From: an uncultured Lentisphaeraceae bacterium
GTDB taxonomy: Bacteria > Verrucomicrobiota > Kiritimatiellia > RFP12 > UBA1067
Length of the DNA: 64,000 nucleotides
Assembly: GCA_964386865.1 (NCBI GenBank)
Contig: CAYLUN010000010.1
Span: forward strand, 20,754 to 84,753
Reading direction: 5' to 3'
Positions 1 through 64,000 of the stretch are shown piece after piece. A program made the translations under genes and the position numbers. A model generated the notes under the pieces. That model made no database searches. It was not told where the DNA came from and saw nothing but the letters and a program-made list of their open reading frames with translations. The number at the start of each line of letters is the position of its first letter. Position 1 is the first letter of the stretch.

Positions 1-155
1 CGGGGGGGCGCCGTGTATGGATGATCGAGGCGGAACCGCAGCCCGAACGTGCACGCTGGATGGGTGAGCTGCGTCCGTACGCGGCACGTAAGGCGTCTCA
101 CGTGCTGTCCGATATCCGTGCGGCCGTGGCAAAAAAGCGTGGGGGGCGGACATGA
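1..155 (+). CDS. putative type II antitoxin, C-terminal fragment (gene truncated by window start)
   Basis: Open frame runs from the window edge (codons in phase with pos 12) to TGA 153-155. That stop overlaps the ATG (152-154) of the downstream PIN gene in a classic ATGA 4-nt overlap. Tail reads ...ERARWMGELRPYAARKASHVLSDIRAAVAKKRGGRT. Function inferred from position only. Confidence 0.35.
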   Translation, partial: GGRRVWMIEAEPQPERARWMGELRPYAARKASHVLSDIRAAVAKKRGGRT

Positions 156-547
156 AACGTGGCGTGGGCGTCGACACCTGCGTGGTCCTTCGGTTGCTCA
201 CGGGGGTTCCGGAGGCGCAGTTCGCCCGGGCCTGCAGCTTTCTCGGCGAGTGTCAGCATCGCGGCGAGCCTGTGTTGGTGAGCGATCTCGTTGTGTCGGA
301 GGTCTACCATGCTCTGCTTTACTACTATGACGTTCCGAAACGTGTCGCGCTTGATTCGTTGCGTTCGTTTCTCTGTTCGCCCGGCGTGCGCTGCACAGGC
401 TACGCAGGAGAAATCCTGAAGGAGTATCGAGGCCTGGGGGCGGGATTGGTTGACCGCTTGATCCGGGCAGAACTGTTGGCGCAGGCCGAGCGGCTCGTGT
501 CGTTCGACAAGGATTTCTGCCGTCTCGGCGGCGTGCAGGCGTTGTGA
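152..547 (+). CDS. vapC: PIN-domain ribonuclease toxin (VapC-like)
   Basis: 131 aa. Acidic-residue pattern of PIN domains (VDTCVV near N-term, SEVYH, FDKDF near C-term). Start overlaps the stop of the upstream small ORF (ATGA), the typical toxin-antitoxin arrangement. Confidence 0.65.
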   Translation: MKRGVGVDTCVVLRLLTGVPEAQFARACSFLGECQHRGEPVLVSDLVVSEVYHALLYYYDVPKRVALDSLRSFLCSPGVRCTGYAGEILKEYRGLGAGLVDRLIRAELLAQAERLVSFDKDFCRLGGVQAL

Positions 548-628
548 GCGAACGCTCAACGTTCTACGCATTCCGACTACGAGCCAAACAGTCTAAAAGC
601 CTTCAGCCTATTAGCCTCTCTCCATCTG

Positions 629-2062
629 TCACGCCCCGCGGGCCGCCGCCTCGTCGCGGTAGCGGTAGAAGCGGCTGATGACGCTGAAGAGGATCGCGAC
701 CACAAAAGTCAGTCCCGCGTACATGAGGAAGCGGGACGCGCTGACCGAGCCGCTGTGCGAGGCGCCGCCGAAGGCCTTGGTGATGCCCGCCACCAGCAGG
801 TTCCCGATCGCGACCGTCAGCAGCCAGAAGCTCATGATCGTGCTCTTCATCTCCGGCGCGGCCTCGCGGAAGGCGAACTCCAAGCCCGTCGTCGAGATCA
901 GCACCTCGGCCGCGGTCAGCACGATGTACGGCACGAGCTGCAGCAGCACGCTGAGCTGCGCGCCGGCCTCGAGGCGCGACTGGAGCGCGGCCACGATGAG
1001 GTACGAGAACACCCCCAGGAACATCCCGGCGGTCATCCGCCGCAGCGGCGCGGCCAGGCGCCCGATGCGCGGGTAGACCACCAGCGTGAAGAGCGGCACC
1101 AGCGCCATCACGAGCAGCGGGTTCGCGGACTGCATCTGCTCCGCGCCGATCGTCAGGCCCCCCAGCTTGAACGGCACCATCATCTGCCCTTGCAGCACCC
1201 AGGTGGAGTTGGTCTGGTCGAAGAGCGCCCAGAAGGCCGGGATCAGCGCGAACACGAAGAGGATCGGCGGCACCGACTTGGCGGCGTCGACCTCCTGCTG
1301 GCTGAAGCGCCCCCGCGCCGCGTCCCAGAACGGCGCGCCCGCCGCGCGTCGCGCGCGCAGCGCATAGCCGAGCACCTTGAAGAACCCCGCCGACCGGCTC
1401 TCGCGGCTGGGCGGCACGCGCACGTAGTGGCGCGTGCCGAGCCAGAAGATCAGCGTCGCCACCGCCATCAGGACGCCCGGCACGCCGAACGCGACGCTGT
1501 ACCCCCACGAGTCCTTGCACCAGGGGATCACGAGGAACGAGAAGAACGAGCCGAAGTTGATCGACCAGTAGAAGGCCCCGTACGCCTTCTGCAGCAGGTG
1601 CGACTGGTCCGGCCGGAACTGGTCGCCCATAAAGGCCGAGACGCAGGGCTTGATGCCGCCCGAGCCGAAGGCGATCAGCGCCAGGCCCGTGTAGAGGCAG
1701 GCGAGCTTGCTGTCCACGCCGCCGATGAAGTCGCTGCACGCGAGCACGGCGTTGCCCGCGCAGTAGACCAGCGAGACCCAGAGGATCGTATTGTAGCGGC
1801 CGATCAGCTTGTCCGAAAGCCACGCGCCGAAAAGCGGCATGAAGTAGTTGACGAAGACGAAGAGGTGGATGATGCTCGTCGCCGTGTCCGCCTCCTGCCC
1901 GAGCCCGCCCTTGAGCACCGCCCCCGTGATGTAGCCCGCGAGCACGCTCTTGATGCCGTAGTAGCTGAAGCGCTCGCACGCCTCGTTGCCGACGATGTAC
2001 TTGATCTGCGCGGGCCAGCGGTTTGCGCTCTTGCTCGTCTCCATGCGCTGCTCCTTTTGCAC
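629..2062 (-). CDS. proton-dependent oligopeptide transporter (POT/PTR2 family di-/tripeptide permease)
   Basis: 477 aa polytopic membrane protein. N-terminal 'GNEACERFSYYG' matches the PTR2 family signature (ExxERFxYYG). Confidence 0.85.
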   Translation of the reverse strand: MQKEQRMETSKSANRWPAQIKYIVGNEACERFSYYGIKSVLAGYITGAVLKGGLGQEADTATSIIHLFVFVNYFMPLFGAWLSDKLIGRYNTILWVSLVYCAGNAVLACSDFIGGVDSKLACLYTGLALIAFGSGGIKPCVSAFMGDQFRPDQSHLLQKAYGAFYWSINFGSFFSFLVIPWCKDSWGYSVAFGVPGVLMAVATLIFWLGTRHYVRVPPSRESRSAGFFKVLGYALRARRAAGAPFWDAARGRFSQQEVDAAKSVPPILFVFALIPAFWALFDQTNSTWVLQGQMMVPFKLGGLTIGAEQMQSANPLLVMALVPLFTLVVYPRIGRLAAPLRRMTAGMFLGVFSYLIVAALQSRLEAGAQLSVLLQLVPYIVLTAAEVLISTTGLEFAFREAAPEMKSTIMSFWLLTVAIGNLLVAGITKAFGGASHSGSVSASRFLMYAGLTFVVAILFSVISRFYRYRDEAAARGA

Positions 2063-2233
2063 GGCAGGGTCTTGCCGCTTCGGTGTGACCTGTGCGGAAG
2101 CGTAGAGGCATTTCCCGTTGACGTCAAGAGAGAGTTCGCGAATTTATCATTGTCCGAATGAGCCTATTCGGTTTACTCTGATAGCCAGTTTCTAGCCCCG
2201 CTAGACACGGGCCATAACAGCGCAAACAGGGAA

Positions 2234-4972
2234 TTGATGAAAAACACCACCGCACTCCTCTTCTCACTGGGCCTGATCGCGTGCGCCTCGGCGAAGCCCG
2301 CCGCGCCGGAGATCGAAATCCCGTACACCCGGTTCGTCCTCGAGAACGGGCTCACTTTGCTCGTCCACGAGGACCACAAGGCGCCCATCGTGGCCGTCAA
2401 CACCTGGTACCACGTGGGCTCAAAGAACGAGAAGCCCGGCAAGACCGGCTTCGCGCACCTCTTCGAGCACCTGATGTTCAACGGCAGCGAGCACTTCAAC
2501 GACGACTTCTTCAAGGCCACGGAGAAGGTCGGCGCCACGGACATGAACGGCACCACCAGCGAGGACCGCACCAACTACTTCGAGAACGCCCCGAAGGAGG
2601 CGCTGGACTATCTGCTCTGGCTGGAGTCCGACCGCATGGGCTACATGCTCGGCGCGATCACGCAGGCGCGGCTCGACGAGCAGCGCGGCGTGGTGCAGAA
2701 CGAGAAGCGCCAGTACGAGAACCAGCCCTACTCCATCGCGTACCAGCTCATCACCAAGAGCATCTGGCCTGCCGGCCACCCGTACTCGTGGCCGGTCATC
2801 GGCTCGATGGAGGACCTGAGCGCCGCGTCGCTCGACGACGTCCACGAGTGGTTCAAGACCTACTACGGCGCGGCCAACGCCACGCTCGTCGTGGCGGGCG
2901 ACGTCACCCCGCAGGAGGCGCTCGAAAAGGTCAAGCGCTACTTCAGCCACGTGCCGCCCGGCCCGCCCGTGGCCCGCCACGCCGCGTGGATCGCCAAGCG
3001 CACGGGCACGATGCGGCAGCGCGTCGAAGACCGCGTGCCGCAGGCCCGCCTCTACAAGGTCTGGAACATCCCCAACTACGGCACGACCGACGGCAACCTG
3101 CTCGACCTCGTCTCCGGCGTGCTCTCCGACGGCAAATCGTCGCGCCTCTACAAGCGGCTGGTCTACGACGAGCGCATCGCCACCGACGTGAGCACCTTCG
3201 CGGACCAGAGCGAGATCGCCGGCGCCTTTTACATCATGGTCACGGCCGCGGCGGGCGTGGATCTCCCGCGGATCGAGAAGGCGGTCGACGAGGAGCTGGC
3301 CCGCTTCCTGAAGGACGGGCCGACCTCGCGCGAGCTGGAGCGCGTGAAGACGCAGGTTGAGGCGGGCTTCATCCGCGGCATCGAGCGCATCGGCGGCTTC
3401 GGCGGCAAGTCGGACCAGCTGGCCATGCACAGCGTCTACCTCAGCAACCCCGAGTACCACAAGACCCGCCTGCGCGAGGTCCGCGAGGCGACCGCGCGCC
3501 AGCTCCGCGACGCGGCGCGGGCCTGGCTCTCCGACGGGCAGTACGTGCTCGAACTCACCCCCTTCCCGAAGTACGCCGCGAGCGTCGCGGACGTGGACCG
3601 CGCCCAGCTGCCGGTGCCGGAGATCAAGCCCGTCGTGCGCTTCCCGGCGATCCAGCGCGCCACGCTTTCCAACGGACTCAAAGTTATGCTCGCCGAACGC
3701 CCGAGCGTGCCGATCGTGCAGCTCAACCTGCTCGTGGACGCGGGCTTCGCGGCCGACCAGTTCGCGTCGCCCGGCACCGCGCGGCTCGCGATGGACATGC
3801 TCGCCGAGGGCACGAAGCGGCGCACCTCGCTGGAGATCAGCGACGAGCTCGCGCTGCTCGGCGCGAACCTCAGCGCGGCCTGCTCGCTGGACACCTGCAC
3901 CGTCGCCTTCAACGCGCTGCGGCGCAACCTCGACGCCTCGCTCGACCTCTACGCGGACGTGATCCTCAACCCAGCCTTCCCCGCGGACGATTTCAAGCGG
4001 CGCCAGGAGCAGCGGCTGGCCGCGATCCAGCGCGAGAAAAGCGAGCCCGTCACCATGGGCCTGCGCGTCATGCCGCAGATCCTCTACGGGCCCAAGCACG
4101 CGTACGGCAACCCGCTGACCGGCACCGGCACGGAGGCGAGCGTCGCCCGCCTGACCGCCGCCGACATGGCGCGCTTCCACGGCGCGTGGTTCCGGCCCAA
4201 CAACGCCACGCTGGTGGTCGCCGGCGACATCACGCTCGCCGAGATCCAGCCCAAGCTCGAGCGCCTCTTCGCCGCGTGGCCGCGCGCCGAGGTGCCGAAG
4301 AAGAACATCGGCCCCGTGCCCCTGCCCGAGAAGCCCACCGTGACGATCATCGACCGCCCCGGCTCGATCCAGTCCGTGATCTTTGTCGGCAACGTCGCGC
4401 CGCAGAAGGCCAACCCCGACGAGCTGGCGATCGAGGCCATGAACCTGATCCTCGGCGGCAGCTTCACCTCGCGCATCAACATGAACCTGCGCGAGGACAA
4501 GCACTGGACCTACGGCGCGCGCACCTCGATCGCGGCGGCCTGCGGCCCGCGGCCCTTCTGGGCTTCGGTGCAGGTGCAGGCCGACAAGACCAAGGAGACG
4601 ATGCGCGAGCTCGACAGCGAGTTCCGCGGCATCCTCGGGGCGCGGCCGGTCACGCCGGACGAGTTCGCCCGCACGATCACGAACCAGTCGCTCAAGCTGC
4701 CCGGCTCGTGGGAGACGATCAACAGCGTGGCCGACGCGCTCAACGAGATCGTCTGCTTCGGCCTGCCGGACGACACCCACCAGACGCGCTCGGCCCGCTT
4801 GCAGGCGCTGACGCGCGAGAACCTCGGCGACGCCGCCAAGAAGGTCGTGCAGGCGGACCGCCTGTCGTGGGTGGTGGTGGGCGACCGCGCGAAGATCGAG
4901 GCGGGCGTGCGCGAGCTGGGCTTCGGCGAGATCCGCTACGCCGACGCCGACGGCCAGCCGGTATTGAAGTAG
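2234..4972 (+). CDS. M16-family zinc metallopeptidase (pitrilysin/insulinase-like), lipoprotein
   Basis: 912 aa. Lipoprotein-type signal (LGLIACASA). Inverted zincin motif HxxEH ('HLFEHLMFNGS'). Length consistent with tandem M16 active + inactive domains. Confidence 0.85.
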   Translation: MMKNTTALLFSLGLIACASAKPAAPEIEIPYTRFVLENGLTLLVHEDHKAPIVAVNTWYHVGSKNEKPGKTGFAHLFEHLMFNGSEHFNDDFFKATEKVGATDMNGTTSEDRTNYFENAPKEALDYLLWLESDRMGYMLGAITQARLDEQRGVVQNEKRQYENQPYSIAYQLITKSIWPAGHPYSWPVIGSMEDLSAASLDDVHEWFKTYYGAANATLVVAGDVTPQEALEKVKRYFSHVPPGPPVARHAAWIAKRTGTMRQRVEDRVPQARLYKVWNIPNYGTTDGNLLDLVSGVLSDGKSSRLYKRLVYDERIATDVSTFADQSEIAGAFYIMVTAAAGVDLPRIEKAVDEELARFLKDGPTSRELERVKTQVEAGFIRGIERIGGFGGKSDQLAMHSVYLSNPEYHKTRLREVREATARQLRDAARAWLSDGQYVLELTPFPKYAASVADVDRAQLPVPEIKPVVRFPAIQRATLSNGLKVMLAERPSVPIVQLNLLVDAGFAADQFASPGTARLAMDMLAEGTKRRTSLEISDELALLGANLSAACSLDTCTVAFNALRRNLDASLDLYADVILNPAFPADDFKRRQEQRLAAIQREKSEPVTMGLRVMPQILYGPKHAYGNPLTGTGTEASVARLTAADMARFHGAWFRPNNATLVVAGDITLAEIQPKLERLFAAWPRAEVPKKNIGPVPLPEKPTVTIIDRPGSIQSVIFVGNVAPQKANPDELAIEAMNLILGGSFTSRINMNLREDKHWTYGARTSIAAACGPRPFWASVQVQADKTKETMRELDSEFRGILGARPVTPDEFARTITNQSLKLPGSWETINSVADALNEIVCFGLPDDTHQTRSARLQALTRENLGDAAKKVVQADRLSWVVVGDRAKIEAGVRELGFGEIRYADADGQPVLK

Positions 4973-4980
4973 AGGTTTTT

Positions 4981-6147
4981 ATGCCGAGTGTCAGCCGACG
5001 CATGGGGTGCTTTACGGAATCGGTCATCCGCCGGATGACGCGCGTGGCGAACGCCTGCGGCGCGGTCAACCTGTCGCAGGGCTTCCCGGACTTCGACCCG
5101 CCGCCGGAGCTGCTGGCCGCGCTGCAGCGCGTCAGCCTGACGGGGCCGCACCAGTACGCGGTCACGTGGGGCGCGCCGAACTTCCGCCAGGCGCTGGCCC
5201 GCAAGCAGAGCCGCTTCATGGGAATGCCGGTCGACCCCGAGGCGAACCTCGTGGTCACCTGCGGCAGCACCGAGGCGATGATGGCGGCCATGATGACCGC
5301 CTGTAACCCCGGCGACAAGGTGGTCATCTTCTCGCCCTTCTACGAGAACTACGTGGCCGACACGATCCTCTCCGGCGCGGAGCCGCTCTACGTGGCGCTG
5401 CGGCCGCCGGACTTCTCGTTCGACCCGGCCGAGCTGCGGCGGGCCTTTGAGCAGCGGCCCAAGGCGCTGATCCTCTGCAACCCGGCGAACCCCTCCGGCA
5501 AGGTGTTCCGGCGCGACGAGCTGGATCTGATCGCCGCGCTGGCGCAGGAGTTCGACGCGTTCGTGATCACCGACGAGGTCTACGAGCACATCGTCTACGA
5601 GCCCCATCGGCATGTCTACTTCGCGTCGCTGCCCGGCATGGCTGAGCGCACGATCTCGTGCAGCTCGCTCTCCAAGACCTACTCCATCACGGGGTGGCGG
5701 CTCGGGTACGTGATCGCGCCGCCCGCGGTGATCGATGGAGTGCGCAAGGTGCATGACTTCCTGACGGTCGGCGCGGCCGCGCCGCTGCAGGAGGCGGCGG
5801 TCACGGCGCTCGGCTTCCCGGACAGCTACTATCAGGGCTTGCAGGCGGAGTATGCCGCCAAGCGCACGCTCTTCCTGCGCGGGCTAGACGAGGCGGGGCT
5901 GCGCTACACCGTGCCGCAGGGCGCGTACTACGTGATGGTCGACGTCGGCGAGTTTGGCGTGACCGACGACGTGGCCTTCTGCGAGTGGCTGGCCAAGACC
6001 GTCGGCGTCGCGGCCGTGCCCGGCTCGAGCTTCTTCCGTGAGCCGGTCAACCACCTGATCCGCTTCCATTTCGCCAAGCGCGACGACACGCTGCGCGAGG
6101 CGGTCCAGCGCCTCGCCCGCCTGCGCGCGGCCGTCGCCGGCCGCTGA
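4981..6147 (+). CDS. PLP-dependent aminotransferase, class I/II (methionine/aspartate aminotransferase-like)
   Basis: 388 aa from ATG 4981 (in frame with long ORF 4186..6147). Fold-type I motifs present: '...CSSLSKTYSITGWRLGY' (PLP-Lys region) and 'NPANPSGKVF'. Confidence 0.85.
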   Translation: MPSVSRRMGCFTESVIRRMTRVANACGAVNLSQGFPDFDPPPELLAALQRVSLTGPHQYAVTWGAPNFRQALARKQSRFMGMPVDPEANLVVTCGSTEAMMAAMMTACNPGDKVVIFSPFYENYVADTILSGAEPLYVALRPPDFSFDPAELRRAFEQRPKALILCNPANPSGKVFRRDELDLIAALAQEFDAFVITDEVYEHIVYEPHRHVYFASLPGMAERTISCSSLSKTYSITGWRLGYVIAPPAVIDGVRKVHDFLTVGAAAPLQEAAVTALGFPDSYYQGLQAEYAAKRTLFLRGLDEAGLRYTVPQGAYYVMVDVGEFGVTDDVAFCEWLAKTVGVAAVPGSSFFREPVNHLIRFHFAKRDDTLREAVQRLARLRAAVAGR

Positions 6148-6196
6148 CGCGTAGAGACGCGGCGCCCTGTTGAGAGACGCTAGCACGTGGCACGTC

Positions 6197-6256
6197 GCTG
6201 CGCGGTAGGGACGCCGCCCCGTCGGCGTCCGCGGACGGCAGGGGCTGCCGTCCCTA
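6197..6256. repeat. REP-like GC-rich palindromic element, copy A (between convergent genes)
   Basis: GGTAGGGACG...CGTCCCTACC 10-bp outer stem with nested GACGCCG/CGGCGTC and GGACGGCAG/CTGCCGTCC stems. A ~47-bp core (GCGGTAGGGACGCCGCCCCGyCGGCGTCCGCGGACGGCA) recurs at 20562. Confidence 0.55.
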
Positions 6257-6400
6257 CCTCGCCTCGTGATCGCTCCAACCGAGCGGATGCCGGGCCTGAC
6301 GCCCTCATGACCGTGCAGGTCTTTGTCCAAAGCGCTATCGATTTCGATACTGCGCCGCAACCGCTCTCGATCTTGCTCCCATTTTACAGTCCCAACATCC

Positions 6401-6540
6401 AGATCATGCCGCCCTCCGACCTCTGACCTCCGACCTCCGCCCTCTGACCTCTGACCTCCGCCCTCTGACCTCCGCCCTCTGACCTCCGCCCTCCGCCCTC
6501 TGACCTCCGCCCTCTGACCTCCGCCCTCCGCCCTCCGAAC
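6401..6540. repeat. heptanucleotide tandem repeat array (CCTCYGM)n, ~18 units; reverse complement is (GGTCAGA)n
   Basis: Direct reading: CCTCTGA CCTCCGA CCTCCGC CCTCTGA ... Sits immediately 3' of radC (minus strand). A same-family array in opposite orientation is at 17620-17695. Confidence 0.9.
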
Positions 6541-6542
6541 CC

Positions 6543-7313
6543 TCACTCGAACGCCACGAGGTTCTTTTCGCGCAGGCTGACGTAGCCGGGGGTCGTGGCG
6601 GTCGGGCGGCCGACGATCAGGTGGTCCACCACGCGGATGCCGAGGATGCGGGCGGCCTCGATCAGGCGGCGGGTGATGTCGATGTCCTCCTTTGACGGCG
6701 TGGGGTCGCCGGAGGGGTGGTTGTGCGCGAGGATCACCGAGGCGGCGCTGTAGCGCACGGCTTTGGAGAAGACCTCGCGCGGGTGCACGGGGCTGGTGTC
6801 GAGCAGGCCGCGCGTGGTCTCGACGGGCTGGCCGATGAGCTTGTTCTTGGTGTCGAGCAGGAGCACCCAGAAGATCTCCTGCTGGAGGGCGCGGGCGAGC
6901 GGGCTGACGAGGCGGTAGACGGCCTCGGGCTCGCGGATGGACGCGGTCTCCTGGCGCGGCGCGTGCTGGTGCTGGGCGGCGCGACGGCCGATCTCCAAGG
7001 CGGCGGCGAGCTCCATGCACTTGACCGGGCCGAGGCCCTTGACCTTCAGCCCGCGCAGCTCCTCGAAGTCGGCCTTGGCGAGGTTCGCGAGGCCTTTGAA
7101 GCGGCGCAGCAGCTCGCGGGCCAGCTCGGTGACGTTCTTGCCGGGCACGCCGGAACGCAGGAGGATGGCGAGCAGGACCTCGTCGGGCACGTTCTCCGCG
7201 CCGCGGCGCTGGAACTCTTCGCGCGGGCGCATCTCCTGCGGCAGCTCTTTGACGCGCAGCGGCGCGTCGGGGTAGACGGCGCGGTCAGGGGGATACGAGG
7301 GGAGTGGGTCCAT
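6543..7313 (-). CDS. radC: RadC-like JAB/MPN domain protein (UPF0758)
   Basis: 256 aa. C-terminal JAMM-like motif 'ILAHNHPSGDPTPSKEDIDIT' and HhH-like N-terminal region. Confidence 0.85.
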   Translation of the reverse strand: MDPLPSYPPDRAVYPDAPLRVKELPQEMRPREEFQRRGAENVPDEVLLAILLRSGVPGKNVTELARELLRRFKGLANLAKADFEELRGLKVKGLGPVKCMELAAALEIGRRAAQHQHAPRQETASIREPEAVYRLVSPLARALQQEIFWVLLLDTKNKLIGQPVETTRGLLDTSPVHPREVFSKAVRYSAASVILAHNHPSGDPTPSKEDIDITRRLIEAARILGIRVVDHLIVGRPTATTPGYVSLREKNLVAFE

Positions 7314-8235
7314 GTTGCCTCCACGTGTCGAGCACCCGCTCGGCGACGCGCGCGGGCGGGTCGGTGTCGTCGATGTCGATCCAGACGGCCTGCGTCTGGT
7401 GGCGGAACCAGGTCTCTTGCCGCTTGGCGAGCTGACGGGTGCGGACGACGGTTCGCTCGGCGGCTGCGGCGGGGGTGAGCGCGCCGTCGAGCAGGGCGCA
7501 GGCCTCGGCGTAGCCGATGGCCTGCGAGGCGGTGGGGGACCACGCGGGGTAGGCTTGGCGCAGGGCGCGGGCTTCGTCGACGAGGCCGGCCTTGAACATG
7601 GCCGCGACGCGGCGCGCGATGCGGGCGTGGAGCTGTTCGCGCGGCAGGCGCAGGACGGCGACGGGTGAGGCGGGAGTGCCGCGCCGCCACTGTTCGGGGA
7701 GGCTGCCGCGGGCGTCGAGGTGTTCGAGGGCGCGGATCAGGCGGCGCGGGTTGGCGGGGTCGGCGAGCGCGGCCAGCGCGCCGGGGTCGCGGTCGGCGAG
7801 CGCGCGCTGGAGCGCGGGCAGGCCCTCGCGTTCGTAGAGCGCCTGCCAGCGGGCGCGGGCGGCGGGGTCGGCGGCCGCGCCGTCGAGTCCGTCGGTGAGG
7901 GCTCTGAGGTAGAGGCCCGTGCCGCCGACGGCGATGAGGGACGGGTTCACGGACGAAGCGCCCGTGTCACGGCTGATCGCGCGGGCGGCGTCTGCGAGCC
8001 AGAGGCCGGTGCTGAAGGGCTCGGCGGGGGTGACGAGGTCGATGCCGAAATAGGGGACGCGGCCGCGCTCGGCGGGCGAGGGCTTGGCGGTGCCGATGTC
8101 CATGCCGCGGTAGACGAGCATCGCGTCGGCGGAGAGCACGGCGCAGCCGAGCCGCTCGGCGAGGAGCTGGGCGGCGGCGGTTTTGCCGGTGGCGGTCGCC
8201 CCGGCGAGGAGCCAGGCGTGGTGGGGGTTGTTCAC
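7285..8235 (-). CDS. miaA: tRNA dimethylallyltransferase
   Basis: 316 aa. P-loop 'GATATGKT' and 'IAVGGTGLYLRAL' motifs typical of MiaA. Confidence 0.9.
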   Translation of the reverse strand: MNNPHHAWLLAGATATGKTAAAQLLAERLGCAVLSADAMLVYRGMDIGTAKPSPAERGRVPYFGIDLVTPAEPFSTGLWLADAARAISRDTGASSVNPSLIAVGGTGLYLRALTDGLDGAAADPAARARWQALYEREGLPALQRALADRDPGALAALADPANPRRLIRALEHLDARGSLPEQWRRGTPASPVAVLRLPREQLHARIARRVAAMFKAGLVDEARALRQAYPAWSPTASQAIGYAEACALLDGALTPAAAAERTVVRTRQLAKRQETWFRHQTQAVWIDIDDTDPPARVAERVLDTWRQHGPTPLVSP

Positions 8236-8350
8236 GGTTGCAGGTTACACGTTACAGATTACACGTTGCAGGTTACGCGTTACGGGCTGAGGTGTGGGGG
8301 TGCTCGTTCCATTTCTAGAACCCGTGCCCGGCAACCTGTAACCTGTAACA
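8236..8350. promoter_or_regulatory. GTTAC-rich repeat block in the lspA-miaA intergenic region (candidate operator/promoter for miaA)
   Basis: GTTGCAGGTTAC occurs twice (8237, 8265) with GTTACAGATTAC between. Inverted counterpart GCAACCTGTAACCTGTAAC is at ~8318-8336. Confidence 0.3.
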
Positions 8351-8351
8351 A

Positions 8352-8816
8352 TTAACCAGCAACCTGATTCCTGTGGTCGTGGTGCCACTGGGTGGCGATG
8401 TAGAGGAAGACGCCGCAGCAGATGGAGGCGTCGGCCACGTTGAAGGCCGGGAAGTGCGTGCCCCCCCAGAAGAAGTCGAGGAAGTCGATGACGTAGCTCA
8501 GGCGGACGCGGTCGATGAGGTTGCCGACCACGCCGCCGAAGAGCAGCGACATCGTGACGGCGTTGCCCCAGAGCGGGCCGAAGAGCTGGCGCCGCTTCCA
8601 GACGAGGAAGCCGAGGGTGATCAGCGAGAAGGCGACCAGAAAGATCTGCTGGCCGGCCAGCATGCCCCAGGCTGCGCCGCGGTTCTCGACGTAGCTGAGG
8701 CTGAACAAGCCGGGTATGACGCCGATCGAGCCGACCGGCTTCAGGTAGGCGACGGCCGCGACCTTGGTGAGTTGGTCTGCGGCGACGATCGCCGCCGCGA
8801 GCAACGGGACGCGCAT
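8352..8816 (-). CDS. lspA: lipoprotein signal peptidase (signal peptidase II)
   Basis: 154 aa membrane protein with LspA motifs 'NRGAAWG' and 'FNVADASI'. Confidence 0.9.
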   Translation of the reverse strand: MRVPLLAAAIVAADQLTKVAAVAYLKPVGSIGVIPGLFSLSYVENRGAAWGMLAGQQIFLVAFSLITLGFLVWKRRQLFGPLWGNAVTMSLLFGGVVGNLIDRVRLSYVIDFLDFFWGGTHFPAFNVADASICCGVFLYIATQWHHDHRNQVAG

Positions 8817-8826
8817 GGGGCCTCGC

Positions 8827-9588
8827 TTATCTGCGTCCGCCGCGGCTGGTACGCTCCATCTCGGACTGACACTTGACGCAGTTCTTGGCGAAGGGCAGGA
8901 CGGAGAGGCGCGGCTTGTTGATCAGCTCGCCGCACATGTCGCAGACGCCGTAGGAGCCCTTTTCGATGGACCGCAGAGACTCGTCGATATTGGTGATGAT
9001 CTGCTGCTGGCTGCTGACCTGCTCGAGCGTCTGGAGGCGCATGAAGGCGTCGGTGCCGTCCTCCTCGGGGTTGATCTCGTCGGTGCGCTGGAGCGCGTCG
9101 TTGCGCATGGAGCCGGACTGGCCTGTGATGCGGTCTCGCATGGCTAGGAGTTCGTGGCGGAACTGCTCCAGGTCGTTGCCGTTGAAGCGGGGCTTCTTGG
9201 GCACGGCGGGTGCCGCCGGCTTGGCCGGCGCCTTGGGCGCCAACTTTGGCGCCGGCTTGGCCGGCGCCTTGGGAGGGGGGAGGGATGCGGTCTTCACGGG
9301 TTTCTTGTTCAAATCCTTGGCGGGCACAGCAGGGGGCGGCGCGCCTTTCTTGGCGGGTTTCGGTTGGGGAGCCGGCTTCCTCACGTCCTTCGCCTTTGCG
9401 ACGGGCGCGGACTTGCCGGGTACCGGTTTCTTAGCAGATTGTGCGGGCACGGGCTTCTTCGGCGACGGCTTCGCGGCGCCAGCGGACGCGCGAGGCGGCG
9501 GCTGAGCTGCCTTTGCGGCCGACCCTTTCGGCGCGCTCTTCTGTACGCCCTTTACGAGGGCCGCTTTGCTCTTCTTCGTTGTCGCCAT
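8827..9588 (-). CDS. DksA/TraR-family C4 zinc-finger protein with Lys/Pro/Ala-rich histone-H1-like N-terminal tail
   Basis: C-terminus 'CDMCGELINKPRLSVLPFAKNCVKCQ' is a CxxC...CxxC DksA/TraR finger preceded by a coiled-coil-like region. N-terminal ~150 aa are KPAPK/AKKPVP low-complexity repeats. Start taken at MATTKKSK (ATG 9588); the upstream in-frame extension looks non-coding. Confidence 0.7.
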   Translation of the reverse strand: MATTKKSKAALVKGVQKSAPKGSAAKAAQPPPRASAGAAKPSPKKPVPAQSAKKPVPGKSAPVAKAKDVRKPAPQPKPAKKGAPPPAVPAKDLNKKPVKTASLPPPKAPAKPAPKLAPKAPAKPAAPAVPKKPRFNGNDLEQFRHELLAMRDRITGQSGSMRNDALQRTDEINPEEDGTDAFMRLQTLEQVSSQQQIITNIDESLRSIEKGSYGVCDMCGELINKPRLSVLPFAKNCVKCQSEMERTSRGGRR

Positions 9589-9733
9589 GGTTGCTACACC
9601 TTTCTTCGAAACGAGTCCAGTGCCTTGATTCGGGCGATAGTGTACACGATTGGGCAGCAAAAACAAGCCCTGAAAACGGGCGCCTAAGCCGGGAAACGGG
9701 CCGCGCGCCACGCGGTTCCGGGCCGGGGTTCGA

Positions 9734-11923
9734 TTAAGCGGAGGCCGGGCCCTCCGTCGGCTGGGTGTTAATCCACGTTTTGATCGCCTCGCTCAACGGC
9801 AGGACGGCTTCGATCAGGGCATCCTCCTCGCCGTCCATGCCCGGAATTTTGACGGCCGCTCCGGCCGCCCGGCCTTCGAGGCACTGGGCCATGCGGGTCT
9901 TGTTGGAGATGACGCCCATCTGCTCGTCGCTGTCCCACTCGCCGAGGATCGTGTAGGTTCGGCTGGTGCCGTCGGCCACGCGGATCGTGACGGTGGTGCC
10001 GGGGGCGACTTTGTCGCACGGCACGCCGGCGAAGTCGGAGCCTTTGACGTGCTTGAGTTCGTTCTGCATCTCCGATTGCCGCTGCAGGAGTTGGCGCTGG
10101 TAGTCCTTGGCCGCCTGATATTCGAAGTTCTCTCGCAGGTCGCCGTAGCTGCGCGCCACAGCGATGTCGTGGCTGTTCTTAGGGAGATCCACCTCGATCA
10201 GCCGCTTGTACTGGAGCTGCCGCGCGGCCAGCGAGTGCCACGAGGTGAGGCGGGATGAGCTCTGGGTCTGCTGGGACACGGCCCGCTTGCGCTCCGCCAG
10301 CGGCGGGTCGAGCTTGAGCATGCGCCCGATGAGCGAGCGGTGCGTGGTGGGATCCCACGCGGAGGAGGCCTGGATGCGCTCGAACAAGAGCTGCCGCTGG
10401 GTCGCGTCGAGCTCCTCGAAGACCGCCTCGAGCCACTTGGCCTGCTCGAAGAGCTGCTTCAGGCTGTTCTGCATGCGGAGCGCCTCGCCGGACAGCTTGG
10501 CCTCGACGATCACGATGGCGTGGTTCAGCAGGTCGATCAGCGGCGGCAGCTGCCACGACACGTCCTTGCGGAACCGGAAGATCCAGTTGACCAGCGTGGG
10601 CGGCGACTTGGGCTGGGTGAGCAGCCGGCGGCACGCGTCGGCCGCGTCGGCCGACTCCTTGAGCGCGGTGAGCACCTCGTTCATCAGGTTGAAGGGCATC
10701 TGCGGCAGCGCGTCAAGCAGGCGGGCCGACGCGTGGCCGCCCTCGGCCAGCAGGAACGTCGTCATCGCGGCGACGTCGCGCACGGCCAGCATCTCGGCGG
10801 CCTTGATGAAGCGCTGCTGCTCCCAGAGATGGGCGCGGAGCTGGTCGGACGGCGGCATGAGGAAGCCGAGGCGGCTGACCGTGACCGCAAGCCGGGCGTA
10901 AAGCGCGGCGTCCGTGTTGTGCGCGCCCTTGAGCGCGAAAGCGAGCCTGTCCTCCAGGACGCCGCGCTGGGTCGGGTCGAGACCCGCGAGCTTGTCGGTC
11001 TCCTCGATCTCCGCGACCGACTCGAGGATCTTGAGCGGGTCCTTGTTTGCCGCGAGCCGCTCGAACCAGTCGTCGCCGTACGCCTCGGCCTGCGCGCGCA
11101 GCTGGAGCGACTCCGTGCGCTTGGACGGGACGGTCACCAGCGGGTCGCCCTTGAGCGCTTTGCGGGCCGACTCCCAGAAGCCCTTCCAGCCGGCGGCGGA
11201 GACGAGCCCGTTCTTGACGAGCACGTCCTCGAGCTTGGTGATCGGCATGTCTCCGAAGCTGCGCAGCGCGAGGCGCACCAGCTCGCCGGGCTTCTCCTGC
11301 GCGAGGCGCCTGACGCCGTCGGGGTCGCTGTGGCGCATCGTCAGCAGATGGTCGTGCGGCGCGCGGGCGAGGGTGTCGCAGGCGGCGGCGAAGGTCATGG
11401 TGTGCCCGGACTTGCCCGCGAAGTCGATGGTGATCCGCTTGTAGAAGTCGTCCAGCCGCTTGACCGTGCCGAGCCCCCAGGCGGGGTCGATCACGAGCGT
11501 TCCGGGCGTGAGCGCGAGCAGCAGGTCGAGGCGGCGGAACGACTCGGCGAGCGGCACGTCGCCAAAGGACGCGGCGTCGATGAGCGTGGTCACGAGCCGG
11601 TCTTTGCAGGCCTTCTTGAGGGCGTCGCGGATGCCGGTCGACTTGAGGGAGACGGAGAGATGGGGGGTGCGGTCCTTGATCACGAGGTAGAGCCCGGCGA
11701 AATCGGCCGCCTCGGTCAGCTCCTGCATGAGCATGGCCGCCCACTCGTCGGCCTTCTTGCCGGACTCCAGCACCGCGACGGTGTGGATGAGGGTGAGCAT
11801 CTCGGAGGCGGACAGCGGCCGCTTCTCCAGCAGGCTCAGGAACTGCGCTTCGGTCTCGGCGTAAGTCGGTGCGACATCCATGTGGGGCGTCCTTGGGGTT
11901 CGGCGTGAAAAAAGGGCCAACAC
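9734..11923 (-). CDS. greA: GreA/GreB-family transcript cleavage factor with long N-terminal extension (Chlamydia-type long GreA)
   Basis: C-terminal 'GDLRENFEYQAAKDYQ' matches the GreA 'GDLSENAEY' motif. It is followed by an FKBP-like C-domain ('TTVTIRVADGTSRTYTILG'). ~715-729 aa; start is ATG 11923 or, more likely, 11881 (MDVAPTY). Confidence 0.75.
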   Translation of the reverse strand: MLALFSRRTPRTPHMDVAPTYAETEAQFLSLLEKRPLSASEMLTLIHTVAVLESGKKADEWAAMLMQELTEAADFAGLYLVIKDRTPHLSVSLKSTGIRDALKKACKDRLVTTLIDAASFGDVPLAESFRRLDLLLALTPGTLVIDPAWGLGTVKRLDDFYKRITIDFAGKSGHTMTFAAACDTLARAPHDHLLTMRHSDPDGVRRLAQEKPGELVRLALRSFGDMPITKLEDVLVKNGLVSAAGWKGFWESARKALKGDPLVTVPSKRTESLQLRAQAEAYGDDWFERLAANKDPLKILESVAEIEETDKLAGLDPTQRGVLEDRLAFALKGAHNTDAALYARLAVTVSRLGFLMPPSDQLRAHLWEQQRFIKAAEMLAVRDVAAMTTFLLAEGGHASARLLDALPQMPFNLMNEVLTALKESADAADACRRLLTQPKSPPTLVNWIFRFRKDVSWQLPPLIDLLNHAIVIVEAKLSGEALRMQNSLKQLFEQAKWLEAVFEELDATQRQLLFERIQASSAWDPTTHRSLIGRMLKLDPPLAERKRAVSQQTQSSSRLTSWHSLAARQLQYKRLIEVDLPKNSHDIAVARSYGDLRENFEYQAAKDYQRQLLQRQSEMQNELKHVKGSDFAGVPCDKVAPGTTVTIRVADGTSRTYTILGEWDSDEQMGVISNKTRMAQCLEGRAAGAAVKIPGMDGEEDALIEAVLPLSEAIKTWINTQPTEGPASA

Positions 11924-12052
11924 CTTACCAAAACCGCAGGCCGTTGGGAAGCACCGCGTTGGCGGCCCGTTTCGTGCGCCCGATTCGGGCCTGCTTTGCC
12001 GCGCGAGGATTCTCGGCCGGCAGGGGAGGGGCCGCTCTGCCTCCGCCCCGCT

Positions 12053-14953
12053 TCACCGCGCAGCGGACGACAGGGCCTCAATGAGGCGGGGGATGAGGTC
12101 GAAGCGGTCGAGGCGCACGCCGACCGCGCCGCCGCCTGGATGGGGCTCCACGTAACGGTGCGCGGGCGCGAGCCCGAACCGCGCGTAGAAGGCGCGGTCG
12201 AGGAAGGCCTTCACCTGCTCCGGGCTCGCCCGCCGCGCGTCCACGTGGAGCTGGAAGAAGTCGCCTTGGCCTGCCGCGTTCACGCGCACAGCCACGGCGT
12301 CCGGGCCGAAGGCGCGCTTGAGCATCGCTTCGGCGAAGTCCAGCAGGGCCAGCCCGCGGAAGAAGCCGCCGCCGCGAATTTCGTGCAGCGGCTTCAGCGG
12401 CGCGGCCGCCAGCGACGCGTCGTCCAGGTCGCGGTTGTAGTCGAACGGCACGGCCCGCGCGCGCCGCAGCCACGCCTCCAGCCGCTCCGGCCCGGAGAGG
12501 CCGCGCTCCCAGTCGGCCTCGCGCAGGAGCGCGTCGGCGTCCGGAAGGTTGTCGGGGTCGATCTCGAAGCAGCAGTCGCCGCGCTGCGAGCGGGTGATGT
12601 GCTCGATCCAGCGGTCGGGCTCGTGGATCAGGCGGAAGCAGCGCGCCACCTCGACGAACAGGTAGGCGACCATGGCCCGCAGCGGGACGCCCTGCTCGAC
12701 AGCGGACGAGCCGTCGGGGAGCCCGCGCCGCAGCGTGGGCTCGCGCCAGCCGGCGAGGAGCGCGTCGACGGCCGCGTCCGCCTGCTCATCCGCGCTGCCG
12801 AGCGCGTCGAGGACGCGGGCGCGAAGCGCGTCGCGCGAGATCAGGAGCGGCAGGCGGCGCAGCGTGTCGGCGACGCGGGCCAGCGCGGCCGGGCCGAGGC
12901 GCCCGTCGCGGAGCAGGTCCTCCTCCACGGTCATGAAAAAGTCCTGGCCGGAGGGGAGCTGGCACAGCAGGGCGGCTAGCTCCGCCGCCTTGCCGGTCAT
13001 CTTGCGGATCTCGGGCGGGGTCGGCGTAGCGGAGTCCGGAGCCGCGGCGTACAGGCCGGCCGACCACCTCCACGCCTCGCGGTCCCGGTCCACCGTGTAG
13101 GGGAAGAGGAAGTGGATGCGCTCCGTCGGAACAGGGAACACGCCGAGGGTGCGGTAGTTGTCGCGCGGGTTGGACGAGATCAGCGCGCCCTGCCCGTGCT
13201 TGCCCTTCTGCTCGGTGGCTTGGTCGAGCGAGCCCGCCCGCACGCCGGTGCCGTACTCCGCCTGGCAGGCCAGGTGCACCAGGGTGTCCTCGGTGATGCC
13301 GAAGCCGTACAAGACGTTGAGCGCGTTCTTGACGGCCACGGTGAGCGCGGAGGAGCTGGAGAAGCCGCCCTGCGGGATGGAGCCGGTGGAGAGGATCCGC
13401 AGGCCCCGGAAGCCGTTCCGGCCCAGGCACTGCTGGATGAGCTCCCCGGCTGGCCCGCCGCGCAAGGTGCGGAGCGAGGCGATGGCGTTGCAGATCAGGG
13501 AGAACGGCCGCCGCATGCTGTTGCTGACCCACAGCGCGTGCGGGGGCAGGGGGAGGCTCGCGTCCTTGCGGGCGCGGATTTCGCTGTCCGAAAAGTAGCC
13601 GAGGGAGAGCAGGAGCTGCTCGGCCATGCGCGTGCCGAACGCCTCGTACTTGGTGACGCTGTCAACCTCGTCGGGCGGATACATGGCGGGGTTGTCGGCG
13701 GGAACCGAGTTGACCTTTTCGCGGAACGCCGGCTGCGTCGGCAGGTGGTGGATCTTGCCGTCTTCGGTTTGCTGCGCGAGCAGGACGATCTGCTCGCGTC
13801 CGGACGCGTCCGCGGCGCCGGTCGGCATCTGCCAGGCCGGCCCGAAGAAGCGCCCCATGTCGGGGTGCATGAAGGCGATGCGGAAGCGCCCCCCGGAGAC
13901 GCCGATGGCGACGGGGCGCTCGGGGCTGAGCCCGGCCTCCTCCCGCTCCGCCGCGAGCAGCAGCTCGCGCAGCTGCTCGACGATCGAGGCCGTCTGGCCC
14001 GGCGTGCGGTCCGCCGTGAGCACTTCGGCCGCCGCTCGAACCGAGCTGGCGCCGTCTGACGCGTCCGCGCCTGACAGCGCCAGGATGGACTCGAGCCGGG
14101 CCAAGTCCGGAGGCCGCGTCACATCGGCGCAGAGCAGGAGGTATTCGGGATCCGTGGCGCGGGTGGAGAGCGTCCGGATGTCGCCGCCCTCCCGCCGGAT
14201 GGCCTCGACCAGGTCCGTGAAGTAGTATTGCCCCTGCGCGTTGTCGTTGCGGAGTCCGCCGAGGTGGCGGTGCAGGGTGCGGGCGCGCACGGCGTAGAGC
14301 GGGCAGTTGGCCTCCGTCAGCCCGTCGAGCCGCTGCCGCTCCACGGGGTCGCCGAGGGCGTCGATGTCGTTCTGCTCGAGGATGCGCGTGATCAGGCCTC
14401 CGGCGTCGCGGAGGATCCGGCCTTTGCCGTGCTGAGCGGAACGCGCGTAGAAAGCGGAGAGCAGGGTTAGGTCCGCCTCGCGTCCGCCCGCCTCGTGGGT
14501 TTCGAGGAGTCTGCGAAATATGGATTCGGGGACGATGCGGTCGCCCATGGAGATGATCAGCAGCGGGTTGCTCTCCACGAGCCCGGGGACGCAGAGCGAC
14601 TCATACGCGGCCCAGGCTGTGCCGCCGGTCGGGTTGGCGCTCTTCACGTAGATGTTGTCGTCGCCCAGCCGCGCCACGACCTCCTCGCAGGCGTAACCCA
14701 CCAGCGTGACGCACGGAGCCGGCTGCGCGCGGCGGAACGCGTCGATCGAGTGCCGCGCCAGCGGGACGCCCCGCACGGGCTGGACGCATTTTGGGGAGGT
14801 GCCGAAGCGCGTGCCCTTCCCCGCCGCCAGCAGCACCAGGACGTGCGAGGCGGCGCGGACGCCGCCGAACAGGTCCGCAGCGCCGGGGTTCACGACCGCG
14901 CCTGAGGTCAGCGTCACGCGCTCCGACAGGGTTCGGGGTTCAGGAAGGTTCAT
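12053..14953 (-). CDS. bifunctional sugar-1-phosphate nucleotidyltransferase / GHMP sugar kinase (Fkp-like, L-fucokinase/GDP-fucose pyrophosphorylase type)
   Basis: 966 aa. N-terminal NDP-sugar pyrophosphorylase signature 'LLAAGKGTRFG'. Central/C-terminal GHMP kinase motif 'GSIPQGGFSSSSALTVA'. Size and domain order match Fkp. Confidence 0.55.
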   Translation of the reverse strand: MNLPEPRTLSERVTLTSGAVVNPGAADLFGGVRAASHVLVLLAAGKGTRFGTSPKCVQPVRGVPLARHSIDAFRRAQPAPCVTLVGYACEEVVARLGDDNIYVKSANPTGGTAWAAYESLCVPGLVESNPLLIISMGDRIVPESIFRRLLETHEAGGREADLTLLSAFYARSAQHGKGRILRDAGGLITRILEQNDIDALGDPVERQRLDGLTEANCPLYAVRARTLHRHLGGLRNDNAQGQYYFTDLVEAIRREGGDIRTLSTRATDPEYLLLCADVTRPPDLARLESILALSGADASDGASSVRAAAEVLTADRTPGQTASIVEQLRELLLAAEREEAGLSPERPVAIGVSGGRFRIAFMHPDMGRFFGPAWQMPTGAADASGREQIVLLAQQTEDGKIHHLPTQPAFREKVNSVPADNPAMYPPDEVDSVTKYEAFGTRMAEQLLLSLGYFSDSEIRARKDASLPLPPHALWVSNSMRRPFSLICNAIASLRTLRGGPAGELIQQCLGRNGFRGLRILSTGSIPQGGFSSSSALTVAVKNALNVLYGFGITEDTLVHLACQAEYGTGVRAGSLDQATEQKGKHGQGALISSNPRDNYRTLGVFPVPTERIHFLFPYTVDRDREAWRWSAGLYAAAPDSATPTPPEIRKMTGKAAELAALLCQLPSGQDFFMTVEEDLLRDGRLGPAALARVADTLRRLPLLISRDALRARVLDALGSADEQADAAVDALLAGWREPTLRRGLPDGSSAVEQGVPLRAMVAYLFVEVARCFRLIHEPDRWIEHITRSQRGDCCFEIDPDNLPDADALLREADWERGLSGPERLEAWLRRARAVPFDYNRDLDDASLAAAPLKPLHEIRGGGFFRGLALLDFAEAMLKRAFGPDAVAVRVNAAGQGDFFQLHVDARRASPEQVKAFLDRAFYARFGLAPAHRYVEPHPGGGAVGVRLDRFDLIPRLIEALSSAAR

Positions 14954-15091
14954 GGTGCATAAGGTGCCAAACTAGGTCGGATAAGGCAAGAGGGAAGAGG
15001 GGGCGCAAGCTCGAATTGCCCGGGCTTGCGAAGCGGGGGTGGAACTGCCATAATACAACCTTCTTTTTCTTTTCCCAAGAAGGTGGACTCC

Positions 15092-16216
15092 GTGATAGAG
15101 ATTGATGAGGTCAGCAAGCGTCTGGGCAAGCTGCGCGAGGGGCTCGGCGAAATGCGCGGGTATCTCGACATCGGGAACCGGCGCACCATCCTGGCTCAGC
15201 TCGAGGAGCAAGCCGCGAAGCCCGAGTTCTGGGGCGACCAGAACGCGGCCAAGGAGGTCATCGCCAAGACCAACGGTCAGCGCGCCTTCGTGCGGCCGTT
15301 CGACGAGTTGGTGCGGCTGCTGGACGACGGCGCGCTGATGCTGGAGCTGGTCGAGGCCGAGGAGGAGGGCGCCCCGCGGCAGCAGGCGCTCGGCGAGATC
15401 GTCCACATGTGCGACAAGGCCGACGTGCTGATCTCCAAGCTGCGCCTGCAGTCGCTTCTGGGCGGCAAGCTGGACGCCTGCAACGCCTTCTTGACGGTGC
15501 ACTCCGGCGCGGGCGGCACGGAGTCCTGCGACTGGGCCGACATGCTCTTCCGCATGTACCGCATGTACTGCGAGGACAACGGCTTCGAAGTGGAGGTGCT
15601 CGACTCCCAGCCGGGCGAAGAGGCGGGGCTCAAGTCCATCACGTTCTTGGTTTCGGGGCCGTACGCCTACGGGTATCTCAAGGCCGAACGCGGCGTGCAC
15701 CGGCTGGTGCGCATCAGCCCGTTCGACGCCAACAAGCGGCGCCACACCTCGTTCAGCTCGCTCGACGTGGTTGCGGAGCTGTCGGACGAGATCGAGGTCG
15801 AGATCAAGGACGAGGACCTGCGCGTGGACACCTACCGCTCCGGCGGCTCGGGCGGCCAGCACGTGAACAAGACCGACTCGGCCATCCGCCTCACGCATCT
15901 GCCCACGGGCCTCGTGGTGGCGGTGCAGTCCGAGCGCTCGCAGCACAAGAACCGCGCCAAGGCCATGAGCATGCTGAAGGCCAAGATCTACGAGCTGTAC
16001 GAGGACCGCCAGCGCAAGGAGATGGAGCGCTTTTACGGCGAGAAGGGCGAGATCGCGTGGGGCAGCCAGATCCGCTCATACGTGTTTCAGCCGTATACGA
16101 TGGTGAAGGATTTGCGCACGGAGGAGCAGACCTCCAACGTGCAGGCGGTGATGGACGGCCACATCCAGCCGTTCATCGAGGCGTATTTGAAGCAGAATGC
16201 GGTGAAAACGACGTAG
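15092..16216 (+). CDS. prfB: peptide chain release factor 2 (no programmed frameshift)
   Basis: GGQ motif 'SGGSGGQHVNKTDSA', 'SPFD' motif, RF2 overall similarity. RBS AAGAAGGTGGA lies upstream of GTG 15092. Reading frame is continuous through 'MRGYLDIGN', where E. coli has the +1 frameshift site. Confidence 0.9.
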   Translation: MIEIDEVSKRLGKLREGLGEMRGYLDIGNRRTILAQLEEQAAKPEFWGDQNAAKEVIAKTNGQRAFVRPFDELVRLLDDGALMLELVEAEEEGAPRQQALGEIVHMCDKADVLISKLRLQSLLGGKLDACNAFLTVHSGAGGTESCDWADMLFRMYRMYCEDNGFEVEVLDSQPGEEAGLKSITFLVSGPYAYGYLKAERGVHRLVRISPFDANKRRHTSFSSLDVVAELSDEIEVEIKDEDLRVDTYRSGGSGGQHVNKTDSAIRLTHLPTGLVVAVQSERSQHKNRAKAMSMLKAKIYELYEDRQRKEMERFYGEKGEIAWGSQIRSYVFQPYTMVKDLRTEEQTSNVQAVMDGHIQPFIEAYLKQNAVKTT

Positions 16217-16278
16217 GCGAACCTGCGCGTTCGCCCTGCAGGGGCCGGCCGCGCGCCTGCACTCTCCTGGAGACAACG

Positions 16279-17619
16279 ATGACATTCGAACAGGCCAAGC
16301 AGATTCTAGAGCAAAGCGGGCAGGGGCACATCCTGAGGTTTTGGGCGCGGCTGAGCGACGCGGAGCGCGCGGGCCTGCTGGCGCAGGTTGCGGAGCTGGA
16401 CTTCGCGAGCGTCGCGCGCATGCAGGGCCTGCTGGCGGCGAAGGCCTCGGCGGCCGCGGTGTCCGAGCCGGCCGCGCCCGAGGTGGTCGAGCTGTCGGGC
16501 GAGGCGCGCGCCGCGGCGGCCGCCGCCGGCGAGGAGGAGCTTCGCGCGGGCAAAGTGGCGGCGCTGCTGGTGGCGGGCGGGCAAGGCTCGCGGCTCGGCT
16601 ACGACGGCCCCAAGGGCGCCTACGCGATCGGCCCGGTCACGAACCGCCCGCTGTTTTACTTTCACGCCCGCAAGATCGTCGGCCTCTGCCGCCGCTACGG
16701 CGTGCGCATCCCGTTCTACGTGATGACGAGCGACGCGAACGACGCGGCCACGCGGCAGCACTTCGAAGAGCATGGCTACTTCGGCCTCGACCGCCGCGAC
16801 GTGACCTTCTTCGTGCAGGGCATGTGGCCCGCTCTGGACGCGCAGGGCAAGATCATCCTCGATCAGCCCGGCCATATCTTCATGAGCCCGGACGGCCACG
16901 GCGGCACGCTGACCGCGCTCGAGAAGAACGGCTGCTTGGCCGACATGGAGCGCCGCGGCATCAGCACGGTCTACTATTTCCAGGTGGACAACCCGCTGGT
17001 CGAGATCGCCGACCCGGCCTTCATCGGCCTGCACGTGGCGCGCGGCGCGGACGTCTCGCTCAAGCTCTGCGCCAAGCGCGAGCCGAAAGAGGGGCTCGGC
17101 GTGGTCGTCGTGCGCGACGGTCGCTCCGAGATGGTCGAGTACACCGAGCTGACCGACGAGCAGGCCAACCGCCGCACGCCGGAGGGCGAGTTGTACTTCA
17201 AGTACGGCAGCGTCGCGCTCCACGTCTTCTCGTTCGCCTTCCTCAAGGCCGAGGCCGGCCGCCCCCTGCCGCTGCACGTCGCGCACAAGAAGATCCCGGT
17301 GTGCGCGGACGACGGCACGGTGGCCAAGCCCGAGAAGAACAACGGCTACAAATTCGAGAAGTTCATCTTCGATGTGCTGCCGGACGCGAAGACGGTGGTC
17401 AATCTGGCGTTCGACCGCGCGGAGGAGTTCTCGCCCGTGAAGAACGCGACGGGCAACGATTCGCCCGCCACCTGCCGGCGCGACATGCAGGCCAAGTGGC
17501 TGCGCTGGTTCGGCGTGGCGGGCGTGCCGGTGCCGGCGATGCCGGTCGAGATCGACCCCGCCTACGCGCTGGACGCGGCGGAGCTGAAGGCCAAGGGCGT
17601 GCTGCTGGAGGCCCGGTGA
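16279..17619 (+). CDS. UDP-sugar / UDP-N-acetylhexosamine pyrophosphorylase (UAP1/USP eukaryotic-type family)
   Basis: 446 aa. 'LLVAGGQGSRLG' pyrophosphorylase signature and 'FQVDNPLV' motif typical of the UDPGP family. Confidence 0.75.
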   Translation: MTFEQAKQILEQSGQGHILRFWARLSDAERAGLLAQVAELDFASVARMQGLLAAKASAAAVSEPAAPEVVELSGEARAAAAAAGEEELRAGKVAALLVAGGQGSRLGYDGPKGAYAIGPVTNRPLFYFHARKIVGLCRRYGVRIPFYVMTSDANDAATRQHFEEHGYFGLDRRDVTFFVQGMWPALDAQGKIILDQPGHIFMSPDGHGGTLTALEKNGCLADMERRGISTVYYFQVDNPLVEIADPAFIGLHVARGADVSLKLCAKREPKEGLGVVVVRDGRSEMVEYTELTDEQANRRTPEGELYFKYGSVALHVFSFAFLKAEAGRPLPLHVAHKKIPVCADDGTVAKPEKNNGYKFEKFIFDVLPDAKTVVNLAFDRAEEFSPVKNATGNDSPATCRRDMQAKWLRWFGVAGVPVPAMPVEIDPAYALDAAELKAKGVLLEAR

Positions 17620-17695
17620 GCCGGAGGCCGGAGATCAGAGGTCAGAGGTCAGAGATCAGAGGTCAGAGATCAGAGGTCAGAGGTCAGAGCCTCGC
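17620..17695. repeat. heptanucleotide tandem repeat array (GRTCAGA)n, ~9 units
   Basis: GATCAGA GGTCAGA GGTCAGA GATCAGA ... sits immediately 3' of the UAP gene stop. Same heptamer family as 6401-6540 but on the opposite strand. Confidence 0.9.
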
Positions 17696-17736
17696 CAACC
17701 AACCAAACAACGCATTCAACTTCTTAAGGAGACAAC

Positions 17737-19305
17737 ATGAGACCCGTGGTACTGATTATCCGTGACGGCTGGGGCATCAACCCCCGCGAGGAAGGCAACG
17801 CCGTGTTTGCGGCCAAGACCCCGGTGGTCGACCGGCTGAAGACCCGCTACCCGTGGACGCGCCTGGCGTGCAGCGGCGAGGCCGTGGGCCTGCCGGACGG
17901 CTATCAGGGCTCGAGCGAGGTCGGCCACCTGAACATGGGCGCGGGCCGCGTCGTGATCCAAGAGCTGAAGCGTATCGACGACGGGCTGAGTACGGGCGAG
18001 CTGTTCACGTCGCCGAAGTGGGCCGGGCTGGTCGCGAACTGGAAGAAGAGCGGCGGCGCGCTGCACTTCCTGGGCCTGCTGCAGGACGAGGGCGTCCACG
18101 CCCACCAGGAGCACCTGTTCAAGCTCATGCGCCGCGCCCGCAGCGACAACCCCGCGGGCCGCATCGTGATCCACCCGTTCCTCGACGGCCGCGACACGCC
18201 GCCGCGCAGCACGCTCGAATACATCGCGCGTCTGGAAAAGGAGATGGCGGCGGTCGGCAACTGCGTGATCGGAACCATCCAAGGACGCTATTACGCGATG
18301 GACCGCTCCAAGAACTACGGCCTCACCGACCAAGCGTACGCCTGCCTCGTGGAGGCGAAGGGCCGCGCGGCGGACAACGCGATCGACGCGGTCAAGGCGT
18401 CGTACGACAAGGACATCACGCCGGACAAGACGCCGATGGTGGACGAGTACATCCCGCCGCACGTCATCGGCAGCTACGCGGGCATCAAGGACGGCGACTC
18501 GGTCATGCACATCAACTATCGTCAGGATCGGGCGATCCAGCTTACGCAGGCCTTCGTGTGCGACGGCTACAAGGGCACGCGCGCCGTGCGCCCGCAGGTC
18601 GTCTACCTCGGCTTCACCCGCTACTGGGACGAGTTCACCGAATACCTGCTGGGCGCCATGGGCGGCGAGGGCGGCATGCCGAACCTGCTGGGCGAGGTGA
18701 TCTCAAAGGCGGGGCTGCGCCAGCTTCGCATCGCGGAGACGCAGAAGTTCCGCCACGTCACGAGCTTCTTTAACGGCAAGTCCACCCAGCCCTATGCGGG
18801 CGAGGACCAGGTCGAAGTGCCCGGGCGGTTCGATCCGGCGACTTTCGCTAGCCATCCGGAGATGGATGCGTATCAGGTGGCCGAGGAGCTGCTCAAGCGG
18901 CTCGCGAACAACCCCTACGCGTTTGTCGCGGTGAACTTTGCGAACGGCGACATGGTGGGCCACACCGGCGACTTCGACGCGGCGCGCCGTGCGGTGGAGG
19001 TGGTGGACGCGTGCATCGGCAAGCTGCTGCCGCGTTTGCTTGAGCTGGACGCGCAGGTGCTGATTACCGCCGACCATGGCAACTCGGAGCAGATGCTCGA
19101 CTACACGACGGGCATGGTGAAGACCAGCCACACGCTGAACGACGTGGAGTGCATCTACGTCGCGAAGGATGCGGTCGGCGTCAAGCTCCTGCCGGCGGGC
19201 AAGCTGTGCGACGTCGCGCCGACGGTGCTGGCGCTGCTGGGCCTGCCGCAGCCGGCGGACATGACGGCGCAGAACCTGGTGGTCGGGCGTCCGGACTGGG
19301 AGTAG
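17737..19305 (+). CDS. gpmI: 2,3-bisphosphoglycerate-independent phosphoglycerate mutase
   Basis: 522 aa. iPGM motifs ('LIIRDGWG', 'SSEVGHLNMGAGR', 'ADHGNSE'). Confidence 0.9.
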   Translation: MRPVVLIIRDGWGINPREEGNAVFAAKTPVVDRLKTRYPWTRLACSGEAVGLPDGYQGSSEVGHLNMGAGRVVIQELKRIDDGLSTGELFTSPKWAGLVANWKKSGGALHFLGLLQDEGVHAHQEHLFKLMRRARSDNPAGRIVIHPFLDGRDTPPRSTLEYIARLEKEMAAVGNCVIGTIQGRYYAMDRSKNYGLTDQAYACLVEAKGRAADNAIDAVKASYDKDITPDKTPMVDEYIPPHVIGSYAGIKDGDSVMHINYRQDRAIQLTQAFVCDGYKGTRAVRPQVVYLGFTRYWDEFTEYLLGAMGGEGGMPNLLGEVISKAGLRQLRIAETQKFRHVTSFFNGKSTQPYAGEDQVEVPGRFDPATFASHPEMDAYQVAEELLKRLANNPYAFVAVNFANGDMVGHTGDFDAARRAVEVVDACIGKLLPRLLELDAQVLITADHGNSEQMLDYTTGMVKTSHTLNDVECIYVAKDAVGVKLLPAGKLCDVAPTVLALLGLPQPADMTAQNLVVGRPDWE

Positions 19306-19326
19306 CGGGCAAAGGCAGGGGGCGCA

Positions 19327-20535
19327 ATGTTGAAGACGGGACGCGTGTTTGCGGCGGCCGCGAGCCTCTGGCTGGCGGCCACGTCCGCGCTCGCCGTCCT
19401 GAAGTTTGACAACAGCTACTACAGCGTCCGCAACAAGGAGCGCGAGATCCGCAAAGAGACCTCGATGATCGTGCTGCACACGACCGAGGCGCCGTCGCGC
19501 AGCGCGCTGCGCAAGCTGAGCGATCTGGGCGAGTGCCATTTCTGCATCGATGAGGCCGGCAAGGTCTACCGCGTCATCGATCACCGCCGCGAGGCGTTCC
19601 ATGCGGGAAGGAGCATGTGGAACGGGCGCTCCAACGTGGACGATTTTTCGGTGGGCATCGAGGTCTGCGGCTATCACAACAAGCCGCTGGGGGCCGAGCA
19701 GATCCGCGCGCTGGCCGCGCTGGTCGGCGAGCTGAAGCACATCTACAAGGTGCCGGATCAGAACGTGCTGGCGCACTCGCATGTGGCGTACGGCGCGCCC
19801 AACAAGTGGCAGCCCCGCAGCCACCGCGGCCGCAAGCGGTGCGGCATGATGTTCGCCCTGCCCTCGCTGCGGGCGCAGCTGAACCTCAAGGCGCGCCCAG
19901 CCGTCGACCCCGATGTGAAGGCGCGCCGGCTGGTGGTTGCCGACGCGTATCTGGCGCAGGTGCTGTACGGAGCGGTGCAGACCCGGCAAGTTGTCGCTTC
20001 GGCGGCCAAGTCCGATTCGAGCGTGATTGGGAAGGACCGGGGCGCGTGGGATATCGCCCGCGACGCCTACGACGACCCGACGACCCTCTACGTGTTTCCG
20101 GACGGCACGCGCAAGCGCGGCAACCAGATCGGCAACTTCAAGCTGCTGCCGTCGGGCACCAAGGTGACGGTCAACGCGCCTGCGGACAACCGCGCGGAAA
20201 CCTATCAGGTCGTGGGCGTGAACGGCCGCGCGCAGGACATCGCCGGCGACGAGGTCTTGGCCGTGTCCACGCTCTATGTGTATCCTGACGGCCGCTACGT
20301 GCGGGGCAGCCAGTTGACCGCCGCTGCGGTGCTCAAGCTGCCCTACGGCACCAAGGTGCTGCTGGGGTATTCCGTGGGCGGGCCGATTTCGGCCGGCCTG
20401 CCCGCGACGGCGATCTGCGGCAACCGCTGGCGCTCGGCGGACACGTTCTTCCTGATCTCAAGCGTGCTCGTTCCCGGCAACAAGGTCGACGACAGCAAGA
20501 TCCCCGCCGGAACCATGTTGTTCTTCAAGAGCTGA
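19327..20535 (+). CDS. N-acetylmuramoyl-L-alanine amidase (Amidase_2/PGRP, AmpD-like) with signal peptide and tandem C-terminal repeats
   Basis: 'IVLHTTE', 'HAGRSMWN', 'SVGIE', 'AHSH' amidase_2 zinc-site pattern. Two ~30-aa repeats 'LYV[FY]PDG..RG.Q.....KL..GTKV' at the C-terminus. Confidence 0.75.
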   Translation: MLKTGRVFAAAASLWLAATSALAVLKFDNSYYSVRNKEREIRKETSMIVLHTTEAPSRSALRKLSDLGECHFCIDEAGKVYRVIDHRREAFHAGRSMWNGRSNVDDFSVGIEVCGYHNKPLGAEQIRALAALVGELKHIYKVPDQNVLAHSHVAYGAPNKWQPRSHRGRKRCGMMFALPSLRAQLNLKARPAVDPDVKARRLVVADAYLAQVLYGAVQTRQVVASAAKSDSSVIGKDRGAWDIARDAYDDPTTLYVFPDGTRKRGNQIGNFKLLPSGTKVTVNAPADNRAETYQVVGVNGRAQDIAGDEVLAVSTLYVYPDGRYVRGSQLTAAAVLKLPYGTKVLLGYSVGGPISAGLPATAICGNRWRSADTFFLISSVLVPGNKVDDSKIPAGTMLFFKS

Positions 20536-20561
20536 AGACGGTAGAGGGTGGGGGAGGTTCA

Positions 20562-20612
20562 GCGGTAGGGACGCCGCCCCGCCGGCGTCCGCGGACGGCA
20601 AGGGGCCGCCTC
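20562..20612. repeat. REP-like GC-rich element, copy B (between convergent amidase and coaC genes)
   Basis: GCGGTAGGGACGCCGCCCCGCCGGCGTCCGCGGACGGCAAGGGGC matches the 6197 element (~45/47 nt). Followed by a CTCAGCGGCTGAG hairpin that overlaps the coaC stop. Confidence 0.5.
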
Positions 20613-20614
20613 AC

Positions 20615-21151
20615 TCAGCGGCTGAGCAGGCGCTGGGATGCCGCATACACCTCTGCGGCCTCGGCCATGCGCCCTTTGCCCGTGGTGCCGCAGGCGAGGT
20701 CGCCCGTTCCCGCATCCACAAAGGTCGCGCCCCGCGCCGCGAGCGCCGCGAGATTGGCCTGCGTGGCCGGGTTCTCCCACATTCCCGTGTTCATGGCCGG
20801 GGCCACCAGCAGCGGCGCGCGCGTGGCCAGCGCCGTGGCGGTCAGCAAGTCGTCGGCCAGGCCGTGCGCCAGCTTGGCGGCCACGTTCGCGGTGCAGGGC
20901 GCAACCACCAGAAGCTCCGCGCGCTCGGCCAGCGAGATGTGTCCGGGAATCCACTCGTCGGGCTCGTCAAAGAGGTCGACGCCCACGGGGTTGCGCGAGA
21001 GGGTACGGAAGGTGAGGGGGGAGACGAACCGCGTGGCGGCCTGCGTCATAAGCACGTGAACGTCGTGCCCGCCTTTGATGAACAGGCGCGTCAGCTCGCA
21101 CGCCTTGTAGGCGGCGATGGAGCCGGTGACTCCCAGCAGGATGTTGGCCAT
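20615..21151 (-). CDS. coaC: phosphopantothenoylcysteine decarboxylase-type flavoprotein (stand-alone CoaC)
   Basis: 178 aa. 'ILLGVTGSIAAYKA' flavoprotein N-terminus and 'PAMNTGMWENP' motif. Confidence 0.7.
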   Translation of the reverse strand: MANILLGVTGSIAAYKACELTRLFIKGGHDVHVLMTQAATRFVSPLTFRTLSRNPVGVDLFDEPDEWIPGHISLAERAELLVVAPCTANVAAKLAHGLADDLLTATALATRAPLLVAPAMNTGMWENPATQANLAALAARGATFVDAGTGDLACGTTGKGRMAEAAEVYAASQRLLSR

Positions 21152-21201
21152 GGCGGAGCCTTCAGTTAGGAGTTAGGATTTAGGAGTTGGGGGAGGGGGC
21201 G

Positions 21202-21795
21202 TCAGATCAGGCCAGCCCTGACGTTGATGATGTCGCAGAGCCGCTTGAACGCGGTTTGCAGGTCGTCGTTCTCGATCTGGTACATGTACGAGCCGGCGTG
21301 CGCCATCTCCCGCTCCGCGTTTCGGACGCGCTTTTCGATGACCGCCGGGGAATCGGTGCCCCGGTGCTCCAGGCGGGCCAGCAGCTCGTCCATCGAGGGC
21401 GGGTTGATGAAGATGTCGAGGAACCCGCGCCGCATCGGGTCGTCGTCCGGGAGTTCGGACACGTGCTTGCGCACCTGCTCCGCGCCGGCCACGTCGATGT
21501 CGAGCAGGATGCACTGGCTCTCGCGCAGGGCTTCATAGATCGGCGCTTTCAGCGTGCCGTAGTAGTTGTCGTGCACCAGCGCGTGCTCGAGGAAGCTGCC
21601 CTCCGCGACCAGCTTCTTAAAGGACTCGATCGTCATGAAGTGGTAATCGACGCCGTCCTCCTCGTTCAGGCGCGGCTCGCGGGTCGTGCAGGAGACCGAG
21701 TAGCAGAGCTCGGGATAGCTCTGCAGCAGCATGTCGCACAGCGTGGTCTTGCCGGCGCCTGAGGGCGCGGAAATCACAATGAAAAGCGGGGTCAT
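21202..21795 (-). CDS. gmk: guanylate kinase
   Basis: P-loop 'SAPSGAGKTT' and guanylate kinase fold motifs. Start assigned to MTPLFIVIS (ATG 21795) within longer ORF 21202..21846. Confidence 0.85.
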   Translation of the reverse strand: MTPLFIVISAPSGAGKTTLCDMLLQSYPELCYSVSCTTREPRLNEEDGVDYHFMTIESFKKLVAEGSFLEHALVHDNYYGTLKAPIYEALRESQCILLDIDVAGAEQVRKHVSELPDDDPMRRGFLDIFINPPSMDELLARLEHRGTDSPAVIEKRVRNAEREMAHAGSYMYQIENDDLQTAFKRLCDIINVRAGLI

Positions 21796-22228
21796 CAAGG
21801 TTCTCCTCTGACGCGCAAGCCCGGAACGGGCTCCGTTCGTTTCCAATGCGGTTGTAGTTTAGCCGGTCGGCCGGGTTCTGGCAAAGGCGAAAATGGAAAC
21901 GCGGAATCGGTTGGTGACGGGGGTGTGCGAAAACGGTGCGTTTCAGAGAAAAGCGTGGCGCAGGACTGGGAGTGCGGGCGCCCCCGCCCGCCGAAGCTGC
22001 GTTTACACGACAGCCCGCCAGCGGTTGTTTCCCGTTTGGCTACGCGTCTGCATGGCTCAGCCTTTCACACGGCGGGCGGGGGCGCCCGCCCTCCCAGTCG
22101 CTCCGCACACGCTGCGCACTGAACTCGCGAGACCCCTGGTACAAGCCGATAATGAAGTTGCGGAATCGACGCACCGGGCGGCTTCTGATAAAATCCGCTC
22201 AATTGTCCAACGGGATGGAGAACCGACT

Positions 22229-25200
22229 ATGCGTGACCTGTTTTGTTCCCTGTTGACCCTTTCGCTTTCGGCGCTGCCGCTGCTGGCGCAGCGCCCGCCC
22301 GCCAGCCCCTACGGCGTCTGCGCACATCTTGCGCGCGGCGGCGAGGCCAAGACCCAGGTCGAGGAGCTGCGGCTGATGAACGAGGCCGGCATCGCGTGGG
22401 CGCGCTCGGACTTCGACTGGAGCGGCGTGCAGCCCAACCCCGACACGTGGGCCTTCGAGCACCTCGACGCCGTGATCGGCAACGCCGAGAAGGCGGGCGT
22501 GCAGATGCTGCCGATCCTCGACTACAGCGTGTCATTCGCCAACCCCGCGCACCAGCACCTCGACCTGTGGGAGAAGTACGTGCTCATGATGGTCGAGCGC
22601 TACCACGCGCGCCTGCCCGTGTGGGAGGTGTGGAACGAGGAGAACATCCCAGGGTTTTGGAAAGACCCCAAAGCGGACGACTACCTGCCGCTGCTGAAAA
22701 AGAGCTACGAGACCGTCAAGTCCGTCGACCCGAACCTGCTCGTCGCGCTCGGCGGCACCGCGGGCGTGGCGCTCGAGTACATCGAGCGCCTCTACGAAAT
22801 CGGCGGCGCCAAGTACTTCGACATCATGAACGTCCACCCGTACAGCCACCCCGCCGTGCCCGAGGAGAGCCTGGAGAAGCGGCTCGGCGACCTGAAGGCG
22901 CTCATGGCCAAGCACGGCGATGCGGCGAAGCCGGTGTGGCTCACCGAGATCGGCTGGCCCACCCAGAAGCAGAGGCTCGCCGCGCCGGGCGTGATCAAGG
23001 CGGGCCTCAAGGCAGCGAAGCCCGACAAGAAGGGCGCGTGGCGTATTCTCGTGCTGGATGACCCCGCGCTCTCAGCCACCGCCGCGCCCTCGGACGCGCT
23101 GCTGGCGGACGAAGTGCCGGCCAACGCGCGCGTGCAGCGCGTCACCTTCGACGCCCTGCTCGCCACGCTCGACGCCTACGACGTCGACGCCGTGATCCTG
23201 CCGTTCAGCGAATCCTTCCCATCGGACAGCTTCGACAAGCTGCTCGCCTACGTGCGGCGCGGCGGCATTCTGATCGAGTGCGGCGGCATGCCGATCTGGG
23301 AGCCGATGACACGCAAGGCGGACGGCATATGGGAGAAGTCCAAGGAGTACGGCGAGAAATACCGCGACCAACTCCGCATCGGCGTGGAGGCGTGGTGGAC
23401 CAAGAAGGGCGTGATTCCCGAGAAGATGCCCGTGACGTTTGTCGGGCCTGCCGATGGAACGCCGCAGCCCAAGGAGGGCTTCGAGGCCGAGCGCTTCCTG
23501 ACGCCGAACAAGTTCAAGGAGGGCGACCAGTTCATTCCGCTGCTATCGGGCAAAACGGGCGAGTACGCCGGCGTGGCGGCGGCCGTCTACAAATTCAACA
23601 GCGACCTCAAGGGAGCGGTCATCGTCTCCGCGCTGTTCGAGCGCGGCCAGCAGGGCAACAGCGAGGCCAAGCAGGCCAAGATGGTGACGCGCGCCTACCT
23701 CATCGCCTTGCGCTTCGGCGTCGAGCGGATGTTCTGGTACGAGCTGCAGGCGCCGGAAGCGGACGACCTCGACCCCGAGAGCCATTTCGGCCTGGTGCAC
23801 CGCGACCTCGCGCCCAAGCCCGCGTTCCTCGCGTACAAGACGCTTACGGCGCAGCGCCCGGCGGGCTCGGCCACGCTCGGCCGGCCGTGGAAATCCGAGG
23901 ACGGCGCGCTCTACTACCCGCAGTGGACGCGGCCCGACGGACGCGCGGCAGGCGCGGTGTGGGCCTACCAGAAGCCCGGCATCTACCGGCTCACCTTCTC
24001 GTCGCCCGACGTCACCTTCACGGCGCACACGGGCGAGCCGGTCGGCACGCAGTGGAGCGGCAGCGCCTGCGTCCTCTCGCTCACCGACGCGCCCGTCTAC
24101 TTCGCGGGCGGCACGCTGGAGAGCGTCAGCGCCGAGTTCGACCGCGAGGAGGCGCTGCGGGCGATGGTTCCGAACGCGTTCGCCGCCGCCGCCGCGCAGT
24201 ACCGCGGCATGCTCAGCCGGCTGGCGGGGACGAAGGACAAGTTCCCGCGCCGCTGGGAGAACGGCCAGCTCGTTACGGTCGATCCCAAGGAGTGGACGAG
24301 CGGCTTCTTCCCCGGCTCGCTCTGGTACCTGTACGAGTTCACGCAGGCGCCCGAGTGGAAAGAGGCGGCCATGCGGTACACGGCGATGCTGGAGCAGATC
24401 CGCCACTACACCGGCAACCACGACATCGGCTTCATGCTGTATTGCAGCTACGGCAACGGCCTGCGCCTCGCCAACCCCGAGGGTTACAAGGAGGTGCTGC
24501 TCGACGGCGCGGCCGCGCTCTGCACGCGCTTCGTGCCGCGGCTGGGCATGATCCGCTCGTGGGACAACTACAGCAACCCGGTCATCATCGACAACATGAT
24601 GAACCTCGAGTTGCTGATGTGGGCGGCCAAGCAGAGCGGCGAGGCGCGCTTCCGCGACGTGGCGGTCAGCCACGCCGACCAGACCCACGCCCGCCACTAC
24701 CGGCCCGACGGCAGCGCCTACCACATCGTGGACTACAATCCCGCCAGCGGAAAGGTCTTCGGCTACTACGCGGGCCAGGGCGCCTCGGCCGACGGCCCGT
24801 GGGCGCGCGGCCAGTCGTGGGGCCTGTACGGGTTCACCATGATGTATCGCGAGACGAAGAAGCCCGAGTACCTCGCGCGGGCGCTCAAGACGGCCGACTT
24901 CCTGTGCGGCCACCGCAACCTGCCGGCCGACAAGATCCCGTACTGGGACTACGAGGCGGCCGAGATCCCGCACGCGCCGCGCGACGTGGCGGCCGGCGCC
25001 ATCATGGCCAGCGCCCTGCTTGAGCTCAGCACCTTCGACGGCGTGCCGAACGCCGCGCGCTACCGCGAAACGGCCGTCCGGCAGCTGCTCGCCCTCAGCT
25101 CGCCCTCCTACCGCGCGGCAGTGGGCGAGAACGGCAACTTCATCCTGATGCACGGCGTCGGCCACCTGCCGGGCGTCAGCGAGATCGACGTGCCGCTCAA

Positions 25201-25255
25201 CTACGCGGACTACTATTTCCTCGAAGGGCTCCTGCGTTTCAAGGCGCTGAAGTAG
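22229..25255 (+). CDS. secreted two-domain glycoside hydrolase: clan GH-A (beta/alpha)8 domain fused to a GH88/GH105-like six-hairpin unsaturated uronyl hydrolase domain
   Basis: Signal peptide MRDLFCSLLTLSLSALPLLAQ. 'VWEVWNEEN' (acid/base NE) and 'WLTEIGWPT' (nucleophile E) in the N-terminal half. C-terminal 'HDIGF', 'IIDNMMNLELL', 'RGQSWGLYG', 'YADYYFLEGL' are typical of GH88/GH105. Start ATG 22229 with GGAG 9 nt upstream. Confidence 0.65.
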   Translation: MRDLFCSLLTLSLSALPLLAQRPPASPYGVCAHLARGGEAKTQVEELRLMNEAGIAWARSDFDWSGVQPNPDTWAFEHLDAVIGNAEKAGVQMLPILDYSVSFANPAHQHLDLWEKYVLMMVERYHARLPVWEVWNEENIPGFWKDPKADDYLPLLKKSYETVKSVDPNLLVALGGTAGVALEYIERLYEIGGAKYFDIMNVHPYSHPAVPEESLEKRLGDLKALMAKHGDAAKPVWLTEIGWPTQKQRLAAPGVIKAGLKAAKPDKKGAWRILVLDDPALSATAAPSDALLADEVPANARVQRVTFDALLATLDAYDVDAVILPFSESFPSDSFDKLLAYVRRGGILIECGGMPIWEPMTRKADGIWEKSKEYGEKYRDQLRIGVEAWWTKKGVIPEKMPVTFVGPADGTPQPKEGFEAERFLTPNKFKEGDQFIPLLSGKTGEYAGVAAAVYKFNSDLKGAVIVSALFERGQQGNSEAKQAKMVTRAYLIALRFGVERMFWYELQAPEADDLDPESHFGLVHRDLAPKPAFLAYKTLTAQRPAGSATLGRPWKSEDGALYYPQWTRPDGRAAGAVWAYQKPGIYRLTFSSPDVTFTAHTGEPVGTQWSGSACVLSLTDAPVYFAGGTLESVSAEFDREEALRAMVPNAFAAAAAQYRGMLSRLAGTKDKFPRRWENGQLVTVDPKEWTSGFFPGSLWYLYEFTQAPEWKEAAMRYTAMLEQIRHYTGNHDIGFMLYCSYGNGLRLANPEGYKEVLLDGAAALCTRFVPRLGMIRSWDNYSNPVIIDNMMNLELLMWAAKQSGEARFRDVAVSHADQTHARHYRPDGSAYHIVDYNPASGKVFGYYAGQGASADGPWARGQSWGLYGFTMMYRETKKPEYLARALKTADFLCGHRNLPADKIPYWDYEAAEIPHAPRDVAAGAIMASALLELSTFDGVPNAARYRETAVRQLLALSSPSYRAAVGENGNFILMHGVGHLPGVSEIDVPLNYADYYFLEGLLRFKALK

Positions 25256-25288
25256 CAGGCTTAAGCCGCCTGAAATGAAAGGCGATCA

Positions 25289-25990
25289 ATGCAGGTCAAA
25301 GAGGAAAGACGTGTTTGGCGCAAGTCAGGTGTTAGCCAGTTGTCGGCAAGACTGAGACGGCTCGGCTGTGCCGTGAGCGCCGCCCTGCTTGCGACGGCGT
25401 TGCGGGCCGGTGATTACACCTAGACGACCAACAGCGGGATCGCCGCCCTGGGAACCGAGGCCTTCTGGCTCTGCGGCGCCCTGACCAACGTCACGCTACG
25501 CGGCTTGCCGGAACGTATCTTGAACGAGTTCGGCGAGCCCTCTTGGCCGTCGCTCGCGAGCGTGTTCGACAGCCTGTCGTACGCGGCGGTCATCGCGGAG
25601 GGCGTGGCGGAGGGCCGCGACTACGCCTTCGAGGGATGTGCGGGACTGGTTCGCGTTTCTCTTCCCACTGGCCTCACGACTATTGGCACGCACGCCTTCA
25701 CCGAGTGTGCGGTAGCCGGCGTGTTCATTCCCGCCCAGGTGTCGTCGATCGGTAACGCCGCATTCTCTTGGTGCTGGCGGCTGGAATCGATCACGGTGGA
25801 CGGCGCGAACCCCCGCTACTGCAGCCTGAACGGTGTGTTGCTGGATCGGGCGGGGGGCGCGCTGGTGCAATGTCCCACGCGCAAGACGGGTGATTTCCCC
25901 GTTCCCGCTGACGTGACTCAACTCGCCGATTATGCCTTCGTGGGGTGCGCCTTGATGGACGGGCTCTACTTCAAAGAACGTTTCGTTGTT
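25289..25990 (+). pseudogene. BspA-type leucine-rich-repeat surface protein remnant with in-frame TAG (25421-25423), C-terminally merged in frame with the downstream SOR ORF
   Basis: ATG 25289 opens a signal-peptide-like 'RLRRLGCAVSAALLATAL', then TAG. The same frame continues with LRR_5 repeats ('IAALGTEAFWLCGALTNVTL', 'AFEGCAGLVRVSLPTGLTTIGTHAFTEC', 'SIGNAAFSWC'). No stop before the SOR start. Confidence 0.4.
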
Positions 25991-26053
25991 CTCAAAGCCG
26001 AATCATTTCGGCTATACTATAGCGCACAACTCCAAAAAGGAAGGATCACCATC

Positions 26054-26443
26054 ATGCTATCAGAATTCGTTAAGACAGCCGATTGGAAGAGCGAGAAGCA
26101 CGTTCCGGTCATCGTGTGCGCGGATAGCGCGGCCCCCGGCGCGGCGCTCGACATCACCGTGACGGTCGGCAAGGAGATCGCCCACCCGAACACCACCAAC
26201 CACCACATCTCGTGGATCGCCCTGCACTTCGTTCCGGCTGGCGCCAAGGCGTCGGTCGAGATCGGCCGCTGCGAGTTCACCGCGCACGGCGAGTCGGTCG
26301 AGGGTGCGGACAAGGGCCCGGCCTACACGGACAGCACGCTCTCGATCCGCGCCAAGCTCGCGGTCTCCGGCACGCTGTACGCCACGTCCTACTGCAACAT
26401 TCACGGCCTGTGGGCGTCGGAGAAGGCCATCGCGATCGTCTAA
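26054..26443 (+). CDS. superoxide reductase (neelaredoxin/desulfoferrodoxin centre II type)
   Basis: 129 aa. 'KHVPVI', 'HPNTTNHHISWIAL' and 'YCNIHGLW' give the SOR Fe(His)4Cys ligand pattern. RBS AAGGAAGGA upstream of ATG 26054. Confidence 0.8.
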   Translation: MLSEFVKTADWKSEKHVPVIVCADSAAPGAALDITVTVGKEIAHPNTTNHHISWIALHFVPAGAKASVEIGRCEFTAHGESVEGADKGPAYTDSTLSIRAKLAVSGTLYATSYCNIHGLWASEKAIAIV

Positions 26444-26510
26444 GGTCGGTGGCGAACGTTAGACCCTATGCGGGCAGGGGCTTTGCGCCCCTGCCTTTTC
26501 TTCATAGGCG

Positions 26511-27290
26511 TTACCGCTTCTTGTCCGCAATGCGGCCGATGAGGCGCAGCAGGCCGTCGAGGATCGTGAGCGGGTGGGGCGGGCAGCCCGGCACGTAGAG
26601 GTCGACCGGCACGATCGCGGACGCGCCATTGTTGGCCTCGGCGTGCCCGATGTAAGGCCCGCCCGAGATGGCGCACGCGCCGACGGCGATCACGATGCGC
26701 GGATCCGAGACGGCGTCGTAGGTTTTCCTGAGCGCGAGGGCCATGTTCTGCGAGACCGGCCCGGTCACCAGAAGGCCATCCGCGTGGCGCGGCGAGGCCA
26801 CGAACTGGATGCCGAAGCGGCCGAGGTCCCAGCCGACCGTGCCCAGCACGTTGGTGTCGGCCTCGCAGGCGTTGCAGCCGGCCGCGCTGACCTGCCGCAG
26901 CTTGAGCGAGCGGCCGAAGAGCGTCTTCAGCTTCGCGTCGAGCGCGGCGCCGGCGATCTCCACCGCCTCGCGTTCGCGGGCCACGAAGAGATCCTGGCGG
27001 CTGCGGGCCGCGAGCTGGTAGCAGGCGGAATGCGTGATGGCCTTCTGCGGGCAGGCGGTGGCGCACGCGGTGCAGAAGAGGCACTTGCCGATGTCGACGC
27101 GGCTGGGGTCTTGCGGGTTGATGGCGCCGGTCGGGCACGCGTCAAAGCAGGCGCGGCAGCCGTCCGCGCATATGGCCGTATCGAACACCGGGCGCCCGCG
27201 GAAGCGGTCGGGCAGCGGCGGGGGCGCGCCGTCGGGATAGGCGATCGTGCGGTGTTTCTGCTGCAGTCGGGCGAGGGTGGCTTTGATCAT
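26511..27290 (-). CDS. Ehr/Hyf-type complex: fused 2x[4Fe-4S] ferredoxin (HyfH/NuoI-like) + NuoB-like small subunit (HyfI-like)
   Basis: N-terminal 'CADGCRACFDACP' and 'CLFCTACATACP' ferredoxin motifs. C-terminal 'GCNACEAD', 'VGACAISGGPY', 'VPGCPPHP' form the NuoB/hydrogenase small-subunit Cys set. Start overlaps the upstream stop (ATGA). Confidence 0.75.
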   Translation of the reverse strand: MIKATLARLQQKHRTIAYPDGAPPPLPDRFRGRPVFDTAICADGCRACFDACPTGAINPQDPSRVDIGKCLFCTACATACPQKAITHSACYQLAARSRQDLFVAREREAVEIAGAALDAKLKTLFGRSLKLRQVSAAGCNACEADTNVLGTVGWDLGRFGIQFVASPRHADGLLVTGPVSQNMALALRKTYDAVSDPRIVIAVGACAISGGPYIGHAEANNGASAIVPVDLYVPGCPPHPLTILDGLLRLIGRIADKKR

Positions 27291-28819
27291 AGGTCGTGTC
27301 CGCAGTAGGAGAGGTTGAAGCTCTTGTTGCAGATCGGGAAGTCCGAGATCTCCTGATTGCGCAGGGCGTAGGCGAGGCCGGGCCAGTTGTGGAAGGAGGG
27401 GTCGACCACCTTGTAGCGGGCGAAGCGGCCCTGCGCGTCGGTGATGGCCACGTGGCAGACTTCGCCGCGCCAGCCTTCGTTGAGGGCGACCGCGAAACGG
27501 TTCGGCGCAAGCGCCCGCACCGGGACGCGCGCGGCGCCGCCGGGGAGCGCGTGGAGCTGATTGCGGATGAAGGCGATCGACTGCTCGATCTCCAGCCCGC
27601 GCATGAAGGCGCGGGCGAAGACGTCGCCGGTCTCGCAGGTGGAGACCGGAATGTGCGTGAAGCAGAAGATGCCGGAGGGCTGGTCGCGCCGCACGTCGCG
27701 CTCGAGGCCGGAGGCGCGGGCGGCGGGTCCGACGAGCCCCAGCTCGGCCGCGACGGAGCGCGGGACGGGGCCGACGTCTTCGAACCGCGCCATGACCGAC
27801 TGCGTATTCCAGAGCAAGTTGACGGCGACAGAGGTGTCTTTCTCGCCCGCGTCGAGGCGGCGTCCGAGCTCGGCGGCGCGTTCGGCGTCGAGGTCGAAGC
27901 CGACTCCGCCCGGCCGGACGAGGCCGCGGCCGAAGCGGCTGCCGCACAGCAGGGCCGTCATGTTGAGGAAGTCGCCGCGGATGCGGCCGCAGAAGCTGGC
28001 CGTGGGCAGAAAGCCGACGTCGCCGGCCAGCGCGCCGAGGTCGCCGACGTGGTTGGCGAGGCGCTCCAGCTCGAGCGCGATGCCGCGCACGGCCTGGGCG
28101 CGCGCGCTGGTCTGGCACGCCGCGAGCTCTTCGATGAGCTGGCAGCAGGACGTGGTGTGGGCGACGGTGGAGTCGCCGGAGAGGGTCTCGGCGTAGTGGA
28201 TCGTGCGGGCGTTCGGGCCGCCGAGCAGGGCCTCCTCCACGCCGCGGTGCTGGTAGCCGAGGGCGATCTCGAGGTGGAAGACCTGCTCGCCGTGGCATTG
28301 GAAGCGGAAGTGGCCGGGCTCGATGACGCCCGCGTGGACGGGGCCGACCGCGACCTCGTGCACCTCGTCGCCGTCGACGCGGTAGAAGTCGCCCACGGCG
28401 GGCAGGATGGGCTGGCCGGCGGGGCGGCCCCAGGCGTCGCGCCCCGTCCAGGAGCGGCGGTAGCGCACGGGCTTGAGCCACGGGTGGCCGGCGGGGCGGA
28501 GCCCGAACTGCTCGGCGAGCTCGCGCTCGAACAGGTGCGCCTGCGGGCAGCGCGGCGTGAGCGAGGGGAACTCGCTGCCTGCGACGTCGGCGGCGGCGGC
28601 GAAGAGCAGGTTCTGCTCGTCGTCGGCGAGGACGGCGTAGAGGCGGGTCGCGCCGGGCAGCGGCGAGGCGGCGCCGAAGAGGGCGCTGACGCGCTGGCGG
28701 GCGGCGGCGGCGCTCAGGATGGCCTGGCCGAAGTCGGCCAGTGAGAGCACGGGGATTTCCGACAGGTCGACGGACTGGCCGTTGGTCAGCGCGGCGAGCT
28801 CGGGGCGGACGTCGCTCAT
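27287..28819 (-). CDS. Ehr-type 'large subunit' (fused NuoC-NuoD / HyfG-HycE-like) lacking the N-terminal NiFe-ligating cysteines
   Basis: 510 aa. 'GPVHAGVIEPGHFRF' is the conserved NuoD/HycE block. Canonical L1 motif ERxCGxCxxxH reads 'ETLSGDSTVAH' (both Cys -> Ser). C-terminal 'DFPICNKSF...YCGHDL' departs from DPCxxCxxH. Confidence 0.8.
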   Translation of the reverse strand: MSDVRPELAALTNGQSVDLSEIPVLSLADFGQAILSAAAARQRVSALFGAASPLPGATRLYAVLADDEQNLLFAAAADVAGSEFPSLTPRCPQAHLFERELAEQFGLRPAGHPWLKPVRYRRSWTGRDAWGRPAGQPILPAVGDFYRVDGDEVHEVAVGPVHAGVIEPGHFRFQCHGEQVFHLEIALGYQHRGVEEALLGGPNARTIHYAETLSGDSTVAHTTSCCQLIEELAACQTSARAQAVRGIALELERLANHVGDLGALAGDVGFLPTASFCGRIRGDFLNMTALLCGSRFGRGLVRPGGVGFDLDAERAAELGRRLDAGEKDTSVAVNLLWNTQSVMARFEDVGPVPRSVAAELGLVGPAARASGLERDVRRDQPSGIFCFTHIPVSTCETGDVFARAFMRGLEIEQSIAFIRNQLHALPGGAARVPVRALAPNRFAVALNEGWRGEVCHVAITDAQGRFARYKVVDPSFHNWPGLAYALRNQEISDFPICNKSFNLSYCGHDL

Positions 28820-30249
28820 GGCTGGCCCTCCAGGAAGAGCACCGCGTCGCGGACGAGCGCGTTGAGCGGGGCGGGGATGTAGACGCCCACGAGCAGGACG
28901 AGCAGCATGAGGCCCAGGATCGGCCCGGCGGTCAGGAAGCTGTCGCGGTACGGCGTGTTGCGGGCCTCGAAGGAGGCGCGGCCCTGAACCACCTTGAGGA
29001 CGGTCGCGCCCATGCCGACGAAGACCACCAGCAGCAGGAAGAGGAAGAGCCCGCCGATGGCGATGTGCCCGGCGTCAAACGCGCCGTTGAGGATGGAGAA
29101 CTCGCTGATGAAGGGCCCGAAGGGCGGCGAGCCGGTGATGGCGAGGAAGCCGACGAGGAAGAGGGTGCCGGAGAGCGGCAGGCGCCGCATCGCGCCGCAC
29201 ACCTGGTCGGTGCTCTTGCTGCCGTAGGCGCGGTGGATGTTGCCGGCGGAGAGGAAGAGCACGCCCTTGGTCAGGCCGTTGGTCACCACGTGCAGCAGCG
29301 TGCCGAAGAGCGCGGGTGCTCCGAGCCCGAGGCCCAGCACGAGGATGCCCATGTGCTCGACGCTGGAGTAGGCGAGCATGCGCTTGAAATCGCGCTGGCC
29401 GACCATGAAGAGGCAGGCGACCGCCATCGAAAGCAGGCCCATGAAAAGCAGCAGGCGCGACACGTACGCGCTTTCGCCGGCCGCGATGCAGATGTGGTAG
29501 GTGCGCAGCAGCGCGAGGAAGGCGCAGTTCGTCACGCCGCCCGCGAGCATCGCGCCGACGAGGCCGGGCGCCTCGCCGTAGGCGTCGGGCTTCCACGTGT
29601 GCATGGGGGCGAGGCCCATCTTGGTGCCGTAGCCCACGAGCAGCAGCACGAACGCCGCGTGCAGCCAGGGCTTGGAGAGCTTCGGCGCGTGGGCCAGCAG
29701 GCTCTCAAACGTGAGCGAGGTCTCGAGGCCGGTGTGCAGGGAGGCGTAGGCGAGGAAGAAGGTGCCCAGCAGCGCGAGGGCGATGCCGACCGAGCCGACG
29801 AGCAGGTACTTCCACGTGGCCTCGATGCTGCGCTGCGTATGGTTGAAGAAGATCAGCGGCGCGGTCGCGAGGGTGGTGCCCTCGATGGCCACCCACATGA
29901 GGCCGAGGTGGTGCGCCCACGTCACCAGCGTCATGATGCCCAGAAAGGCCAAGAGGCAGGCGCAGAACACGCGGTTGGGCCGCTCCTCGCGGAAGCGGAG
30001 GTAGCCGACCGCCGAGAACGACACGAAGAAGAACAGCGTGCTGACGACCGGCAGGATCAGCTTGCCGAGCGGGTCGAGCACCAGCCACGCCGCGCTGACG
30101 CACCGGGCGGGGTCGAGCAGGGTGTAGACGGTCAGCGCGAGGTGCGCGACGCCCGCCACGGGCAGCACCCACGGCCGCAGCCGGTTGGAGGGGATGGCCG
30201 CCGCGACGGCGGCCAGCAGCAGCGGCATGAAGATGAGGGCGAAAGCCAT
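28816..30249 (-). CDS. Ehr/Hyf complex antiporter-like membrane subunit (HyfF/NuoN-like)
   Basis: 477 aa polytopic protein with Proton_antipo_M-type conserved core ('MLAYSSVEHMG', 'LFLSAG'). Confidence 0.75.
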   Translation of the reverse strand: MAFALIFMPLLLAAVAAAIPSNRLRPWVLPVAGVAHLALTVYTLLDPARCVSAAWLVLDPLGKLILPVVSTLFFFVSFSAVGYLRFREERPNRVFCACLLAFLGIMTLVTWAHHLGLMWVAIEGTTLATAPLIFFNHTQRSIEATWKYLLVGSVGIALALLGTFFLAYASLHTGLETSLTFESLLAHAPKLSKPWLHAAFVLLLVGYGTKMGLAPMHTWKPDAYGEAPGLVGAMLAGGVTNCAFLALLRTYHICIAAGESAYVSRLLLFMGLLSMAVACLFMVGQRDFKRMLAYSSVEHMGILVLGLGLGAPALFGTLLHVVTNGLTKGVLFLSAGNIHRAYGSKSTDQVCGAMRRLPLSGTLFLVGFLAITGSPPFGPFISEFSILNGAFDAGHIAIGGLFLFLLLVVFVGMGATVLKVVQGRASFEARNTPYRDSFLTAGPILGLMLLVLLVGVYIPAPLNALVRDAVLFLEGQP

Positions 30250-30251
30250 GG

Positions 30252-30893
30252 CTACTCCTTCAGCGAAACCAGCCTGCGCGTGTCCATCGAGGCGAACGCC
30301 TGGTTGATTTGGTTGACGATGATGCAGATCACGAAGATGGCGACGAAGAGGTCGAGCAGCACGCCCATCTCGACGACGAGCGGCATGGCCTCGACCAGAA
30401 GCATGCCGAAGATGAAGATGCCGTTTTCAAGCACGAGGTAGCCCATCACTTGGGTGAGCGCCTTGAAGCGGGTGGTCAGCAGGATGAAGCCGACGAGCAC
30501 GGTGGCGATGGACGTGGGCACGAGCAGCGCGCCGGCGTGCTGCTCGGCGAGCGGCAGCTGGTCGGCGAAAAGGAGCGCGAACACGGTGCCCAGCGCGCCG
30601 AGGATCACCGACGGCTGCAGGCCGATCAGCGGCTCCACCTCGCGCTTGATTTTGACGTCGCGCAGCGCGCGGCTCATCATGGCCGGGATCACGATACCCT
30701 TGAGCGCGATGGTGATGACGACGGTCAGCGCCGTCGTCAGCGTGGAGTGCTCGTGCAGCAGGAGCGGCAGGAGCCCCAGCAGCGCGCCTTGGAGCGCCAC
30801 GGTGCGCACCACGGAGACGATCCGGCTCGTGCCCAGCGCGAAGAGGTTGAGCACCAGCACAAAGACGAGGAGGGTGTTGAGAAGGTTGGTCAT
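30252..30893 (-). CDS. Ehr/Hyf complex small membrane subunit (HyfE-like)
   Basis: 213 aa, ~6 TM helices. Position between the HyfC-like and HyfF-like genes matches hyfE in the hydrogenase-4 operon. Confidence 0.65.
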   Translation of the reverse strand: MTNLLNTLLVFVLVLNLFALGTSRIVSVVRTVALQGALLGLLPLLLHEHSTLTTALTVVITIALKGIVIPAMMSRALRDVKIKREVEPLIGLQPSVILGALGTVFALLFADQLPLAEQHAGALLVPTSIATVLVGFILLTTRFKALTQVMGYLVLENGIFIFGMLLVEAMPLVVEMGVLLDLFVAIFVICIIVNQINQAFASMDTRRLVSLKE

Positions 30894-30897
30894 ACGG

Positions 30898-31806
30898 TCA
30901 CCTGATTAGAAGAATGAAGCCGAAGCCGCAGAAGAGCAGCGCGCCCACCAGCAGGTAGGGCACGTGCCGCATTTGAAGGCGGGCCGTCACCGATTCCACC
31001 ACGCCGATAATGGCCGCCAGCCCCACGAGCTCCATGAGGTAGAGCGGCCAGTCGAGGTAGCTGCGGCCGGTGGCGAAGGGGGCCACCACGTGCAGCAGCA
31101 CGGTGCCGAGCACGAGCAGTTTGACCGACGAGGCGTAGAGGATCAGGCCGAAGAGCGGGCCGCTGTGGTCGAGCACCATGGCCTCGTGAATCATCGTCAG
31201 CTCGAGGTGGGTGGTCGGGTCGTCCACGGGGATGCGGCAGGTCTCGGCCAGCATGACGATGAACAGCCCGATCGAGATCAGCACCAGCGGCGCGGCGACG
31301 TCTGCGGAGAGGGCGAGCGAGGGGCCGTGCAGCATGGGCGCGAGCGAGAGGGAACCCGAGATCTTCGCCAGCACGAGGAAGGCGAAGAAGAGCGCTGGCT
31401 CAGAAAGGCAGGCGAAGGTCACCTCGCGCGCGGAGCCCATGCCCTCGAAGGCCGAGCCCGTGTCCAGCGCGGCCGTGGTCGTGAAGAACCGCGCCAGGCC
31501 GAAGAGGTAGGCGAAGAGGATGAGGTCGCCCGTGAAGGAGATCGGCGCGCCGAACGCGCCAAAGGGGATCAGCAGCCCGGCGAGCAGGACGGCGGCCAGC
31601 GTCACAACCGGGCCGGCGCGGAAGACCCACGTGGTCGTGTCGCTGATCACCATGCCCCGCTGGAGCAGCTTGGCGATGTCGTAGTACGGCTGCAGCAGCG
31701 GCGCGCCGACGCGGCCCGCGAACCACGCTTTGGTCTTGGTGATGACGCCGAGCAGGAGCGGAGGCGCCAGCAGCAGCACGACGATATGGATCAGGGTGTC
31801 GATCAT
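30898..31806 (-). CDS. Ehr/Hyf complex NuoH-like membrane subunit (HyfC/HycD-like)
   Basis: 302 aa. NuoH/HycD-like conserved helices ('LLQPYYDIAKLL', 'LAETCRIPVD'). Confidence 0.8.
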   Translation of the reverse strand: MIDTLIHIVVLLLAPPLLLGVITKTKAWFAGRVGAPLLQPYYDIAKLLQRGMVISDTTTWVFRAGPVVTLAAVLLAGLLIPFGAFGAPISFTGDLILFAYLFGLARFFTTTAALDTGSAFEGMGSAREVTFACLSEPALFFAFLVLAKISGSLSLAPMLHGPSLALSADVAAPLVLISIGLFIVMLAETCRIPVDDPTTHLELTMIHEAMVLDHSGPLFGLILYASSVKLLVLGTVLLHVVAPFATGRSYLDWPLYLMELVGLAAIIGVVESVTARLQMRHVPYLLVGALLFCGFGFILLIR

Positions 31807-31812
31807 GGCTTG

Positions 31813-33813
31813 TTAACTCCCGGCGTTGCCCCACACGAGCAAGACGATCATGACGATCAAGATGTACAGCACGTAGAGATGCGTCTGGCCCTGCTGGAGC
31901 ACGCGCAGCCGCGGCAGGTAGCGCCCGGCGGCTAGGAACAGCGGCGTCGCCAGCCGGTCCAGCACGGCGTCTGGCACGAGGCTCTTGAAGGCCGAGGGCC
32001 GCGGGAAGAGGCCCCGCAGGGCGGTCCGGCAGTCCCGTGGCCACAGCAGGAAGGAGGTGAGGCGGACCAGGGAGTTGCCGAGCGACGAGCCGGTGTACTG
32101 CATGCGGGCGGTGGGCCGCGCGTAGCCGCAGTCCCAGGTCGGCCCCCTCCTGACGGCCTGCTTCCGCAGGGCCGCCCTGAGGAGCGCAAGCACGGCTCCC
32201 GCGAGCGCCAGAAGCGCGAGGTCGGCCACGGTGAAGCACGCCAGCGGGGCGGCTGAGGCGAGGGAGCTCGCGGCGGCGGCCGGCGGGAACCACGACCGGA
32301 CCGCGGCGTCCAGCAGCGGAGTCGCGAGAAAGGGCGCGAGGCCGAGGGCCGCACACCCGCCGGCGAGCAGCGCCATGGGCCCGAGCATGGCTGCGTCCGG
32401 GTCATGCGCCGCACGGGCTGTGGCCTCGGCGCGCGGCGCGCCGAGGAAGACCGCGCCGAGCACCTTCACGAAACAGGCGACCGCCAGCGCGCCGGCCGCG
32501 GCGAGTGCCACGACCGCCAGAGCGGCGGCGGGCAGGCCGGGCGCGCCGCCCTGGCCCAGCGTCTGGAAGAGGCCCAGATAGAGCAGCCACTCGCTGGCAA
32601 AGCCGTTCAGCGGCGGCAGCGCGCAGATGGCGACCGCGCCCACCACAAACAGCGCCATGACGCGCGGGGCGCGCTTGGCGAGGCCGCCCATGCGGTCGAT
32701 CTCGCGCGTGCCCGTCGCGTGGATGACCGCGCCGGCATTGAAGAAAAGCAGCGATTTGAAAAGCGCGTGATTCCAGACGTGCAGCAGCGCGCCGCCCAAG
32801 CCCAGCACGACCCACGCCGGATGTCCGGCGGGGGCGCCGTGGCAGCGGCCCAGGAGCGCCAGCCCGAGGCCCATGGCGATGATGCCGATGTTCTCGATGC
32901 TGCTGTAGGCGAGCAGCCGCTTCAGGTCGCGCTGGCCGATGGCGTACGCGATGCCCGCCACGCTGGAGCACGCGCCTGCCGCGAGCAGCGTGGCGCCCCA
33001 CCAGACCTCGCCGCCCGGCAGCAGGGCGGTCAGGCGGACGAGGCCGTACACGCCCATTTTGAGCATCACGCCGGACATCACGGCCGACACGTGGCTGGGC
33101 GCGTTGGCGTGCGCGCCGGGCAGCCAGACGTGCAGCGGCATGAGGCCCGCCTTGAAGCCGAAACCGACCAGCGCGAGCGCGAAGAGCGCGTTCGCCGTCG
33201 CGGCGGGCAGCCCCAGGTGCGCCTCCAGCGCGAACGAGCCGGTCGCGTGGCGCCAAAGCGCGAAAAGAGCGAAGAGGCAGAGCGTGCCGACGTGCGTGGC
33301 GATCAGGTAGATCCAGCCCGCGCGGCGGACCTCGGGCTTGTCGTCCTCCGCCGTGGCCGCGAAGTAGGCGGCGAGCGCCATGATCTCCCAGGCGAGCAGG
33401 AAGAGCATGCCGTCGCGCGCGATGACGACCAGCGCCATCGCTCCGGCCAGCACGCCGTAGGCAAGGTTCAGGCGGCGGCCGTTGGCCGGGTGCTCGGCCT
33501 GCTTCCAGTAGCCGAGGCCGTAGACGGCGCCGCAGGCTGGCACGACGAACACGGGCAGCAGGAAGACCGCGCTGAGCGTGTCCAGCCCCACGGCGAACCG
33601 GCTCAGCGGCAAGCCCCAGGGCAGGCTCAGCGCGGGGGCTTGCGGCGCGCCGAAGGCCAGCGCGACGGCGGCGAGCCCCAGCAGGCTGCCCGCCAGCAGC
33701 AGCCCGACGGCCAGCCGCTGTCCGGCGGCCGAGCGGGCGGACAGCAGGCAGCCCGGCAGGCCGCTCAGCAGCATGAGGGCGATAGCGAGTAGCAGAATGA
33801 AAAAGATGTTCAT
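31813..33813 (-). CDS. Ehr/Hyf complex antiporter-like subunit, paralog 2 (HyfB/NuoL-like)
   Basis: 666 aa. Proton_antipo_M core ('GLMPLHVWLPGAHANAPSHVSAVMSGVMLK', 'LLAYSSIENIG'). Confidence 0.8.
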   Translation of the reverse strand: MNIFFILLLAIALMLLSGLPGCLLSARSAAGQRLAVGLLLAGSLLGLAAVALAFGAPQAPALSLPWGLPLSRFAVGLDTLSAVFLLPVFVVPACGAVYGLGYWKQAEHPANGRRLNLAYGVLAGAMALVVIARDGMLFLLAWEIMALAAYFAATAEDDKPEVRRAGWIYLIATHVGTLCLFALFALWRHATGSFALEAHLGLPAATANALFALALVGFGFKAGLMPLHVWLPGAHANAPSHVSAVMSGVMLKMGVYGLVRLTALLPGGEVWWGATLLAAGACSSVAGIAYAIGQRDLKRLLAYSSIENIGIIAMGLGLALLGRCHGAPAGHPAWVVLGLGGALLHVWNHALFKSLLFFNAGAVIHATGTREIDRMGGLAKRAPRVMALFVVGAVAICALPPLNGFASEWLLYLGLFQTLGQGGAPGLPAAALAVVALAAAGALAVACFVKVLGAVFLGAPRAEATARAAHDPDAAMLGPMALLAGGCAALGLAPFLATPLLDAAVRSWFPPAAAASSLASAAPLACFTVADLALLALAGAVLALLRAALRKQAVRRGPTWDCGYARPTARMQYTGSSLGNSLVRLTSFLLWPRDCRTALRGLFPRPSAFKSLVPDAVLDRLATPLFLAAGRYLPRLRVLQQGQTHLYVLYILIVMIVLLVWGNAGS

Positions 33814-33834
33814 ACGGAAGTCAGAGGTCGGCGG

Positions 33835-35850
33835 TCAGCGCGCGAACCACTGCGCAAGGAAGGCTTTGAACGGGAACAGGGTGCTGAGTAAGGCGAGCAA
33901 GGTCAAGAGGATGTAGAGCACGTAGTGTTGGGTCAGCCCGCGCTGGAAGCGGTGGAACCAGCCGAACCCGCTCTCGATGCGGGCTCCGGCGGGCAGCAGC
34001 AGGCGGTCGAGCACCGCGTCGTCTACGTGGCTGTGCATGTGGGACGGTTGAGGGAAGAGCCCGGACACGCGCGGCCGCCGGCCGTGCGGGCGGAGCACCC
34101 GGACGAAAAGGAGGACGATTGTCTGGGCGAACGAGGAGGCGGTGTACTGCATCCGCGCGGTGGGGCGCGCGTAGCCGCAGTCCCACGTGGGGCCGGTTCG
34201 CGGCGCGGCGGCCTGCCGCCTCAGCAGGCGGGCGAGCCCGGCGGCGCAGGCGAGGAGGGAGAGTGCCAGCACGCTGATCGCGCCGACCGGCGCGAGCTGG
34301 GCGAGCCGTGCGGGCGCGAGCGAGGTGCCCGTGAGCCAGCAGGCGCACGAGGCGTCGAGCACCGGCGCGACGAGCGCGGGCGCGACCCCGATCAGCACGC
34401 AGCAGGCGGCGAGAGCCGCCATCGGCAGGCGCATCGTGAGGGGCGCCTCGCGGGCGTGCGCCGCCGCCCGGGTGCGCGGCTCGCCGAGGAAAACGGCGCC
34501 GTACACCTTTACGAAGCAGGCGACCGCCAGCGCGCCGACGGCGGCCAGCACGGGCACGCCGATGACGGCGGAGACGGTGCCCGGCCCGGCGGCGGTCGCG
34601 CGGCTCAGCAGGCCGAGGTAGACGAACCACTCGCTGACGAAGCCGTTCAGCGGGGGCAGGCCGCAGATGGCGACCGCACCGATCAGGAAGCAGGCGGCGG
34701 TCCACGGCATGGCCTTAGCGAGGCCGCCCAGGCGGTCGATCTGGCGCGTGCGTGCGGTGTGGACCACCGCGCCGGCGCAGAGGAAGAGCAGGGACTTGAA
34801 GAAGCTGTGGTTCCAGACGTGCAGCAGGCAGCCCGCGAGGCCGAGCGCGACCCAGTCCGCGCGGCCGGCGGAGCGGCCCAGCAGGGCCACGCCGAGGCCC
34901 ATCAGGATGATGCCGATGTTCTCGACGCTGTGGTAGGCGAGCAGGCGCTTGAGGTCGTGCTGGCCGAGGGCGAACACGACGCCCAGCAGGCCGCTGGCCG
35001 CGCCCAGGAGGAGGATCAGCGCGCCCCACGCGGCCGGCGGGTCTGGCAGCAGCGTCAGCCAGCGCACGAGGCCGTAGATGCCGGTCTTGAGCACGACGCC
35101 CGAGAGCATGGCCGAGACGTGGCTCGGTGCGCTGGCGTGGGCGCCGGGAAGCCAGAAGTGCAGCGGCATCATGCCGGCCTTGAGGCCGAAGCCGATCAGC
35201 ACGAGCAGGAACAGGAGGTTCGACAAGCCCGGCCCGAACGCGCCGGGAGCGGCGGGCTCGAGGGCGTACGAGCCTGTCGCGTGACGCCACAGCGCGAAGA
35301 GCGCGAAGAGCGTCAGCGTGCCCACATGCGTGGCGAACAGGTAGATCCAGCCCGCGTCGCGGCTCTCCGCGCGCTGGTCCTCGGTGGAGACTAAGAAGAA
35401 AGCGGAAAGCGCCATGAACTCCCAGCCCAGCAGGAAGGTCAGCGCGTGGCGGCTGACGATCAGCAGCGCCATGCCCGCGACCATCAGGCCCCAGAAGAGG
35501 CGCAGCTTGCGGCCGTTGCCGGGGTGGCGGCGCTGGGGCCAGTAGCCGAGGCCGTAGATGGGGCCGAGCGCGCCCATGAGGAAGACCGGCACGAGGAAGA
35601 ACGCGCTCAGCGGGTCGAGCCCGACCAGGCCGTTGCCGGCAGCCGGCCACGGGAAGAAGGAGGCGGGCGCCGCGCTGCCGCGGGTGCCGCACAGTGCTCC
35701 GGCGGCGCCGGCGAGCCCCACGAGGCCGGAGGCGGCCATCAGGATCACCGCGAGGCGCTCGCCCCGGCCTGACGCGCGCGGCAAGGCCGCGCCCGGAAAC
35801 CCGCTGGCGGCCGCAAGGGCGATGGCGAAGATGATCAGGTCGAGGAACAC
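33835..35850 (-). CDS. Ehr/Hyf complex antiporter-like subunit, paralog 1 (HyfB/NuoL-like)
   Basis: 671 aa. Same family as 31813..33813 ('MMPLHFWLPGAHASAPSHVSAMLSGVVLK', 'LLAYHSVENIG'); tandem duplication. Confidence 0.8.
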   Translation of the reverse strand: MFLDLIIFAIALAAASGFPGAALPRASGRGERLAVILMAASGLVGLAGAAGALCGTRGSAAPASFFPWPAAGNGLVGLDPLSAFFLVPVFLMGALGPIYGLGYWPQRRHPGNGRKLRLFWGLMVAGMALLIVSRHALTFLLGWEFMALSAFFLVSTEDQRAESRDAGWIYLFATHVGTLTLFALFALWRHATGSYALEPAAPGAFGPGLSNLLFLLVLIGFGLKAGMMPLHFWLPGAHASAPSHVSAMLSGVVLKTGIYGLVRWLTLLPDPPAAWGALILLLGAASGLLGVVFALGQHDLKRLLAYHSVENIGIILMGLGVALLGRSAGRADWVALGLAGCLLHVWNHSFFKSLLFLCAGAVVHTARTRQIDRLGGLAKAMPWTAACFLIGAVAICGLPPLNGFVSEWFVYLGLLSRATAAGPGTVSAVIGVPVLAAVGALAVACFVKVYGAVFLGEPRTRAAAHAREAPLTMRLPMAALAACCVLIGVAPALVAPVLDASCACWLTGTSLAPARLAQLAPVGAISVLALSLLACAAGLARLLRRQAAAPRTGPTWDCGYARPTARMQYTASSFAQTIVLLFVRVLRPHGRRPRVSGLFPQPSHMHSHVDDAVLDRLLLPAGARIESGFGWFHRFQRGLTQHYVLYILLTLLALLSTLFPFKAFLAQWFAR

Positions 35851-35881
35851 GCGGACTCCTGTGAGGTTGGGCTTCGCGCCG

Positions 35882-36583
35882 CTAGTGGGCGCAGGAACCT
35901 CCCGGGGCCGGATGGGCCGCGGCCTCCGCGGCGGCGATCAGCCGCATCAGCTCCGCCTGCGGGGCCTGCCGCTTCAGCGCGGCCTTGACCTCCGGTTTGC
36001 GGATGACGAAGCCCAGGCGCGAAAGCAGGTGCAGGTGCGTCTTGACCGTCGGGCTGATGAGCGTGAAGAGAATGTTGACGGGCTTGTCGTCGACCGCGTG
36101 GAAATCGATCGGGGTCTCCAGAAAGCAGAGCGTCACGGTCGGCTTGGCGACGCGCAGCACCACGGGGTTGCGCACGTGCGGGATCGCGATGCCGTCGCCG
36201 ACTCCCGTGGAGCCCATGCTCTCGCGTGCCAGCAGGATCTGGTAGAGGAACTCGCGGTCGAGTTCCTCCGGCAACTTCAGGACGTCGACGATAGCCCGCA
36301 GCACGGAGGCCGGGTCGTTGCCGCCGACCTTGTAGGCCACCCCGCCTGCGGTCAGTGCGGCGGAGAGGGTCGGGAGCTGGGGCGTGTTGGGCTCGCCGGC
36401 GTTGAAGAGGTCGGGCGAGATCTGGATGTTGCGGGCCGTGGCCCACTCCAGCAGTTCGGAGCGGTTGAAGCGGATCTGTTCGTTCATGGAGTGGGAGGGT
36501 ATCTCCTCCCGCTTGACCCACTCGTAGACTGTGTCTTCGGACACGTTCAGAAGCGCCGCCGCGTCTTTCACCGACAGTTGCAT
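35882..36583 (-). CDS. transcriptional regulator: N-terminal MerR/excisionase-type HTH fused to PTS EIIA type-2 (PtsN/EIIA-Ntr-like) domain
   Basis: 'LLNVSEDTVYEWVKREEIP' HTH_17-like helix. 'GVGDGIAIPHVRN' is the EIIA-2 phospho-His signature. Ends 31 nt upstream of the first Ehr gene on the same strand. Confidence 0.7.
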   Translation of the reverse strand: MQLSVKDAAALLNVSEDTVYEWVKREEIPSHSMNEQIRFNRSELLEWATARNIQISPDLFNAGEPNTPQLPTLSAALTAGGVAYKVGGNDPASVLRAIVDVLKLPEELDREFLYQILLARESMGSTGVGDGIAIPHVRNPVVLRVAKPTVTLCFLETPIDFHAVDDKPVNILFTLISPTVKTHLHLLSRLGFVIRKPEVKAALKRQAPQAELMRLIAAAEAAAHPAPGGSCAH

Positions 36584-36671
36584 TCGATCCGCTCCGCAGG
36601 CTGATCACCTGCCACCGACCGCGCGCCATGTGTCACGCCGATCTGAAAATATCAACCGGACAAAGCCGAAA

Positions 36672-36700
36672 TGAAAAAAGACCGCCGGGATGGGCGGCCT
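36672..36700 (-). terminator. putative rho-independent terminator downstream of tRNA-Ala
   Basis: On the minus strand: GGCCGCCCATCCCGGCGGTC hairpin followed by TTTTTT. Confidence 0.45.
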
Positions 36701-36716
36701 CTCTGTTTTTGGCACA

Positions 36717-36792
36717 TGGTGGAGCGAAGGAGATTCGAACTCCCGACCCCCACGTTGCGAACGTGATGCTCTACCAACTGAGCTATCGCCCC
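36717..36792 (-). tRNA. tRNA-Ala (anticodon CGC)
   Basis: Reverse complement GGGGCGATAGCTCAGTTGGTAGAGCATCACGTTCGCAACGTGGGGGTCGGGAGTTCGAATCTCCTTCGCTCCACCA. G3:U70 Ala identity pair. Anticodon loop TTCGCAA. Encoded CCA. Confidence 0.85.
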
Positions 36793-36949
36793 ATGGATTC
36801 CAAAAGTGGTGTTTAAGTTACCAAAACCAGAGGCTCGGGCGCAAGCGCGATTTTTAGCTCCGCGCAATCCTGCGGTGTTCGCCGGCATTGACAGCGCCGC
36901 CTCCTACGGTTACAGTCAACGCGATTGGTGATGGCCTGCGTCTCAGGCC

Positions 36950-37159
36950 GTGGCCGGCGTCCGGCAGAAGCTCGGCCTGGCCCAGGCCCAGTTTGCCAAG
37001 CTCGCCGGCGTCTCGACGTTGACCGTGTACAAGTGGGAGAAGGCCGGGGGCCGGATCAGGATGAGGGGGAATGCGCTTCAGGGCTTCGCCAGGGTCAAGG
37101 CCACGGGCAAGCGCCAGGCCAAGGCGGCGCTAGCGGGGCCCTTGGCGTCGGAGAAATGA
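36950..37159 (+). CDS. small XRE/Cro-C1-type HTH protein
   Basis: 69 aa from GTG 36950. 'LGLAQAQFAKLAGVSTLTVYKWEKAG' is a textbook HTH_3 motif. Stop overlaps the GH43 start (ATGA). No clear RBS, so tentative. Confidence 0.4.
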   Translation: MAGVRQKLGLAQAQFAKLAGVSTLTVYKWEKAGGRIRMRGNALQGFARVKATGKRQAKAALAGPLASEK

Positions 37160-38109
37160 AGATGCTGGCATCGGCACGCCTTTACTGTCTGGCTTTGATC
37201 CCGGCCCTCGTGGCCTGCACGCGGGCCTGGGCTGCGACGTACACCAACCCCGTCATCGGCGAAGAGGGGCCTGCGGATCCGGACGTGATCCTCAGCAACG
37301 GCACCTACTACCTGTACTGCACCGGCGATAACATCAGCTACCACGTCTACACCTCCCCCGACCTCGTGCGCTGGACGAAGAAGGGGCGCGTCTTCAAGCC
37401 CGGAGAGAAGGGTGTCTGGGCTCCCGACGTCTACGCGGATCCTCAAGACGGGCTCTTCTACCTGTACTACACGGTGAAGAAGCGGATCGGGGTCGCCGTG
37501 GCCAAAGGCCCCGAGGGGCCGTTCCTCGACCGGGCGAAGCTGGTCGACGACGCCATCGACGCGCACCTCTTCCGCGACGGTGACGGCAGGCTCTACCTCT
37601 ACTACGTGCAGTTCCCCGGCTTCCGCATCACCGTGCAGCGGATGAAGACGCCGCTCGAAAAGGAAGGTGACCCCGTCGAGATCTTGAAGCCTACGGAGCC
37701 CTGGGAGAAGAAGAGCGGGCACGTCACCGAAGGCCCGTTCATGCTCAAGCGTCAAGGCACGTACTATCTGATGTACTCCGGCACCGGCGCGGACTCGCCA
37801 AACTACGGCGTCGGCTACGCCACGTCGACCTCCCCGCTCGGCCCCTTCATGAAGTACTCGGGTAACCCGATCGTCAGCCGGGGCGGCGGCGTCTTCGGGC
37901 CCGGTCACGGCTGCGTCGTCGCCGACGCCGGGGGCGGGCTCTGGCACGTCTATCACCAGCAGCGGGACGAGAGCAGGGGCTGGAACAGGTTCCTGTGCAT
38001 GGATCCTGTGTGGTTCGACGCCGCGGGCGTCCTGCACGGGAAAGCCACACGCGGAACGCCGCAGCCCGCGCCGGCCACCGGACGTCTTATGGGCAAAGGC
38101 GAGCCATGA
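37156..38109 (+). CDS. glycoside hydrolase family 43 (beta-xylosidase/alpha-L-arabinofuranosidase-like), secreted
   Basis: Signal peptide MKMLASARLYCLALIPALVA. 'NPVIGEEGPADPDVI', 'VWAPDV', 'TEGPFM' five-bladed propeller GH43 motifs (catalytic D, D, E). Confidence 0.8.
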   Translation: MKMLASARLYCLALIPALVACTRAWAATYTNPVIGEEGPADPDVILSNGTYYLYCTGDNISYHVYTSPDLVRWTKKGRVFKPGEKGVWAPDVYADPQDGLFYLYYTVKKRIGVAVAKGPEGPFLDRAKLVDDAIDAHLFRDGDGRLYLYYVQFPGFRITVQRMKTPLEKEGDPVEILKPTEPWEKKSGHVTEGPFMLKRQGTYYLMYSGTGADSPNYGVGYATSTSPLGPFMKYSGNPIVSRGGGVFGPGHGCVVADAGGGLWHVYHQQRDESRGWNRFLCMDPVWFDAAGVLHGKATRGTPQPAPATGRLMGKGEP

Positions 38110-38115
38110 CCGACC

Positions 38116-38406
38116 ATGACGTCCATGGATGACAACGAAGAAAGACGGATTGAAAGGCTTCGCAGCATTGAGCGTCTGTTCGACGGTGCGACCACGCCCG
38201 GCGAACGCCCGGCCGCCGCCAGCGCCATGGAGCGGATCCGGCAACGCCTGGGCGAGATGAAAGACGCGGCCCCGGCCACGGAGTACAAATTCACGCTGGG
38301 CGACGGCTGGTCGAGGAGCCTGTTCGTAGCCTTGCTCCGCCGTTACGGGCTCAAGCCTTACCGCTACAGCGACCAGCGCCGGGCCACGGCCATGATTGGG
38401 GCTTAA
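38116..38406 (+). CDS. hypothetical small protein
   Basis: 96-aa ORF immediately after GH43. Charged/hydrophilic composition. No recognisable motif. Confidence 0.3.
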   Translation: MTSMDDNEERRIERLRSIERLFDGATTPGERPAAASAMERIRQRLGEMKDAAPATEYKFTLGDGWSRSLFVALLRRYGLKPYRYSDQRRATAMIGA

Positions 38407-38477
38407 CTGTCTTTGCCCGTCAAGCTGAATAGTCGAAAAAGCCCAGTCAAACAGCGTTTCTTTATGGGCTTTAGCAG

Positions 38478-38554
38478 TGGCGCCCCTGGCAGGACTTGAA
38501 CCTGCGACCCACGGATTAGAAATCCGTTGCTCTATCCGACTGAGCTACAGGGGC
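38478..38554 (-). tRNA. tRNA-Arg (anticodon UCU)
   Basis: Reverse complement GCCCCTGTAGCTCAGTCGGATAGAGCAACGGATTTCTAATCCGTGGGTCGCAGGTTCAAGTCCTGCCAGGGGCGCCA. Anticodon loop TTTCTAA. Encoded CCA. Confidence 0.85.
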
Positions 38555-38767
38555 GTGGAATGGGCAATAGAATATCGGAGTGACGGCGCGGTTGGAAGAG
38601 AAAAGTGGCCCGGCGGCGGACGGCGGGGCGGAGGTTCGAGAGGCGGGCGGCCTCCGGCGTGTGGCGCACGCGAAAACGGGACGCTTGACCGGCGGGGGGC
38701 GTCAGGGTAAAGTATGGCCCTCACAGATATCCGAGTGGTAGCGGTTTTGAACAGCGAGGAGTATGAG

Positions 38768-39448
38768 ATGAATTTGACAACAGGCGCTCAGTTGCAGCGC
38801 GGCGTGATCGTGGAGTTCGATTTTGCGGTTCTTCCGGGGCACCGGACTCTGCTGGACATCTGCAGCGCGCGGCTCGCGAAAGAGGGCGTCAAGCTCGACG
38901 CGACCCTGATGGCGCGCTGCATGGCCGGCAAGTCGTTCTCCGCCGGGCTCAACGCGCTCTGCAACCGCCAGCAGAAGACCGTCGACGTGCCCGCGGTGAT
39001 CGCGGAGTGCAACGAGGCGTTCGCCGAAGCCCTCAAAGGCGCGCTGGGCAAGGTGCCGGCCGGCTTCTCCGCGTTCGTGGGCGCGCTGCTCGCCAAAGGC
39101 CTGAAGGTGGTGCTGGTGTCGCGCGCCGACGCGGATGCGGTGAAGGCCGCCTTCGCGGGCCACGCGACCGACAAGCTGTCGGTTCTGCACGACATCTCAA
39201 GCGGGTTCGGCTTCCTCGGCTGGGACGCTTGGCGCCGCGCCGCGCGCAAAAGCGACCTGCATGAGCGGCTGTGCGTGGCCGTGGCCGGCAGCGGCTCTTC
39301 GGTGAAGGGCGCGCTGACCTCCGGCATGGGCGTGCTGGTCAAGGTCAACCCCGTGTGCGAATATCAGGACATCAGCGGGTGCGACACGCAGATCGCCGAG
39401 TACGCGGCCGGGCTGGCCGACGACGTGCTCCGCATCCTGCGCGTCTAG
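38768..39448 (+). CDS. hypothetical protein, possibly degenerate HAD-like fold
   Basis: GAGGAG RBS 6 nt before ATG 38768. 'VIVEFDFAVL' resembles HAD motif I but lacks the second Asp. Function unknown. Confidence 0.45.
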   Translation: MNLTTGAQLQRGVIVEFDFAVLPGHRTLLDICSARLAKEGVKLDATLMARCMAGKSFSAGLNALCNRQQKTVDVPAVIAECNEAFAEALKGALGKVPAGFSAFVGALLAKGLKVVLVSRADADAVKAAFAGHATDKLSVLHDISSGFGFLGWDAWRRAARKSDLHERLCVAVAGSGSSVKGALTSGMGVLVKVNPVCEYQDISGCDTQIAEYAAGLADDVLRILRV

Positions 39449-39486
39449 GGCCGGACTGGCGGCTGGCAGACCGAGTATTTGACGCG

Positions 39487-39521
39487 GCCCCGTTTCGGCG
39501 AAACGGGGCCTGGTTTTTTTT
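39487..39521 (+). terminator. rho-independent terminator
   Basis: Perfect 10-bp stem GCCCCGTTTC-GGC-GAAACGGGGC followed by CTGGTTTTTTTT. Confidence 0.7.
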
Positions 39522-39534
39522 CGGAGGGCGGGCG

Positions 39535-40335
39535 ATGGCGGAGACGTTGGATGGGGTCGGGAGGCTGGTGGAGGTCATGCGGCGCCTGCGCGCGCCTGGC
39601 GGGTGCCCGTGGGACCGCGAGCAGACGCTGCAGACGCTGAAGCCGTGCCTGCTGGAGGAGACGTACGAGCTGCTGGAGGCGATGGACGGCGAGGAGCTGG
39701 AGCTGCACGTGGAGGAGCTGGGCGACGTGCTCCTGCAGGTGGTGTTCCAGTGCGCGATCCGCGAGGAGGAGGGGCGCTTCACGTTCGACGACGTCGCGGC
39801 CGCGCTGGCCGACAAGCTCGTCCGCCGGCACCCGCACGTCTTCGGCGAGGCCACCGTGAGCTCCTCGGGCGAGGTGCTGCGCAACTGGGAGGCGATCAAG
39901 CAGACCGAGAAGGGCAAGAAGCCGGACCGCTCGGCGATCGACGGCGTGCCGGCGGCGCTGCCGGCGCTGCTGAAGGCCCAGCGCCTGCAGTCCAAGGCGT
40001 CGCGCGTGGGCTTCGACTGGAAGGACGCTTCGGGGCCGGTCGCGAAGCTCGAGGAGGAGCTGGCGGAGCTGCGCGAGGCCGTGGCGTCGGGCGACCCGCA
40101 GCAGGTGGCGGGCGAGATGGGCGACCTCCTTTTTTCGGCGGTCAACACCTGCCGGTTCATCGGCGTCGACGCCGAGCACGCGCTCGAGGGCTCCAACAAG
40201 AAGTTCGCGCGCCGCTTCCGGGAGGTCGAGCGCCGCGTCCGCGAGCAGGGCCGGCCCTTGAAATCCTGCACGCTGGCGGAGCTGGACGAGGTCTGGGAGG
40301 CGGTCAAGCGCGAGGAGCAGACGCCTTACAAATAA
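39535..40335 (+). CDS. mazG: nucleoside triphosphate pyrophosphohydrolase MazG
   Basis: 266 aa. Tandem MazG domains: 'CPWDREQT', 'EETYELLEA', 'EELGDVLLQV'; second repeat 'EEELAEL...GEMGDLLFSAV'. Confidence 0.85.
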   Translation: MAETLDGVGRLVEVMRRLRAPGGCPWDREQTLQTLKPCLLEETYELLEAMDGEELELHVEELGDVLLQVVFQCAIREEEGRFTFDDVAAALADKLVRRHPHVFGEATVSSSGEVLRNWEAIKQTEKGKKPDRSAIDGVPAALPALLKAQRLQSKASRVGFDWKDASGPVAKLEEELAELREAVASGDPQQVAGEMGDLLFSAVNTCRFIGVDAEHALEGSNKKFARRFREVERRVREQGRPLKSCTLAELDEVWEAVKREEQTPYK

Positions 40336-40429
40336 GTAATAGTCGGCGGGGAGAGTTTGCTTGCTTCAGCCAAACAAACATGGCAGACTTGACCCGTAAC
40401 GTGACCCGATTCGTTTTTTGGAGAAGCTG

Positions 40430-40672
40430 ATGTCTGTGGAGGAGAGGGCCGAAGCGAAAACCGCGCTGCCGCGGCCGGTGATCGACACCGACGAGTGCAA
40501 GAGCTGCGGGCGGTGTGTGGTGGCGTGCCCCCAGAAGTGCCTGCGGCTTGCCGGCCGCCTCAACCGCCGCGGGGTGCACCCCGTCGAGTACGCGGGAGCA
40601 GGGTGCACGGGATGCGGGGTCTGCTTCTACAACTGCCCCGAGCCCTACGTGATTGCGATTCAGAAGGCGTAG
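40430..40672 (+). CDS. 2-oxoacid:ferredoxin oxidoreductase delta subunit (2x[4Fe-4S] ferredoxin)
   Basis: '[12 protein letters not shown]' and '[12 protein letters not shown]' motifs. GGAG RBS upstream of ATG 40430. Confidence 0.75.
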
Positions 40673-40728
40673 CTGAACGGGGAGTCCGGTCGCGTGCGCG
40701 CGTGTGCGAAGGGAATGAAGTAGCAAGC

Positions 40729-41784
40729 ATGACGAGGTTTGTCAAAGGCAACGAGGCCGTAGTCATCGGCGCGCTATACGCCGGCAGCGATGTCTACTTT
40801 GGCTATCCGATCACGCCCGCGAGCGAGATCGCCCACGCGGCAGCCGAGTGGTTCCCCGCGGTGGGGCGCGAGTTCCTTCAGGCCGAGTGCGAGACCGCCT
40901 CCATCAACATGGTTTACGGGGCCGCCACCGCCGGGCGGCTGGCGCTCACGGCCTCCTCCGGCCCCGGCATGAGCCTGATGCAGGAGGGACTCTCCTACAT
41001 GGCCGGCGCGGAGCTGCCCGGCGTCATCGTGAACATCATGCGCTCCGGCCCTGGCTTGGGCAACGTTTACCCTGAGCAGAGCGACTACAACCAGGCGGTC
41101 AAGGGCGGCGGCCACGGCAACTACCGGTGCGTGGTTCTGGCGCCGGCCAGCGTCCAGGAGATGTGCGACCTGACGATCAAGGCCTTCCAAATGTCTTTTG
41201 CCTATCGCACGCCGGCCATCCTGCTGGCCGACGGGCTGCTGGGCCAGATGATGGAGACGCTGGCCCTGCCTGAGCGCGAGCTGCCGCGGCCCGACACGAC
41301 CTCCTGGTCCGTGCAAGGCACGGCGGCCACGCGGCGCAACCTCGTGACCTCGATCTTCCTCGACGTCAAGGCGCAGGAGGCGCACAACCTCAAGCTGCAG
41401 GCGAAGTACGCGGAGATGGACCGCGAATCGTACCACGAGGCCTACCTGTGCGAGGACGCGGAGGTCGTGCTGATCGGCTACGGGATCTCGAGCCGGATCG
41501 CCCGCACCGCAGCCGAGGCGCTGCGCGCCAGAGGCGTCCGCGCGGGCGTGTTCCGGCCGATTTCGCTGAGCCCGTTCCCGGCGGAGGCGCTGTGCCGGTT
41601 GACCGAAGGTCGCCAGGCGCTGGTGGTGGAGCACAGCGTGGGCCAGTTCCGCGACGACGTGCAGTTTCACCTGGCCCGCGAGGGCCGGCGCTATCAGGAG
41701 GTCGGGCTGGTCAACCGCCTCGGGGGCACGATCGTGACCGTGGACGAGGTGACGGCCGCGGCAGAACAGGCGCTGGGTCGGTAA
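40729..41784 (+). CDS. 2-oxoacid:ferredoxin oxidoreductase alpha subunit (PorA/KorA-like)
   Basis: 351 aa. '[10 protein letters not shown]', '[11 protein letters not shown]' POR_N domain motifs. Confidence 0.8.
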
Positions 41785-41816
41785 GACGCGCGCGCGGCGC
41801 GGAGAGGCTTTTCGGA

Positions 41817-43244
<1,428 letters not shown>

Positions 43245-43284
43245 CGAAAGCCCCGCGTGAAGGCGCGGTCCGTAGGGGTGCGCG

Positions 43285-45393
43285 ATGGGTGCTCGATTCC
43301 AGAGAGACTGGCTGCCGGCGTCGGCCGTTTTTTGCGGCTCGTTCCTGCTTTTCCTGATCCAGCCCCTGCTCGGCCGCACGCTCCTGCCGGTGTTCGGCGG
43401 CAGCGCGGCGGTGTGGGGCGTGTGCCTCGCCGCCTATCAGGTGCTGCTGCTGGTCGGGTATGCGTACGCGCACGGTCTCAGCCAGTGGCCGCTGCAGCGG
43501 CAGCACCGCGCGCACCGGGCGCTCTTGCTCGCCGCGGTTGTGTGGTCGTGCGCCGTGGCGGTCTGGGGCAGCCGGCTCAAGGCAGCCTTCGGCGGCTCGT
43601 CTGCGCCGGCGCTGGAGGTGCTCGTCTGCGTGCTGGTGTTTGTGGGCCTGCCGTATGTGCTGCTGGCGTCCGGAAGCACGCTGGTGCAGGCCTGGCTGGC
43701 GGGCGCGGGCGCTCAGGAGCGCGGCGGGAAACCCCGCGACGTGTACGCGCTTTACGCCGTGTCGAACGCCGGATCCCTGCTGGGCTTGCTGAGCTACCCG
43801 CTCGCGCTGGAGCCGTTCGTGCCCCTGACCGCGCAGTGGTGCGGCTTTGCGGCCGCGCTGGGCGGGTACCTCGTTCTCGTCGCGCGACTGGGCGCGCGGA
43901 TGCCCGCGGAGGCGGGCGCCGGTCGGCCGGCCCTGGCGGCGGCGAGCAAACCCGCGAAGGCGGCCCCTTTCCAGTGGTTCCTCCTTCCGGCCGCGAGCAC
44001 GTTTCTGCTCAACGCGGTGATCGCGCATCTGTTCACAGACGTCACGCCGATGCCGCTGGTTTGGGCGCTCATGCTTGCGGTCTATCTGCTCAGCTACATC
44101 GTGGGTTTTTCTTCCGCCGGCGAAAGGGGGCGCGGCCTGTGGTGCGCGCTGGCCGCCTTGGCGCTGGCCGGCGCGGCGGCGGCGAACGGGATGTGGGGCA
44201 CGGGGAGTTTCTATCCAAATGCGGCGGCGGCCGCCGCGCTGGTTTTCTTCGCAGGCGTGGTGCTGCACGGCTGGCTGTATGCCGAGCGCCCGGAGAGCGC
44301 GCGGCTGACGCGATATTATCTCTCCATCGCAGGGGGAGGCGCGAGCGGCGGGCTGCTCGCCTCCCTGGTCGCGCCGCTTGTCTTCTCCCGCGTGTTCGAA
44401 TATCCGCTGGCGCTTCTGGCCTGCGCCGTGCTGGTGGCGTGGCGCTGTCCGAAGCCCGCTTTCATCGGGCGTTCGCCGGCGAGGGCCCGCCTCGTGGTCG
44501 CGTGCGCCGGCCTGGCTTGGCTGGCCCTTTCGTGGGCCTTGGCGCGGCATACGCAGTCGCTCACGATCTTCGCCGGACGGAATTTCTACGGCTCCCTGCG
44601 GGTTACCAAGACGGTGGAGTCGTTCGGACGTGACGGGGCATATCCGGTTCATTACCTGTGGTGCGGGCAAACCACGCACGGCATTCAGGTGCAGTCGCCG
44701 AAACTGAGAAGGCAAGGCACGTCGTATTACGGCCAGGCGGGAGGGGGCATCGCGTTTCTTGCCCACCCGAAGTACCGCGCTGGACAAGGGGTCAAGGTGG
44801 GCGTGGTCGGCCTGGGGGCGGGCTGCTTGGCCTGCTACGGCCGGGCGGGCGACCTGTTCCGTTTCTACGAGATCAACCCCATGATGGTGCGCGTGGCGAC
44901 CGACCCCAACCTCTTTACGTTTCTGCCGGAGGCTCCGATGCGGATCGACCTGGTGCCGGGCGACGCGAGGAGGATGCTGCAGAAGGAGCGCGCCGCAGGA
45001 GACCCGCTCTACGACATCGTGGTCGTGGACGCGTACAACGGCGACGCCGTCCCGTATCACCTGGCGACGGGCGAGGCCTTCAAGCTCTACTTCGACCGGC
45101 TCGCACCCGATGGCATCTTGGCCGTTCACGTGAGCAACTGGCACATCGACCTGCTGCCCCTCTGCAAGGCGATGGCGCAAGAACTGGGCGCCTGCGCCTA
45201 CGGCGTGATCAGCGCGCAAGAGAACAGCGTGACCGCCGGCTCCATCTGGGTCTTCATGACCCGGCGCCCGTTCCTGTACCGGTATCCGGGCAAAGAGCGG
45301 GTGCGCGAGGTGTCGTGGGAGCAGGTGCGCGACAGCCGCGTGCCGACGGACGAGAAGGGGAGCCTGCTTCCGCTTCTGAGGAACCCGTTCTGA
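43285..45393 (+). CDS. fused polytopic membrane (MFS-like) / spermidine-synthase-like protein
   Basis: N-terminal ~450 aa multi-TM. C-terminal 'DIVVVDAYNGDAVPYHLATGEAF' spermine/spermidine synthase motif. Confidence 0.75.
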   Translation: MGARFQRDWLPASAVFCGSFLLFLIQPLLGRTLLPVFGGSAAVWGVCLAAYQVLLLVGYAYAHGLSQWPLQRQHRAHRALLLAAVVWSCAVAVWGSRLKAAFGGSSAPALEVLVCVLVFVGLPYVLLASGSTLVQAWLAGAGAQERGGKPRDVYALYAVSNAGSLLGLLSYPLALEPFVPLTAQWCGFAAALGGYLVLVARLGARMPAEAGAGRPALAAASKPAKAAPFQWFLLPAASTFLLNAVIAHLFTDVTPMPLVWALMLAVYLLSYIVGFSSAGERGRGLWCALAALALAGAAAANGMWGTGSFYPNAAAAAALVFFAGVVLHGWLYAERPESARLTRYYLSIAGGGASGGLLASLVAPLVFSRVFEYPLALLACAVLVAWRCPKPAFIGRSPARARLVVACAGLAWLALSWALARHTQSLTIFAGRNFYGSLRVTKTVESFGRDGAYPVHYLWCGQTTHGIQVQSPKLRRQGTSYYGQAGGGIAFLAHPKYRAGQGVKVGVVGLGAGCLACYGRAGDLFRFYEINPMMVRVATDPNLFTFLPEAPMRIDLVPGDARRMLQKERAAGDPLYDIVVVDAYNGDAVPYHLATGEAFKLYFDRLAPDGILAVHVSNWHIDLLPLCKAMAQELGACAYGVISAQENSVTAGSIWVFMTRRPFLYRYPGKERVREVSWEQVRDSRVPTDEKGSLLPLLRNPF

Positions 45394-45480
45394 TCGGAGC
45401 GGGACGGTTGCTCGGCCCCGGCTCGGCTGGTATACTGCAGCCCTGACACGGGGAGGAAGCGAGCAGGGGGTGCATCCGTC

Positions 45481-46491
45481 ATGCCAGGCCCACGCAAAAT
45501 CGTTTTTACCGACGGGCGCGAGACCCATCGCGCCGACGACTGCCTGCCGCTGACGCGGGCGGTCGCAGCCGGCGAGATGGAGCTGCACGCGCTGGCCCGG
45601 CACAGCTATCCGGGCGAGGCGCTGAAGGCCGGCGAGGCGCCGGGCGTCTGCTCGGTCGGGTACTGGCGGACGGTCGGCGAGCAGCGGCACGGCTTGGCTC
45701 CGCACCGCAACGAGGGCGTCGAGCTGACGATGTCGCTGTCGGGCGAGACGCCGGTGACGGTGGAGGGCCAGCCGTATGTGCTTCGCCCCGGCGAGCTGAT
45801 GGTGACGCGGCCGTGGCAGGTCCACTCGGTCGGCAGCCCCGTCTTCGCAGCCGGCAAGGTGGGGTGGCTCATCCTCGACGTCGGCGTGCGCCACCCGCAT
45901 CAGGCGTGGCGCTGGCCGGCGTGGGTCGTGCTGACGCAGGAGGAGGTCGATTTCCTGACGCGCGCGCTGCGCCAGAATGAGGATGCGATCCGCCCGGTCC
46001 CCGACTCGCTGGCGGAGTCGTTCGGCCGCCTGGTGCGGATCGCCGGGCGTCCGGACGCGCCGCACCGCGGCTCGCGGGTCGTGGTGGCGGTGAACGCGCT
46101 GCTGCTGGAGCTGTTCGACCTGTTCGAGGCCCGCCCGGTCCGCTACAGCCCGGCGCTGACCGACGCCTCGCGCAGCGTGCGGCTGTTCTTGGCGGAGCTG
46201 CGCGCGCGGCTGGCCGAGCCGTGGAGCGTGCGCAGCATGGCCGAGGCGTGCGGGCTGGGCGCGACACACTTCACGCGGCACGTCCAGCTGGTGACCGGCG
46301 AGTCGCCCGCGCACCACTTGCTCGGGCTGCGGCTTGAGCAGGCCGCGCGGCGGCTGCGCCAGGAGCCGGGCGTGCCGGTCGCCGAGATCGCCCGGCACGT
46401 CGGCTTCTCGCACGCCAACTACTTCGCCCGCGTCTTTGTGCAGCGCTACGGCTGCACGCCGGCGGCGTGGCGGAACAAGAAGTGCCCATGA
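45481..46491 (+). CDS. AraC-family transcriptional regulator (cupin sensor + HTH)
   Basis: C-terminal AraC HTH 'MAEACGLGATHFTRHVQLVTGESPAHH...IARHVGFSHANYFARVF'. Confidence 0.85.
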   Translation: MPGPRKIVFTDGRETHRADDCLPLTRAVAAGEMELHALARHSYPGEALKAGEAPGVCSVGYWRTVGEQRHGLAPHRNEGVELTMSLSGETPVTVEGQPYVLRPGELMVTRPWQVHSVGSPVFAAGKVGWLILDVGVRHPHQAWRWPAWVVLTQEEVDFLTRALRQNEDAIRPVPDSLAESFGRLVRIAGRPDAPHRGSRVVVAVNALLLELFDLFEARPVRYSPALTDASRSVRLFLAELRARLAEPWSVRSMAEACGLGATHFTRHVQLVTGESPAHHLLGLRLEQAARRLRQEPGVPVAEIARHVGFSHANYFARVFVQRYGCTPAAWRNKKCP

Positions 46492-46540
46492 GCCCCGCGT
46501 CGCCGGGAAGCGGAACGGCCGGCCGGCAAACTCCATTTTC

Positions 46541-46661
46541 GATTCCGCTGAAAAAGTCGGCGGGCGGCGGTGAATCGAACGAAAATGCCCTCACGGGCAC
46601 ACAAACGGGTGCGAAGCGTTCGTAGTGGCGCCGTCAGGCGCTTAAAGCCGACTTCTTCAGC
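46541..46661. mobile_element. MITE-like nonautonomous element, copy 1 (~121 bp) with terminal inverted repeats, flanked by 13-bp direct repeat AAACTCCATTTTC
   Basis: Left end GATTCCGCTGAAAAAGTCGGCG. Right end GCCGACTTCTTCAGC (truncated TIR). Direct repeats at 46528-46540 and 46662-46674. ~90% identical to copy at 52988-53113. Confidence 0.55.
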
Positions 46662-46690
46662 AAACTCCATTTTCAAGGGCTGACCCCTGC

Positions 46691-48946
46691 CTAGGGCTCG
46701 GTGGTCAGGGCCCGCGGGCGGGCGGCGAGGCGCTTGCCGTCCGAGAAGCGGACCGCTAGGGGCGCGTCGCCGTAGTTGTAGACGGCGTAGGTCTTGGCAC
46801 CGCCCTTCTTGAAGACATTGTAGAACGGGTAGTCGGCGGTCACGGAAGCCTCGTTGATGCCGAGGCGGTCGAGGGTGTGGATCCAGTGGTACATGAAGGC
46901 GTGCGTGTTGCCGCCCTCCAGCTTGCAGGCGGGGTTCGCGTCGATGTAGGCCGCGGCTGGCGCAGGATCGGCCAGGGCGCCGAACATCATGACGAGGTCG
47001 CCCCAGCCGCTGTTGAAGTTGGATCCCGCCTTGCGTGTCGCGACGAGGCGGCCGTGGTTCCGCTTCACGTACGCGGGAAAGCGGCCTAGGTAGAACGAGG
47101 CGGGCGTAAAGGGCAGCCAGTTGATGCCGTGGATGCAGTCGCTGTCGCCCGAGAACCAGGTGCCGAAGGCGCCCTTGCCGCCCCAGACCATGCCCAAGGC
47201 CACTTGGGGGTAGTCCTTGGGGTAGTTCGTGCCGGACACGTCGAACCAGTACTCCTCGACGGCCGTCCGCTCGGTGTTAAACAGAAAGAGGCCCGCGTCG
47301 CGGACCGTCATGTCGCACGTCGCCTGACCCCACATCGCCATGCCATACCACGCGTTCATCGACTCGCTCGAGGACTCTTGGTTGTTGCCGTCCGCGAAGT
47401 TGGCGTCGCCCGAGGCCCACGAGTGGCCGGCGTACTTGTCGAAGCAGCGGAGGTAGGGGAAAAGCGGGTCCGCGCGGTCCGTTGAGGCGATGTCGCGGAT
47501 CAGCAGCTTGACCATGGGGCCCCAGTTCTCGGCCCAGGCCGGATCCACGCGCGCGACCTCGGCCGCGGCGCGGATGAAGTAGCCGTAATGGAAGTGGTGG
47601 TCGTTGAGCGGCGTGTCGCTGCCGTAGGAGGGGCGGCTGCCGACCAGCGAGCCCCAGCGTGCATTGTAGTAAAACACCGGCTGCTCTTTGCCGGGGGCGG
47701 CCGTGAACCAGGCCTCCAGCCGCCGCTTGAGTTCGGCAACCAAGCGCTGCTGCAGGTCGGCTGCGCCGATGACCTCGGCTATGCCGCTCAGCGTCGCGAG
47801 GCGCCCGAGGTGCTTGCCCTCCCAGTAGGTGTCGCCAAATGCGGCCGGCGGCTTGTCGGCTTCGGCCTGCAGGTAGCCGGCCATTCGCGCGCGATCCGGC
47901 ACCCCTTGGTGCGGAAACATCGGCAGCACGCCTTGGAGCGGGGTCGAAGTGACGAACTGCTCGCCCGAGCCGACCTTCATCGTGCCACGCACGGAGCCGT
48001 AGGTCATGGGGGTGAGCGGGGTCGTCGCATACTTCCACTGGTGCGGGTAGAGCGCGAACAGGGTGCCCGCTGTCTGCCCCTCGTAGGGCTTGACGGTGAA
48101 GCGATAGGTCGTTTGCACAGCCGCGTCGTCGACGGCGTAGTCGGCGCGCGTGTCGGTCACGTGGTTGTAGGCGTAGGCTTTGAAGCGCGCGAGCGTTTCC
48201 GGCTGGGCGTCCGGCAGCAGCGCGACTGAAAAGTAGGCCTTGCCGTTCGCGTGGTTGGTGATCGCCAGGCCGCCGAGGCCGCACCAGGTCGAGCCGCTCG
48301 GGCCGAAAAGCGCGTAGTGGTTTCCGCCGGCCGTCACGCCGAGCACCGGCTCGCTCGCGGAGCCCGCGAAGAGCCGAGGCGCCTGAGCGAAGCTCACCAC
48401 CGGACAGCCGCCTTCGTACAGCGCGAAAACGAAGGGGGAACCGTGGCCGATGCTCACGCGCATCTGGGCCGCCCCGGACGAGAAGGCGGCCGTCACGAAC
48501 CACTCCGAGCAGCCGTCGCAAGCGGCCTGCGGGAAGGTCGAGGCGGCTGAATGGCCCAGGCGCAGGTCGCCCTCCTTGCTCAGGCCTGCGCCGAAGATGC
48601 CCGCCGCGCTGCCGTGCACCTTGGCGCCCGGATAGCCGATCTTAAAGCCGGTCTCGACGCACTGGCCCACCAGCGGGTGCGCGAAGAGCGGCTGCGAGCA
48701 CTTCTGCCAAAGCAGCGAACTCCACCACTGCCCCGTGAGCACGGGGCCTTTGTACTGGGCCGTGCGAGAGATCGCGTCCGGAAGAGGCTTGCACGGCTTG
48801 GGGCGCGCGGTCAGGTAGCTTCCCGCACCGGCCGCGACGACGCCCGTTTGCTCGTTTCCGCGCGCGCCGCTCGCGGCTGCGAGCGCGGCTAGGGCCAGCA
48901 AGCCGAGCCGAAGCGGCCGGCAGGCGGATCGTCTAGTCGCTGTCAT
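46691..48946 (-). CDS. glycoside hydrolase family 81-like endo-beta-1,3-glucanase, secreted
   Basis: 751 aa with signal peptide. 'NDHHFHYGY' and 'ESSSESMNAWY' blocks resemble GH81 conserved catalytic regions. Confidence 0.65.
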   Translation of the reverse strand: MTATRRSACRPLRLGLLALAALAAASGARGNEQTGVVAAGAGSYLTARPKPCKPLPDAISRTAQYKGPVLTGQWWSSLLWQKCSQPLFAHPLVGQCVETGFKIGYPGAKVHGSAAGIFGAGLSKEGDLRLGHSAASTFPQAACDGCSEWFVTAAFSSGAAQMRVSIGHGSPFVFALYEGGCPVVSFAQAPRLFAGSASEPVLGVTAGGNHYALFGPSGSTWCGLGGLAITNHANGKAYFSVALLPDAQPETLARFKAYAYNHVTDTRADYAVDDAAVQTTYRFTVKPYEGQTAGTLFALYPHQWKYATTPLTPMTYGSVRGTMKVGSGEQFVTSTPLQGVLPMFPHQGVPDRARMAGYLQAEADKPPAAFGDTYWEGKHLGRLATLSGIAEVIGAADLQQRLVAELKRRLEAWFTAAPGKEQPVFYYNARWGSLVGSRPSYGSDTPLNDHHFHYGYFIRAAAEVARVDPAWAENWGPMVKLLIRDIASTDRADPLFPYLRCFDKYAGHSWASGDANFADGNNQESSSESMNAWYGMAMWGQATCDMTVRDAGLFLFNTERTAVEEYWFDVSGTNYPKDYPQVALGMVWGGKGAFGTWFSGDSDCIHGINWLPFTPASFYLGRFPAYVKRNHGRLVATRKAGSNFNSGWGDLVMMFGALADPAPAAAYIDANPACKLEGGNTHAFMYHWIHTLDRLGINEASVTADYPFYNVFKKGGAKTYAVYNYGDAPLAVRFSDGKRLAARPRALTTEP

Positions 48947-48978
48947 CGGGTTGCCTCCAGGTCAACCGCAGCACCGGG

Positions 48979-49782
48979 TTAGCCGCGTGCGGCCGCACTC
49001 CTTCTGCGCTTGTCGCGGATGTACATGGCTGACCCGTTGCGCAGGTCCAGCTCGAACAGCTCGGTGGCCTGGATGAGCTTGTTCCAGCTCTTGAAGCCGT
49101 AGTTGACGGGCGAGTAGGACTTCTGGTTCACGATGTACTGCGAGACCCGGCTCATGTGCGACCAGCCGTCGTCATCGGCCGTGTTCTCGCAGGCGAGGCG
49201 GAGCACGCGGACCAGGCCGGCGTCGTTGCGCAGCTCGTTCTTGGTCTGCTGGGTCTGCGGGGTCTGCGGGGCCTGTTTGGCGGCCGTCGCAACCGCTGCG
49301 GGCTTCGCCGGGGCGGGCTCGGCAGCGGACTCCTCTTCGCGGCGCGCGGCGGAGATCAGATCTTCGGTGAAGATGAACTGCGAGCAGGCCTTCACGAACG
49401 GGTCGGGCGTCTTCTTCTGGCCGAAGCCGAAGACCTCCTTGCCGCTTTCCAGCAGGCGCACGACGAGCGGCGTGAAGTCGCTGTCGCTGCTCATTACGGC
49501 GAAGCAGTCCACGGAGTTGGTGTAGAGGATGTCCATCGCGTCGATGATGATCGCGGCGTCGGTGGCGTTCTTGCCTTTGGTGTAGCCGAACTGCTGGACG
49601 GGCTTGAGGGCGAAGAGCAGCGAGTGGGACTCCCAGTTCTTGAGGTGGCTGCTCTTCCAGTCGCCGTACGCGCGGCGGATGTTGACGACCCCGTACTTGG
49701 CCAGCTCGTTCAGCACCGGCTCCACCGCCTCGCGGCTGGTGTTTTCGCAGTCGATCAGCAGCGCGATGTTCTTGTTCTTCAT
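48979..49782 (-). CDS. NYN-domain (LabA-like PIN-type nuclease fold) protein with C-terminal OST-HTH/LOTUS domain
   Basis: 'IALLIDCENTS', 'VMSSDSDF' NYN acidic motifs. C-terminal 'LVRVLRLACENTADDDGWSHMSRVSQYI' is OST-HTH-like. Confidence 0.7.
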   Translation of the reverse strand: MKNKNIALLIDCENTSREAVEPVLNELAKYGVVNIRRAYGDWKSSHLKNWESHSLLFALKPVQQFGYTKGKNATDAAIIIDAMDILYTNSVDCFAVMSSDSDFTPLVVRLLESGKEVFGFGQKKTPDPFVKACSQFIFTEDLISAARREEESAAEPAPAKPAAVATAAKQAPQTPQTQQTKNELRNDAGLVRVLRLACENTADDDGWSHMSRVSQYIVNQKSYSPVNYGFKSWNKLIQATELFELDLRNGSAMYIRDKRRRSAAARG

Positions 49783-49848
49783 GCGTTGAGTTTAACCCGA
49801 ACGAGCAGAAGAAGCCACTACGAAACATGCGAATGGGCACAAGGAGGG

Positions 49849-51570
49849 CTATTCTTCGATGCGCACGTCGTCGCAGTCGGCGGTCACGAAGCGCGGGGCG
49901 TCGGGCTTCCATTGCGGGTAGGCGTCCGTTTTCTCCAGCTTGTTGCCCGCGAAGGTCAGGCCTTTCACGCTGTAGAAGCCCAGGATGGCCGGGTGGAAGT
50001 AGCGGATCGTGTTGCCGGTGATGCGGATGTTCGAGTTGTAGCGGCTCTCGGCGCGGAGGGCGGGGTCGATGCCGGCGCGGCACTCGATGAGCGCCTGGCC
50101 CCAGACGCCGTAGTTGCAATTTTCGAAAAGGTTGTCGCGGATCACGCAGTCGCTTACGCCCGCCTGCTCGTACCAGAAGCGCGCGTCGCCTTCAAAGAGG
50201 ATCGCCGCGCCGGCCGTGTGGAAGGTGTTCTTTTCGACCACGGTCGGCCCGCGCGAGTTGAGCAGGATGCCGCGGGCGCGGTTGCCGCGGATCGTGCAGC
50301 CGCGGATCGTGAGCGCCGCGTAGTCGTCGCCGGCCGCGAGCGCGTCGCCGATCGCGAGCGTCTCCGGCAGCGGCTCCTTGAAGGTGAGGCGCGTGTACTC
50401 CTTGTTCAGCCGCTCGACTTGCCTGACCACGGGATAGGCGTACGTCGTGAGCGCCGGGCCTTTGACGAGTTCGAGCTTCTGGCCTTTCGCGATGAAGTCG
50501 AAGCCGAACTGCTGCGGGTGTACGAGCTTAACGTCGACGATGGCGGGCGCGAGGCGCTGGACGATGCGCACGTAGATGCCGTGGACGTTGGTGGCGTCGT
50601 CTTTCTGCAACTCGAACAGGCAGTCTTCGAGCATGACCTGCCCGCCGCAGTTCACGAAGTGTGTGGCGTCGGCTGTGAGGCTCACGATTCGGTTTTTGTT
50701 GGGAGCCGGCGTGACCTTCACGCGCCGCACGAAGAGGTCGCGGCTGCGCTGGCCGATCACGCCCATGCCGCCGCAGTGGTAGAGCGTCACGTCCTCGACC
50801 GTCACGTCGCGGCTGTCGGTGATCGTGATGCCGCAGGCCAGCCGGTGGTCGGGGCCGAAAACGAAGATGTTTCCGGGCGTGCCCTTCAGCTTCTCCCGCA
50901 GGAGGCGCACGCGGCGGTCGCCGAGATCCTGGGCGAGGATTTCGTCGCCGAGCCCGTAGTCGCGGGCCTGGTAGGCGGTCTCGCGCTTGACGGGGTCGAA
51001 CTCCAGCAGCCCGCGCACGGGGTAGAGCGTGCGCTCCTTGGAGGGTTTGCCGTCGTGGAACTTGAGTAGTCCGTTCTCGACGGAGTAGGGGTACTCGGCG
51101 GCGATCTCGACATCCGCGTAGGCGTTGGTCACCGCGAGGATCTTGCCCTCGCTGTGGAAGGTCCGCTCGTAGTCTACGCTGAAGTTGCGCAGCACGATGC
51201 CGCGGGCGTTGTCGACCGTGAACGGCGACAGGTAGCCGTGGAAGAGGAACGCCGAGCCCTGGCCGTCGACCTCGAAACCCTTCATGCCGTCGAGGGGGAA
51301 GGCGATGCGCTTGAGGCCCTCGTCGTTGTTGCTGATGAACTGGTAGCGCTCGAAGGCTTTGTCGGGGTAGAAGTCATAGCGGCCCTTGGGAAAGACCAGC
51401 TTGGCCGCGCCCTGTTTCTTGGCCTGCGTCAGCGCGATGCGGACGGCGAGGGTGTCGTCCTTGTCGTCGTCGGGAAACGCGCCGAAAAGCGAGGCGTCGA
51501 GCGTTCCGCCGGCCGAGGCGGCTGTGGCGAAGAGGGCGGCGAGAAGGAGGGCGTGGGCTTGGTGTTTCAT
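49849..51570 (-). CDS. secreted right-handed parallel beta-helix (pectin-lyase-fold) carbohydrate-active enzyme
   Basis: 573 aa. Signal peptide. Repeated 'ITI.DS.DVTVEDV', 'IRGN.ARGILL', 'IRITGNTI' beta-helix coil motifs. Family unassigned. Confidence 0.5.
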   Translation of the reverse strand: MKHQAHALLLAALFATAASAGGTLDASLFGAFPDDDKDDTLAVRIALTQAKKQGAAKLVFPKGRYDFYPDKAFERYQFISNNDEGLKRIAFPLDGMKGFEVDGQGSAFLFHGYLSPFTVDNARGIVLRNFSVDYERTFHSEGKILAVTNAYADVEIAAEYPYSVENGLLKFHDGKPSKERTLYPVRGLLEFDPVKRETAYQARDYGLGDEILAQDLGDRRVRLLREKLKGTPGNIFVFGPDHRLACGITITDSRDVTVEDVTLYHCGGMGVIGQRSRDLFVRRVKVTPAPNKNRIVSLTADATHFVNCGGQVMLEDCLFELQKDDATNVHGIYVRIVQRLAPAIVDVKLVHPQQFGFDFIAKGQKLELVKGPALTTYAYPVVRQVERLNKEYTRLTFKEPLPETLAIGDALAAGDDYAALTIRGCTIRGNRARGILLNSRGPTVVEKNTFHTAGAAILFEGDARFWYEQAGVSDCVIRDNLFENCNYGVWGQALIECRAGIDPALRAESRYNSNIRITGNTIRYFHPAILGFYSVKGLTFAGNKLEKTDAYPQWKPDAPRFVTADCDDVRIEE

Positions 51571-51644
51571 GCGGGTTTGTCCTTAGAATCGAAGTGCATG
51601 CGAGAAAGATAATATATCCGTTATCGTCAGGCGTCCGATGGTCG

Positions 51645-52574
51645 TCAGACGTTGTCCGGAAACAGATGATCGAGAAAGCGTTGCGCCACGGTCTCGCCCT
51701 CGGGCGGGGAGATGGCCATGTCGGGGGAGACCTCAATGACGGTCAGGCGGCGCGTGGCGCGGTCGACCAGGAAGTCGACGCCCACGAGCGGCAGGGCGAG
51801 TTCGCGGGCGATGCGCTGCGCGATCTTCAGGGCGCGGGCGGGCACGGAGTCGGTGACGACGTCGCAGGTTCCGCCGGTGTGGTAGTTGTTGGTGAGACGC
51901 ACGCGCACGCGTTCGCCGGGAGCGGGCACGTCGTCCGGCGAGCGGCCAAGCTCCGCGAGGTTGCGGCGCGTCTCGGCGTTCCACGGGATCACGTTGCTGG
52001 GATCCTCCTTGCGGCGGGTCGCGTTGCGGCGGGCGATGAGTTGGCGCAGCGTGTGCGCGCCGTCGCCGGTGACGGCGGCCGGGCTGCGGCGGATGGCGGC
52101 GGCGAGTTCGCCGCCCACGAGGATCACGCGCAGATCCTCGCCGGGCGCGGTCTCCTCGAGGACCACGTCGGTCTCGTAGCGCCGCGCGAAGCGCACGGCG
52201 GCATGCAGCTCGGCGGGCGTGCGAACGCCCATGGAGATGCCGCGCCCACCCCACTGCATGCAGGGCTTGACCACGACGGGGGCGTGGTCGCGCAGGAAGG
52301 CGAGCGCGTCTCCGGCGTGCGCGTCATCATAGGCGAGTTGCGCGGGCACGGGAAGGCGTCGGCGGGCGAGCCACGCGTGGCAGGCGCGCTTGTTGTTAAC
52401 CAGGTGGTAGGTCGCGGCGCCGACGAGGTCGGTGAGCGCGTTGAAGCAGCGCACGGTCTTGCCGTCGCGGCTGAGGTCGAAGATCGGCAGGTTCGGGTCG
52501 GGGTTGACCAGCTTGACGCGGATGCCGCGGCGCCGCGCCTCGTCGGTGAGGGTCGTGGTATAGGGGGTGAGCAT
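51645..52574 (-). CDS. ATP-grasp domain protein (RimK / cyanophycin-synthetase-like ligase)
   Basis: 309 aa. 'VVVKP..WGGRGISMG', 'DLRVILVGGEL', 'GVDFLVD' ATP-grasp pattern. Confidence 0.6.
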   Translation of the reverse strand: MLTPYTTTLTDEARRRGIRVKLVNPDPNLPIFDLSRDGKTVRCFNALTDLVGAATYHLVNNKRACHAWLARRRLPVPAQLAYDDAHAGDALAFLRDHAPVVVKPCMQWGGRGISMGVRTPAELHAAVRFARRYETDVVLEETAPGEDLRVILVGGELAAAIRRSPAAVTGDGAHTLRQLIARRNATRRKEDPSNVIPWNAETRRNLAELGRSPDDVPAPGERVRVRLTNNYHTGGTCDVVTDSVPARALKIAQRIARELALPLVGVDFLVDRATRRLTVIEVSPDMAISPPEGETVAQRFLDHLFPDNV

Positions 52575-52987
52575 AGTTGACAGTTGAGGTTAGCGCTGGG
52601 CGTTCAGCGCGTGTCGGAAAGGATGGCAGATCGAGACGGGGCAGGGCAAGGGGAAAGTGGGAGAGGAAAAGTGAGAGAAAGGGTACGAGGAACGATCTGC
52701 GCCAAACGCCGATCGCGGAACACGCGCATTCGTGAAGGCCTGGCGATCATCGGGTCTGGACGGGCGTCGGCCCGCCCGCGCCACGGCGGCGGCGTGCTTC
52801 TCCGTTGACGGCACTGGTTCGTGCGTGTACCATCGGCACATGGGTAGGAGTTTGGGGCTTGGAAATTGGGCTTTACGGGAGGCCGTTGCTCATTTATCGG
52901 CCTAAGCTATGAAGAGTCAACCGTCCGCGCGATGCGGGCGCGGCCGTGCGAAGGGCCTAGGCCTCGTGGCAAACGGTCTATGATGTC

Positions 52988-53113
52988 GATTCCGCTGAAA
53001 AAGTCGGCGAGCGGCGGCGAATCGAACGGGATGCCCTCACGGGCACACAAACGGGTGCGAAGCGTTCGTAGTGGCGCCGTCAGACGCTTCAAGCCGACTT
53101 ATTCAGCGGAATC
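52988..53113. mobile_element. MITE-like nonautonomous element, copy 2 (~126 bp), intact 21-bp TIRs, 7-bp TSD TGATGTC
   Basis: GATTCCGCTGAAAAAGTCGGCG ... GCCGACTTATTCAGCGGAATC. TGATGTC at 52981-52987 and 53114-53120. Lies in the 5' region of the GH2 gene. Confidence 0.6.
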
Positions 53114-53150
53114 TGATGTCGGCTTCCGTGTCGCGATTGAGGAGTGCGTG

Positions 53151-54944
53151 ATGAGGTGGAGGGGACTGAAAGCTGAAGTGTGGGCCCGGAGCGTTCAGAA
53201 ATGGGCGCTGCTTGTCTGTGCGTGTTCGCTCGTCACTGCACAGGTGCACGCCGCCGCCAAATATCCGCAGCATCCCAAGCGGCAGGCGCAGCGGCTCGAC
53301 GGCTCGTGGCGGTTCGTCTGGCTCGGCGACGCTGACTGGGCTGGCTTGAGACCTGAGGCGATAACCTGCGACAGGATCGCCGCCGTTCCGGGCGTCTTTG
53401 ACACCGCGCTGGACAACTACGGAAAACGCGGAACGGGGGTTTATCGGCGGACAGTTGCTGCATCTCCTGGCGCCCTGCGCCTGAAGATCGGCGGCCTCGG
53501 CCTCTGCGCCAAGGTCTGGTGGGACGGCACGCTCGTCGGAGAGGTCCGGCTGCCCTATGCGTCGGTCGATCTGGATTTTGACAACCCGACAGCGGGCGAG
53601 CACACGCTGACGATTGCCGTGGACAACCGCTTCTCGGCTGGCACCGCGCCGCTCTTCAAGGCCAGCTATGATTTCTATGGCTACGGAGGCATCTACCGGA
53701 GCCTCATGCTCGAAGCGCTTCCGGCGCAGCGGATCGAACGTGTTCAGGTTACCACGCTTGATCCGGTGGCGGGGCGCGTCCGCATCCGCCTCAGCACGGC
53801 GGGCGTCGCGGACGGCGCCGCATCCGTTGCGGTTGGCTTTGACTCGCAGCCCGGTCAGCCTCACGACGTGACGGTCTCCGGCGGGGCCGCCGAGTGGGAG
53901 TGCGCCGTGCCGGCCGCGAAGCCCTGGTCCCCGGACGCGCCGCACTTGCACGCAGTGTGCGTGACACTTGGAGCCGATCAGGTGATTGACCGGTTTGGCC
54001 TTCGCAGGATCGAAACCGAAGGCCGGCAGATTCTCCTGAACGGCCAGCCGATCCGGCTCAAAGGAGTCAACCGCCACGAGTCACACCCCGAGTTCGGCCC
54101 CGTGCAGAACACGCACCTGATGCTGGATGACATCCGCCTCGTCCGCACGCTCGGCGGCAACTTTATCCGCTGCGTCCATTACCAGCACGACCCCGAGTTT
54201 TACGAGCTTTGCGATGAGACCGGCACGCTGGTCTGGGCCGAGAGCTTGGGGTGGGGTCTTGGCGAGAAAGAGCTGCTTCCGCTGGAGCCTCTGCTCGTGG
54301 AGGAGACGCGCATCCTCGGCCGCATCGTGGCCAACCATCCCTCGGTGATCATCGCCGGGTTCCTGAACGAGTGCGCGTCGGACAAGGCGAGCTGCCTGCC
54401 CCTCTATCAGAAGCTGGCCGGCACGCTGCGTGAGACCGCTCCTAACACCTTGGTCTCCTACGCCTCCAACCGGCTCAAGAAGGACGTGTGCCTCAGCGTG
54501 TGCGATGTGGTGTCCCTTAACTACTATCCCGGGTGGATTTCCCCTGTCTCGTGGGATCAGCCTTCGAGCGCGCAGGTGCCCGGATACGTGGACGACCTTG
54601 CCAAATGGTTTGACGCGCCGGAGAACAAGGAGGTCTTCGGCAAGCCCCTCATCACGTCGGAAACCGGCTGCTGCGGCGTCTACGGCGTGAGGGATCGCGC
54701 GCTGGCTCAGTGGTCCGAAGAGTATCAGGCCGATTATCTCGTCACCTCCCTTCGCGCCTCGATGAATAACCCGCGCTTCTGCGGCGTCGTCATCTGGCAG
54801 ATGTTCGACACGCGCTCGTTTGTCAACGCCGGCGAGGTGCGCGGCAAATTCAGGGGTTTCAACAACGCCGGGCTGCTGGACGAGTACCGCCGCCCGAAGC
54901 TCGCCTTCGACGAGGTGCAGAAGGTATTCAAGGAGCTGAAGTGA
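53151..54944 (+). CDS. glycoside hydrolase family 2 (beta-glucuronidase/beta-galactosidase-like), secreted
   Basis: 597 aa. Signal peptide. 'GVNRHE', 'GFLNECASD' (acid/base E) and 'ITSETGCCG' (nucleophile E) GH2 TIM-barrel motifs. GAGGAG RBS. Confidence 0.75.
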   Translation: MRWRGLKAEVWARSVQKWALLVCACSLVTAQVHAAAKYPQHPKRQAQRLDGSWRFVWLGDADWAGLRPEAITCDRIAAVPGVFDTALDNYGKRGTGVYRRTVAASPGALRLKIGGLGLCAKVWWDGTLVGEVRLPYASVDLDFDNPTAGEHTLTIAVDNRFSAGTAPLFKASYDFYGYGGIYRSLMLEALPAQRIERVQVTTLDPVAGRVRIRLSTAGVADGAASVAVGFDSQPGQPHDVTVSGGAAEWECAVPAAKPWSPDAPHLHAVCVTLGADQVIDRFGLRRIETEGRQILLNGQPIRLKGVNRHESHPEFGPVQNTHLMLDDIRLVRTLGGNFIRCVHYQHDPEFYELCDETGTLVWAESLGWGLGEKELLPLEPLLVEETRILGRIVANHPSVIIAGFLNECASDKASCLPLYQKLAGTLRETAPNTLVSYASNRLKKDVCLSVCDVVSLNYYPGWISPVSWDQPSSAQVPGYVDDLAKWFDAPENKEVFGKPLITSETGCCGVYGVRDRALAQWSEEYQADYLVTSLRASMNNPRFCGVVIWQMFDTRSFVNAGEVRGKFRGFNNAGLLDEYRRPKLAFDEVQKVFKELK

Positions 54945-55088
54945 GAAGCCTCATCCGCGTCGACGTGAGGCGTCGCGCGCGTCACGATGCGCCCGTATCT
55001 TTCGGTGGCGCGGGAGGGCCGCCTGAAGGCGGTACACCTGCGCTGGACGGGTTGGTGTCCCGGCTCAGTTCTTAGAGGAGGTGTGAAG

Positions 55089-57062
55089 ATGTGTAGGCGA
55101 GAGTCCGGTGTGCGGCGGATGTCGTGTGCGGCGGCGCTGATGGTGCTTGGCGCGGCGGCGCAAGGTGCGACGGCGGCGGAAAAGCCGAACGTGGTTTTCT
55201 TCCTTGTGGACGACATGGGGTGGATGGACTGCGGCGCGTACGGCTCGCAGTACTACGAGACGCCGAACATGGACCGGCTCGCGAAGCAGGGCATGCGCTT
55301 CACGCAGGCCTACGCGCAGCCGCTCTGCTCGCCCACGCGCGCGTCGATTCTCACGGGCCAATACGCGGCGCGCCACCGCATCACCAGCGCCTCGGGCCAC
55401 CAGCCGCCGCAGGCGTCGGACGACGAGCTGATGCCCAAGGTCGCCCGGCCGAACGCGCCGCTGCTGATGCCGGAGAGCAAGAACTTCCTCGAGCCGTCGC
55501 AGATCACGCTGGCTGAGGCGCTGCGCGACGCCGGCTACCGCACGGCGCACATCGGCAAGTGGCACCTCGGGCTGACTCAACCCTATTGGCCGGAAAAGCA
55601 GGGCTTCGAGGTCGCCTTCCACGCCCAGCCGAGCCCCGGCCCGGCCAGCTACTTTTCGCCGTACGGCGTCGTTCCAGAGGGAGCGCCGAGCGCCAAACAG
55701 CACGTCGGCACGATCACCGACGGGCCGGCAGGCGAGTACATCACGGACCGGCTGACCGACGAGGCGGTCACGTTCATCGAGGGCAGCAAGAGCAAGCCCT
55801 TCTTCTTGAATCTCTGGCATCACGGCGTCCACGGGCCATGGGGGCACAAGGAGGCCTACACGGCGCAGTTCGCGAAGAAGGGCGACCCGCGCGGCGTGCA
55901 GGGCAACCCGCTCATGGCCTCGATGCTCAAGAGCGTCGACGAGAGCCTCGGCCGCATCATGGCCAAGCTCGATGAACTCAAGCTGGCGGACAACACGGTC
56001 ATCGTCTTCTACTCCGACAACGGCGGTAACGTGCACAGCAACACGCCCGACGACGAGAAGGGCAAGCGGCGCAGGCCGGACGATACGCGGCTGCTGGACT
56101 GGCGCAAGTGGGCTGGTGACCGTCCGCCGACCTGCAACGCGCCGCTGCGCGACGGCAAGGGCCGGCTCTACGAGGGCGGCATCCGCGTGCCGCTCGTCGT
56201 CCGCTGGCCCGGCAAGGTTGCGGCGGGCGCGACAAACGACGCGGTCGTGGGCTGCGTCGACCTGTATCCCACGCTGCTCGACCTCGCCGGCGTGCCGGTT
56301 CCGGCGGCGCAGAAAGTGGACGGCGTGTCGTTCGCGCCGGTGCTGCGCGGCACGGGCGCGCTGACGCGTGAGGCGTACTTCACCTGGTTCCCGCACCTCG
56401 TGCCGGGCGTCGCGGTGCGCAAGGGCGACTGGAAGCTCATCCGGCGCTTCGAAGAGCGGCCGTCGGAGTACGAGGGCCTGTTCGAGCTGTTCAACCTGAA
56501 GGACGACCTCGGCGAAACGAAGAACCTGGCTGCAGCGATGCCGGACAAAGTGAAGGAGCTGGACGCGCTGATCGACGCCTTCGTGAAGGAGACGGGCGCG
56601 CTCTATCCGAAACCGAACCCGGCGTACAAGCCGCAGGCTGCGGTGACCGCGCCTGCAGCCGACCCGGCGCAGGGGCTGGTGCCCAAATTCTGCAAGGCCA
56701 CGGTGGCGGGCGGCGCGCTGCGCGTCGAGGCGGACGGGCGTAACCCGTTCCTTGGCACAGCGCAGGTGAAGGCACGTGGGCCGCTCACGCTCGCGCTGCG
56801 CGCCCGCTGCGCGGCGGGCGGGCCGGGCAAAGTGCAGTGGGTCACCGGGGACAACGCCGATTTCACGGTGCCCGGCCAGACGGCCGAGTTCGCGCTGAAA
56901 CCTGGCGCAGAGTGGCAGGATGTCACGATGGCGCTGCCGATCCAAGGTGCGCCGCGCATCGTGCGGCTCTACCTGCCCGCCGAAAAGGGGCCGGTCGAGG
57001 TCGCCTGGATCCGCTACCTGGACGCGTCCGGCAAGCCGGTGCGCGTGTGGACATTCCGTTGA
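55089..57062 (+). CDS. sulfatase (formylglycine-dependent, Cys-type) with C-terminal extension
   Basis: Signal peptide. 'VVFFLVDDMGW' metal-binding block and 'CSPTRASILTG' C-x-P-x-R FGly signature. 'GKWH' motif. Confidence 0.85.
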   Translation: MCRRESGVRRMSCAAALMVLGAAAQGATAAEKPNVVFFLVDDMGWMDCGAYGSQYYETPNMDRLAKQGMRFTQAYAQPLCSPTRASILTGQYAARHRITSASGHQPPQASDDELMPKVARPNAPLLMPESKNFLEPSQITLAEALRDAGYRTAHIGKWHLGLTQPYWPEKQGFEVAFHAQPSPGPASYFSPYGVVPEGAPSAKQHVGTITDGPAGEYITDRLTDEAVTFIEGSKSKPFFLNLWHHGVHGPWGHKEAYTAQFAKKGDPRGVQGNPLMASMLKSVDESLGRIMAKLDELKLADNTVIVFYSDNGGNVHSNTPDDEKGKRRRPDDTRLLDWRKWAGDRPPTCNAPLRDGKGRLYEGGIRVPLVVRWPGKVAAGATNDAVVGCVDLYPTLLDLAGVPVPAAQKVDGVSFAPVLRGTGALTREAYFTWFPHLVPGVAVRKGDWKLIRRFEERPSEYEGLFELFNLKDDLGETKNLAAAMPDKVKELDALIDAFVKETGALYPKPNPAYKPQAAVTAPAADPAQGLVPKFCKATVAGGALRVEADGRNPFLGTAQVKARGPLTLALRARCAAGGPGKVQWVTGDNADFTVPGQTAEFALKPGAEWQDVTMALPIQGAPRIVRLYLPAEKGPVEVAWIRYLDASGKPVRVWTFR

Positions 57063-57152
57063 CAACGGAGCCGGGAGCTTGCTAAGATGTTTTTACTGGA
57101 TGCAATTGGTTTTGGGGATTGAAACAAGCGAACGTACAACAGGGGGGCTGAC

Positions 57153-60100
57153 ATGCGTGCGCGGTTCATGGGGTTCGGTTATGCGGCACTCGTGTTGGCC
57201 TGCTGTTTGCTGGGGCTTCGTGAGGCGTGTGCCGCGCCGTTGACCATCGAGGCCTCGGCCTTTGACCGCGGCAACGTGCGGGTGAGCGTAACGGGTCAAC
57301 CCTATGCAGACGGCCCCGGCTGCATCTGGCACGGCGGCGCCTCGCCCGACAAGGCCGAGTACTACATCGAGTTTCCGGCAGACGGCGCTTATGCGCTCGA
57401 AGCCCTTTACGCGGCTCAGGACTCGCGGCCGGTCAACATTCTGCTGGATGACGTGGCGGTTCACACCGGCTTCACGTCGACAACGGGCGGCTGGACGACC
57501 AAGACCGCCCGGTGGGAGCGGCAGCTCGTCCTGACGAAGGTGGTCGCAGGGACACGGAAGCTGACGCTGCTGCGCAACGGCCCGATGCCGCATATCTGCG
57601 CGCTGAGGCTTGAGCCGACGCAGCCCCTTCCGGCGGGCCGGGCGCTTGAGCGAGCGTCGCCGGAGAGTGTGGCCGCACGGCTGAAGGAGGCCGCGCAGCG
57701 CGAGCGCGTCGCCGAGCTGCGCCAGAGGCTCTGCGCCTATGAGCCCAAGGCGGTGCGTCTGGCCTTAGACGATCTCGCGCAGACCTTTCCCGCGCGCGTC
57801 GATGCCTCCGCCGGGCGCCAAGCCGTGGAGGCGTACGAGCGCGAGCGAGAACGGATTGAGCAGGCGCTGGACAAGGGGCAGTGTCCTGATCCCGAGCCGC
57901 TGGAGACACGCATTGCGGCCGTACGCGCTGCGCTTCTGGCAAACCCGCTGCTGGATTTCGACCGGCTGCTGGTGGTGCGCCGTAACTTCCGCGGCGACCA
58001 GGCGCGGCAGGTCACGGGGGCTGGCGCGGGCTTCGTTCCGGCCGGCTGGCAGAACGCGGTCGGGATTCCGAAGCTGAAATGGGACAACGAGATTGTGCTG
58101 CTCTCCGGCCTGCGCGGCACCCCGAAGGCGGAGGTTCTGCACAAGCCGGAGAACGGCCGGATCGTGCGCGACGTGTGCCTGGACTTTTCCGGCGACCGCC
58201 TGCTCTTCTCGAGCCGCTCCGAGACCGACCGGTGGTCCGTCTGTGAGCTAAACGTCGCCGACAAGAGCGTGAGCCAACTGACGCCGACAAACTACCCGGA
58301 CGTGGATTTCTTCGACGCCTGCTACCTGCCAAACGGCAAGGTTGTCATGGCTTCGACCGCGAACTACCAGGGCATTCCGTGCGTGGGCGGCAGCAGCCCA
58401 AGCTGCGGCCTTTACCTGCTCGATCCGGCCACGCAGGCCGTCCGGCAGCTGACCTTTGACCAGGATAACGACTACAGCCCGCGGGTTCTGAACGACGGGC
58501 GGGTGCTGTATCTCCGGTGGGAGTACAGCGACATCCCGCACTACTTCGCGCGCCGCCTGATGTCCATGAATCCGGACGGCACCGGACAGCTGGCGCTGTA
58601 CGGCAGCAACGGCTGGTTCCCGGTGGGCTTCCGCTTCGCCGCGCCGGTGCCGGGCAGCTCAGGCCGCCTGGCCGGAATCATCGCCGGGCACCACGAGTGC
58701 GGCGAGTTCGGGCGCATGGCCCTTCTGGATCCGGCACGCGCCTCGCACTATCCCTTCCGGTTCCGCCCGGATTCCAAGGTGTGGGGCGAGCGCGAGGCGA
58801 AGCCGGCGGACAGCCCGCGCCCCGACGGGCAGCGCGTGCGGATCAGGGAGGAGACGCCGTGCGTGGTGGTTCCGGAGATCCTGCCGGCGGACCAGACCGG
58901 CTGGGTGCAGCTCATTCCGGGTTTCGGTAAGACGGTCGCCGGCGTGGTCTGCGACGCGATCATGACCGATTACTACGCCAAGCAGAACCCCGCGCTCACC
59001 GTTTCGGCCGGCGGCTTGCCGGCGGGCGACGCCGACTTTTATCGCAACGTCAAGCGAACAGCCACTCTGACCACGCATCCGTGCCCGCTGAGCGACAGGT
59101 ACTTTCTGGTATCGCAGAAGAACCGCGACAACGACCTGTGGGGCATCTATCTGGTGGACGTGTTCGACAACGCCACGCTGCTCGCGGAAGCGGAGGGCGC
59201 GGCGCTGTTCGAGCCGGTACCCTTGCGCGCGCGCCCCAAGCCGCCCGTCATTCCGGACCGCACCGCGCCGGCGAGCCGGACCGCCGACGTACACATCGCG
59301 GACCTCTACGCGGGGCCGGGGCTGCGGGGCGTGCCGCGCGGCACGGTCAGCCGGCTGCGCGTCTTCTCCTACCACTTCGGCTACAACCAGAAGGCGGGGC
59401 CCGGCTACGTGGGGATGCAGTCGGGCTGGGACATGAAGCGGGTGCTGGGCACGGCGACCGTCGAGTCTGACGGGTCTGCGCACTTCCAGATTCCCGCCAA
59501 CACGCCCGTCTCCCTCCAGCCGCTGGACCGCGAGGGCCAGGCGGTGCAACTGATGCGCACGTGGCTGGTCGGCATGCCGGGCGAGAGGGTCTCCTGCGTG
59601 GGCTGCCATGAGGAGCGCTCGACCACCCTGCCGCTGCAGCGCAGCCTCGCCAGCCAGCGGGCGGCTGAGGCGCTGGAGCCCTGGTGCGGCCCGCCGCGGC
59701 CGTTCGCCTTTGCGCACGAGGTCTACCCCGTGCTGGCGAAGTCTTGCGTCGGCTGCCATAGCGGCGCGGCGGCCGCAGGGCCGCGGAGCAAGCCGTCGTT
59801 CAAGGACGCCGACAGCGCCTATGCCGGGCTGCGGCCATACGTCCACGTGCCGGCCTTGGAGAGCGACATGGCGCTGCTGACGCCCATGGAGTACCACGCG
59901 TCGACCAGCCCGCTGGTTCAGATGCTGGCGAAAGGGCATCACGGCGTGACGTGGTCCGCGCTGGGCGGCGAGGCCCGCGAGCGCCTGACCTGCTGGATCG
60001 ATCTGAACGCGCCGAACCGCGGGAGCTGGGCGCCGCCGGCGCATGCCGAGCGCAATCAGATCCAGCGCCGCCGCGAGCTGGCCGAGCGTTTCGCGCACGT

Positions 60101-61130
60101 CGAGGACAGTCCGGAGGCGGAGGGCCAGGAGATCGCGGAGCGGCTGCGGAGCGGCGAGCCTGTCCGCTTCGTCGCGCCGCCGCCCGAGGAGCCGGCCCGT
60201 CCGGACGGCCTGAAGGCGCAGGGCTTCCCGCTGGCGGCGTCCGAGGCGCGCCAGCTCCAGCAGGCGTCCGGCGCGGCGGTGCGGCGGACGGTGGAGCTGG
60301 GTGACGGGGTCAGCCTGGCGCTGGTGCGAATCCCGGCAGGCGCCTTCGTGATGGGCAGCTTGGACGGGGCGCCGGATGAGCGGCCGCGCGCGGTGGTGCG
60401 CGTCGACCGGCCGTTCTGGATGGGCGTCACCGAGGTGGACAACGCGCAGTACGCGGCGTTCGATCCGGCGCACGACACGCGCTACGTCGACATGCACGGG
60501 ATCAACCGCGTCACGCCGGGCTACATCGCCAACCACCCCGAGCAGCCCGTCGCGCGGGTCTCGTGGGAGGAGGCCCAGCGGTTCTGCGCGTGGCTGAGCC
60601 GGAAAGCCGGGCTGAAGGTGACGCTGCCCACCGAGGCCCAGTGGGAGTGGGCCGCGCGCGCCGGGGCGGAGACGCCGTTCTTCTACGGCACGCAGGAGGC
60701 GGACTTCGGCCGCTTCGCCAATTTGGCCGACCGCTCGCTGCGCTGGTTTGACACAAGCTGGGAGGGCCGCGGCAGCCTGCTGCAGAAGCGCTTCGCCTAC
60801 CCGGAGAACAACAACCTCCCGCTGCGCGACGAACGCTTCAGCGACGGCTGGTTTGTGGTGGACTATTGCGGGCGGATCGAGGCCAACGCGTGGGGGCTGA
60901 AGGACATGGTCGGGAACGTCAGCGAGTGGACGCGCTCGGACTACCGGCCCTATCCCTACCGCGACGGTGACGGACGGAACGGCGAAGCGAGCCCTGAGCG
61001 GAAAGTGGCCCGAGGCGGCTCGTGGGCCGACCGCCCCGCCGACGCAGGCGCCTCCGTGCGCCGCGCCTACCAGCCGTGGCAGAGAGTCTACAATGTCGGC
61101 TTTCGCGTGAGCGCGGAGGCGAACGACTAG
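57153..61130 (+). CDS. large secreted multidomain protein: N-terminal beta-sandwich, TolB-like beta-propeller, two CxxCH motifs (PSCyt-like), C-terminal FGE-sulfatase (formylglycine-generating-enzyme family) domain
   Basis: 1325 aa. Signal peptide. 'SCVGCHEERS' and 'SCVGCHSGA' CxxCH motifs. C-terminal 'VRIPAGAFVMGS...RGGSWAD...YNVGFRV' is the FGE/SUMF1 family pattern. Confidence 0.7.
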   Translation: MRARFMGFGYAALVLACCLLGLREACAAPLTIEASAFDRGNVRVSVTGQPYADGPGCIWHGGASPDKAEYYIEFPADGAYALEALYAAQDSRPVNILLDDVAVHTGFTSTTGGWTTKTARWERQLVLTKVVAGTRKLTLLRNGPMPHICALRLEPTQPLPAGRALERASPESVAARLKEAAQRERVAELRQRLCAYEPKAVRLALDDLAQTFPARVDASAGRQAVEAYERERERIEQALDKGQCPDPEPLETRIAAVRAALLANPLLDFDRLLVVRRNFRGDQARQVTGAGAGFVPAGWQNAVGIPKLKWDNEIVLLSGLRGTPKAEVLHKPENGRIVRDVCLDFSGDRLLFSSRSETDRWSVCELNVADKSVSQLTPTNYPDVDFFDACYLPNGKVVMASTANYQGIPCVGGSSPSCGLYLLDPATQAVRQLTFDQDNDYSPRVLNDGRVLYLRWEYSDIPHYFARRLMSMNPDGTGQLALYGSNGWFPVGFRFAAPVPGSSGRLAGIIAGHHECGEFGRMALLDPARASHYPFRFRPDSKVWGEREAKPADSPRPDGQRVRIREETPCVVVPEILPADQTGWVQLIPGFGKTVAGVVCDAIMTDYYAKQNPALTVSAGGLPAGDADFYRNVKRTATLTTHPCPLSDRYFLVSQKNRDNDLWGIYLVDVFDNATLLAEAEGAALFEPVPLRARPKPPVIPDRTAPASRTADVHIADLYAGPGLRGVPRGTVSRLRVFSYHFGYNQKAGPGYVGMQSGWDMKRVLGTATVESDGSAHFQIPANTPVSLQPLDREGQAVQLMRTWLVGMPGERVSCVGCHEERSTTLPLQRSLASQRAAEALEPWCGPPRPFAFAHEVYPVLAKSCVGCHSGAAAAGPRSKPSFKDADSAYAGLRPYVHVPALESDMALLTPMEYHASTSPLVQMLAKGHHGVTWSALGGEARERLTCWIDLNAPNRGSWAPPAHAERNQIQRRRELAERFAHVEDSPEAEGQEIAERLRSGEPVRFVAPPPEEPARPDGLKAQGFPLAASEARQLQQASGAAVRRTVELGDGVSLALVRIPAGAFVMGSLDGAPDERPRAVVRVDRPFWMGVTEVDNAQYAAFDPAHDTRYVDMHGINRVTPGYIANHPEQPVARVSWEEAQRFCAWLSRKAGLKVTLPTEAQWEWAARAGAETPFFYGTQEADFGRFANLADRSLRWFDTSWEGRGSLLQKRFAYPENNNLPLRDERFSDGWFVVDYCGRIEANAWGLKDMVGNVSEWTRSDYRPYPYRDGDGRNGEASPERKVARGGSWADRPADAGASVRRAYQPWQRVYNVGFRVSAEAND

Positions 61131-61142
61131 TGGGGAGCGCGT

Positions 61143-61934
61143 ATGGCTGACAAGAAACCAAACTACGATGTGCCGAGCCTGAAGACAGGCTTTGAAATGC
61201 TCGAGTTCCTCTCGCGCCATCCGCGCGGGCGGCTGCTGACGGAGGTCGCCGAGGAGCTGTCATGCCCTGTCTCCAGCGCCTACCGCATCGCCGTGGCGCT
61301 GGAGAATCTGGGCCTGCTGTCGCGCGACCCGGAGACGAAGCAGATGCGTCTCACTAACAAGCTCTTGCAGATCGGCCAGCGTGCCATCACGGAGACCAAC
61401 TTGGTGGAGCACGCGCTGGACCTCATGCGCGAGCTGCGCGACCGCGTGCAGGACACCGTGCTTATCGGCGTGCGCGAGGGCAAGGAGGTCATCGTGCTGG
61501 ACGAGGCCATCGGCACGCGCATGTTCTGCTTCGTCTCCAAGCTCGGCTACCGCATCGGCGTCTCCTGTTCCGCGCCCGGCAAGGCGATCCTCGCCTTCCT
61601 GCCCGCACACGAGCGCGACGAGCTGATCGCCGCAATCAAGTTCATCCGCTACAATGAGCGGACAATTACGTCGAAGGAACAGTTGCGCCGCGAACTGGCC
61701 GGGGTAGTTGAGAAGGGCTACGCCTTCGACGACAGCGAGCAGTTCGAGGGCATCTACTGCATCGGCGCGCCGGTGTTCGACCGCAGCGGCTATCCGGTCG
61801 CGGCCGTGTGGACAACCGGGCTGATGATGAATATCGACCGGAAACACATTCCGGAGATCGGCGCGACCGTCAGAGCCCACGCCGACCGCATCTCGGCACG
61901 CTTGGGGTATAACAAGGGAAGGACGTTCGAATGA
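61143..61934 (+). CDS. IclR-family transcriptional regulator
   Basis: 263 aa. N-terminal wHTH ('LEFLSRHPRGRLLTEVAEELSCPVSSAYRIAVALENLGLL') and C-terminal IclR effector domain. Confidence 0.85.
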   Translation: MADKKPNYDVPSLKTGFEMLEFLSRHPRGRLLTEVAEELSCPVSSAYRIAVALENLGLLSRDPETKQMRLTNKLLQIGQRAITETNLVEHALDLMRELRDRVQDTVLIGVREGKEVIVLDEAIGTRMFCFVSKLGYRIGVSCSAPGKAILAFLPAHERDELIAAIKFIRYNERTITSKEQLRRELAGVVEKGYAFDDSEQFEGIYCIGAPVFDRSGYPVAAVWTTGLMMNIDRKHIPEIGATVRAHADRISARLGYNKGRTFE

Positions 61935-64000
61935 ATCATGGACTATGGGCGGGCATGGTGGCGCTGGGAACGCTGGCTGTGATGGACTCTGCGGTCGCAG
62001 GGCCGCGCGTGCGCGTCGAGGAAGAAGCGCGCAAGGCGTTGACGGTGACGGCGGATCCCGTCAGCACGAATGCTGTCACGTCCATCGCCTTTCCGGCGCA
62101 GCAGGCCAAGGTTGTCCGGCTGGTGATTCGCACGACCCACGGCGGCGCGGCGTGTCTGGACGAGCTGGAGCTTTACGCGCCGGACGGGAAGGAGAACCTC
62201 GCGCTTGCCTCGCGCGGCGCGGTGGCGCGCGCCTCCTCCGTGATTTCCGGCTATGCGATCCACGCCGTCGCGCATCTGAACGACGGACAGGCCGGGAACG
62301 ACCACAGCTGGATCGCCGCGACACCGAATGAGGAGTGGGCGGAGATTGAGCTGCCGCAGGCGACCCTGGTCTCTCGGGTTGACTTCTCGCGTGACCGCAC
62401 GGGGAAGTTTACCGACCGGCATCCGAAGGATGTTGAGATCAGAATGTCCATGGACGGCAAGGCTTGGACAACGGTTTCCAAAGCCACGTGCGTGAATAAT
62501 AAGAAGCAGTCCTCATTAACGCTGCCGGCTTCGGCGCTGAAGGAACCGACGTGGAAGGGCGTTGTGGAATACGCCTTCCGGTGTGAGCGCGACACGTGGG
62601 GGCGGATGGACGCGAAGGATGAACTCTCGCCGCTGCTTAAGGATCGTCCGGCCGTTCCCGGCGGTGCGCCGTACTGGGGACGCGTCGCGCGGCTGTCGGC
62701 GGTCGAACGCGCGCTCGTTCAGTTCGAGGAGATGACCGCACGCCTCGCCGCGCAGGGCCTGGCGGTCGCGAAGGAGCAAGGCGAACTGGCGGCGCTGCGC
62801 GCCCGCGTGAAGTCGGAAGGGGAGTCAGACGCGCTCTATCTCGCGGCGCGATACGCCAAACGCCGGCTTTTCTTCCGCGATCCGCGGCTGGCGCCGGCGG
62901 GGCGCGTGCTCTTTGCGAAGCAGCATCCGCTCGAGCCCTCGCACAACTACAGCGAGCATATGGACGGCAAATACGTCGCAGGCGGCGGCGTCTATGTGCT
63001 GCACGTCCCGCGCGACGCGGAAGACCGGCTTGACCCCGCGTCCGCAGAGGTGGAGATGCTGTTCGACGGCTCGGCTGGAATCGTGCGACATCCGGTTTCC
63101 GACGTTGACGGGCAGACCCTCTTTTTCGCCTACCGGCCCGAAAAGCCCGAGGTGGAGGGCTGGTTGCCCTACTGGCACCTGTGGACGATGCGCGCGGACG
63201 GCAGCGGGGCGCGCAAGCTCACCGAGGGGCCCTTTCACGATTTCGATCCTGTGCCGCTGCCCGACGGCGGGCTGGGTTTTATCTCCACCCGCTGCGTCTC
63301 GCGCTTCCTCTGCTGGCAGCCGCAGGCTTACGTGCTTTATCGCATGAAGCGCGACGGCACAGACATGAAACGTCTTTCCCATGCCAACCTCAGCGAGTGG
63401 GATCCGGCCGTGACCCGCGACGGGCGTATTTTATGGACGCGCTCCGAATATCTGGATAAGGGAGCGGACTTCGGGCACACGCTGTGGTCGATCCGCCCCG
63501 ACGGAACCCATCCCGAGTTGGTCTTTGGCAATAACACACCCTACTGCTACGGCCATGCGCGCGAGGTGCCAGACAGCCAGGAGATCGTTTGCACGCTCAT
63601 CACGCACGGCGATCATCAGGGGCCCATTGCGCTGATCGACCGGTCGAAGGGGCTGTATGAGACCGCCGCGATCACCAGCATCACGCCTGACACTAGGCCG
63701 CGGTATCAGATGGACCGTTCGCATCAGGAGACCTTCCGTTATCCCGAGCCCGTCTCGCGCGACCACGTTCTGGTCAGCCACAGCCCCGGGCCGCGCTCGC
63801 ACTGGGGACTGTATGTCATCGACCGTTATGGCAACCGCGAGCTGCTCTACCTCGACCCAGCGATCAGCAGTAAAAAGCCTTCGCTGCTGCGCGCGCGTGT
63901 CAGTCCGCCGGTGCTGCAGGATGTGACGGATGCGAAGTTGGCGGCGCAGGGCTTAGGCCAGTTCACCGTGCAAGACGTCTACGAGGGCTTGGGAAGCAGC
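61931..64000 (+). CDS. secreted F5/8-type-C (discoidin)-like domain + TolB-like beta-propeller protein, 3'-truncated by window end
   Basis: ATG 61931 overlaps the iclR stop (ATGA). Signal-like 'MNHGLWAGMVALGTLAV'. Discoidin-like 'VVRLVIRTTHGGAACLDELELYAPDG'. Propeller repeats resemble the middle of the 57153..61130 protein. No stop before the window end. Confidence 0.6.
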   Translation, partial: MNHGLWAGMVALGTLAVMDSAVAGPRVRVEEEARKALTVTADPVSTNAVTSIAFPAQQAKVVRLVIRTTHGGAACLDELELYAPDGKENLALASRGAVARASSVISGYAIHAVAHLNDGQAGNDHSWIAATPNEEWAEIELPQATLVSRVDFSRDRTGKFTDRHPKDVEIRMSMDGKAWTTVSKATCVNNKKQSSLTLPASALKEPTWKGVVEYAFRCERDTWGRMDAKDELSPLLKDRPAVPGGAPYWGRVARLSAVERALVQFEEMTARLAAQGLAVAKEQGELAALRARVKSEGESDALYLAARYAKRRLFFRDPRLAPAGRVLFAKQHPLEPSHNYSEHMDGKYVAGGGVYVLHVPRDAEDRLDPASAEVEMLFDGSAGIVRHPVSDVDGQTLFFAYRPEKPEVEGWLPYWHLWTMRADGSGARKLTEGPFHDFDPVPLPDGGLGFISTRCVSRFLCWQPQAYVLYRMKRDGTDMKRLSHANLSEWDPAVTRDGRILWTRSEYLDKGADFGHTLWSIRPDGTHPELVFGNNTPYCYGHAREVPDSQEIVCTLITHGDHQGPIALIDRSKGLYETAAITSITPDTRPRYQMDRSHQETFRYPEPVSRDHVLVSHSPGPRSHWGLYVIDRYGNRELLYLDPAISSKKPSLLRARVSPPVLQDVTDAKLAAQGLGQFTVQDVYEGLGSS

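Follow-up and report, generated by a model that had tools for sequence, protein, structure and literature searches.

What kind of element is a heptanucleotide repeat that stands directly behind the stop codon of a gene, in the sense of that gene, and does so twice in one stretch of bacterial DNA? The question is raised by 64,000 nucleotides from an uncultured Lentisphaeraceae bacterium (contig CAYLUN010000010.1; this whole stretch is called the window below), in which one array, A1, adjoins the stop of radC and another, A2, that of a pyrophosphorylase gene, hereafter the UAP gene (Table 1). A preliminary description, made from the letters of the window, had offered three possibilities, namely a genome-specific RNA element of the 3' untranslated region (3'-UTR), a terminator or insulator microsatellite, and a slippage-prone tract whose unit number varies between strains.

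Table 1. Heptamer arrays of the window and genes beside A1 and A2.
Feature	Positions	Strand	Description
Array A1	6408..6540	minus	19 heptamer units in radC sense; spacer between convergent genes
Array A2	17619..17689	plus	10 heptamer units in UAP gene sense
Array A3a	8333..8349	minus	(GTTACAG)x2.4 in sense, 2 nt past lspA stop (8352-8354)
Array A3b	8236..8284	minus	7 TGTAACC-type units (CGTAACG...TGCAACC) in sense, up to miaA GTG (8233-8235)
Array A4	21164..21199	minus	about 5 pyrimidine-rich, CCTAACT-type units in sense; spacer between gmk and a flavoprotein gene
radC	6543..7313	minus	RadC-like JAB domain protein; stop adjoined by A1
UAP gene	16279..17619	plus	UDPGP-family (UAP) pyrophosphorylase (UDPGP 7.6e-36); stop adjoined by A2
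gpmI	17737..19305	plus	cofactor-independent phosphoglycerate mutase; downstream of A2; own AAGGAGA Shine-Dalgarno (SD)
Aminotransferase gene	5035..6147	plus	class I/II aminotransferase; convergent with radC

On the minus strand, A1 opens with a single GTTCGGA and closes with a single GGGCGGC, between which GGGCGGA (8 units), GGTCAGA (7 units) and GGTCGGA (2 units) are mixed. Its first unit follows the radC TGA (6543-6545) after 2 nt, exactly as had been described; the outer boundary formerly placed at 6401 lies 7 nt too far out, about 18 units had been counted, and whereas CCTCYGM is a good rendering of the plus strand, (GGTCAGA)n as the name of the repeat matches only 7 of the 19 units. A2 reads AGCCGGA and GGCCGGA, then GATCAGA three times and GGTCAGA five times. 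It begins with the A of the UAP gene TGA (17617-17619), at a distance of 0 nt, and its assignment to this stop stands; its end had been set about 6 nt too far, at 17695, and its units estimated at about 9. The gpmI ATG comes 47 nt beyond the end of A2. In both arrays the G/A-rich strand is the sense strand of the gene whose stop is adjoined, and their units can be summarised jointly as GRNCRGA. Both are built of 7-nt units set head to tail over a length greater than chance, as heptanucleotide long simple sequence repeats (SSRs) are, and a two-unit probe (GGTCAGAGGTCAGA, at most 2 mismatches) found 21 matches in the window, 20 of them inside A1 and A2, with 0.33 expected from shuffles. Tandem Repeats Finder (TRF) scored A1 at 148-204 and A2 at 97-104, with best periods of 35 nt (93% matches) and 21 nt, respectively, which indicates that blocks of five units in A1 and of three units in A2 have been duplicated, in line with the earlier proposal of a slippage-type microsatellite.

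The genes beside these arrays (radC, the UAP gene and gpmI) are housekeeping genes, and the radC product matches Pfam RadC at 1.5e-41, with the domain extending to residue 251 of 256. The spacer that holds A1 also contains a REP-like palindrome at 6200-6262, between the aminotransferase stop and A1. Read-through from the aminotransferase gene would bear the C-rich strand of A1. An Rfam search gave no match at the arrays and matched only two tRNAs.

Period 7 is otherwise conspicuous in the window, with 5 runs vs. 0.27 in shuffles, and no runs of period 4, 5, 6, 8 or 10 were found there. All five arrays are intergenic (5/5), although 90.7% of the window is coding according to the gene calls of this analysis; heptamer arrays would be confined to non-coding DNA because their unit length is no multiple of 3. 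A3a and A3b are inverted partners, and the pair gives a long hairpin across the lspA-miaA spacer (-44.2 kcal/mol; 0/200 shuffles fold equally well). A4, with the units CCCCTCC CCCAACT CCTAAAT CCTAACT CCTAACT, begins 2 nt past the gmk stop (21202-21204). Two of the arrays occupy a leader position, just before a start: A3b, with a gap of 0 nt to the miaA GTG, and A4, which ends 12 nt short of the flavoprotein-gene ATG (21149-21151).

The placement of A1 and A2 recurs far outside this organism. Genes were called with a purpose-written caller, based on codon log-odds trained per locus, that gives exact stops and approximate starts; it reproduces the window genes, also on 8-kb pieces, and yields an SD-type purine peak at -10 to -5 of the predicted starts. 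On two viral contigs (L209 and L220) the caller is unreliable, and a plain ORF test was employed there for qualitative use only. With all arrays set so that GGTCAGA lies on the top strand, we scored stop abutment when the array started no more than 11 nt from the upstream stop, and start abutment when it ended no more than 15 nt from the start of the downstream gene. Across phyla, 91 of 120 arrays were intergenic. Stop abutment was seen in 28/47 arrays with the purine-rich strand in sense (purine-sense) vs. 2/38 with the pyrimidine-rich strand in sense (pyrimidine-sense; Fisher 7e-8), the latter rising to at most 6/42 when overlapping cases are added. Start abutment had the opposite preference (9/34 pyrimidine-sense vs. 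1/40 purine-sense; Fisher p = 0.004), and the next start was at least 59 nt away in 39 of 40 purine-sense arrays. For arrays of other heptamers the rule is weaker (stop abutment in 8/24 vs. 3/38). Orientation in the sense of the upstream gene, as claimed for the two arrays at the outset, is therefore no coincidence; random orientation and location, named beforehand as the outcome that would speak for a generic microsatellite, are not what these counts display. A1 and A2 are typical cases of a general placement rule, and this rule is apparently universal.

The abutted ORFs are genuine genes, since all seven that were tested (7/7) have Pfam domains, three of them with a listed match that ends no more than 8 residues from the C-terminus. 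Most of the arrays scored as lying inside a gene are found in sense ORFs that have no stop ahead of the array and read into it; several of these ORFs stop 0-40 nt behind the array, acquiring tails such as QRSEVRGQ, and a few read a 21-nt array as an in-frame linker. Such read-through is possible because (GGTCAGA)n is free of stops in every frame, while its complement has TGA in all three.

Simple causes of this polarity were considered and did not hold. The stop codon is not a mutated repeat unit, as its phase relative to the heptamer register is uniform; the use of TAG at abutted genes (39% vs. 29% background) is not significantly biased (p = 0.29); growth from one end is not apparent, the longest perfect block lying mid-array on average (relative position 0.51; 17 vs. 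21), with neither end younger; and seeding by composition finds no general purine bias after stops to build on (0.49-0.52 in 366 genes of relatives). Polar placement is thus an observation for which register, stop bias, polar growth and purine bias are all without support. The idea that co-directional genes shun C-rich sense RNA in their spacers was also rejected, C-rich-sense arrays numbering 25 and G-rich-sense arrays 28 between such gene pairs.

The unit itself is widely distributed. A scan for three consecutive GRTCAGA units, with one genome per species, gave at least 119 genome stretches, spread over more than 10 phyla; a random 21-mer in which three positions are two-fold should give about 2 (by arithmetic, with equal base frequencies assumed). 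Among the matches listed, and judged by record title, were about 39 from Acidobacteriota, about 24 from Verrucomicrobiota in the wide sense, about 10 each from Bacteroidota and Desulfobacterota, 9 from Planctomycetota, 7 from Chloroflexota, 4 each from Cyanobacteria and Pseudomonadota, and some from several other groups; the arrays most like A1 and A2 belong to Verrucomicrobiota genomes (L031 and L049). On viral contigs GGTCAGA x3 was present in 44 stretches, compared to 4, 7 and 11 for three composition-matched control heptamers (GGCTAGA, GATGGCA and GAGTGCA, respectively), making it 4-11 times commoner than these; of the published repeats, TAACTGA x3 gave 107 stretches and GGGAATC x3 gave 3. 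This breadth disposes of the idea that the repeat is genome-specific. The recurrence across phyla and the viral excess hint at selection or at a sequence-specific mutational bias. In a text search of the literature, GGTCAGA dimers were met in eukaryotic papers only, with no prokaryotic mention in the literature covered. Some phage-like contigs carry many arrays 2-13 nt ahead of ATG codons, and the arrays in this position look functional.

The preference for period 7 is also seen irrespective of the unit. The loci selected for their arrays, together with the window (923 kb), contain 189 period-7 arrays vs. 0-10 for each other period in the range 5-12, and about 77 of the 189 have other units. 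Unselected relatives plus the window (986 kb) gave 14 period-7 arrays vs. 0-6, all of them intergenic (14/14).

Comparison with relatives, which for the A2 site were found via the gpmI protein cluster, showed that the arrays come and go. In L390, whose gpmI has 89.7% nucleotide identity, four degenerate units (ACCAGAG AGCAGAG AACAGAG GGCAAAG) stand directly after a TAA stop; in L391-L393 (87.6%), a 34-nt spacer is free of arrays, with an unchanged TTAAGGAGA ribosome site; and in L389 other genes are inserted. Unit numbers at this site are accordingly 10, 4 and 0, and the gpmI SD-ATG region is unaffected by the change in length. At the A1 site, no array follows radC in L122 (RadC 82% amino acid identity). 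An array in L031 was rejected as the orthologue of A1: the gene upstream of it also ends in ...SFE-stop, but it encodes a prepilin-like protein, not RadC. At the A4 site, 5 units in the window compare with 4 in L390 and 0 in L392, and about 3.5 were also seen; the gmk-flavoprotein spacer of the window equals that of L390 plus one 7-nt unit, and that of L389 is 3 nt shorter than that of L390. In L122 and L182, 1-3 proto-units are present between lspA and miaA vs. about 10 in the window. Unit number thus varies between genomes at the A2, A4 and A3 sites, which bears out the suspicion that it differs among close relatives. No variation was observed within the population, the A3 spacer being identical in 7 independent runs and A4 in 2. 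As relatives do without arrays at the A1 and A2 sites, the arrays look dispensable, and the 3'-UTR element once envisaged is unlikely as one dedicated to radC or to the UAP gene.

Taken together, we favor, with a probability of about 0.6, the reading that the arrays are slippage-born heptanucleotide microsatellites, tolerated where steps of 7 nt spare reading frames, turning over at about the genus level and without a role dedicated to radC, the UAP gene or gpmI. An array would originate from a short proto-repeat beside an ORF boundary; slipped-strand mispairing or unequal exchange would then lengthen or shorten it, often by blocks of several units, slippage being the probable generating process given the duplicated blocks. 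It would persist only where a 7-nt change spares the frames, i.e. between genes or at the very 3' end of one. In terms of polarity, it is the 5' end of the purine-rich strand that touches the neighboring ORF: the purine-rich strand, free of stops and starts, is the mRNA sense right after a stop, as in A1, A2 and A3a, and the pyrimidine-rich strand, with stops in all frames, the mRNA sense right before a start, as in A3b and A4. Judging from their position, the arrays are probably transcribed, and they would then add to 3' untranslated or intercistronic RNA an unstructured, purine-rich stretch laden with SD-like GAGG and GGAGG. Most likely, they have no dedicated function for radC or the UAP gene. 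Their neutrality is a presumption that fits this turnover; pure neutrality does not predict the polarity, because sites and orientations that should be equally harmless, above all the opposite orientation at stops, are strongly avoided.

This residue of unexplained polarity leads us to weigh functions in translation and transcription. We regard it as rather unlikely that the arrays are RNA contact elements for the translation machinery, in which an SD-like run after a stop would hold or recycle ribosomes, as a decoy or an aid to re-initiation, and the opposite sense would provide a pyrimidine-rich leader that recruits ribosomes without an SD via S1 or cold-shock-type proteins. A1 has in sense 11 GGAGG and 18 GAGG motifs within 133 nt and A2 has 6 GAGG, neither contains a start or stop codon in sense, and both are unstructured: folding of either strand was never better than shuffles (z -1.5 to +1.95). 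Leaders also have something to offer this proposal, as A3b and A4 lie at starts, the relative without A4 (L392) has a canonical AGGAGG SD there instead, the ATG of long ORFs on viral contigs follows the pyrimidine-rich end after 2-13 nt with no SD, and binding of S1, Csp or CsrA has been proposed for TAACTGA (MacGregor 2015, PMC4679880). Against it, the same genes in relatives do without arrays, the convergent pair at A1 leaves no downstream gene for re-initiation, nearly all purine-sense arrays are too remote from the next start (the 39 of 40 noted above), and many heptamers that abut stops have no SD-like motif (GATCAGA, GATTGCA, GAACGCG and CGAAACG). Bacteroidota make little use of SD pairing, and arrays are present there too. 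A broader idea, which we would treat as unlikely, makes all arrays with a TCAG/CTGA core (GGTCAGA, TAACTGA and variants) one pan-bacterial and phage "punctuation" element that is read strand-specifically by the ribosome and S1, by cold-shock proteins or by Rho, the purine-rich strand marking the end of a cistron and its complement the next start. If true, it would explain the recurrence in more than 10 phyla, the 4-11 fold excess and the 5' ends set exactly on ORF boundaries, and A1 and A2 would be working copies, not junk.

Rho figures in a further proposal, of an insulator specific to one strand: RNA of the opposite strand, being C-rich, would load Rho and halt convergent or antisense transcription before it enters the abutted gene, while the G-rich sense transcript would be refractory. 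Rho loads on C-rich, G-poor, unstructured RNA of at least about 70-80 nt, and the antisense strand of A1 fits this by composition only, the plus strand having 58% C and 15% G over 133 nt, 57 YC dinucleotides and a fold of -5.1 kcal/mol (z +1.95; 197/200 shuffles fold at least equally well). A1 also lies between convergent genes, and no consensus terminator was found in 6050-6650 or 17500-17850, nor a consensus promoter near A1 or A2. We consider this insulator improbable, given that C-rich-sense arrays are equally common between co-directional genes (25 vs. 28), where efficient Rho sites would cause polarity, that there is no obvious antisense transcript for A2 to stop, and that a REP-like hairpin already stands between the aminotransferase stop and A1. 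Less credible still are G-quadruplex-forming repeats like GGGAATC and GGGGAYT, acting on DNA or RNA beside the ORF. With published heptamers of that ability the arrays share the placement rule, and 9 GGG runs occur in A1, along with 5 relaxed motifs whose loops reach up to 12 nt; the canonical motif (four G3 runs with loops of at most 7 nt) is absent from both A1 and A2, however, G runs in A2 and in the widespread variants GATCAGA, AATCAGA and AGTCAGA are limited to G2 or a single G, and the rule is also valid for G-poor heptamers. Contingency loci, in which a change in unit number would switch the flanking gene, could be imagined since unit number varies among relatives, but phase variation is already largely refuted by position: A1 and A2 lie after stops, neither in an ORF nor between promoter hexamers. 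The housekeeping neighbors, the invariance of A3 and A4 over their 7 and 2 independent runs and the unchanged gpmI SD-ATG region at altered A2 lengths make it scarcely believable. We give next to no weight to the idea that the assembly is at fault, or that a CRISPR or terminator was misread. Short-read contigs do terminate inside A2, from either side, and these ends cut the array; three contigs that run into A2 from its two sides nevertheless agree exactly in sequence, A1 is spanned with 100% identity by an independent JGI contig, the sole other contig for it, and hundreds of independent assemblies have the same kind of array. CRISPR repeats of about 21-48 nt with unique spacers are a different matter from a period of 7 nt without spacers, as the preliminary description had rightly concluded, and its suggestion of a terminator fails on the want of a hairpin or U-tract and on folding no better than that of shuffles on both strands.

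With slippage-born microsatellites as the preferred reading, the outcome for the window is chiefly a clarification, in that the arrays are ordinary members of this class and no new RNA element, terminator or CRISPR-like system. A1 and A2 do not merit annotation as regulatory elements of radC or the UAP gene, and a practical consequence is that short-read contigs of this organism end in A2. Three points go slightly beyond the literature covered: 1) GGTCAGA (GRNCRGA) occurs in at least 119 genome stretches of more than 10 phyla and on phage contigs; 2) a rule drawn from two G-rich heptamers in three genomes extends to GGTCAGA across phyla, with single-digit-nt precision at stops; 3) some genomes have ORFs that continue through an array, which then serves as a short C-terminal tail or an in-frame linker. 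Should a mechanism, be it mutational or functional, underlie the polarity, it would be relevant to very many bacterial intergenic regions.

Among known systems, the phase-variable SSRs of host-adapted pathogens share with the arrays slippage-prone tandem repeats of changing unit number; they have units of 1-5 nt in the ORFs or promoters of surface-structure genes, in contrast to the 7-nt units of A1 and A2 after the stops of housekeeping genes. REP/BIME elements are likewise short repeated intergenic elements found just 3' of stops, and one occurs in the A1 spacer itself; they are dispersed inverted repeats that form hairpins, whereas A1 and A2 are unstructured direct tandem repeats. Heptanucleotide repeats of Calothrix are labelled STRR. 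Three such cyanobacterial repeats are cited in PMC4692102. According to Mrazek et al. 2007, as cited in PMC4679880 and PMC4692102, heptanucleotides are the commonest long SSR, and polymerase slippage was proposed; as the same two papers summarise them, long SSRs with units of 5-11 nt are typical of large, GC-rich genomes of non-pathogens, and neither a placement rule nor GGTCAGA appears in the surveys as so summarised.

The TAACTGA arrays described by MacGregor 2015 (PMC4679880) in marine Beggiatoaceae, Cyanobacteria and Bacteroidetes lie immediately ahead of start codons. They resemble ours as intergenic heptamers with a scattered spread across phyla and a shared TCAG/CTGA core. Their ...CTGA strand, with TGA in every frame, stands just before starts and replaces the SD, an arrangement matched by A3b, A4 and the viral pyrimidine-sense GGTCAGA arrays. 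A1 and A2, in contrast, follow the opposite mode, with the stop-free strand in sense after a stop: A1 is without a downstream gene, and A2 ends well ahead of gpmI, which has its own SD. The unit differs too, GRNCRGA not being TAACTGA; only the final A4 unit reads TAACTGA.

Closest in placement are the strongly intergenic tandem heptamers of Rehm et al. 2015 (PMC4692102), GGGAATC in two Xanthomonas genomes and GGGGA(C/T)T in Nostoc. In that study, intergenic repeats are near an ORF on their 5' side, whichever the orientation of the ORF; most are 0-50 bp after a stop (coding strand) or before a start (non-coding strand); they are rare between divergent genes and most frequent between co-directional ones; and repeats at the same site differ in length and sequence among related species, while the flanking genes share no function. 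The view that heptamers so placed are unusual in bacteria does not survive this record and that of TAACTGA. A1 and A2 are at home in such company, lying 2 nt and 0 nt after their stops, well within 50 bp, with the G-rich strand as coding strand, and they share with GGGAATC and GGGGAYT the tandem 7-nt units, the intergenic location, the polar ORF-adjacent placement and the variability at the same sites. They differ from them in their unit, GRNCRGA, in having no canonical G-quadruplex motif and no preference for four units, and in belonging to other phyla. The arrays of the window are heptanucleotide microsatellites of this described bacterial kind, with a new unit and in new phyla.

The array that follows the radC stop (A1) gives GGAGG in its last unit, and 5 nt further on lies the ATG of a 7-codon mini-ORF, MIWMLGL* (6380-6410, minus strand), a juxtaposition that is probably due to chance. 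Downstream of A2, the array between the UDPGP-family gene and gpmI, the spacer continues as a C/A-rich low-complexity run (CCAACCAACCAAACAAC, 17690-17720), which the relative L390 has in a longer form and which the 34-nt spacer of the relatives L391-L393 lacks. In a further relative, L389, the UDPGP-family gene is separated from gpmI by two inserted genes, one of them for a DNA methylase (L389 2099-3986), in the place that A2 occupies in the window. The CCTAACT array of the gmk-flavoprotein spacer (A4) is absent in L392 (4206-4244), where a canonical AGGAGG ribosome site precedes the flavoprotein gene; the window (21149-21204), L390 and L389 carry the array, with only GAAGG left of the ribosome site. 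The window also carries two copies of a REP-like palindrome (GCGCGGTAGGGACGCCGCCCC ... GGGCTGCCGTCCCTACC), the first 17 nt of copy 2 being identical to copy 1.

Copies of the REP-like palindrome in the window
Feature	Position	Location
REP-like palindrome, copy 1	6200-6262	53 nt 3' of aminotransferase stop
REP-like palindrome, copy 2	20564-20610	29 nt 3' of amidase-like gene stop

Among the genome loci with heptamer arrays, L098, L003, L030, L041 and L111 have ORFs that continue through the array. In L098 (7338-7368), a 31-nt array of about 4.4 units codes for QRSEVRDQRS; upstream of it lies an ORF of 1078 residues, and the segment downstream seems to resemble a response-regulator receiver domain. 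In L003, L030, L041 and L111 the arrays are read as short C-terminal tails (QRSEVRGQ...). In a contig of Ca. Binatia (JBGPIK010000030, L079), about 2 kb (about 4900-6950) is crowded with heptamer arrays, at least 12 different ones, which run in both orientations and have AGGTCAG, CGGATTG, AGCAGGG and CAAAGCG among their units. The 25-kb viral contig IMGVR_UViG_3300033076_001536 (L209 and L220) has 11 exact (GGTCAGA)x3 matches in 7 arrays, in five of which the ATG of a long ORF lies 2-12 nt past the pyrimidine-rich end, without an SD.

Within miaA, 6 independent Logan contigs (L379-L381, L383-L385) stop 144-156 nt inside the gene (window about 8080), probably as a result of strain polymorphism breaking the assemblies. 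The two inverted heptamer arrays of the lspA-miaA spacer form a single long hairpin (8230-8356, minus strand; -44.2 kcal/mol, z -2.95), extending from 4 nt past the lspA stop to 14 nt short of the miaA GTG, and a smaller version of it is found in the relative L182. L028, L029, L030, L048, L053, L088 and L111 likewise have one heptamer array in two inverted copies, about 40-100 nt apart; these would form long hairpins or cruciforms, their arrangement being that seen at 8236-8349 in the window.

Follow-up and report, generated by a model that had tools for sequence, protein, structure and literature searches.

Organisation of the locus

The window analysed here is a 64,000-nucleotide stretch of DNA from an uncultured Lentisphaeraceae bacterium. 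It carries three co-oriented genes, all on the minus strand, namely a long greA, a dksA-like gene with a basic N-terminal tail, and lspA (Table 1). An initial annotation of this DNA had already recognised the set, which is confirmed here with corrected coordinates. The start of lspA lies 10 nt past the dksA stop codon, and further downstream are miaA and a radC-like gene, the latter overlapping the end of miaA by 29 nt. Long greA, tailed dksA and lspA, usually followed by miaA and radC, form a conserved, co-oriented gene cluster of the Kiritimatiellota.

Table 1 Features of the long greA, dksA-like and lspA cluster. Positions are counted from the first letter of the window.
Feature	Coordinates	Strand	Description and basis
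Long greA	9734..11881	minus	715 aa; start at the conserved ATG at 11881
Long GreA N-terminal extension	10280..11881	minus	aa 1-534; AlphaFold2, precomputed Pfam PF27167 HTH_GRAD
Extension segment resembling known long GreA fusions	11024..11548	minus	aa 112-286; NCBIfam PRK06330, PRK14720
Canonical GreA module	9737..10255	minus	aa 543-715, coiled coil and globular domain; Pfam, 1GRJ alignment, Foldseek
greA-dksA intergenic spacer	9589..9733	minus	145 nt; contains GAAAGG
dksA-like gene	8827..9588	minus	253 aa, begins MATTKK; conserved ATG at 9588
K/A/P-rich N-terminal tail	9196..9588	minus	aa 1-131; composition, AlphaFold2, homologues
DksA core	8830..9195	minus	aa 132-253; coiled coil, zinc-finger globular domain, C-terminal helix
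Coiled-coil tip acidic pair D177-G-T-D180	9049..9060	minus	in a nearly invariant EEDGTDAF block; start of helix 2
C4 zinc finger CxxC-x17-CxxC	8869..8943	minus	C216, C219, C237, C240; translation, Pfam zf-dskA_traR
lspA (lipoprotein signal peptidase II)	8352..8816	minus	154 aa; Peptidase_A8 E = 2e-37; TIGR00077 above cutoff
miaA (tRNA isopentenyltransferase)	7285..8235	minus	Pfam IPPT; frequent fourth cluster member
radC-like JAB-domain gene	6543..7313	minus	Pfam RadC, UPF0758_N; frequent fifth cluster member

The longest open frame of greA (9734-11923) would encode 729 aa from a GTG at 11923, and the conserved ATG gives 715 aa, in agreement with the range of ~715-729 aa and the Gre-type C-terminal half that had been proposed, the latter also recognised by Pfam. 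Gene calls made independently arrive at 715 aa, the protein of this length is 100% identical to one database entry, and the size is typical, with most of 120 homologues having ~700-720 aa and a few being shorter or partial. The N-terminal part is not a separate upstream gene, as it is encoded in a single ORF with the GreA module both in the window and in more than 100 homologues, which upholds the original reading. For the dksA-like gene the longest frame (8827-9711, 294 aa) also opens with GTG; the 253-aa model has a 100% database match and is given by independent gene callers as well. A Shine-Dalgarno-like GAAAGG at 9599-9604 precedes its ATG by 10 nt. No promoter or terminator consensus was found in the 145-nt spacer between greA and dksA, and the predicted fold of this spacer is no more stable than those of shuffled sequences.

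A long GreA with a complete C-terminal module

The Pfam domains GreA_GreB_N (PF03449, the N-terminal coiled coil; E = 4e-13) and GreA_GreB (PF01272, the C-terminal globular domain; E = 7.5e-12) both score above their gathering cutoffs and together span residues 551-693 in the 715-aa numbering. Alignment to the PDB sequence 1GRJ places the GDLRENFEY block opposite GDLKENAEY, such that D581 and E584 correspond to the E. coli GreA tip residues D41 and E44; both are invariant in 38 sequences. AlphaFold2 gave a continuous, high-confidence model of the whole protein (mean pLDDT 89.5) with a short linker at residues 535-542, and in Foldseek the module matched 1GRJ, 2P4V and 9A7T with target TM scores of 0.75-0.79 (GreA/GreB TM ~0.79). 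The C-terminal module is a complete GreA that is predicted, from its conserved residues, to be cleavage-competent.

As the Gre domains cover residues 551-693, the extension ahead of them is ~540 aa long rather than ~450 aa; the earlier, shorter estimate is replaced by about 530-540 aa. AlphaFold2 predicts a helical bundle (residues 1-123), a small beta-barrel (129-163), and a helical, HTH-like and helical-repeat region that continues to residue 531. The precomputed Pfam label on the extension is HTH_GRAD, and a local Pfam search returned DUF3553 alone, below threshold. A Foldseek search of the extension against the PDB gave no specific fold match. Residues 112-286 are homologous to positions 125-300 of NCBIfam PRK06330 (E = 4.6e-17) and positions 307-473 of PRK14720 (E = 2.2e-14), the second of which we take to be a spirochaete model. 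No similarity to these two models was detectable for residues 1-111 or 287-534. Both models carry the name 'transcript cleavage factor/unknown domain fusion protein' and, like the protein encoded here, they combine a large N-terminal module and a complete GreA in one polypeptide. Scored over its whole length, the long GreA falls far short of the equivalog cutoffs (126 vs 697 and 147 vs 714 bits), and it is a distant relative of the fusion families and not an orthologue-level member. The match of the segment to fusion-protein models bears out the suggestion that the architecture is one known from Chlamydiae, as does the GreA of C. trachomatis (CTL0004), which at 715 aa has the same total length (PMC10995303). 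The long GreA of the window differs from known long fusions in that its gene lies directly 5' of dksA.

The DksA-like core

The C-terminal 115 aa of the 253-aa protein match Pfam zf-dskA_traR (PF01258, E = 4.6e-10, above cutoff) and NCBIfam DksA_like. All four Cys residues are invariant, and the DksA/TraR C4 zinc finger of the initial annotation is thereby borne out. Scores remain below the NCBIfam equivalog cutoffs, at 65 vs 105 for DksA_like, 53.9 vs 115.5 for TIGR02420 and 28 vs 289 for PRK10778. By sequence, then, the protein is classed as a member of the DksA/TraR family and not as a curated DksA equivalog. The helices in the AlphaFold2 model of the core comprise residues 137-167 and 177-210, which form the coiled coil, together with 225-230 and 238-249. 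Foldseek aligns this model with DksA2 and DksA structures (4IJJ, 1TJL, 7KHI, 5VSW, 6PTG) at target TM scores of 0.65-0.84, and the top matches include two complexes of DksA with RNA polymerase, 7KHI and 5VSW. In sequence searches of the PDB the core matched 6PTG, 4IJJ and 1TJL, the best being C. trachomatis DksA (6PTG, E = 4e-12).

[quoted passage not shown] The tip reads D177-G-T-D180-A181, with the Ala one position before that of the proteobacterial DxxDxA motif, although phmmer gaps the alignment to the E. coli protein differently. Compared to E. coli DksA, the core shares the fold (coiled coil, CxxC-x17-CxxC, C-terminal helix) and two acidic tip residues, but identity is only ~22%, the tip is DxxDA instead of DxxDxA, and there is an additional cationic tail of 131 aa. 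C. trachomatis DksA, the closest solved relative by sequence, has the tip D-Q-G-T-D-T-F where the window protein has E-D-G-T-D-A-F; it likewise belongs to the PVC superphylum and likewise has lspA immediately 3' of its gene. However, the chlamydial protein is ~125 aa long, with one cysteine and without zinc or a basic tail, whereas the protein encoded here has the full C4 motif and the 131-aa tail (PMC9126822). The chlamydial protein fails to complement E. coli dksA (PMC9126822), and as no solved structure is closer to the core in sequence, canonical DksA activity should not be assumed for the window protein.

A polycationic N-terminal tail

The 131 residues that precede the core consist of 22% K, 24% A and 24% P, with only 1.5% D+E and no aromatic residues. 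The tail has a net charge of +30 and a pI of 11.3, compared to a pI of 5.9 for the core. Lys makes up 3.2% of residues in neighbouring genes, against 22% in the tail, in a genome of 68% GC, and no other real gene of the 64-kb window contains a stretch of this kind. AlphaFold2 renders it as coil at pLDDT ~50, and it is predicted to be disordered. The initial annotation had described ~150 N-terminal residues made of KPAPK/AKKPVP repeats. A basic K/A/P-rich tail is indeed present, but it is 131 aa long and its repeats are degenerate: KKPV and PAKPA each occur in two or three copies, KAPAK is also present, and one weak 12-nt periodicity was detected at 9212-9272.

A comparable tail is found in all 120 close homologues. 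In the 107 of these that were measured, the tails range from 49 to 171 aa (median 118) and contain at least 21% K+R and ~2% D+E. More widely, nearly all of ~75 scorable species-level genomes encode an N-terminal extension that is basic, 38-254 aa long and opens with M-A/T-x-x-K-K. Of the best 150 cluster representatives, nearly all likewise have an N-terminal extension, which is K/A-rich in most of the 60 representatives checked for composition. Composition is conserved among homologues while sequence is not. These comparisons indicate that the tail is genuine and is maintained by selection. In some gut lineages the tails are less basic and contain acidic segments.

Searched alone, the tail matched nothing in Pfam at E values up to 10 or among PDB sequences at E values up to 1, so the term 'H1-like' refers to composition only. 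The resemblance to histone H1 and chlamydial Hc-type tails that had been suggested therefore stands as one of composition, and not as one of homology. The tail has in common with the KPAA repeats of AlgP and PhaF, with Hc1/Hc2 and with the H1 C-terminal domain that it is Lys/Ala/Pro-rich, disordered and strongly cationic. It differs in having no detectable homology to any of them, only weakly periodic repeats and no H1 winged-helix domain, and, unlike the others, it is the N-terminal part of an RNA polymerase factor. DNA binding is documented for K/P/A-rich tails of this type in AlgP, PhaF and H1 (PMC9239181).

Gene order and comparison with other lineages

We see lspA 3' of dksA in all 77 loci compared. 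A long greA lies upstream of dksA in 48 of 60 species-level genomes, directly adjoining it in 46, and this adjacency reaches down to ~45% core identity. The pairing is not obligatory, as 12 of the 60 related genomes have no long greA directly upstream.

The locus had been characterised as a Chlamydia-like module, which does not hold: the lineage is Kiritimatiellota, and in Chlamydia the gene order is nrdR-dksA-lspA with greA elsewhere, the dksA product having one Cys and no tail (PMC9126822). The narrower observation that dksA-lspA adjacency is also chlamydial is correct (PMC9126822). The proposed use of the locus as a marker of the PVC superphylum has to be abandoned, because Streptomyces has a dksA-lsp adjacency as well, again with an H1-like tail (SCO2075/SCO2074; PMC3643593, PMC4941574). 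The match of the long GreA extension to PRK14720, if this is indeed a spirochaete model, likewise speaks against such a marker.

The Streptomyces protein is S. coelicolor DdbA (SCO2075), named as a 'DksA-like DNA-binding protein' by Aldridge et al. 2013 (PMC3643593), and its gene adjoins lsp (SCO2074; PMC4941574). In vitro, its H1-like N-terminal domain shifted DNA in EMSA and condensed DNA as seen by AFM, and its C-terminal domain is a C4 DksA-like domain with two Asp residues (PMC3643593). Going by this published description, DdbA and the window protein both combine a basic N-terminal tail with a C4 DksA domain (PMC3643593). Both genes also neighbour lsp/lspA, and tail length varies among DdbA orthologues too. 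The tails themselves are different, that of DdbA being 93 aa long and built from [S/T][A/T]AKK pentapeptides, and that of the window protein 131 aa, Pro-rich and containing KKPV/PAKPA; no [S/T][A/T]AKK pentapeptide repeats occur in the window tail. The two systems further differ in lineage (Actinobacteria and Kiritimatiellota), and no long GreA is reported beside ddbA. DdbA was reported as restricted to Streptomyces (PMC3643593). The tailed DksA described here is a second, phylum-wide case after DdbA, and not a new kind of system. Among lspA-linked DksA proteins, a tail of this kind occurs throughout Kiritimatiellota and also in Streptomyces; Chlamydia lacks it.

Proposed function and alternative explanations

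By analogy with characterised relatives, we moderately favour a reading wherein the DksA core docks in the secondary channel of RNA polymerase while the polycationic tail keeps the protein on DNA. Following family precedent, the core, a coiled coil with an acidic DxxD tip and a C4 zinc finger, would insert into the channel. The disordered cationic tail would bind DNA without sequence specificity, and such binding would hold the DksA-like factor on the nucleoid; with Streptomyces DdbA as precedent (PMC3643593), this tethering is plausible. The neighbouring gene would provide a cleavage-competent GreA, joined via a flexible linker to a folded module of ~530 aa that is in part common to long GreA fusions. 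The gene structures, the translation of the tail, the folds, the conserved motifs, the synteny and the spread across the lineage are established by the present data, and from these and the precedents we infer RNA polymerase binding, tail-DNA binding, co-transcription of greA and dksA, and interplay of the two factors. A more speculative and rather unlikely extension is that the lspA-linked DksA-like gene is an ancient unit, its H1-like tail gained repeatedly or ancestrally, and that the Kiritimatiellota factor is co-expressed with, and opposed to, the giant GreA. If so, nucleoid-resident secondary-channel factors would be far commoner than the single Streptomyces case implies, the N-terminal module of the giant GreA would give a second contact, and the two proteins together would be a two-factor system dedicated to controlling RNA polymerase on the nucleoid.

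The alternative that deserves most weight, though we think it has a less than even chance of being right, is that the greA-dksA adjacency is an inherited gene order with the two factors acting independently, dksA-lspA being the only meaningful conserved unit. The dksA-lspA linkage in all 77 loci fits this, set against the absence of an upstream long greA in 12 of 60 genomes, as do the chlamydial order with greA elsewhere (PMC9126822) and the spacers, of 145 nt between greA and dksA but 10 nt between dksA and lspA. However, 46 of the 60 species-level genomes keep greA next to dksA, even at a core identity of ~45%, and in E. coli GreA and DksA compete for one and the same channel (PMC9126822, PMC10995303). 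The ligand of the tail may also be questioned. AlgP is placed on polyphosphate granules by its KPAA-rich H1-like tail, which is required for granule spacing (PMC9239181), and the equally K/P/A-rich, strongly positive and disordered tail described here might mainly bind another polyanion (polyphosphate granules, RNA or ribosomes), localising or sequestering the factor or driving condensates in a starvation-linked manner. We regard this as unlikely, given that the AlgP and PhaF tails bind DNA too (PMC9239181), that DdbA, the sole tail-DksA fusion studied, binds and condenses DNA by its tail (PMC3643593), and that the ORFs and Pfam matches of the locus give no sign of polyphosphate metabolism.

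It is quite improbable that the tail is a passive spacer or a solubility or stability element (protease-targeting or an entropic bristle) with no ligand of its own. Sequence and length do vary widely (38-254 aa), and the acidic segments of some gut-lineage tails would suit such a role, but the basic and acid-poor composition is tightly held in the 107 close homologues measured; being maintained against a GC-rich mutational bias, it points to binding that depends on charge and not to a neutral spacer. Least credible by far is that the KPA-rich region is untranslated and that translation begins close to the core instead. GC3 is 0.63-0.77 in the tail and ~0.9 in the core, and open frames can arise by chance in GC-rich DNA, where the frames antisense to the tail are likewise almost free of stop codons. 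Against this, the DksA_like model begins at residue 138 of 253, ahead of the first internal ATG, and the GAAAGG motif and independent gene callers both point to the ATG at 9588. Translation of the tail, as the initial annotation had assumed, is further borne out by its retention in the 120 homologues and in almost every one of the ~75 scorable genomes, where homologues of differing tail length keep the far in-frame ATG, the M-A/T-x-x-K-K start and a Lys-rich composition.

Gene models of the cluster

The locus encodes a DksA-family protein with a basic tail, a phylum-wide representative of the type of DdbA (SCO2075 of Streptomyces coelicolor), beside a distant relative of the long GreA fusion proteins. 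Five minus-strand genes share one orientation (window GC 68%), with miaA and then a radC-like gene downstream of lspA. The initial annotation had noted the trio of long greA, tailed dksA and lspA, which we confirm with corrected coordinates. It had given the GreA length as ~715–729 aa; the lower value holds and the upper, from the longest ORF, does not. A homologue search retrieved a 100%-identical 715-aa database protein and 120 relatives, most of them ~700–720 aa with 97–100% of the query aligned and a few shorter or partial, and on three metagenome contigs the gene was independently called at the same 715 aa. Translation is therefore taken to start at ATG 11881, which leaves an N-terminal extension of ~540 aa, not ~450 aa as first described; the Pfam domains GreA_GreB_N and GreA_GreB fall only in the last ~150 residues. 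These homologues and gene calls also argue that the long GreA is one gene, where a separate upstream gene for its N-terminus had been considered. Scanning the 145-nt greA–dksA spacer revealed neither a promoter nor a terminator consensus, and its RNA has no unusual structure (fold z-score +0.8), so that co-transcription of the two genes is something we infer.

Features of the cluster and its surroundings, with AlphaFold2 regions of the long GreA
Feature	Position	Strand	Details
miaA/radC-like gene overlap	7285–7313	-	29 nt
lspA	8352–8816	-	starts 10 nt past dksA stop
Tailed dksA	8827–9588	-	253 aa; N-terminus MATTKK; GAAAGG 10 nt 5' of ATG
Longest dksA-like ORF	8827–9711	-	conserved only from ATG 9588
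Tail-coding part of dksA	9196–9588	-	aa 1–131
Long greA	9734–11881	-	715 aa; ATG at 11881
Longest greA ORF	9734–11923	-	729 aa from GTG
Gene directly upstream of long greA	12053–14953	-	966 aa
tRNA-Ala(CGC)	36717–36792	-	
tRNA-Arg(TCT)	38478–38554	-	
Long GreA, helical bundle	aa 1–123		
Long GreA, small beta-barrel	aa 129–163		
Long GreA, helical/HTH-like and helical-repeat region	to aa ~531		
Long GreA, linker	aa 535–542		low confidence; GreA module follows

A translated basic tail on a DksA fold

In the tail of the 253-aa protein, Lys accounts for 22% and Ala and Pro for 24% each, with 1.5% acidic residues and no aromatics, giving a net charge of +30 and a pI of 11.3 against 5.9 for the core (aa 132–253). 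Lys makes up only 3.2% in neighbouring genes, and the 64 kb window has no other genuine gene with a comparable K/A/P-rich stretch. The initial annotation had raised the alternative that this region is untranslated. Against this, the NCBIfam DksA_like match starts at residue 138, ahead of every internal ATG, and a comparable tail is found in all 120 close homologues. In the 107 of these that a motif-based script could measure, tail length is 49–171 aa (median 118), pooled composition is 24% K, 21% A, 15% P and 2% D+E, and K+R is at least 21% in every tail. With one genome scanned per species, 80 dksA loci were recovered, and nearly all of the ~75 with a scorable upstream region carry a basic N-terminal extension of 38–254 aa, most of which begin M-A/T-x-x-K-K; two sister loci, L079 and L080, scored as non-basic, probably through the script's choice of a spurious upstream ATG. 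Finally, a whole-library search with the core as sole query gave 11,726 relatives; N-terminal extensions of 40–260 aa are present in almost every one of the 150 top-ranking cluster representatives, and most of the first 60, for which composition was checked, are K/A-rich. In alignment the core is nearly invariant; what the tail preserves is its composition, plus a handful of semi-conserved motifs (MAxxKK, KDLxKKxVKT, KKPRF). Judged by these sequence comparisons, the tail is both translated and under selection.

The tail had been described as repetitive and as resembling histone H1 and chlamydial Hc proteins. Its repeats are degenerate, with one weak 12-nt periodicity at 9212–9272, and AlphaFold2 models it as coil (pLDDT ~50). 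Searched alone, it has no match in Pfam or among PDB sequences, so ‘histone-H1-like’ is apt for its composition and not as a statement of homology.

The core contains a C4 motif, CxxC-x17-CxxC, whose four cysteines are invariant in the alignment, and is modelled as a coiled coil (helices 137–167 and 177–210), a zinc-finger globule and a C-terminal helix. The best Foldseek matches are Pseudomonas aeruginosa DksA2, Escherichia coli DksA (including RNA polymerase complexes) and Chlamydia trachomatis DksA, with target TM scores of 0.65–0.84; by sequence, the nearest solved relative is chlamydial DksA (6PTG, E = 4e-12). The nearly invariant tip block EEDGTDAF has Ala directly after DxxD, whereas the proteobacterial tip reads DxxDxA. 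As scores fall under the NCBIfam DksA equivalog cutoffs, the protein is classed in the DksA/TraR family on its DksA fold and is not a proven DksA equivalent.

We also see that GC3 is 0.63–0.77 in the tail-coding part, compared to ~0.9–1.0 in the core and 0.92–0.95 in neighbouring genes, with GCA, GCT and AAA codons relatively commoner in the tail. Relaxed codon selection is one possible cause; frequent slippage and turnover of the low-complexity sequence is another.

The long GreA and its extension

The AlphaFold2 model of the long GreA has a mean pLDDT of 89.5. Its GreA module matches GreA/GreB structures (Foldseek), and the catalytic residues D581 and E584 (D41 and E44 in E. coli) do not vary across 38 sequences. 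Foldseek comparison of the extension with the PDB gave generic alpha-solenoids only and no specific match. Residues 112–286 are homologous to the N-terminal parts of two NCBIfam long GreA fusion models, PRK06330 (‘transcript cleavage factor/unknown domain fusion protein’; E = 4.6e-17) and PRK14720 (E = 2.2e-14), which we take to be the Chlamydia and spirochaete models, respectively. Whole-protein scores lie far under the equivalog cutoffs of these fusions, so the long GreA is a distant relative of them. A precomputed annotation labels the extension PF27167 HTH_GRAD; a search for literature on ‘GRAD’ or PF27167 found none. The N-terminal module seen in the long GreA of chlamydiae and spirochaetes has free-living relatives, and a confident model of the extension (pLDDT ~90) could help to explain the size of the C. 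trachomatis protein, which at 715 aa has been called ‘unusually large’ (PMC10995303).

A CarD/TRCF-type RNA-polymerase-interacting Tudor domain at the small beta-barrel is unsupported: a Pfam search of the extension at E up to 10 gave no CarD_TRCF, and DUF3553 was sub-threshold (E = 0.013–0.16).

Conservation of gene order

Named homologues belong to Kiritimatiellia or Kiritimatiellota metagenome-assembled genomes (MAGs), some carrying the NCBI labels Verrucomicrobia, Lentisphaeraceae or Akkermansia. Among the 80 species-level loci, lspA lies no more than 300 nt downstream of dksA in all 77 that could be tested. A long greA lies upstream of dksA in 48 of 60 loci (directly adjacent in 46); miaA follows in 42/65 and radC in 26/61. 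Metagenome contigs show this gene order too, at core identities as low as 46%.

The tailed dksA–lspA pair is retained without a long greA within ~3–4 kb upstream in twelve related genomes (L026, L029, L033, L034, L036, L042, L043, L051, L059, L060, L065, L085). In L028 and L041 greA is present, with ~3 kb of other sequence between it and dksA. The typical cluster also appears in MAGs labelled Lentisphaeraceae, Akkermansia, Clostridia, Lachnospiraceae or Limosilactobacillus at NCBI (L007, L009, L010, L043, L051, L059, L061, L070, L072, L084), which are probably mislabelled or contaminated bins.

Comparison with known systems and proposed function

The closest likeness is to DdbA, which joins a 93-aa histone-H1-like N-terminal domain, able to shift DNA (EMSA) and condense it (AFM), to a C4 DksA-like domain with two tip aspartates, and whose overexpression suppresses a relA phenotype (PMC3643593). 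Orthologues were reported in streptomycetes only (PMC3643593), and in 2013 DdbA was presented as the first nucleoid-associated protein able to couple DNA conformation to RNA polymerase physically. The S. coelicolor lsp gene is SCO2074 (PMC4941574), so by its numbering ddbA also adjoins lsp, as in our locus. The operon in Chlamydia reads nrdR-dksA-lspA; the DksA it encodes is tail-less and zinc-free, contains a single cysteine and fails to complement E. coli dksA (PMC9126822). The dksA–lspA adjacency is therefore chlamydial, as first proposed, but the greA–dksA pairing is a Kiritimatiellota feature; and since dksA–lspA is common to three distant lineages including Streptomyces, it cannot serve as a PVC-superphylum marker. 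The initial interpretation is in this sense supported in part. The DdbA architecture, again adjoining lspA, is found throughout a distant, poorly studied PVC phylum in proteins already in databases under generic names, which extends a design known from one genus into a recurrent one, leaves current concepts unchanged, and suggests that DNA tethering of a secondary-channel factor is a recurrent solution.

Going by what is known of the family and of DdbA, the coiled coil would enter the RNA polymerase secondary channel. By analogy with DdbA, the disordered polycationic tail would bind DNA non-specifically, which may enrich the factor on the nucleoid and perhaps aid compaction. The main rival function is polyphosphate-granule association, suggested by AlgP: AlgP and PhaF both bind DNA through K/P/A-rich tails, and AlgP is also found at polyphosphate granules (PMC9239181). 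The natural series of tails, 38–254 aa long, could be used to probe tail function. With its Gre module intact, the long GreA would be expected to rescue backtracked complexes, and its linker-attached ~530-aa extension may make an additional contact. Gre factors and DksA use the same RNA polymerase channel, so adjacent encoding may, more speculatively, balance the levels of both; however, 12 of 60 related genomes lack greA–dksA adjacency.

Variants among relatives and neighbouring genes

Several relatives from animal guts have a less basic tail, with 10–16% D+E (MAG loci L044, L052, L056–L058, L061, L063–L064, L067–L068, L071–L072, L075, L077, L084). A number of gut relatives have an amphipathic-helix-looking motif between tail and core, e.g. 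FENxSxDxAFxxAExMK, often preceded by PKMKKMVVK, which suggests an extra structured element in this sub-lineage. Two Kiritimatiellia MAG loci, L019 and L022, encode tails of 254 and 236 aa (K 26–27%), about twice the usual length, so the tail is able to expand greatly while the gene is kept. Three homologous proteins with TAKK-like repeats (P0294, P0263, P0295) were rejected as actinobacterial DdbA-like relatives: their loci read dksA-lspA-miaA-radC, one also with a long greA, which places them in the same lineage as the window protein.

Across the whole window, Rfam at gathering thresholds gave no RNA beyond the two tRNA genes. The overlap of miaA with the radC-like gene, a pairing that recurs in many related loci, suggests translational coupling. 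The 966-aa protein encoded upstream of greA combines a MobA-like nucleotidyltransferase domain (aa 40–157) with a GHMP-kinase N-terminal domain (aa 506–579) and looks like a fused sugar-1-kinase/nucleotidyltransferase; its gene also lies 5' of greA on near-identical metagenome contigs.

Follow-up and report, generated by a model that had tools for sequence, protein, structure and literature searches.

Positions 26511-36583 of the window, i.e., of the whole 64-kb stretch of DNA that was analysed, are occupied on the minus strand by one tightly packed operon, in which adjacent genes are spaced by 2 to 31 nt or overlap by 4 nt. The first gene of the unit encodes a 233-aa regulator (35882..36583). 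It is followed on the same strand by the genes for two EhrA-type antiporter-like subunits, namely subunit 1 (HyfB/HycC/NuoL-like, 671 aa, 33835..35850) and subunit 2 (HyfB-like, 666 aa, 31813..33813), the NuoH/HyfC/HycD-like membrane subunit EhrB (302 aa, 30898..31806), the HyfE-like membrane subunit EhrC (213 aa, 30252..30893), the HyfF/NuoN-like antiporter-like subunit EhrD (477 aa, 28816..30249), the large subunit EhrL of the fused NuoC+NuoD type (510 aa, 27287..28819), and the small subunit EhrS, in which a 2x[4Fe-4S] ferredoxin is fused to a NuoB-like domain (259 aa, 26511..27290). All seven structural genes that the initial annotation had described as co-directional and arranged as in hydrogenase 4 (Hyf) were found, and their Pfam and NCBIfam assignments agree.

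The regulator gene is an eighth one inside the interval, which had previously been missed. Its product combines an N-terminal HTH_17 domain (excisionase/MerR-like; PF12728 at 5e-15) with a C-terminal PTS EIIA type-2 domain (PF00359 at 5e-24). The EIIA domain is PtsN/FruA-like, with the NCBIfam PtsN-like matches lying below the cut-off, and it carries the conserved phospho-acceptor motif GIAIPH, whose His136 is retained in 97% of 36 homologues. A homologue of the regulator immediately precedes the operon, in the same orientation, in 33 of the 54 loci whose upstream sequence spans 900 bp or more. At the other end of the operon, a terminator-like G+C-rich hairpin followed by a T-run (26472..26496, no strand assigned; 10 pairs, 8 of them GC) lies where the genes for EhrS and superoxide reductase converge, between their stop codons. 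Judging by its match to the consensus, it likely represents the end of the transcription unit.

Membrane and iron-sulfur subunits

The operon encodes, in one cluster, a NuoH-like subunit (PF00146) and three antiporter-like subunits (PF00361). Antiporter subunit 1 matched PF00361 at 1e-54 and NF005086 ('hydrogenase 4 subunit B') at 1e-175, its top solved match being HycC (7z0s_C, 2e-73). It carries Glu144 in TM5, Lys224 in TM7, Lys255 in TM8 and Glu407 in TM12, as well as a C-terminal TWDCGY motif; the four charged residues are 94-100% conserved among 82 homologues. Subunit 2, which is 55% identical to subunit 1, matched PF00361 at 1e-47 and NF005086 at 4e-164. Over 80 loci, EhrA-type genes were found in one or two copies per locus, with a single copy in most family members. 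EhrD (PF00361 at 3e-47; NF005044, 'hydrogenase 4 subunit F', at 7e-95) has Glu123 in TM5, Lys210 in TM7 and Glu383 in TM12, and is devoid of the TM8 Lys. EhrB (PF00146 at 1e-30) matched solved proteins in the order HycD (7z0s_D, 1e-29), MbhM (3e-19), MbsM (1e-7) and complex I ND1 (1e-5). EhrC was recognised by NF008556 ('hydrogenase 4 membrane subunit') through a match (9e-19) that falls short of the curated cut-off, with neither a Pfam match nor a solved homologue; its position is conserved in related loci.

In EhrS, all 12 Fe-S cysteines are present. The N-terminal HyfH/HycF/NuoI-like domain, which matched MbhN, HycF and NuoI, bears those of two [4Fe-4S] clusters (Cys 41, 45, 48, 52, 70, 73, 76 and 80), while the C-terminal NuoB/HycG/MbhJ-like domain bears the CxxC...C...C site of the proximal cluster (Cys 139, 142, 206 and 236). 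The latter four align with the cluster ligands of MbhJ, which bears out the earlier statement that the small subunit keeps all four [4Fe-4S] cysteines. EhrS matched PF01058 at 3e-25, Fer4 families and MbhJ at 3e-29. Among 75 crudely called homologues, each of the 12 ligand cysteines is kept in 85-96% of sequences (89-96% for the proximal-cluster four), unlike the non-ligand C90.

The former NiFe site of EhrL

The large subunit matched PF00346 and PF00329, with HycE as a solved homologue (7z0s_E, 3e-48), and its AF2 model (pLDDT 92.8) gave HycE as the top fold match (TM 0.89, predicted structure). PF00374 was not matched by EhrL in Pfam, although it is matched by the sister four-Cys enzymes. 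The initial annotation had claimed that both cysteines of the L1 motif are replaced by serine and that the C-terminal L2 motif DPCxxCxxH is lost. The residue alignment with HycE showed both replacements. The sequence ETLSGDSTVAH, encoded at exactly 28157-28189, aligns with RVCGICGFAHS of HycE, so that both L1 cysteines are Ser in EhrL (S214 and S217); at the C-terminus, SFNLSYCGHDL aligns with SLDPCYSCTDR, which places Ser504 and Gly507 at the L2 ligand positions. Thus, four of the four NiFe cysteines are gone relative to E. coli HycE, and neither group-4 motif, RxCGxCxxxH (L1) or CxxCxx(H/R) (L2), was found in EhrL, which reads ETLSGDSTVAH and LSYCGHDL instead. Cys506 is kept, but at a non-ligand position between both L2 ligand sites. 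The EhrL reading frame is uninterrupted; therefore, it contains no selenocysteine codon and no frameshift. The EhrL terminus coincides with the position of the HycE processing site.

To compare residues, 66 Ehr sequences were set against 122 four-Cys relatives. The four NiFe ligand positions are 97% Cys in the relatives, whereas in Ehr they are occupied by Ser/Ala, Ser/Thr/Ala, Ser (97%) and Gly (100%), respectively. Since Ser is not conserved family-wide at the first two positions, the exchange of Cys for Ser is not a functional substitution. Arg212, Arg472 and Arg510 are also lost in Ehr, and few residues are newly conserved; Asp216 is Ehr-specific (94% conserved). Cys497 and Cys506 are conserved in 73% and 61%, respectively, and do not covary. 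Compared with the four-Cys hydrogenases, the former active site shows mostly relaxed constraint. The hydrogenase-type beta1-beta2 loop GPVHAGVIEPGHFRF, which includes Glu167, is kept, and the coupling loop of EhrL is conserved to the same degree as in true hydrogenases.

The Ehr family and its relatives

The name Ehr (energy-converting or Ech hydrogenase-related) was reportedly introduced by Coppi in 2005 for a Geobacter sulfurreducens complex (GSU0739-0745), and the survey of Marreiros et al. (2013, BBA 1827:198) is said to cover it. We know of no Ehr complex that has been characterised biochemically. The description of Ehr as a poorly characterised family agrees with the literature, which assigns it no physiological role (PMC6349859, PMC10284858, 10.1101/765248). 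The Geobacter complex shares with the window two NuoL/HyfB-like, NuoH-like, HyfE-like and HyfF-like subunits, a Cys-less large subunit and a small subunit; for GSU0739-0745 this likeness is drawn from the published subunit list (PMC7894505) and from Geobacter relatives. The large subunit of the window shares 57-58% identity with its counterparts in Geobacter sp. and Geomonas limicola. The same family also includes Geobacter grbiciae and G. pickeringii, and the locus of the latter shows the seven-component layout. The arrangement differs in that both HyfB-like genes of the window are tandem and co-directional, with the HTH-EIIA regulator at the head, whereas in Geobacter-type loci (L027, L029, L043) one HyfB-like gene is divergent and paired with the regulator; in G. 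pickeringii, one HyfB-like gene is divergent and the regulator is absent.

The assignment to Ehr made initially is supported on every point at the level of sequence, with a Cys-less group-4-type large subunit, an intact NuoB-type site, and NuoH-like and antiporter-like subunits all present. As these seven components also occur in species of Geobacter, the genus for which the name Ehr was introduced, the locus is, judged by its gene content, an ordinary member of a widespread, already known family and not a new kind. In a scan of GTDB species genomes, this family gave at least 597 matches in many phyla, and the gene order Reg-A(1-2)-B-C-D-L-S is conserved across its loci. Between members of different phyla, the large subunits share 72-93% identity. 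When the operon was compared with that of one relative (85-93% amino-acid identity across the eight genes, 93% for the large subunit), dN/dS values of 0.10-0.21 were obtained for all eight genes, thus indicating that all of them are under purifying selection; the large subunit, at 0.12, ranks with the most constrained.

The Cys-less proteins group into a single clade in a 188-sequence neighbour-joining tree, and the sister of this clade is a group of four-Cys Firmicutes hydrogenases with the same operon layout. These group 4f-type enzymes (a label taken from PMC10284858 and not assigned in this analysis) occur, e.g., in Desulfosporosinus orientis DSM 765, Sporomusa and Desulfitobacteriaceae. 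They have the identical B-C-E-F-L-S order, a fused NuoC-NuoD and usually a fused ferredoxin+NuoB; accordingly, the HyfB-C-E-F-G-(H+I)-type architecture of the window recurs in the same order in D. orientis and in a second four-Cys locus. The DFPxxNKSFxL C-terminal context and the beta1-beta2 loop are common to both, and neither has a C-terminal extension past the L2 motif. At 34-37% amino-acid identity to the window, however, the Firmicutes enzymes keep the four NiFe cysteines, Arg212, Arg472, the terminal Arg and PF00374, and are devoid of the HTH-EIIA gene.

The best solved matches belong to E. coli FHL (Hyc, PDB 7Z0S), i.e., HycE (3e-48, TM 0.89), HycC (2e-73) and HycD (1e-29), and HycC shares a C-terminal W-x-CGY motif with the antiporter-like subunit of the window. 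Relative to E. coli Hyc (7Z0S)/Hyf, the window lacks the NiFe site, HycB and the FdhF partner, and its HycF and HycG equivalents are fused; it also has additional HyfE- and HyfF-type subunits. With complex I it has in common homologous NuoB, C, D, H, I and L/M/N modules, three antiporter-like subunits and the absence of a NiFe site. Nevertheless, complex I scores below FHL for every subunit, and the NuoB-like domain has the hydrogenase-type CxxC instead of the tandem CC of NuoB. NuoA/J/K and NuoEFG were found neither in the operon nor in the 64-kb window, a HyfE-like subunit being present instead. In an ungapped phmmer alignment (2fug_4), the quinone ligands His38 and Tyr87 of T. thermophilus Nqo4 correspond to Ile166 and Gly215 of EhrL, which are nearly invariant across the family. 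The placement of Ehr between group-4 hydrogenases and complex I therefore holds as evolutionary wording and not as a measured intermediate, since the complex I quinone ligands are absent and every subunit is closer to FHL/Hyf.

Proposed mechanism and alternative readings

Ehr thus has the build of a hydrogen producer in which the Fe-S wire is kept and the NiFe catalytic site is gone. Probably, the complex derives from a Hyf/4f-type enzyme that lost its NiFe site once, and is a membrane-bound Fe-S ion-translocating machine kept by selection in many phyla and working with ferredoxin. We consider ion pumping driven by ferredoxin the most probable mechanism, for which we infer the donor, the electron direction, the pumping, the acceptor and the mode of regulation. 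Reduced ferredoxin, e.g., from the pyruvate/2-oxoacid:ferredoxin oxidoreductases of this anaerobe, would dock on the N-terminal two-cluster domain of EhrS, and electrons would then move on to the proximal [4Fe-4S] cluster in the NuoB-like domain, where EhrS, EhrL and EhrB meet. There, an acceptor other than H+ would be reduced, with a membrane quinone as the first candidate and a small soluble oxidant as the second; sequence comparison identified no acceptor site in Ehr, Ile166 and Gly215 standing in place of the complex I quinone ligands. Charge or protonation changes in the retained hydrogenase-type pocket (Glu167 of the beta1-beta2 loop, His221 and the Ehr-specific Asp216) may then be relayed via EhrB and EhrC to the two EhrA and one EhrD subunits, which would export H+ or Na+. 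The HTH-EIIA protein may make operon expression depend on how far a PTS-type relay is phosphorylated.

A bolder and less probable reading is that Ehr, being neither a hydrogenase nor a complex I-type quinone reductase, represents a distinct, unnamed class of ferredoxin-linked energy converters. It would either exchange ions under redox gating or, as a pump, reduce a new acceptor in an acidic pocket free of metal (Glu167, Asp216, His221), and its expression would be wired to a PTS-EIIA phosphorelay through the HTH-EIIA protein found at the head of the operon in most lineages. In that case, an uncharacterised coupling site would be present in hundreds of bacterial species from more than ten phyla.

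Somewhat unlikely is a redox-gated, Mrp-like cation/proton antiporter, in which the Fe-S chain would sense the redox state of ferredoxin and switch ion exchange on or off without any net reduction of a substrate. In E. coli, K+ transport is under the control of EIIA-Ntr, and the PtsN-like EIIA regulator at the head of the operon fits such a function, as do the fully intact antiporter modules, the chiefly lost constraint at the former active site, and the lack of any recognisable acceptor site or partner enzyme. However, three [4Fe-4S] clusters and a 510-aa large subunit would make a costly sensor with no precedent in the superfamily, and the coupling loop is as conserved as in true hydrogenases, so that turnover fits better than sensing.

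To our knowledge, no relative without a full NiFe site other than MBS has been characterised biochemically, which speaks for a ferredoxin:sulfane-sulfur (polysulfide) reductase of the MBS/Mbx type, where the proximal cluster and nearby cysteines would reduce the substrate. Pyrococcus furiosus MBS/Mbx (PDB 6U8Y) is a ferredoxin-dependent superfamily member that has given up H2 chemistry. In favour of this reading, Cys 497 and 506 flank the former site in the subfamily of the window, and the host, in its anoxic setting, apparently lives on sulfated polysaccharides. Even so, this reading is doubtful. MBS/Mbx is archaeal and a much more distant match (MbsL 65 bits vs. HycE 168 bits; MbsM 1e-7 vs. 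HycD 1e-29), which speaks against close homology, and its membrane module is another one with Mrp-type small subunits; no MrpB/C/E/F/G-like genes were found in the operon with Pfam and NCBIfam. Moreover, the two cysteines are not conserved family-wide, and many host lineages are not known as sulfur reducers.

It is very improbable that the operon is a decaying relic of an inactive, drifting hydrogenase. The catalytic ligands are lost and several hydrogenase-invariant positions are relaxed, and one recent paper treats the Geobacter Ehr, that of G. sulfurreducens, as non-functional (PMC13194489). This reading is already contradicted by the low dN/dS of all eight genes and of the large subunit in particular, by large-subunit identity across phyla, by intact reading frames and conserved order in hundreds of species, by conserved Fe-S ligands and antiporter charges, and by G. 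sulfurreducens proteomes, where Ehr subunits are detected and regulated (PMC7894505, PMC8691401). A working H2-evolving [NiFe]-hydrogenase (Hyf/group 4f) with a metal site built from other residues, for which the subunit architecture identical to that of four-Cys relatives, the top sequence and fold matches to E. coli FHL and the retained loop with its proton-relay Glu might speak, is hardly tenable and is contradicted by the sequence, as all four ligand Cys are absent, the L1 positions vary between S, A and T, PF00374 is unmatched despite the sister clade matching it, the hydrogenase-invariant Arg212 and Arg472 are lost, Cys 497 and 506 do not covary, and the uninterrupted frame holds no selenocysteine codon or frameshift.

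As for the neighbourhood, the initial annotation had also counted the absence of hyp genes, a maturation protease and formate dehydrogenase as support. None of these was found among the roughly 40 larger ORFs of the 64-kb window; this is weak evidence and not diagnostic, since such genes are missing next to bona fide four-Cys relatives as well. Within 6 kb, no conserved partner oxidoreductase was found in 80 loci. Both the superoxide reductase domain and the genes for 2-oxoacid:ferredoxin oxidoreductase, which had been taken to suggest ferredoxin-driven pumping, are real, but they are not conserved neighbours over 80 loci; the anaerobe-type superoxide reductase and the oxidoreductase genes support an anaerobic lifestyle only.

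Layout and flanking signals of the Ehr operon

Eight open reading frames follow one another on the minus strand from position 36583 to position 26511, in a window with a G+C content of ~0.64-0.74. Since they are separated by gaps of 2 to 31 nt or share 4-nt overlaps (ATGA at both the EhrD/EhrL and the EhrL/EhrS junctions), they look as expected for one translationally coupled operon. Pfam and NCBIfam searches showed that the seven genes of the initial annotation and their coordinates were correct, and revealed an eighth gene within 26511-36583 that its description had lacked. This gene encodes a regulator (35882-36583) with the Pfam domains HTH_17 and PTS_EIIA_2, called HTH-EIIA below. It is followed by two antiporter-like EhrA subunits matching ‘hydrogenase 4 subunit B’ of NCBIfam (33835-35850, 1e-175; 31813-33813, 4e-164; both under the equivalog cut-off), the NuoH-like EhrB (30898-31806; Pfam NADHdh), the HyfE-like EhrC (30252-30893; 9e-19, under the curated cut-off), for which no solved homologue was found, and EhrD, which matches ‘hydrogenase 4 subunit F’ (28816-30249; 7e-95, under the equivalog cut-off). 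The last two genes encode the large subunit EhrL (27287-28819), a Pfam Complex1_30kDa and Complex1_49kDa fusion with no match to NiFeSe_Hases (PF00374), and the small subunit EhrS (26511-27290), where Pfam finds a two-cluster ferredoxin domain fused to Oxidored_q6 (NuoB).

Directly upstream of the regulator, on the same minus strand, lies a tRNA-Ala(CGC) gene with its own terminator (36717-36792), and the same arrangement is found in the two closest related loci, L084 and L001. At the other end, a hairpin with a T-run (26472-26496) separates EhrS from the convergent superoxide reductase gene. The other tRNA of the window, Arg(TCT), lies at 38478-38554; the two tRNAs are the sole RNA matches, and no riboswitch or other known RNA was found in the operon leader. 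A candidate sigma-54 promoter, TGGCAG-N5-CAGC at 36600-36614, was rejected; matches to the -24/-12 elements were no commoner upstream of 61 scored Ehr operons than in control windows. A common operator in front of the regulator was likewise discarded: a four-sequence alignment gave only the tRNA-Ala synteny and a TTGAT(A/T)TT box in the two closest relatives.

Loss of the NiFe site and relation to hydrogenases and complex I

When EhrL was compared with all PDB sequences by phmmer, the best match was E. coli HycE (7Z0S chain E, 3e-48), followed by MbhL, Nqo4 and MbsL. A confident AlphaFold2 model built from 49 sequences (pLDDT 92.8) also had HycE as its best fold match (TM 0.89), then E. coli NuoCD. 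In the residue-level alignment, ETLSGDSTVAHT stands against RVCGICGFAHS of HycE in L1, and SFNLSY(CGHDL) against SLDPCY(SCTDR) in L2. The NiFe-ligand positions are thus occupied by Ser214 (codon 28178-28180), Ser217 (28169-28171), Ser504 (27308-27310) and Gly507 (27299-27301), as the initial annotation had claimed in reporting the L1 and L2 cysteines to be missing; Cys506 is a non-ligand residue between the former L2 cysteines. The last residue of EhrL corresponds to the HycE processing site. The initial annotation had named a frame shift hiding the cysteines as one case against itself; nothing interrupts the ORF, and NCBI records a protein 100% identical to its product, which excludes both a frameshift and a selenocysteine codon. 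Its further claim that the small subunit keeps all four [4Fe-4S] cysteines agrees with the alignment of EhrS Cys139, 142, 206 and 236 to the proximal-cluster ligands of MbhJ. Eight further EhrS cysteines, in two ferredoxin motifs, align to MbhN, HycF and NuoI.

Sixty-six Cys-less sequences were set against 122 Cys-bearing ones. Positions 214, 217, 504 and 507 are each 97% Cys in the four-Cys hydrogenases, whereas Ehr proteins carry S/A, S/T/A, S (97%) and G (100%), respectively. The arginines at 212, 472 and 510, invariant or nearly so in the hydrogenases, are lost in Ehr, and Ala/Val at 216 is replaced by Asp (94%); the beta1-beta2 loop GPxHAGxIEPGHFRF is conserved in both. The family signature of Ehr is [SA]-G-D-[STA] within L1 and, C-terminally, L-S-Y-x-G-x-D-L. 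A conserved functional Cys-to-Ser substitution was rejected in view of the variable positions (S/A and S/T/A), and so was a replacement metal site made of Cys497, Cys506 and His508, which are 73%, 61% and 53% conserved, with no covariation between the two cysteines.

Ehr has been placed phylogenetically close to group 4f (PMC10284858). Among the 50%-identity representatives, the nearest four-Cys sequences are 34-37% identical and have the unusual C-terminal context DFPxxNKSFxL-C-Y-S-C-T-D-R in common with Ehr; their relatives, from Desulfosporosinus, Desulfitobacteriaceae, Sporomusa and other Firmicutes, match PF00374. Two four-Cys loci show the B-C-E-F-L-S layout of the Ehr operon, and that of D. 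orientis also encodes a fused ferredoxin+NuoB subunit, but unlike the window both lack the HTH-EIIA regulator. In a neighbour-joining tree of the NuoD-like large subunit (MbhL root, limited sample, no support values), all 70 Cys-less sequences form one clade and all 118 four-Cys sequences another; the NiFe site was apparently lost in a single event. Four proteins, P0304, P0362, P0364 and P0398, were retrieved with a four-Cys query, yet have S, S/A/N, S and G at the ligand positions. The tree places them in the Cys-less clade, and they may represent the most deeply branching Ehr proteins, nearest to the hydrogenases.

The name Ehr is said to have been generalised by Marreiros et al. in 2013 (reference 16 of PMC6349859). 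In the passages of PMC7894505 and PMC13194489 that cite Coppi 2005, it is the name given to GSU0739-0745 of G. sulfurreducens. The window EhrL is 57-58% identical to the large subunits of a Geobacter MAG and of Geomonas limicola; as a query, the Geobacter MAG protein retrieves G. grbiciae and G. pickeringii, and the seven components listed for Ehr in the literature recur, in that layout, on the chromosome of G. pickeringii. The locus has all the features by which Ehr is defined at the sequence level, which supports the assignment to Ehr made at the outset. A [NiFe]-hydrogenase is ruled out because there are no NiFe ligands and no PF00374 match. Complex I was rejected too: Ile166 and Gly215 of EhrL take the positions of Nqo4 His38 and Tyr87, the NuoB-type domain of EhrS has CxxC where complex I NuoB has CC, and the complex I genes NuoA/J/K and NuoEFG are absent from the locus. 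Nor is the locus an MBS: that match is far more distant, and the Mrp-type small subunits are absent. The locus is therefore a new member of a known, widespread family and not a new kind of system; in itself it adds nothing categorically new, and its added value is comparative.

Spread, regulation and selection of the family

A word-indexed search of 90%-identity clusters gave at least 8000 EhrL matches at E <= 1e-10, the best 120 of them all at least 72% identical to the window protein, and an exhaustive search of 50%-identity cluster representatives gave 891 at E <= 1e-30. Scanning one genome per GTDB species yielded at least 597 matches. The best 80 of these loci represent Verrucomicrobiota, Kiritimatiellia, Lentisphaerae, Planctomycetota, Geobacterales, Acidobacteriota, Spirochaetota, Gemmatimonadota, Fibrobacteres, Omnitrophota, Chlamydiota, Myxococcales and others; the isolates Geomonas limicola (Red745) and Geothrix paludis (SG195) are among the hosts. 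When the eight window proteins were mapped onto crude ORF calls of these 80 loci, the order regulator, one or two HyfB-like, NuoH-like, HyfE-like, HyfF-like, large and small subunit was found nearly everywhere. Clustering of their 2014 flanking ORFs revealed no conserved partner oxidoreductase (FDH, hyp or others); the recurrent families are generic, namely sigma-54 activators (14 loci), SulP, kinases and ABC proteins. Two loci, L029 (13266-20584; Geobacteraceae MAG) and L050 (1-9989; Verrucomicrobia MAG), bear a second, more divergent B-C-(E)-F-L-S module beside the first, which indicates that some lineages have paralogous tandem Ehr-like operons.

Homologues are annotated as ‘Ni,Fe-hydrogenase III large subunit’, ‘carbon monoxide-induced hydrogenase’, ‘Formate hydrogenlyase subunit 5’ or ‘NADH-quinone oxidoreductase subunit C’. 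The first three names imply H2 catalysis and the last complex I, and neither is supported by the sequences. Anaerobic and facultative bacteria commonly possess Ehr complexes. The routine mis-annotation of these as hydrogenase III or NADH-quinone oxidoreductase distorts H2 and respiratory metabolism as reconstructed from MAGs.

Regulator-headed Ehr operons occur in most lineages, including the window, L001, L003-L011 and L084. Where the sequence in front of the operon is long enough (54 loci), the HTH-EIIA gene immediately precedes it on the same strand in 33; Geobacter-type loci have it in divergent orientation, paired with one HyfB-like gene. The EIIA phospho-acceptor motif GxAxPH (His136) is 97% conserved. 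Going by domain content and synteny only, the conserved regulator may place the operon under a PTS-type phosphorelay, and thereby under the carbon and energy status of the cell. A full-text search on both domain names found no paper pairing PTS_EIIA_2 with HTH_17.

For the eight genes, dN/dS was 0.10-0.21 against L084 (large subunit 93% identical) and 0.13-0.26 against L001 (82%), with the large subunit among the most constrained; the codon bias of a high-GC genome would, if anything, raise these values. Each of the 12 Fe-S cysteines of EhrS is retained in 85-96% of 75 crudely called homologues, and the non-ligand Cys90 is not. The HyfB-like subunits have the canonical TM5 Glu, TM7 Lys, TM8 Lys and TM12 Glu at 94-100% conservation; the HyfF-like one has no TM8 Lys and keeps the TM5 Glu (92%), TM7 Lys (100%) and TM12 Glu (89%). 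By these substitution rates the complex is under strong purifying selection and thus not a relic. Together with the conserved Fe-S cysteines and antiporter residues, they contradict the view of Ehr as a non-functional remnant (PMC13194489) and fit the proteomes of G. sulfurreducens, where Ehr is detected and regulated (PMC7894505, PMC8691401), with higher levels on formate (PMC7894505).

Predicted function and genomic neighbourhood

The complex combines an intact electron wire of three clusters, which ends where L, S and B meet, with an intact set of three antiporter-like modules and the retained hydrogenase-type coupling loop, all without a NiFe site. Reduced ferredoxin would be the donor, entering via the N-terminal domain of EhrS, because this domain is homologous to the ferredoxin-accepting MbhN/EchF-type subunit, no other input module is present, and 2-oxoacid:ferredoxin oxidoreductase genes are close by. 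The electrons would pass to an acceptor other than H+, and this transfer would drive the export of H+ or Na+. Quinone is the conventional guess for this acceptor, and a suggestion to that effect is cited in a passage of 10.1101/765248, but the known quinone ligands are missing from EhrL, and Ehr is reported from quinone-free genomes of Margulisbacteria (PMC6349859); the analogy with MBS makes sulfane sulfur a possible alternative. That Ehr is instead a redox-gated antiporter working without net catalysis seems to us rather unlikely. The comparison sharpens the problem of Ehr: a single apparent loss of the NiFe site, strong selection, a full Fe-S wire, the coupling loop and antiporter modules, and no conserved partner enzyme, yet a conserved PTS-type regulator. 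It also provides concrete handles for experiments in cultured hosts such as Geobacter, Geomonas limicola and Geothrix paludis.

A Pfam survey of the ~40 larger ORFs of the window found no hyp gene, hydrogenase protease or molybdopterin formate dehydrogenase, and did find a desulfoferrodoxin-type superoxide reductase domain and 2-oxoacid:ferredoxin oxidoreductase subunits; on both counts the initial annotation had described the neighbourhood correctly. The absences are weak evidence for Ehr, because the loci of the four-Cys relatives also lack adjacent hyp, protease and FDH genes. Those relatives, like EhrL, end at the L2 motif. Glycoside hydrolases are numerous in the survey, which also detected a sulfatase and a protein with a sulfatase-maturating (FGE) domain. 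This gene content and the names of the closest homologues (Kiritimatiellia, Lentisphaerae) point to a probable anaerobic polysaccharide degrader of the PVC group.

The superoxide reductase (desulfoferrodoxin from ~26054) shares the open frame 25505-26443 (plus strand) with an upstream BspA-type leucine-rich-repeat fragment (LRR_5, ~25613-25798), with no stop between them. Separate expression of the reductase is suggested by a promoter-like site at 25989-26018; the LRR_5 part may represent the remnant of a gene or be fused N-terminally to the reductase. At E <= 0.001, Pfam matched none of five larger ORFs, 43285-45393, 38714-39448 and 16341-17765 (plus strand) and 4936-5754 and 5884-7020 (minus strand). 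High third-position GC makes the first (702 aa) a probable gene, its family unknown; some of the last three may not be genes, since no frame there passed the third-position GC filter. The 1335-aa product of 57123-61130 (plus strand), adjoining the sulfatase gene 54969-57062, joins a hydrazine-synthase-alpha middle domain (PF18582, 2e-31) to a C-terminal FGE-sulfatase (formylglycine-generating enzyme-like) domain. In the 772-aa product of 9734-12052 (minus strand), GreA/GreB transcription-elongation-factor domains occupy only the last ~170 residues, and the N-terminal ~600 have no Pfam match. Its neighbour 12053-14971 (minus strand; 972 aa) fuses a MobA-like nucleotidyltransferase to a GHMP-kinase domain and may be a bifunctional sugar-1-phosphate kinase/nucleotidyltransferase.

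Follow-up and report, generated by a model that had tools for sequence, protein, structure and literature searches.

A sequence of about 126 bp occurs twice in the carbohydrate locus of the window, the 64-kb stretch of DNA analysed in this study, and it raised the question whether the two copies represent a mobile element or a conserved structure acting at the RNA level. An initial annotation of this DNA had favoured a non-autonomous transposable element over an RNA leader. This reading was supported by our analysis, as the ends of the sequence are common to transposase-bearing elements, 7-bp duplications recur at its borders and its copies are dispersed. Very probably, the two repeats represent a non-coding MITE, the ends of which match those of a 2.1-kb IS1182-family insertion sequence (IS) of Lentisphaerae/Verrucomicrobia relatives.

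Copy 1 (46541-46667, plus strand, 127 bp) and copy 2 (52988-53113, plus strand, 126 bp) are spaced by 6.4 kb. The arrangement described initially, two copies in the same orientation with the first located between araC and the 3' end of GH81 and the second in the 5' region of GH2, was found again in full. According to Pfam, the neighbours of copy 1 are a gene encoding an AraC-family regulator (45481-46491, plus strand), which terminates 50 nt before the copy, and a GH81 glycoside hydrolase gene (46691-48946, minus strand), which converges on it. Copy 2 is situated between two divergent genes, of which the one at the far side is an ATP-grasp gene (51645-52574, minus strand). The other is a GH2 glycoside hydrolase gene (53151-54944, plus strand), the ATG of which is positioned 37 nt past the end of the copy and is preceded by a GAGGAG ribosome-binding site (53140-53145); a sulfatase gene (54987-57062, plus strand) is located further downstream.

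The intact ends of copy 2 (52988-53009 and 53092-53113) form the arms GATTCCGCTGAAAAAGTCGGCG and, as reverse complement, GATTCCGCTGAATAAGTCGGCT, which match at 20 of 22 positions. The inverted ends noted before (~21 bp) were recovered, with arms of 22 nt. In copy 1, the left end (46541-46562) is also intact, while the right end is recognisable to position 46661 (GCCGACTTCTTCAGC) and is followed by AAACTC (46662-46667) in place of the terminal GGAATC. Over 46541-46661, both copies are identical at 113 of 121 positions (93.4%), a value slightly higher than the ~90% given earlier for this similarity, and the similarity ends precisely where the inverted repeats end. The copy pair was independently recovered by a repeat finder (as D11). 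When the 22-nt end pattern was searched with up to three mismatches, only three ends in the window matched, all of them belonging to copies 1 and 2, and none were expected according to 100 shuffles. The G+C content of the 64-kb window is 65-73%. The sole ORF over copy 2 results from extending the GH2 frame too far upstream, and the MITE carries no transposase gene.

The window also harbours repeats of other kinds. Another element of the hairpin type (136 bp) is located at 21964-22099; its 30-nt arms are 97% complementary (GACTGGGAGTGCGGGCGCCCCCGCCCGCCG...), and its sequence is unrelated to the MITE. Tandem heptamer arrays (CCTCTGA/CCTCCGA/CCTCCGC; complement GAGGTCA/GAGATCA) are found at 6388-6562 and 17622-17689, inverted and 11 kb apart. 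In addition, three paralogous segments with 73-84% identity occur within 29280-35560, spaced by ~3.5 kb (first to second) and ~2.0 kb (second to third), and probably form a tandem gene family.

The exact end pattern GATTCCGCTGAANAAGTCGGC was scanned against a genome collection and a metagenome collection. The scan yielded 16 genome loci, mostly from Lentisphaeraceae, Verrucomicrobiota and Opitutia MAGs, and 35 metagenome loci. The matches in L003, L006 and L016 (Gammaproteobacteria, Galbitalea and Gemmataceae MAGs) were set aside as chance, as they were single matches in coding regions with the second end absent. When the ends were paired by script, the elements fell into two size classes, a small one (126-131 bp) and a long one with about 15 members (2098-2140 bp). 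Window-type small copies, 126-130 bp long and with 88-97% identity, were found 11 times on nine contigs, twice in the window, twice in L033, and once each in L002, L009, L014, L022, L052, L029 and L053. As L029 and L053 represent one site, the nine copies outside the window correspond to eight distinct sites. Little or no variation was seen at the ends of 10 small copies, and the small elements L007 and L012 possess the common ends together with a different interior. The count of further copies that the initial annotation had called for, obtained here by this database scan with the end pattern, therefore identified the window-type element as multi-copy and dispersed. Five window-type copies occurred within one metagenome sample. 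The MAG CAZXVN01, with end-pattern matches on five contigs (L001, L002, L004, L012 and L014), contains the full-length element L004 together with the small copies L002 and L014 (both window-type) and L012. The neighbours of the other window-type copies were unrelated and included converging histidine kinase genes (L022), an acetyl-xylan esterase (L053) and a Y1-transposase fragment (L002).

Several loci displayed more complex arrangements. At the two L033 copies (2382-2510 and 8126-8254), and likewise between L025 and L038, one flank is common over at least 25 nt and the other side is different, and this one-sided sharing suggests recombination between copies. Family elements were found end to end, 7 nt apart, at L027:2226-2275 and L050:933-1110; in L050, a 149-bp small element adjoins a full-length one. 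At L001:7134-7852, an element end with identical terminus adjoins a RelB antitoxin/YafQ toxin pair and has ~90 nt that are similar to the right-hand portion of the window-type MITE. No second end of the L001 element was present within 8 kb.

The long elements are clear candidates for the autonomous partner. About 15 elements of ~2.1 kb from Lentisphaeraceae and Verrucomicrobiota MAGs and metagenomes are bounded by the ends GATTCCGCTGAAAAAGTC..., and the terminal 18 nt are identical among the long elements and the MITE although the transposases diverge by up to 40%. An intact ORF of 525-565 aa, such as L025:833-2443, occurs at a constant position in 14 of the 15 long elements and is frameshifted in L004. 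Among NCBIfam models, it is matched best by the IS1182 family profile NF033551 (E = 4e-66 and 1e-69, profile positions 38-487/488), with scores of 224-236 bits that remain under the curated NCBIfam cut-off of 270. The Pfam domains of the transposase are DUF772, DDE_Tnp_1 and DDE_Tnp_1_6, and the closest plasmid-borne relatives, at 31-36% identity, are annotated as IS1182-family transposases. By these matches, the full-length partner is probably a divergent IS1182-family insertion sequence. In every full-length element, a second ORF of ~77 aa is encoded divergently from the transposase (L004:5845-6078, minus strand; at the equivalent position in L010, L024, L025, L027, L030-L032, L036, L038, L040-L043 and L050). 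This ORF is 66-83% identical among copies and has a sub-threshold Pfam match to a MazE/AbrB-type fold (E = 0.002); the putative AbrB/MazE-like protein may be a regulator or target selector. The search for an autonomous relative proposed initially thus led to ~2.1-kb elements with the ends of the MITE, 7-bp duplications and an IS1182-family transposase.

The relationship between both size classes is restricted to the ends. The sampled long elements match the MITE only over its leftmost ~30 nt and its rightmost ~21 nt. As the interior in between matches none of them, the MITE is not a simple deletion derivative of the sampled long elements. To judge from the sequence, the MITE is linked to the IS1182-family IS through its ends and cannot be taken as proven to derive from a sampled copy by deletion. 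No transposase or Y1 gene was detected by tblastn in the 64-kb window, which leaves a source copy in the window's genome unproven; such a copy would be present now, or would have been so formerly.

Perfect 7-bp duplications occur at eight of 12 small elements and at three full-length elements, with copy 1 counted such that its last 6 nt represent a degenerate end. At copy 2, the direct repeat TGATGTC (52981-52987 and 53114-53120) directly abuts both intact ends, as had been annotated. If copy 1 is taken as 46541-46667, it is flanked by CATTTTC (46534-46540 and 46668-46674). The other small elements with duplications are L012 (CGTAATC), L014 (GGCATTC), L029/L053 (GACAATG), L033b (TCTTATT) and L052 (CAAAGTA), and the long ones are L004 (AATATTC), L010/L040 (GATAAAT) and L024 (GAATAT, where the contig ends). 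Partial duplications with 5-6 of 7 positions matching were found at L025, L007, L022 and L030. A duplication was absent at several copies (L009, L033a and many full-length elements).

For copy 1, the initial annotation had reported a shortened right terminal repeat and a flanking 13-bp direct repeat. Both are present, the latter as AAACTCCATTTTC at 46528-46540 and 46662-46674, but a duplication of 13 bp was rejected in favour of 7 bp plus 6 nt. The AAACTC at the right end is identical to the six bases that precede the left CATTTTC, which forms the last 7 nt of the repeat copy at 46528-46540, and this identity creates the 13-bp repeat. The duplications of the other copies are 7 bp long, and in L009 an intact GGAATC stands beside a copy 1-like flank, CATTTTC...GGGCTGACCC (CATTTTCAAGGGCTGACCC); both argue for the reading of 7 bp plus 6 nt. 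Compared with copy 1, the genes surrounding L009 are unrelated at the DNA level and the interior is oppositely oriented. The terminal GGAATC, exactly 6 nt of one end, is missing in two independent small copies (window 46662-46667 and L002:499-504). As a guess, this twofold loss might be due to end cleavage that went wrong, or to a short tract of conversion between both copies of the duplication.

Eight contigs from other assemblies extend to one of the copies and agree with the window at 99.9-100% identity; seven of them stopped inside the copy (L018 and L019 at 46568; L057-L059 at 46624; L055 and L056 at 53054). Copy 1 is spanned by L017, and copy 2 is entirely spanned by L064, a contig of the same strain with 100% identity to the window that was obtained in a later look-up. 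Short-read assemblies of the window's organism therefore fragment at the MITE copies. Empty sites, by which the initial annotation had intended the duplications to be confirmed, were not recovered. Look-ups with the exact AraC, GH2, GH81 and cluster member proteins returned only contigs of the window's own strain, which always contain the element or break within it, and a homologue search with GH2 retrieved relatives that are 74-80% identical at the protein level and have a different synteny without the element. The empty sites were reconstructed as ...GCAAACTC CATTTTC AAGGGCTGACCCC... for copy 1 and ...ACGGTCTA TGATGTC GGCTTCCGTG... for copy 2.

The insertion sites were compared using 68 unique flanks of element ends (L001-L054 and the window), each read towards the element. 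The flanks display a preference for T at positions -11 (44/68), -9 (51/68) and -2 (54/68), for A at -6 (54/68), and for A or T at -4 (63/68). The resulting target consensus is AT-rich, dyad-symmetric and centred on the 7-bp duplication. In addition, 23 of the 68 flanks contain the motif RGRGTCR exactly at -20 to -14, 13 nt outside the end, compared to at most one flank at other tested offsets and a background frequency of 4.7e-4 per position. The local consensus is kept in flanks with and without the motif, which is often followed by CGTC. As the duplication lies between motif and element end, the motif belongs to the target. At copy 1, it is located on the minus strand (46675-46687) as GGGGTCA (46687-46681) followed by GCCCTT, 13 nt from the element end and starting 5 nt past the GH81 stop codon. 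The flank GGGTCAGCCCTTGAAAATG of copy 1 also adjoins the independent copy in L009; copy 2 lacks the motif. GGGGTCA did not behave as a high-copy repeat, as there was no enrichment in the window and 40 of the 54 fetched loci did not contain it.

In L023 (5560-6690), inverted GGGGTCACGTCTCAAGATTC... repeats enclose a 328-aa gene that encodes a Y1_Tnp domain (E = 3e-12) and matches DnaA_C weakly; tandem ACAATTGGGGTCA units occur on one side of it. In L002, the motif is found beside a fragment homologous to this gene and directly adjoining the window-type small copy. The motif occurs at either side of the long elements L032, L042 and L043, whose flanks are inverted and not direct. It is conceivable, if rather doubtful, that the IS1182-family partner does not choose AT-rich sites at random but reads RGRGTCR, a Y1/RAYT-type terminal repeat, and cuts at a constant 13 nt from it, and that the AbrB/MazE-like protein could be the reader.

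Other explanations of the repeats were weighed against the MITE. A conserved cis-regulatory RNA (leader/riboswitch-like) or a small RNA gene of carbohydrate loci, in which the hairpin would be the functional structure, would be in line with the position of copy 2 just upstream of GH2, with a sigma-70-like site (52805-52833) ahead of the copy. As a single strand, copy 2 is predicted to fold into one long hairpin of -65.4 kcal/mol, and folding is far better than in shuffled controls for the plus strand (z = -7.4) as well as for the minus strand (z = -5.5). Such a strong hairpin is also to be expected because the element has inverted ends. No Rfam family matched either copy: at the gathering score, nothing but two tRNAs was identified in the whole window, and with the limit relaxed to E <= 1, a snoRNA family was matched once in the region of copy 2, by chance (E = 0.12). 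Among ten copies, none of the 34 predicted pairs showed compensatory changes, in a test that is weak due to low divergence, and most changes break pairs. Copy 1 is situated between the 3' ends of two genes, and the neighbours at other copies are unrelated. The GH2 homologues of 74-80% identity are preceded by a different gene and by spacers of 22-134 nt that are unlike the element. Moreover, 7-bp duplications and the ends of transposase-bearing elements are unexpected for an RNA leader. A fixed position beside orthologous genes together with covarying pairs, named initially as the outcome that would point to RNA, was not seen, as the contexts were unrelated, none of the 34 pairs covaried and the closest GH2 homologues lacked the element. 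The RNA explanation is therefore largely refuted and highly improbable.

It is equally hard to believe that the sequence belongs to the palindromic repeats of the REP/REPIN type and owes its movement to a Y1 (RAYT/IS200-like) tyrosine transposase instead of a DDE transposase. The MITE is an imperfect palindrome, the Y1_Tnp gene in the related contig L023 lies between inverted GGGGTCACGTCTC... repeats, and the window-type copy in L002 adjoins such a repeat and the homologous gene fragment. However, Y1 transposases make no target duplication, whereas perfect 7-bp duplications recur here, and the ends are those of the DDE-transposase elements and not the GGGGTCA repeats. The Y1_Tnp gene is bracketed by the GGGGTCA motif and not by the 126-bp element, and the motif represents target DNA from which the element end is separated by the duplication. 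A local segmental duplication or chance palindrome in the carbohydrate locus that is not mobile could be suspected as the 64-kb window contains no more than two copies, which are equally oriented and separated by 6.4 kb. This possibility is extremely remote and was refuted by copies found elsewhere, nine more in other contigs and genomes; in addition, the similarity stops exactly at the ends of the inverted repeats, and no end matches were expected by chance.

With the MITE as the preferred reading, effects on the adjacent genes are conceivable. A promoter scan identified no sigma-70-like sites within copy 1 or copy 2, and the only such site in the copy 2 spacer is that at 52805-52833, upstream of the copy. 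If this promoter were used, the GH2 leader would carry the copy 2 hairpin. A terminator scan revealed one modest terminator-like hairpin within copy 1 on the minus strand (46600-46585), which would concern transcripts from the GH81 side. Such promoter-like and terminator-like matches are no evidence of function. The copy 2 hairpin (-65 kcal/mol, 37 nt before the GH2 start) and copy 1, located between converging genes, are plausible as putative expression modifiers. The strong hairpin might affect neighbouring transcripts, and by inference only, either copy may influence the expression of GH2, GH81 or araC. In one public JGI gene call, GH2 starts at 52980 and is translated through copy 2 (52980-53150, corresponding to L064:300-470), resulting in 654 instead of 597 aa. 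The 57 extra residues are probably an annotation artefact, by which the MITE adds spurious sequence to this GH2 call.

Many features of the element agree with bacterial MITEs, such as Correia/NEMIS of Neisseria, ERIC, RUP and the IS-derived MITEs in ISfinder, namely a non-coding sequence of 100-300 bp, terminal inverted repeats in common with an IS, short target duplications, an intergenic multi-copy distribution and a strong hairpin if transcribed. The element differs from these by its sequence family, which is new with regard to the searched literature, its Lentisphaerae/Verrucomicrobiota hosts and its IS1182-family partner. Correia elements affect transcripts; for the MITE in the window, such an effect would be putative.

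The transposase architecture and the best profile match of the partner agree with the IS1182 family, as do the palindromic target preference and the inverted repeats flanking several copies. IS1272 of staphylococci, which belongs to this family, targets inverted-repeat structures without duplication, and some family members are reported to target palindromes (PMC5678879). The palindromic target and the inverted flanks found here fit this published IS1182/IS1272 targeting; in contrast to IS1272, a duplication of 7 bp is regular. The partner also differs from the IS1182 family by its identity to annotated members of only 31-36%, its score under the NCBIfam cut-off and the extra ~77-aa AbrB/MazE-like ORF in every full-length copy. 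Its length of ~2.1 kb exceeds that typical of the family.

Insertion at a fixed position from a short repeated motif, and the association of this motif with a Y1/RAYT-like gene, are shared with REP-targeting IS (IS1397, ISKpn1, ISPpu9/ISPpu10), which belong to other IS families. ISPpu9 inserts into REP sequences (PMC8450116). Unlike in these systems, RGRGTCR is not abundant in the fetched DNA and is present at about one third of the insertions only.

Taken together, the following mechanism can be proposed. The non-coding MITE would keep terminal inverted repeats of ~18-22 nt that are recognised by a divergent IS1182-family DDE transposase, and would be mobilised by it. The partner IS of ~2.1 kb would encode this transposase of ~535 aa and, on the opposite strand, the small AbrB/MazE-like gene. 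Supplied in trans by a full-length element at another site of the genome, or by one formerly present, the transposase would cut the MITE ends, and the MITE would be inserted into an AT-rich, roughly palindromic target through a 7-bp staggered cut, the repair of which would produce the 7-bp direct repeats. By this route, copy 1 would have entered the gap between converging genes beside a GGGGTCA-type motif, and copy 2 the upstream region of the GH2 gene.

The kind of element is ordinary. The string of the MITE ends was absent from the searched literature and the family of the MITE/IS pair was not found there, and with regard to this literature the family is newly described for Lentisphaerae/Verrucomicrobiota, phyla with very few characterised mobile elements. 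The target consensus and the conserved accessory gene provide a lead for target choice in the heterogeneous IS1182 family. If the partner indeed reads RGRGTCR, this would constitute protein-directed, site-selective DDE transposition, with a miniature derivative that has identical targeting.
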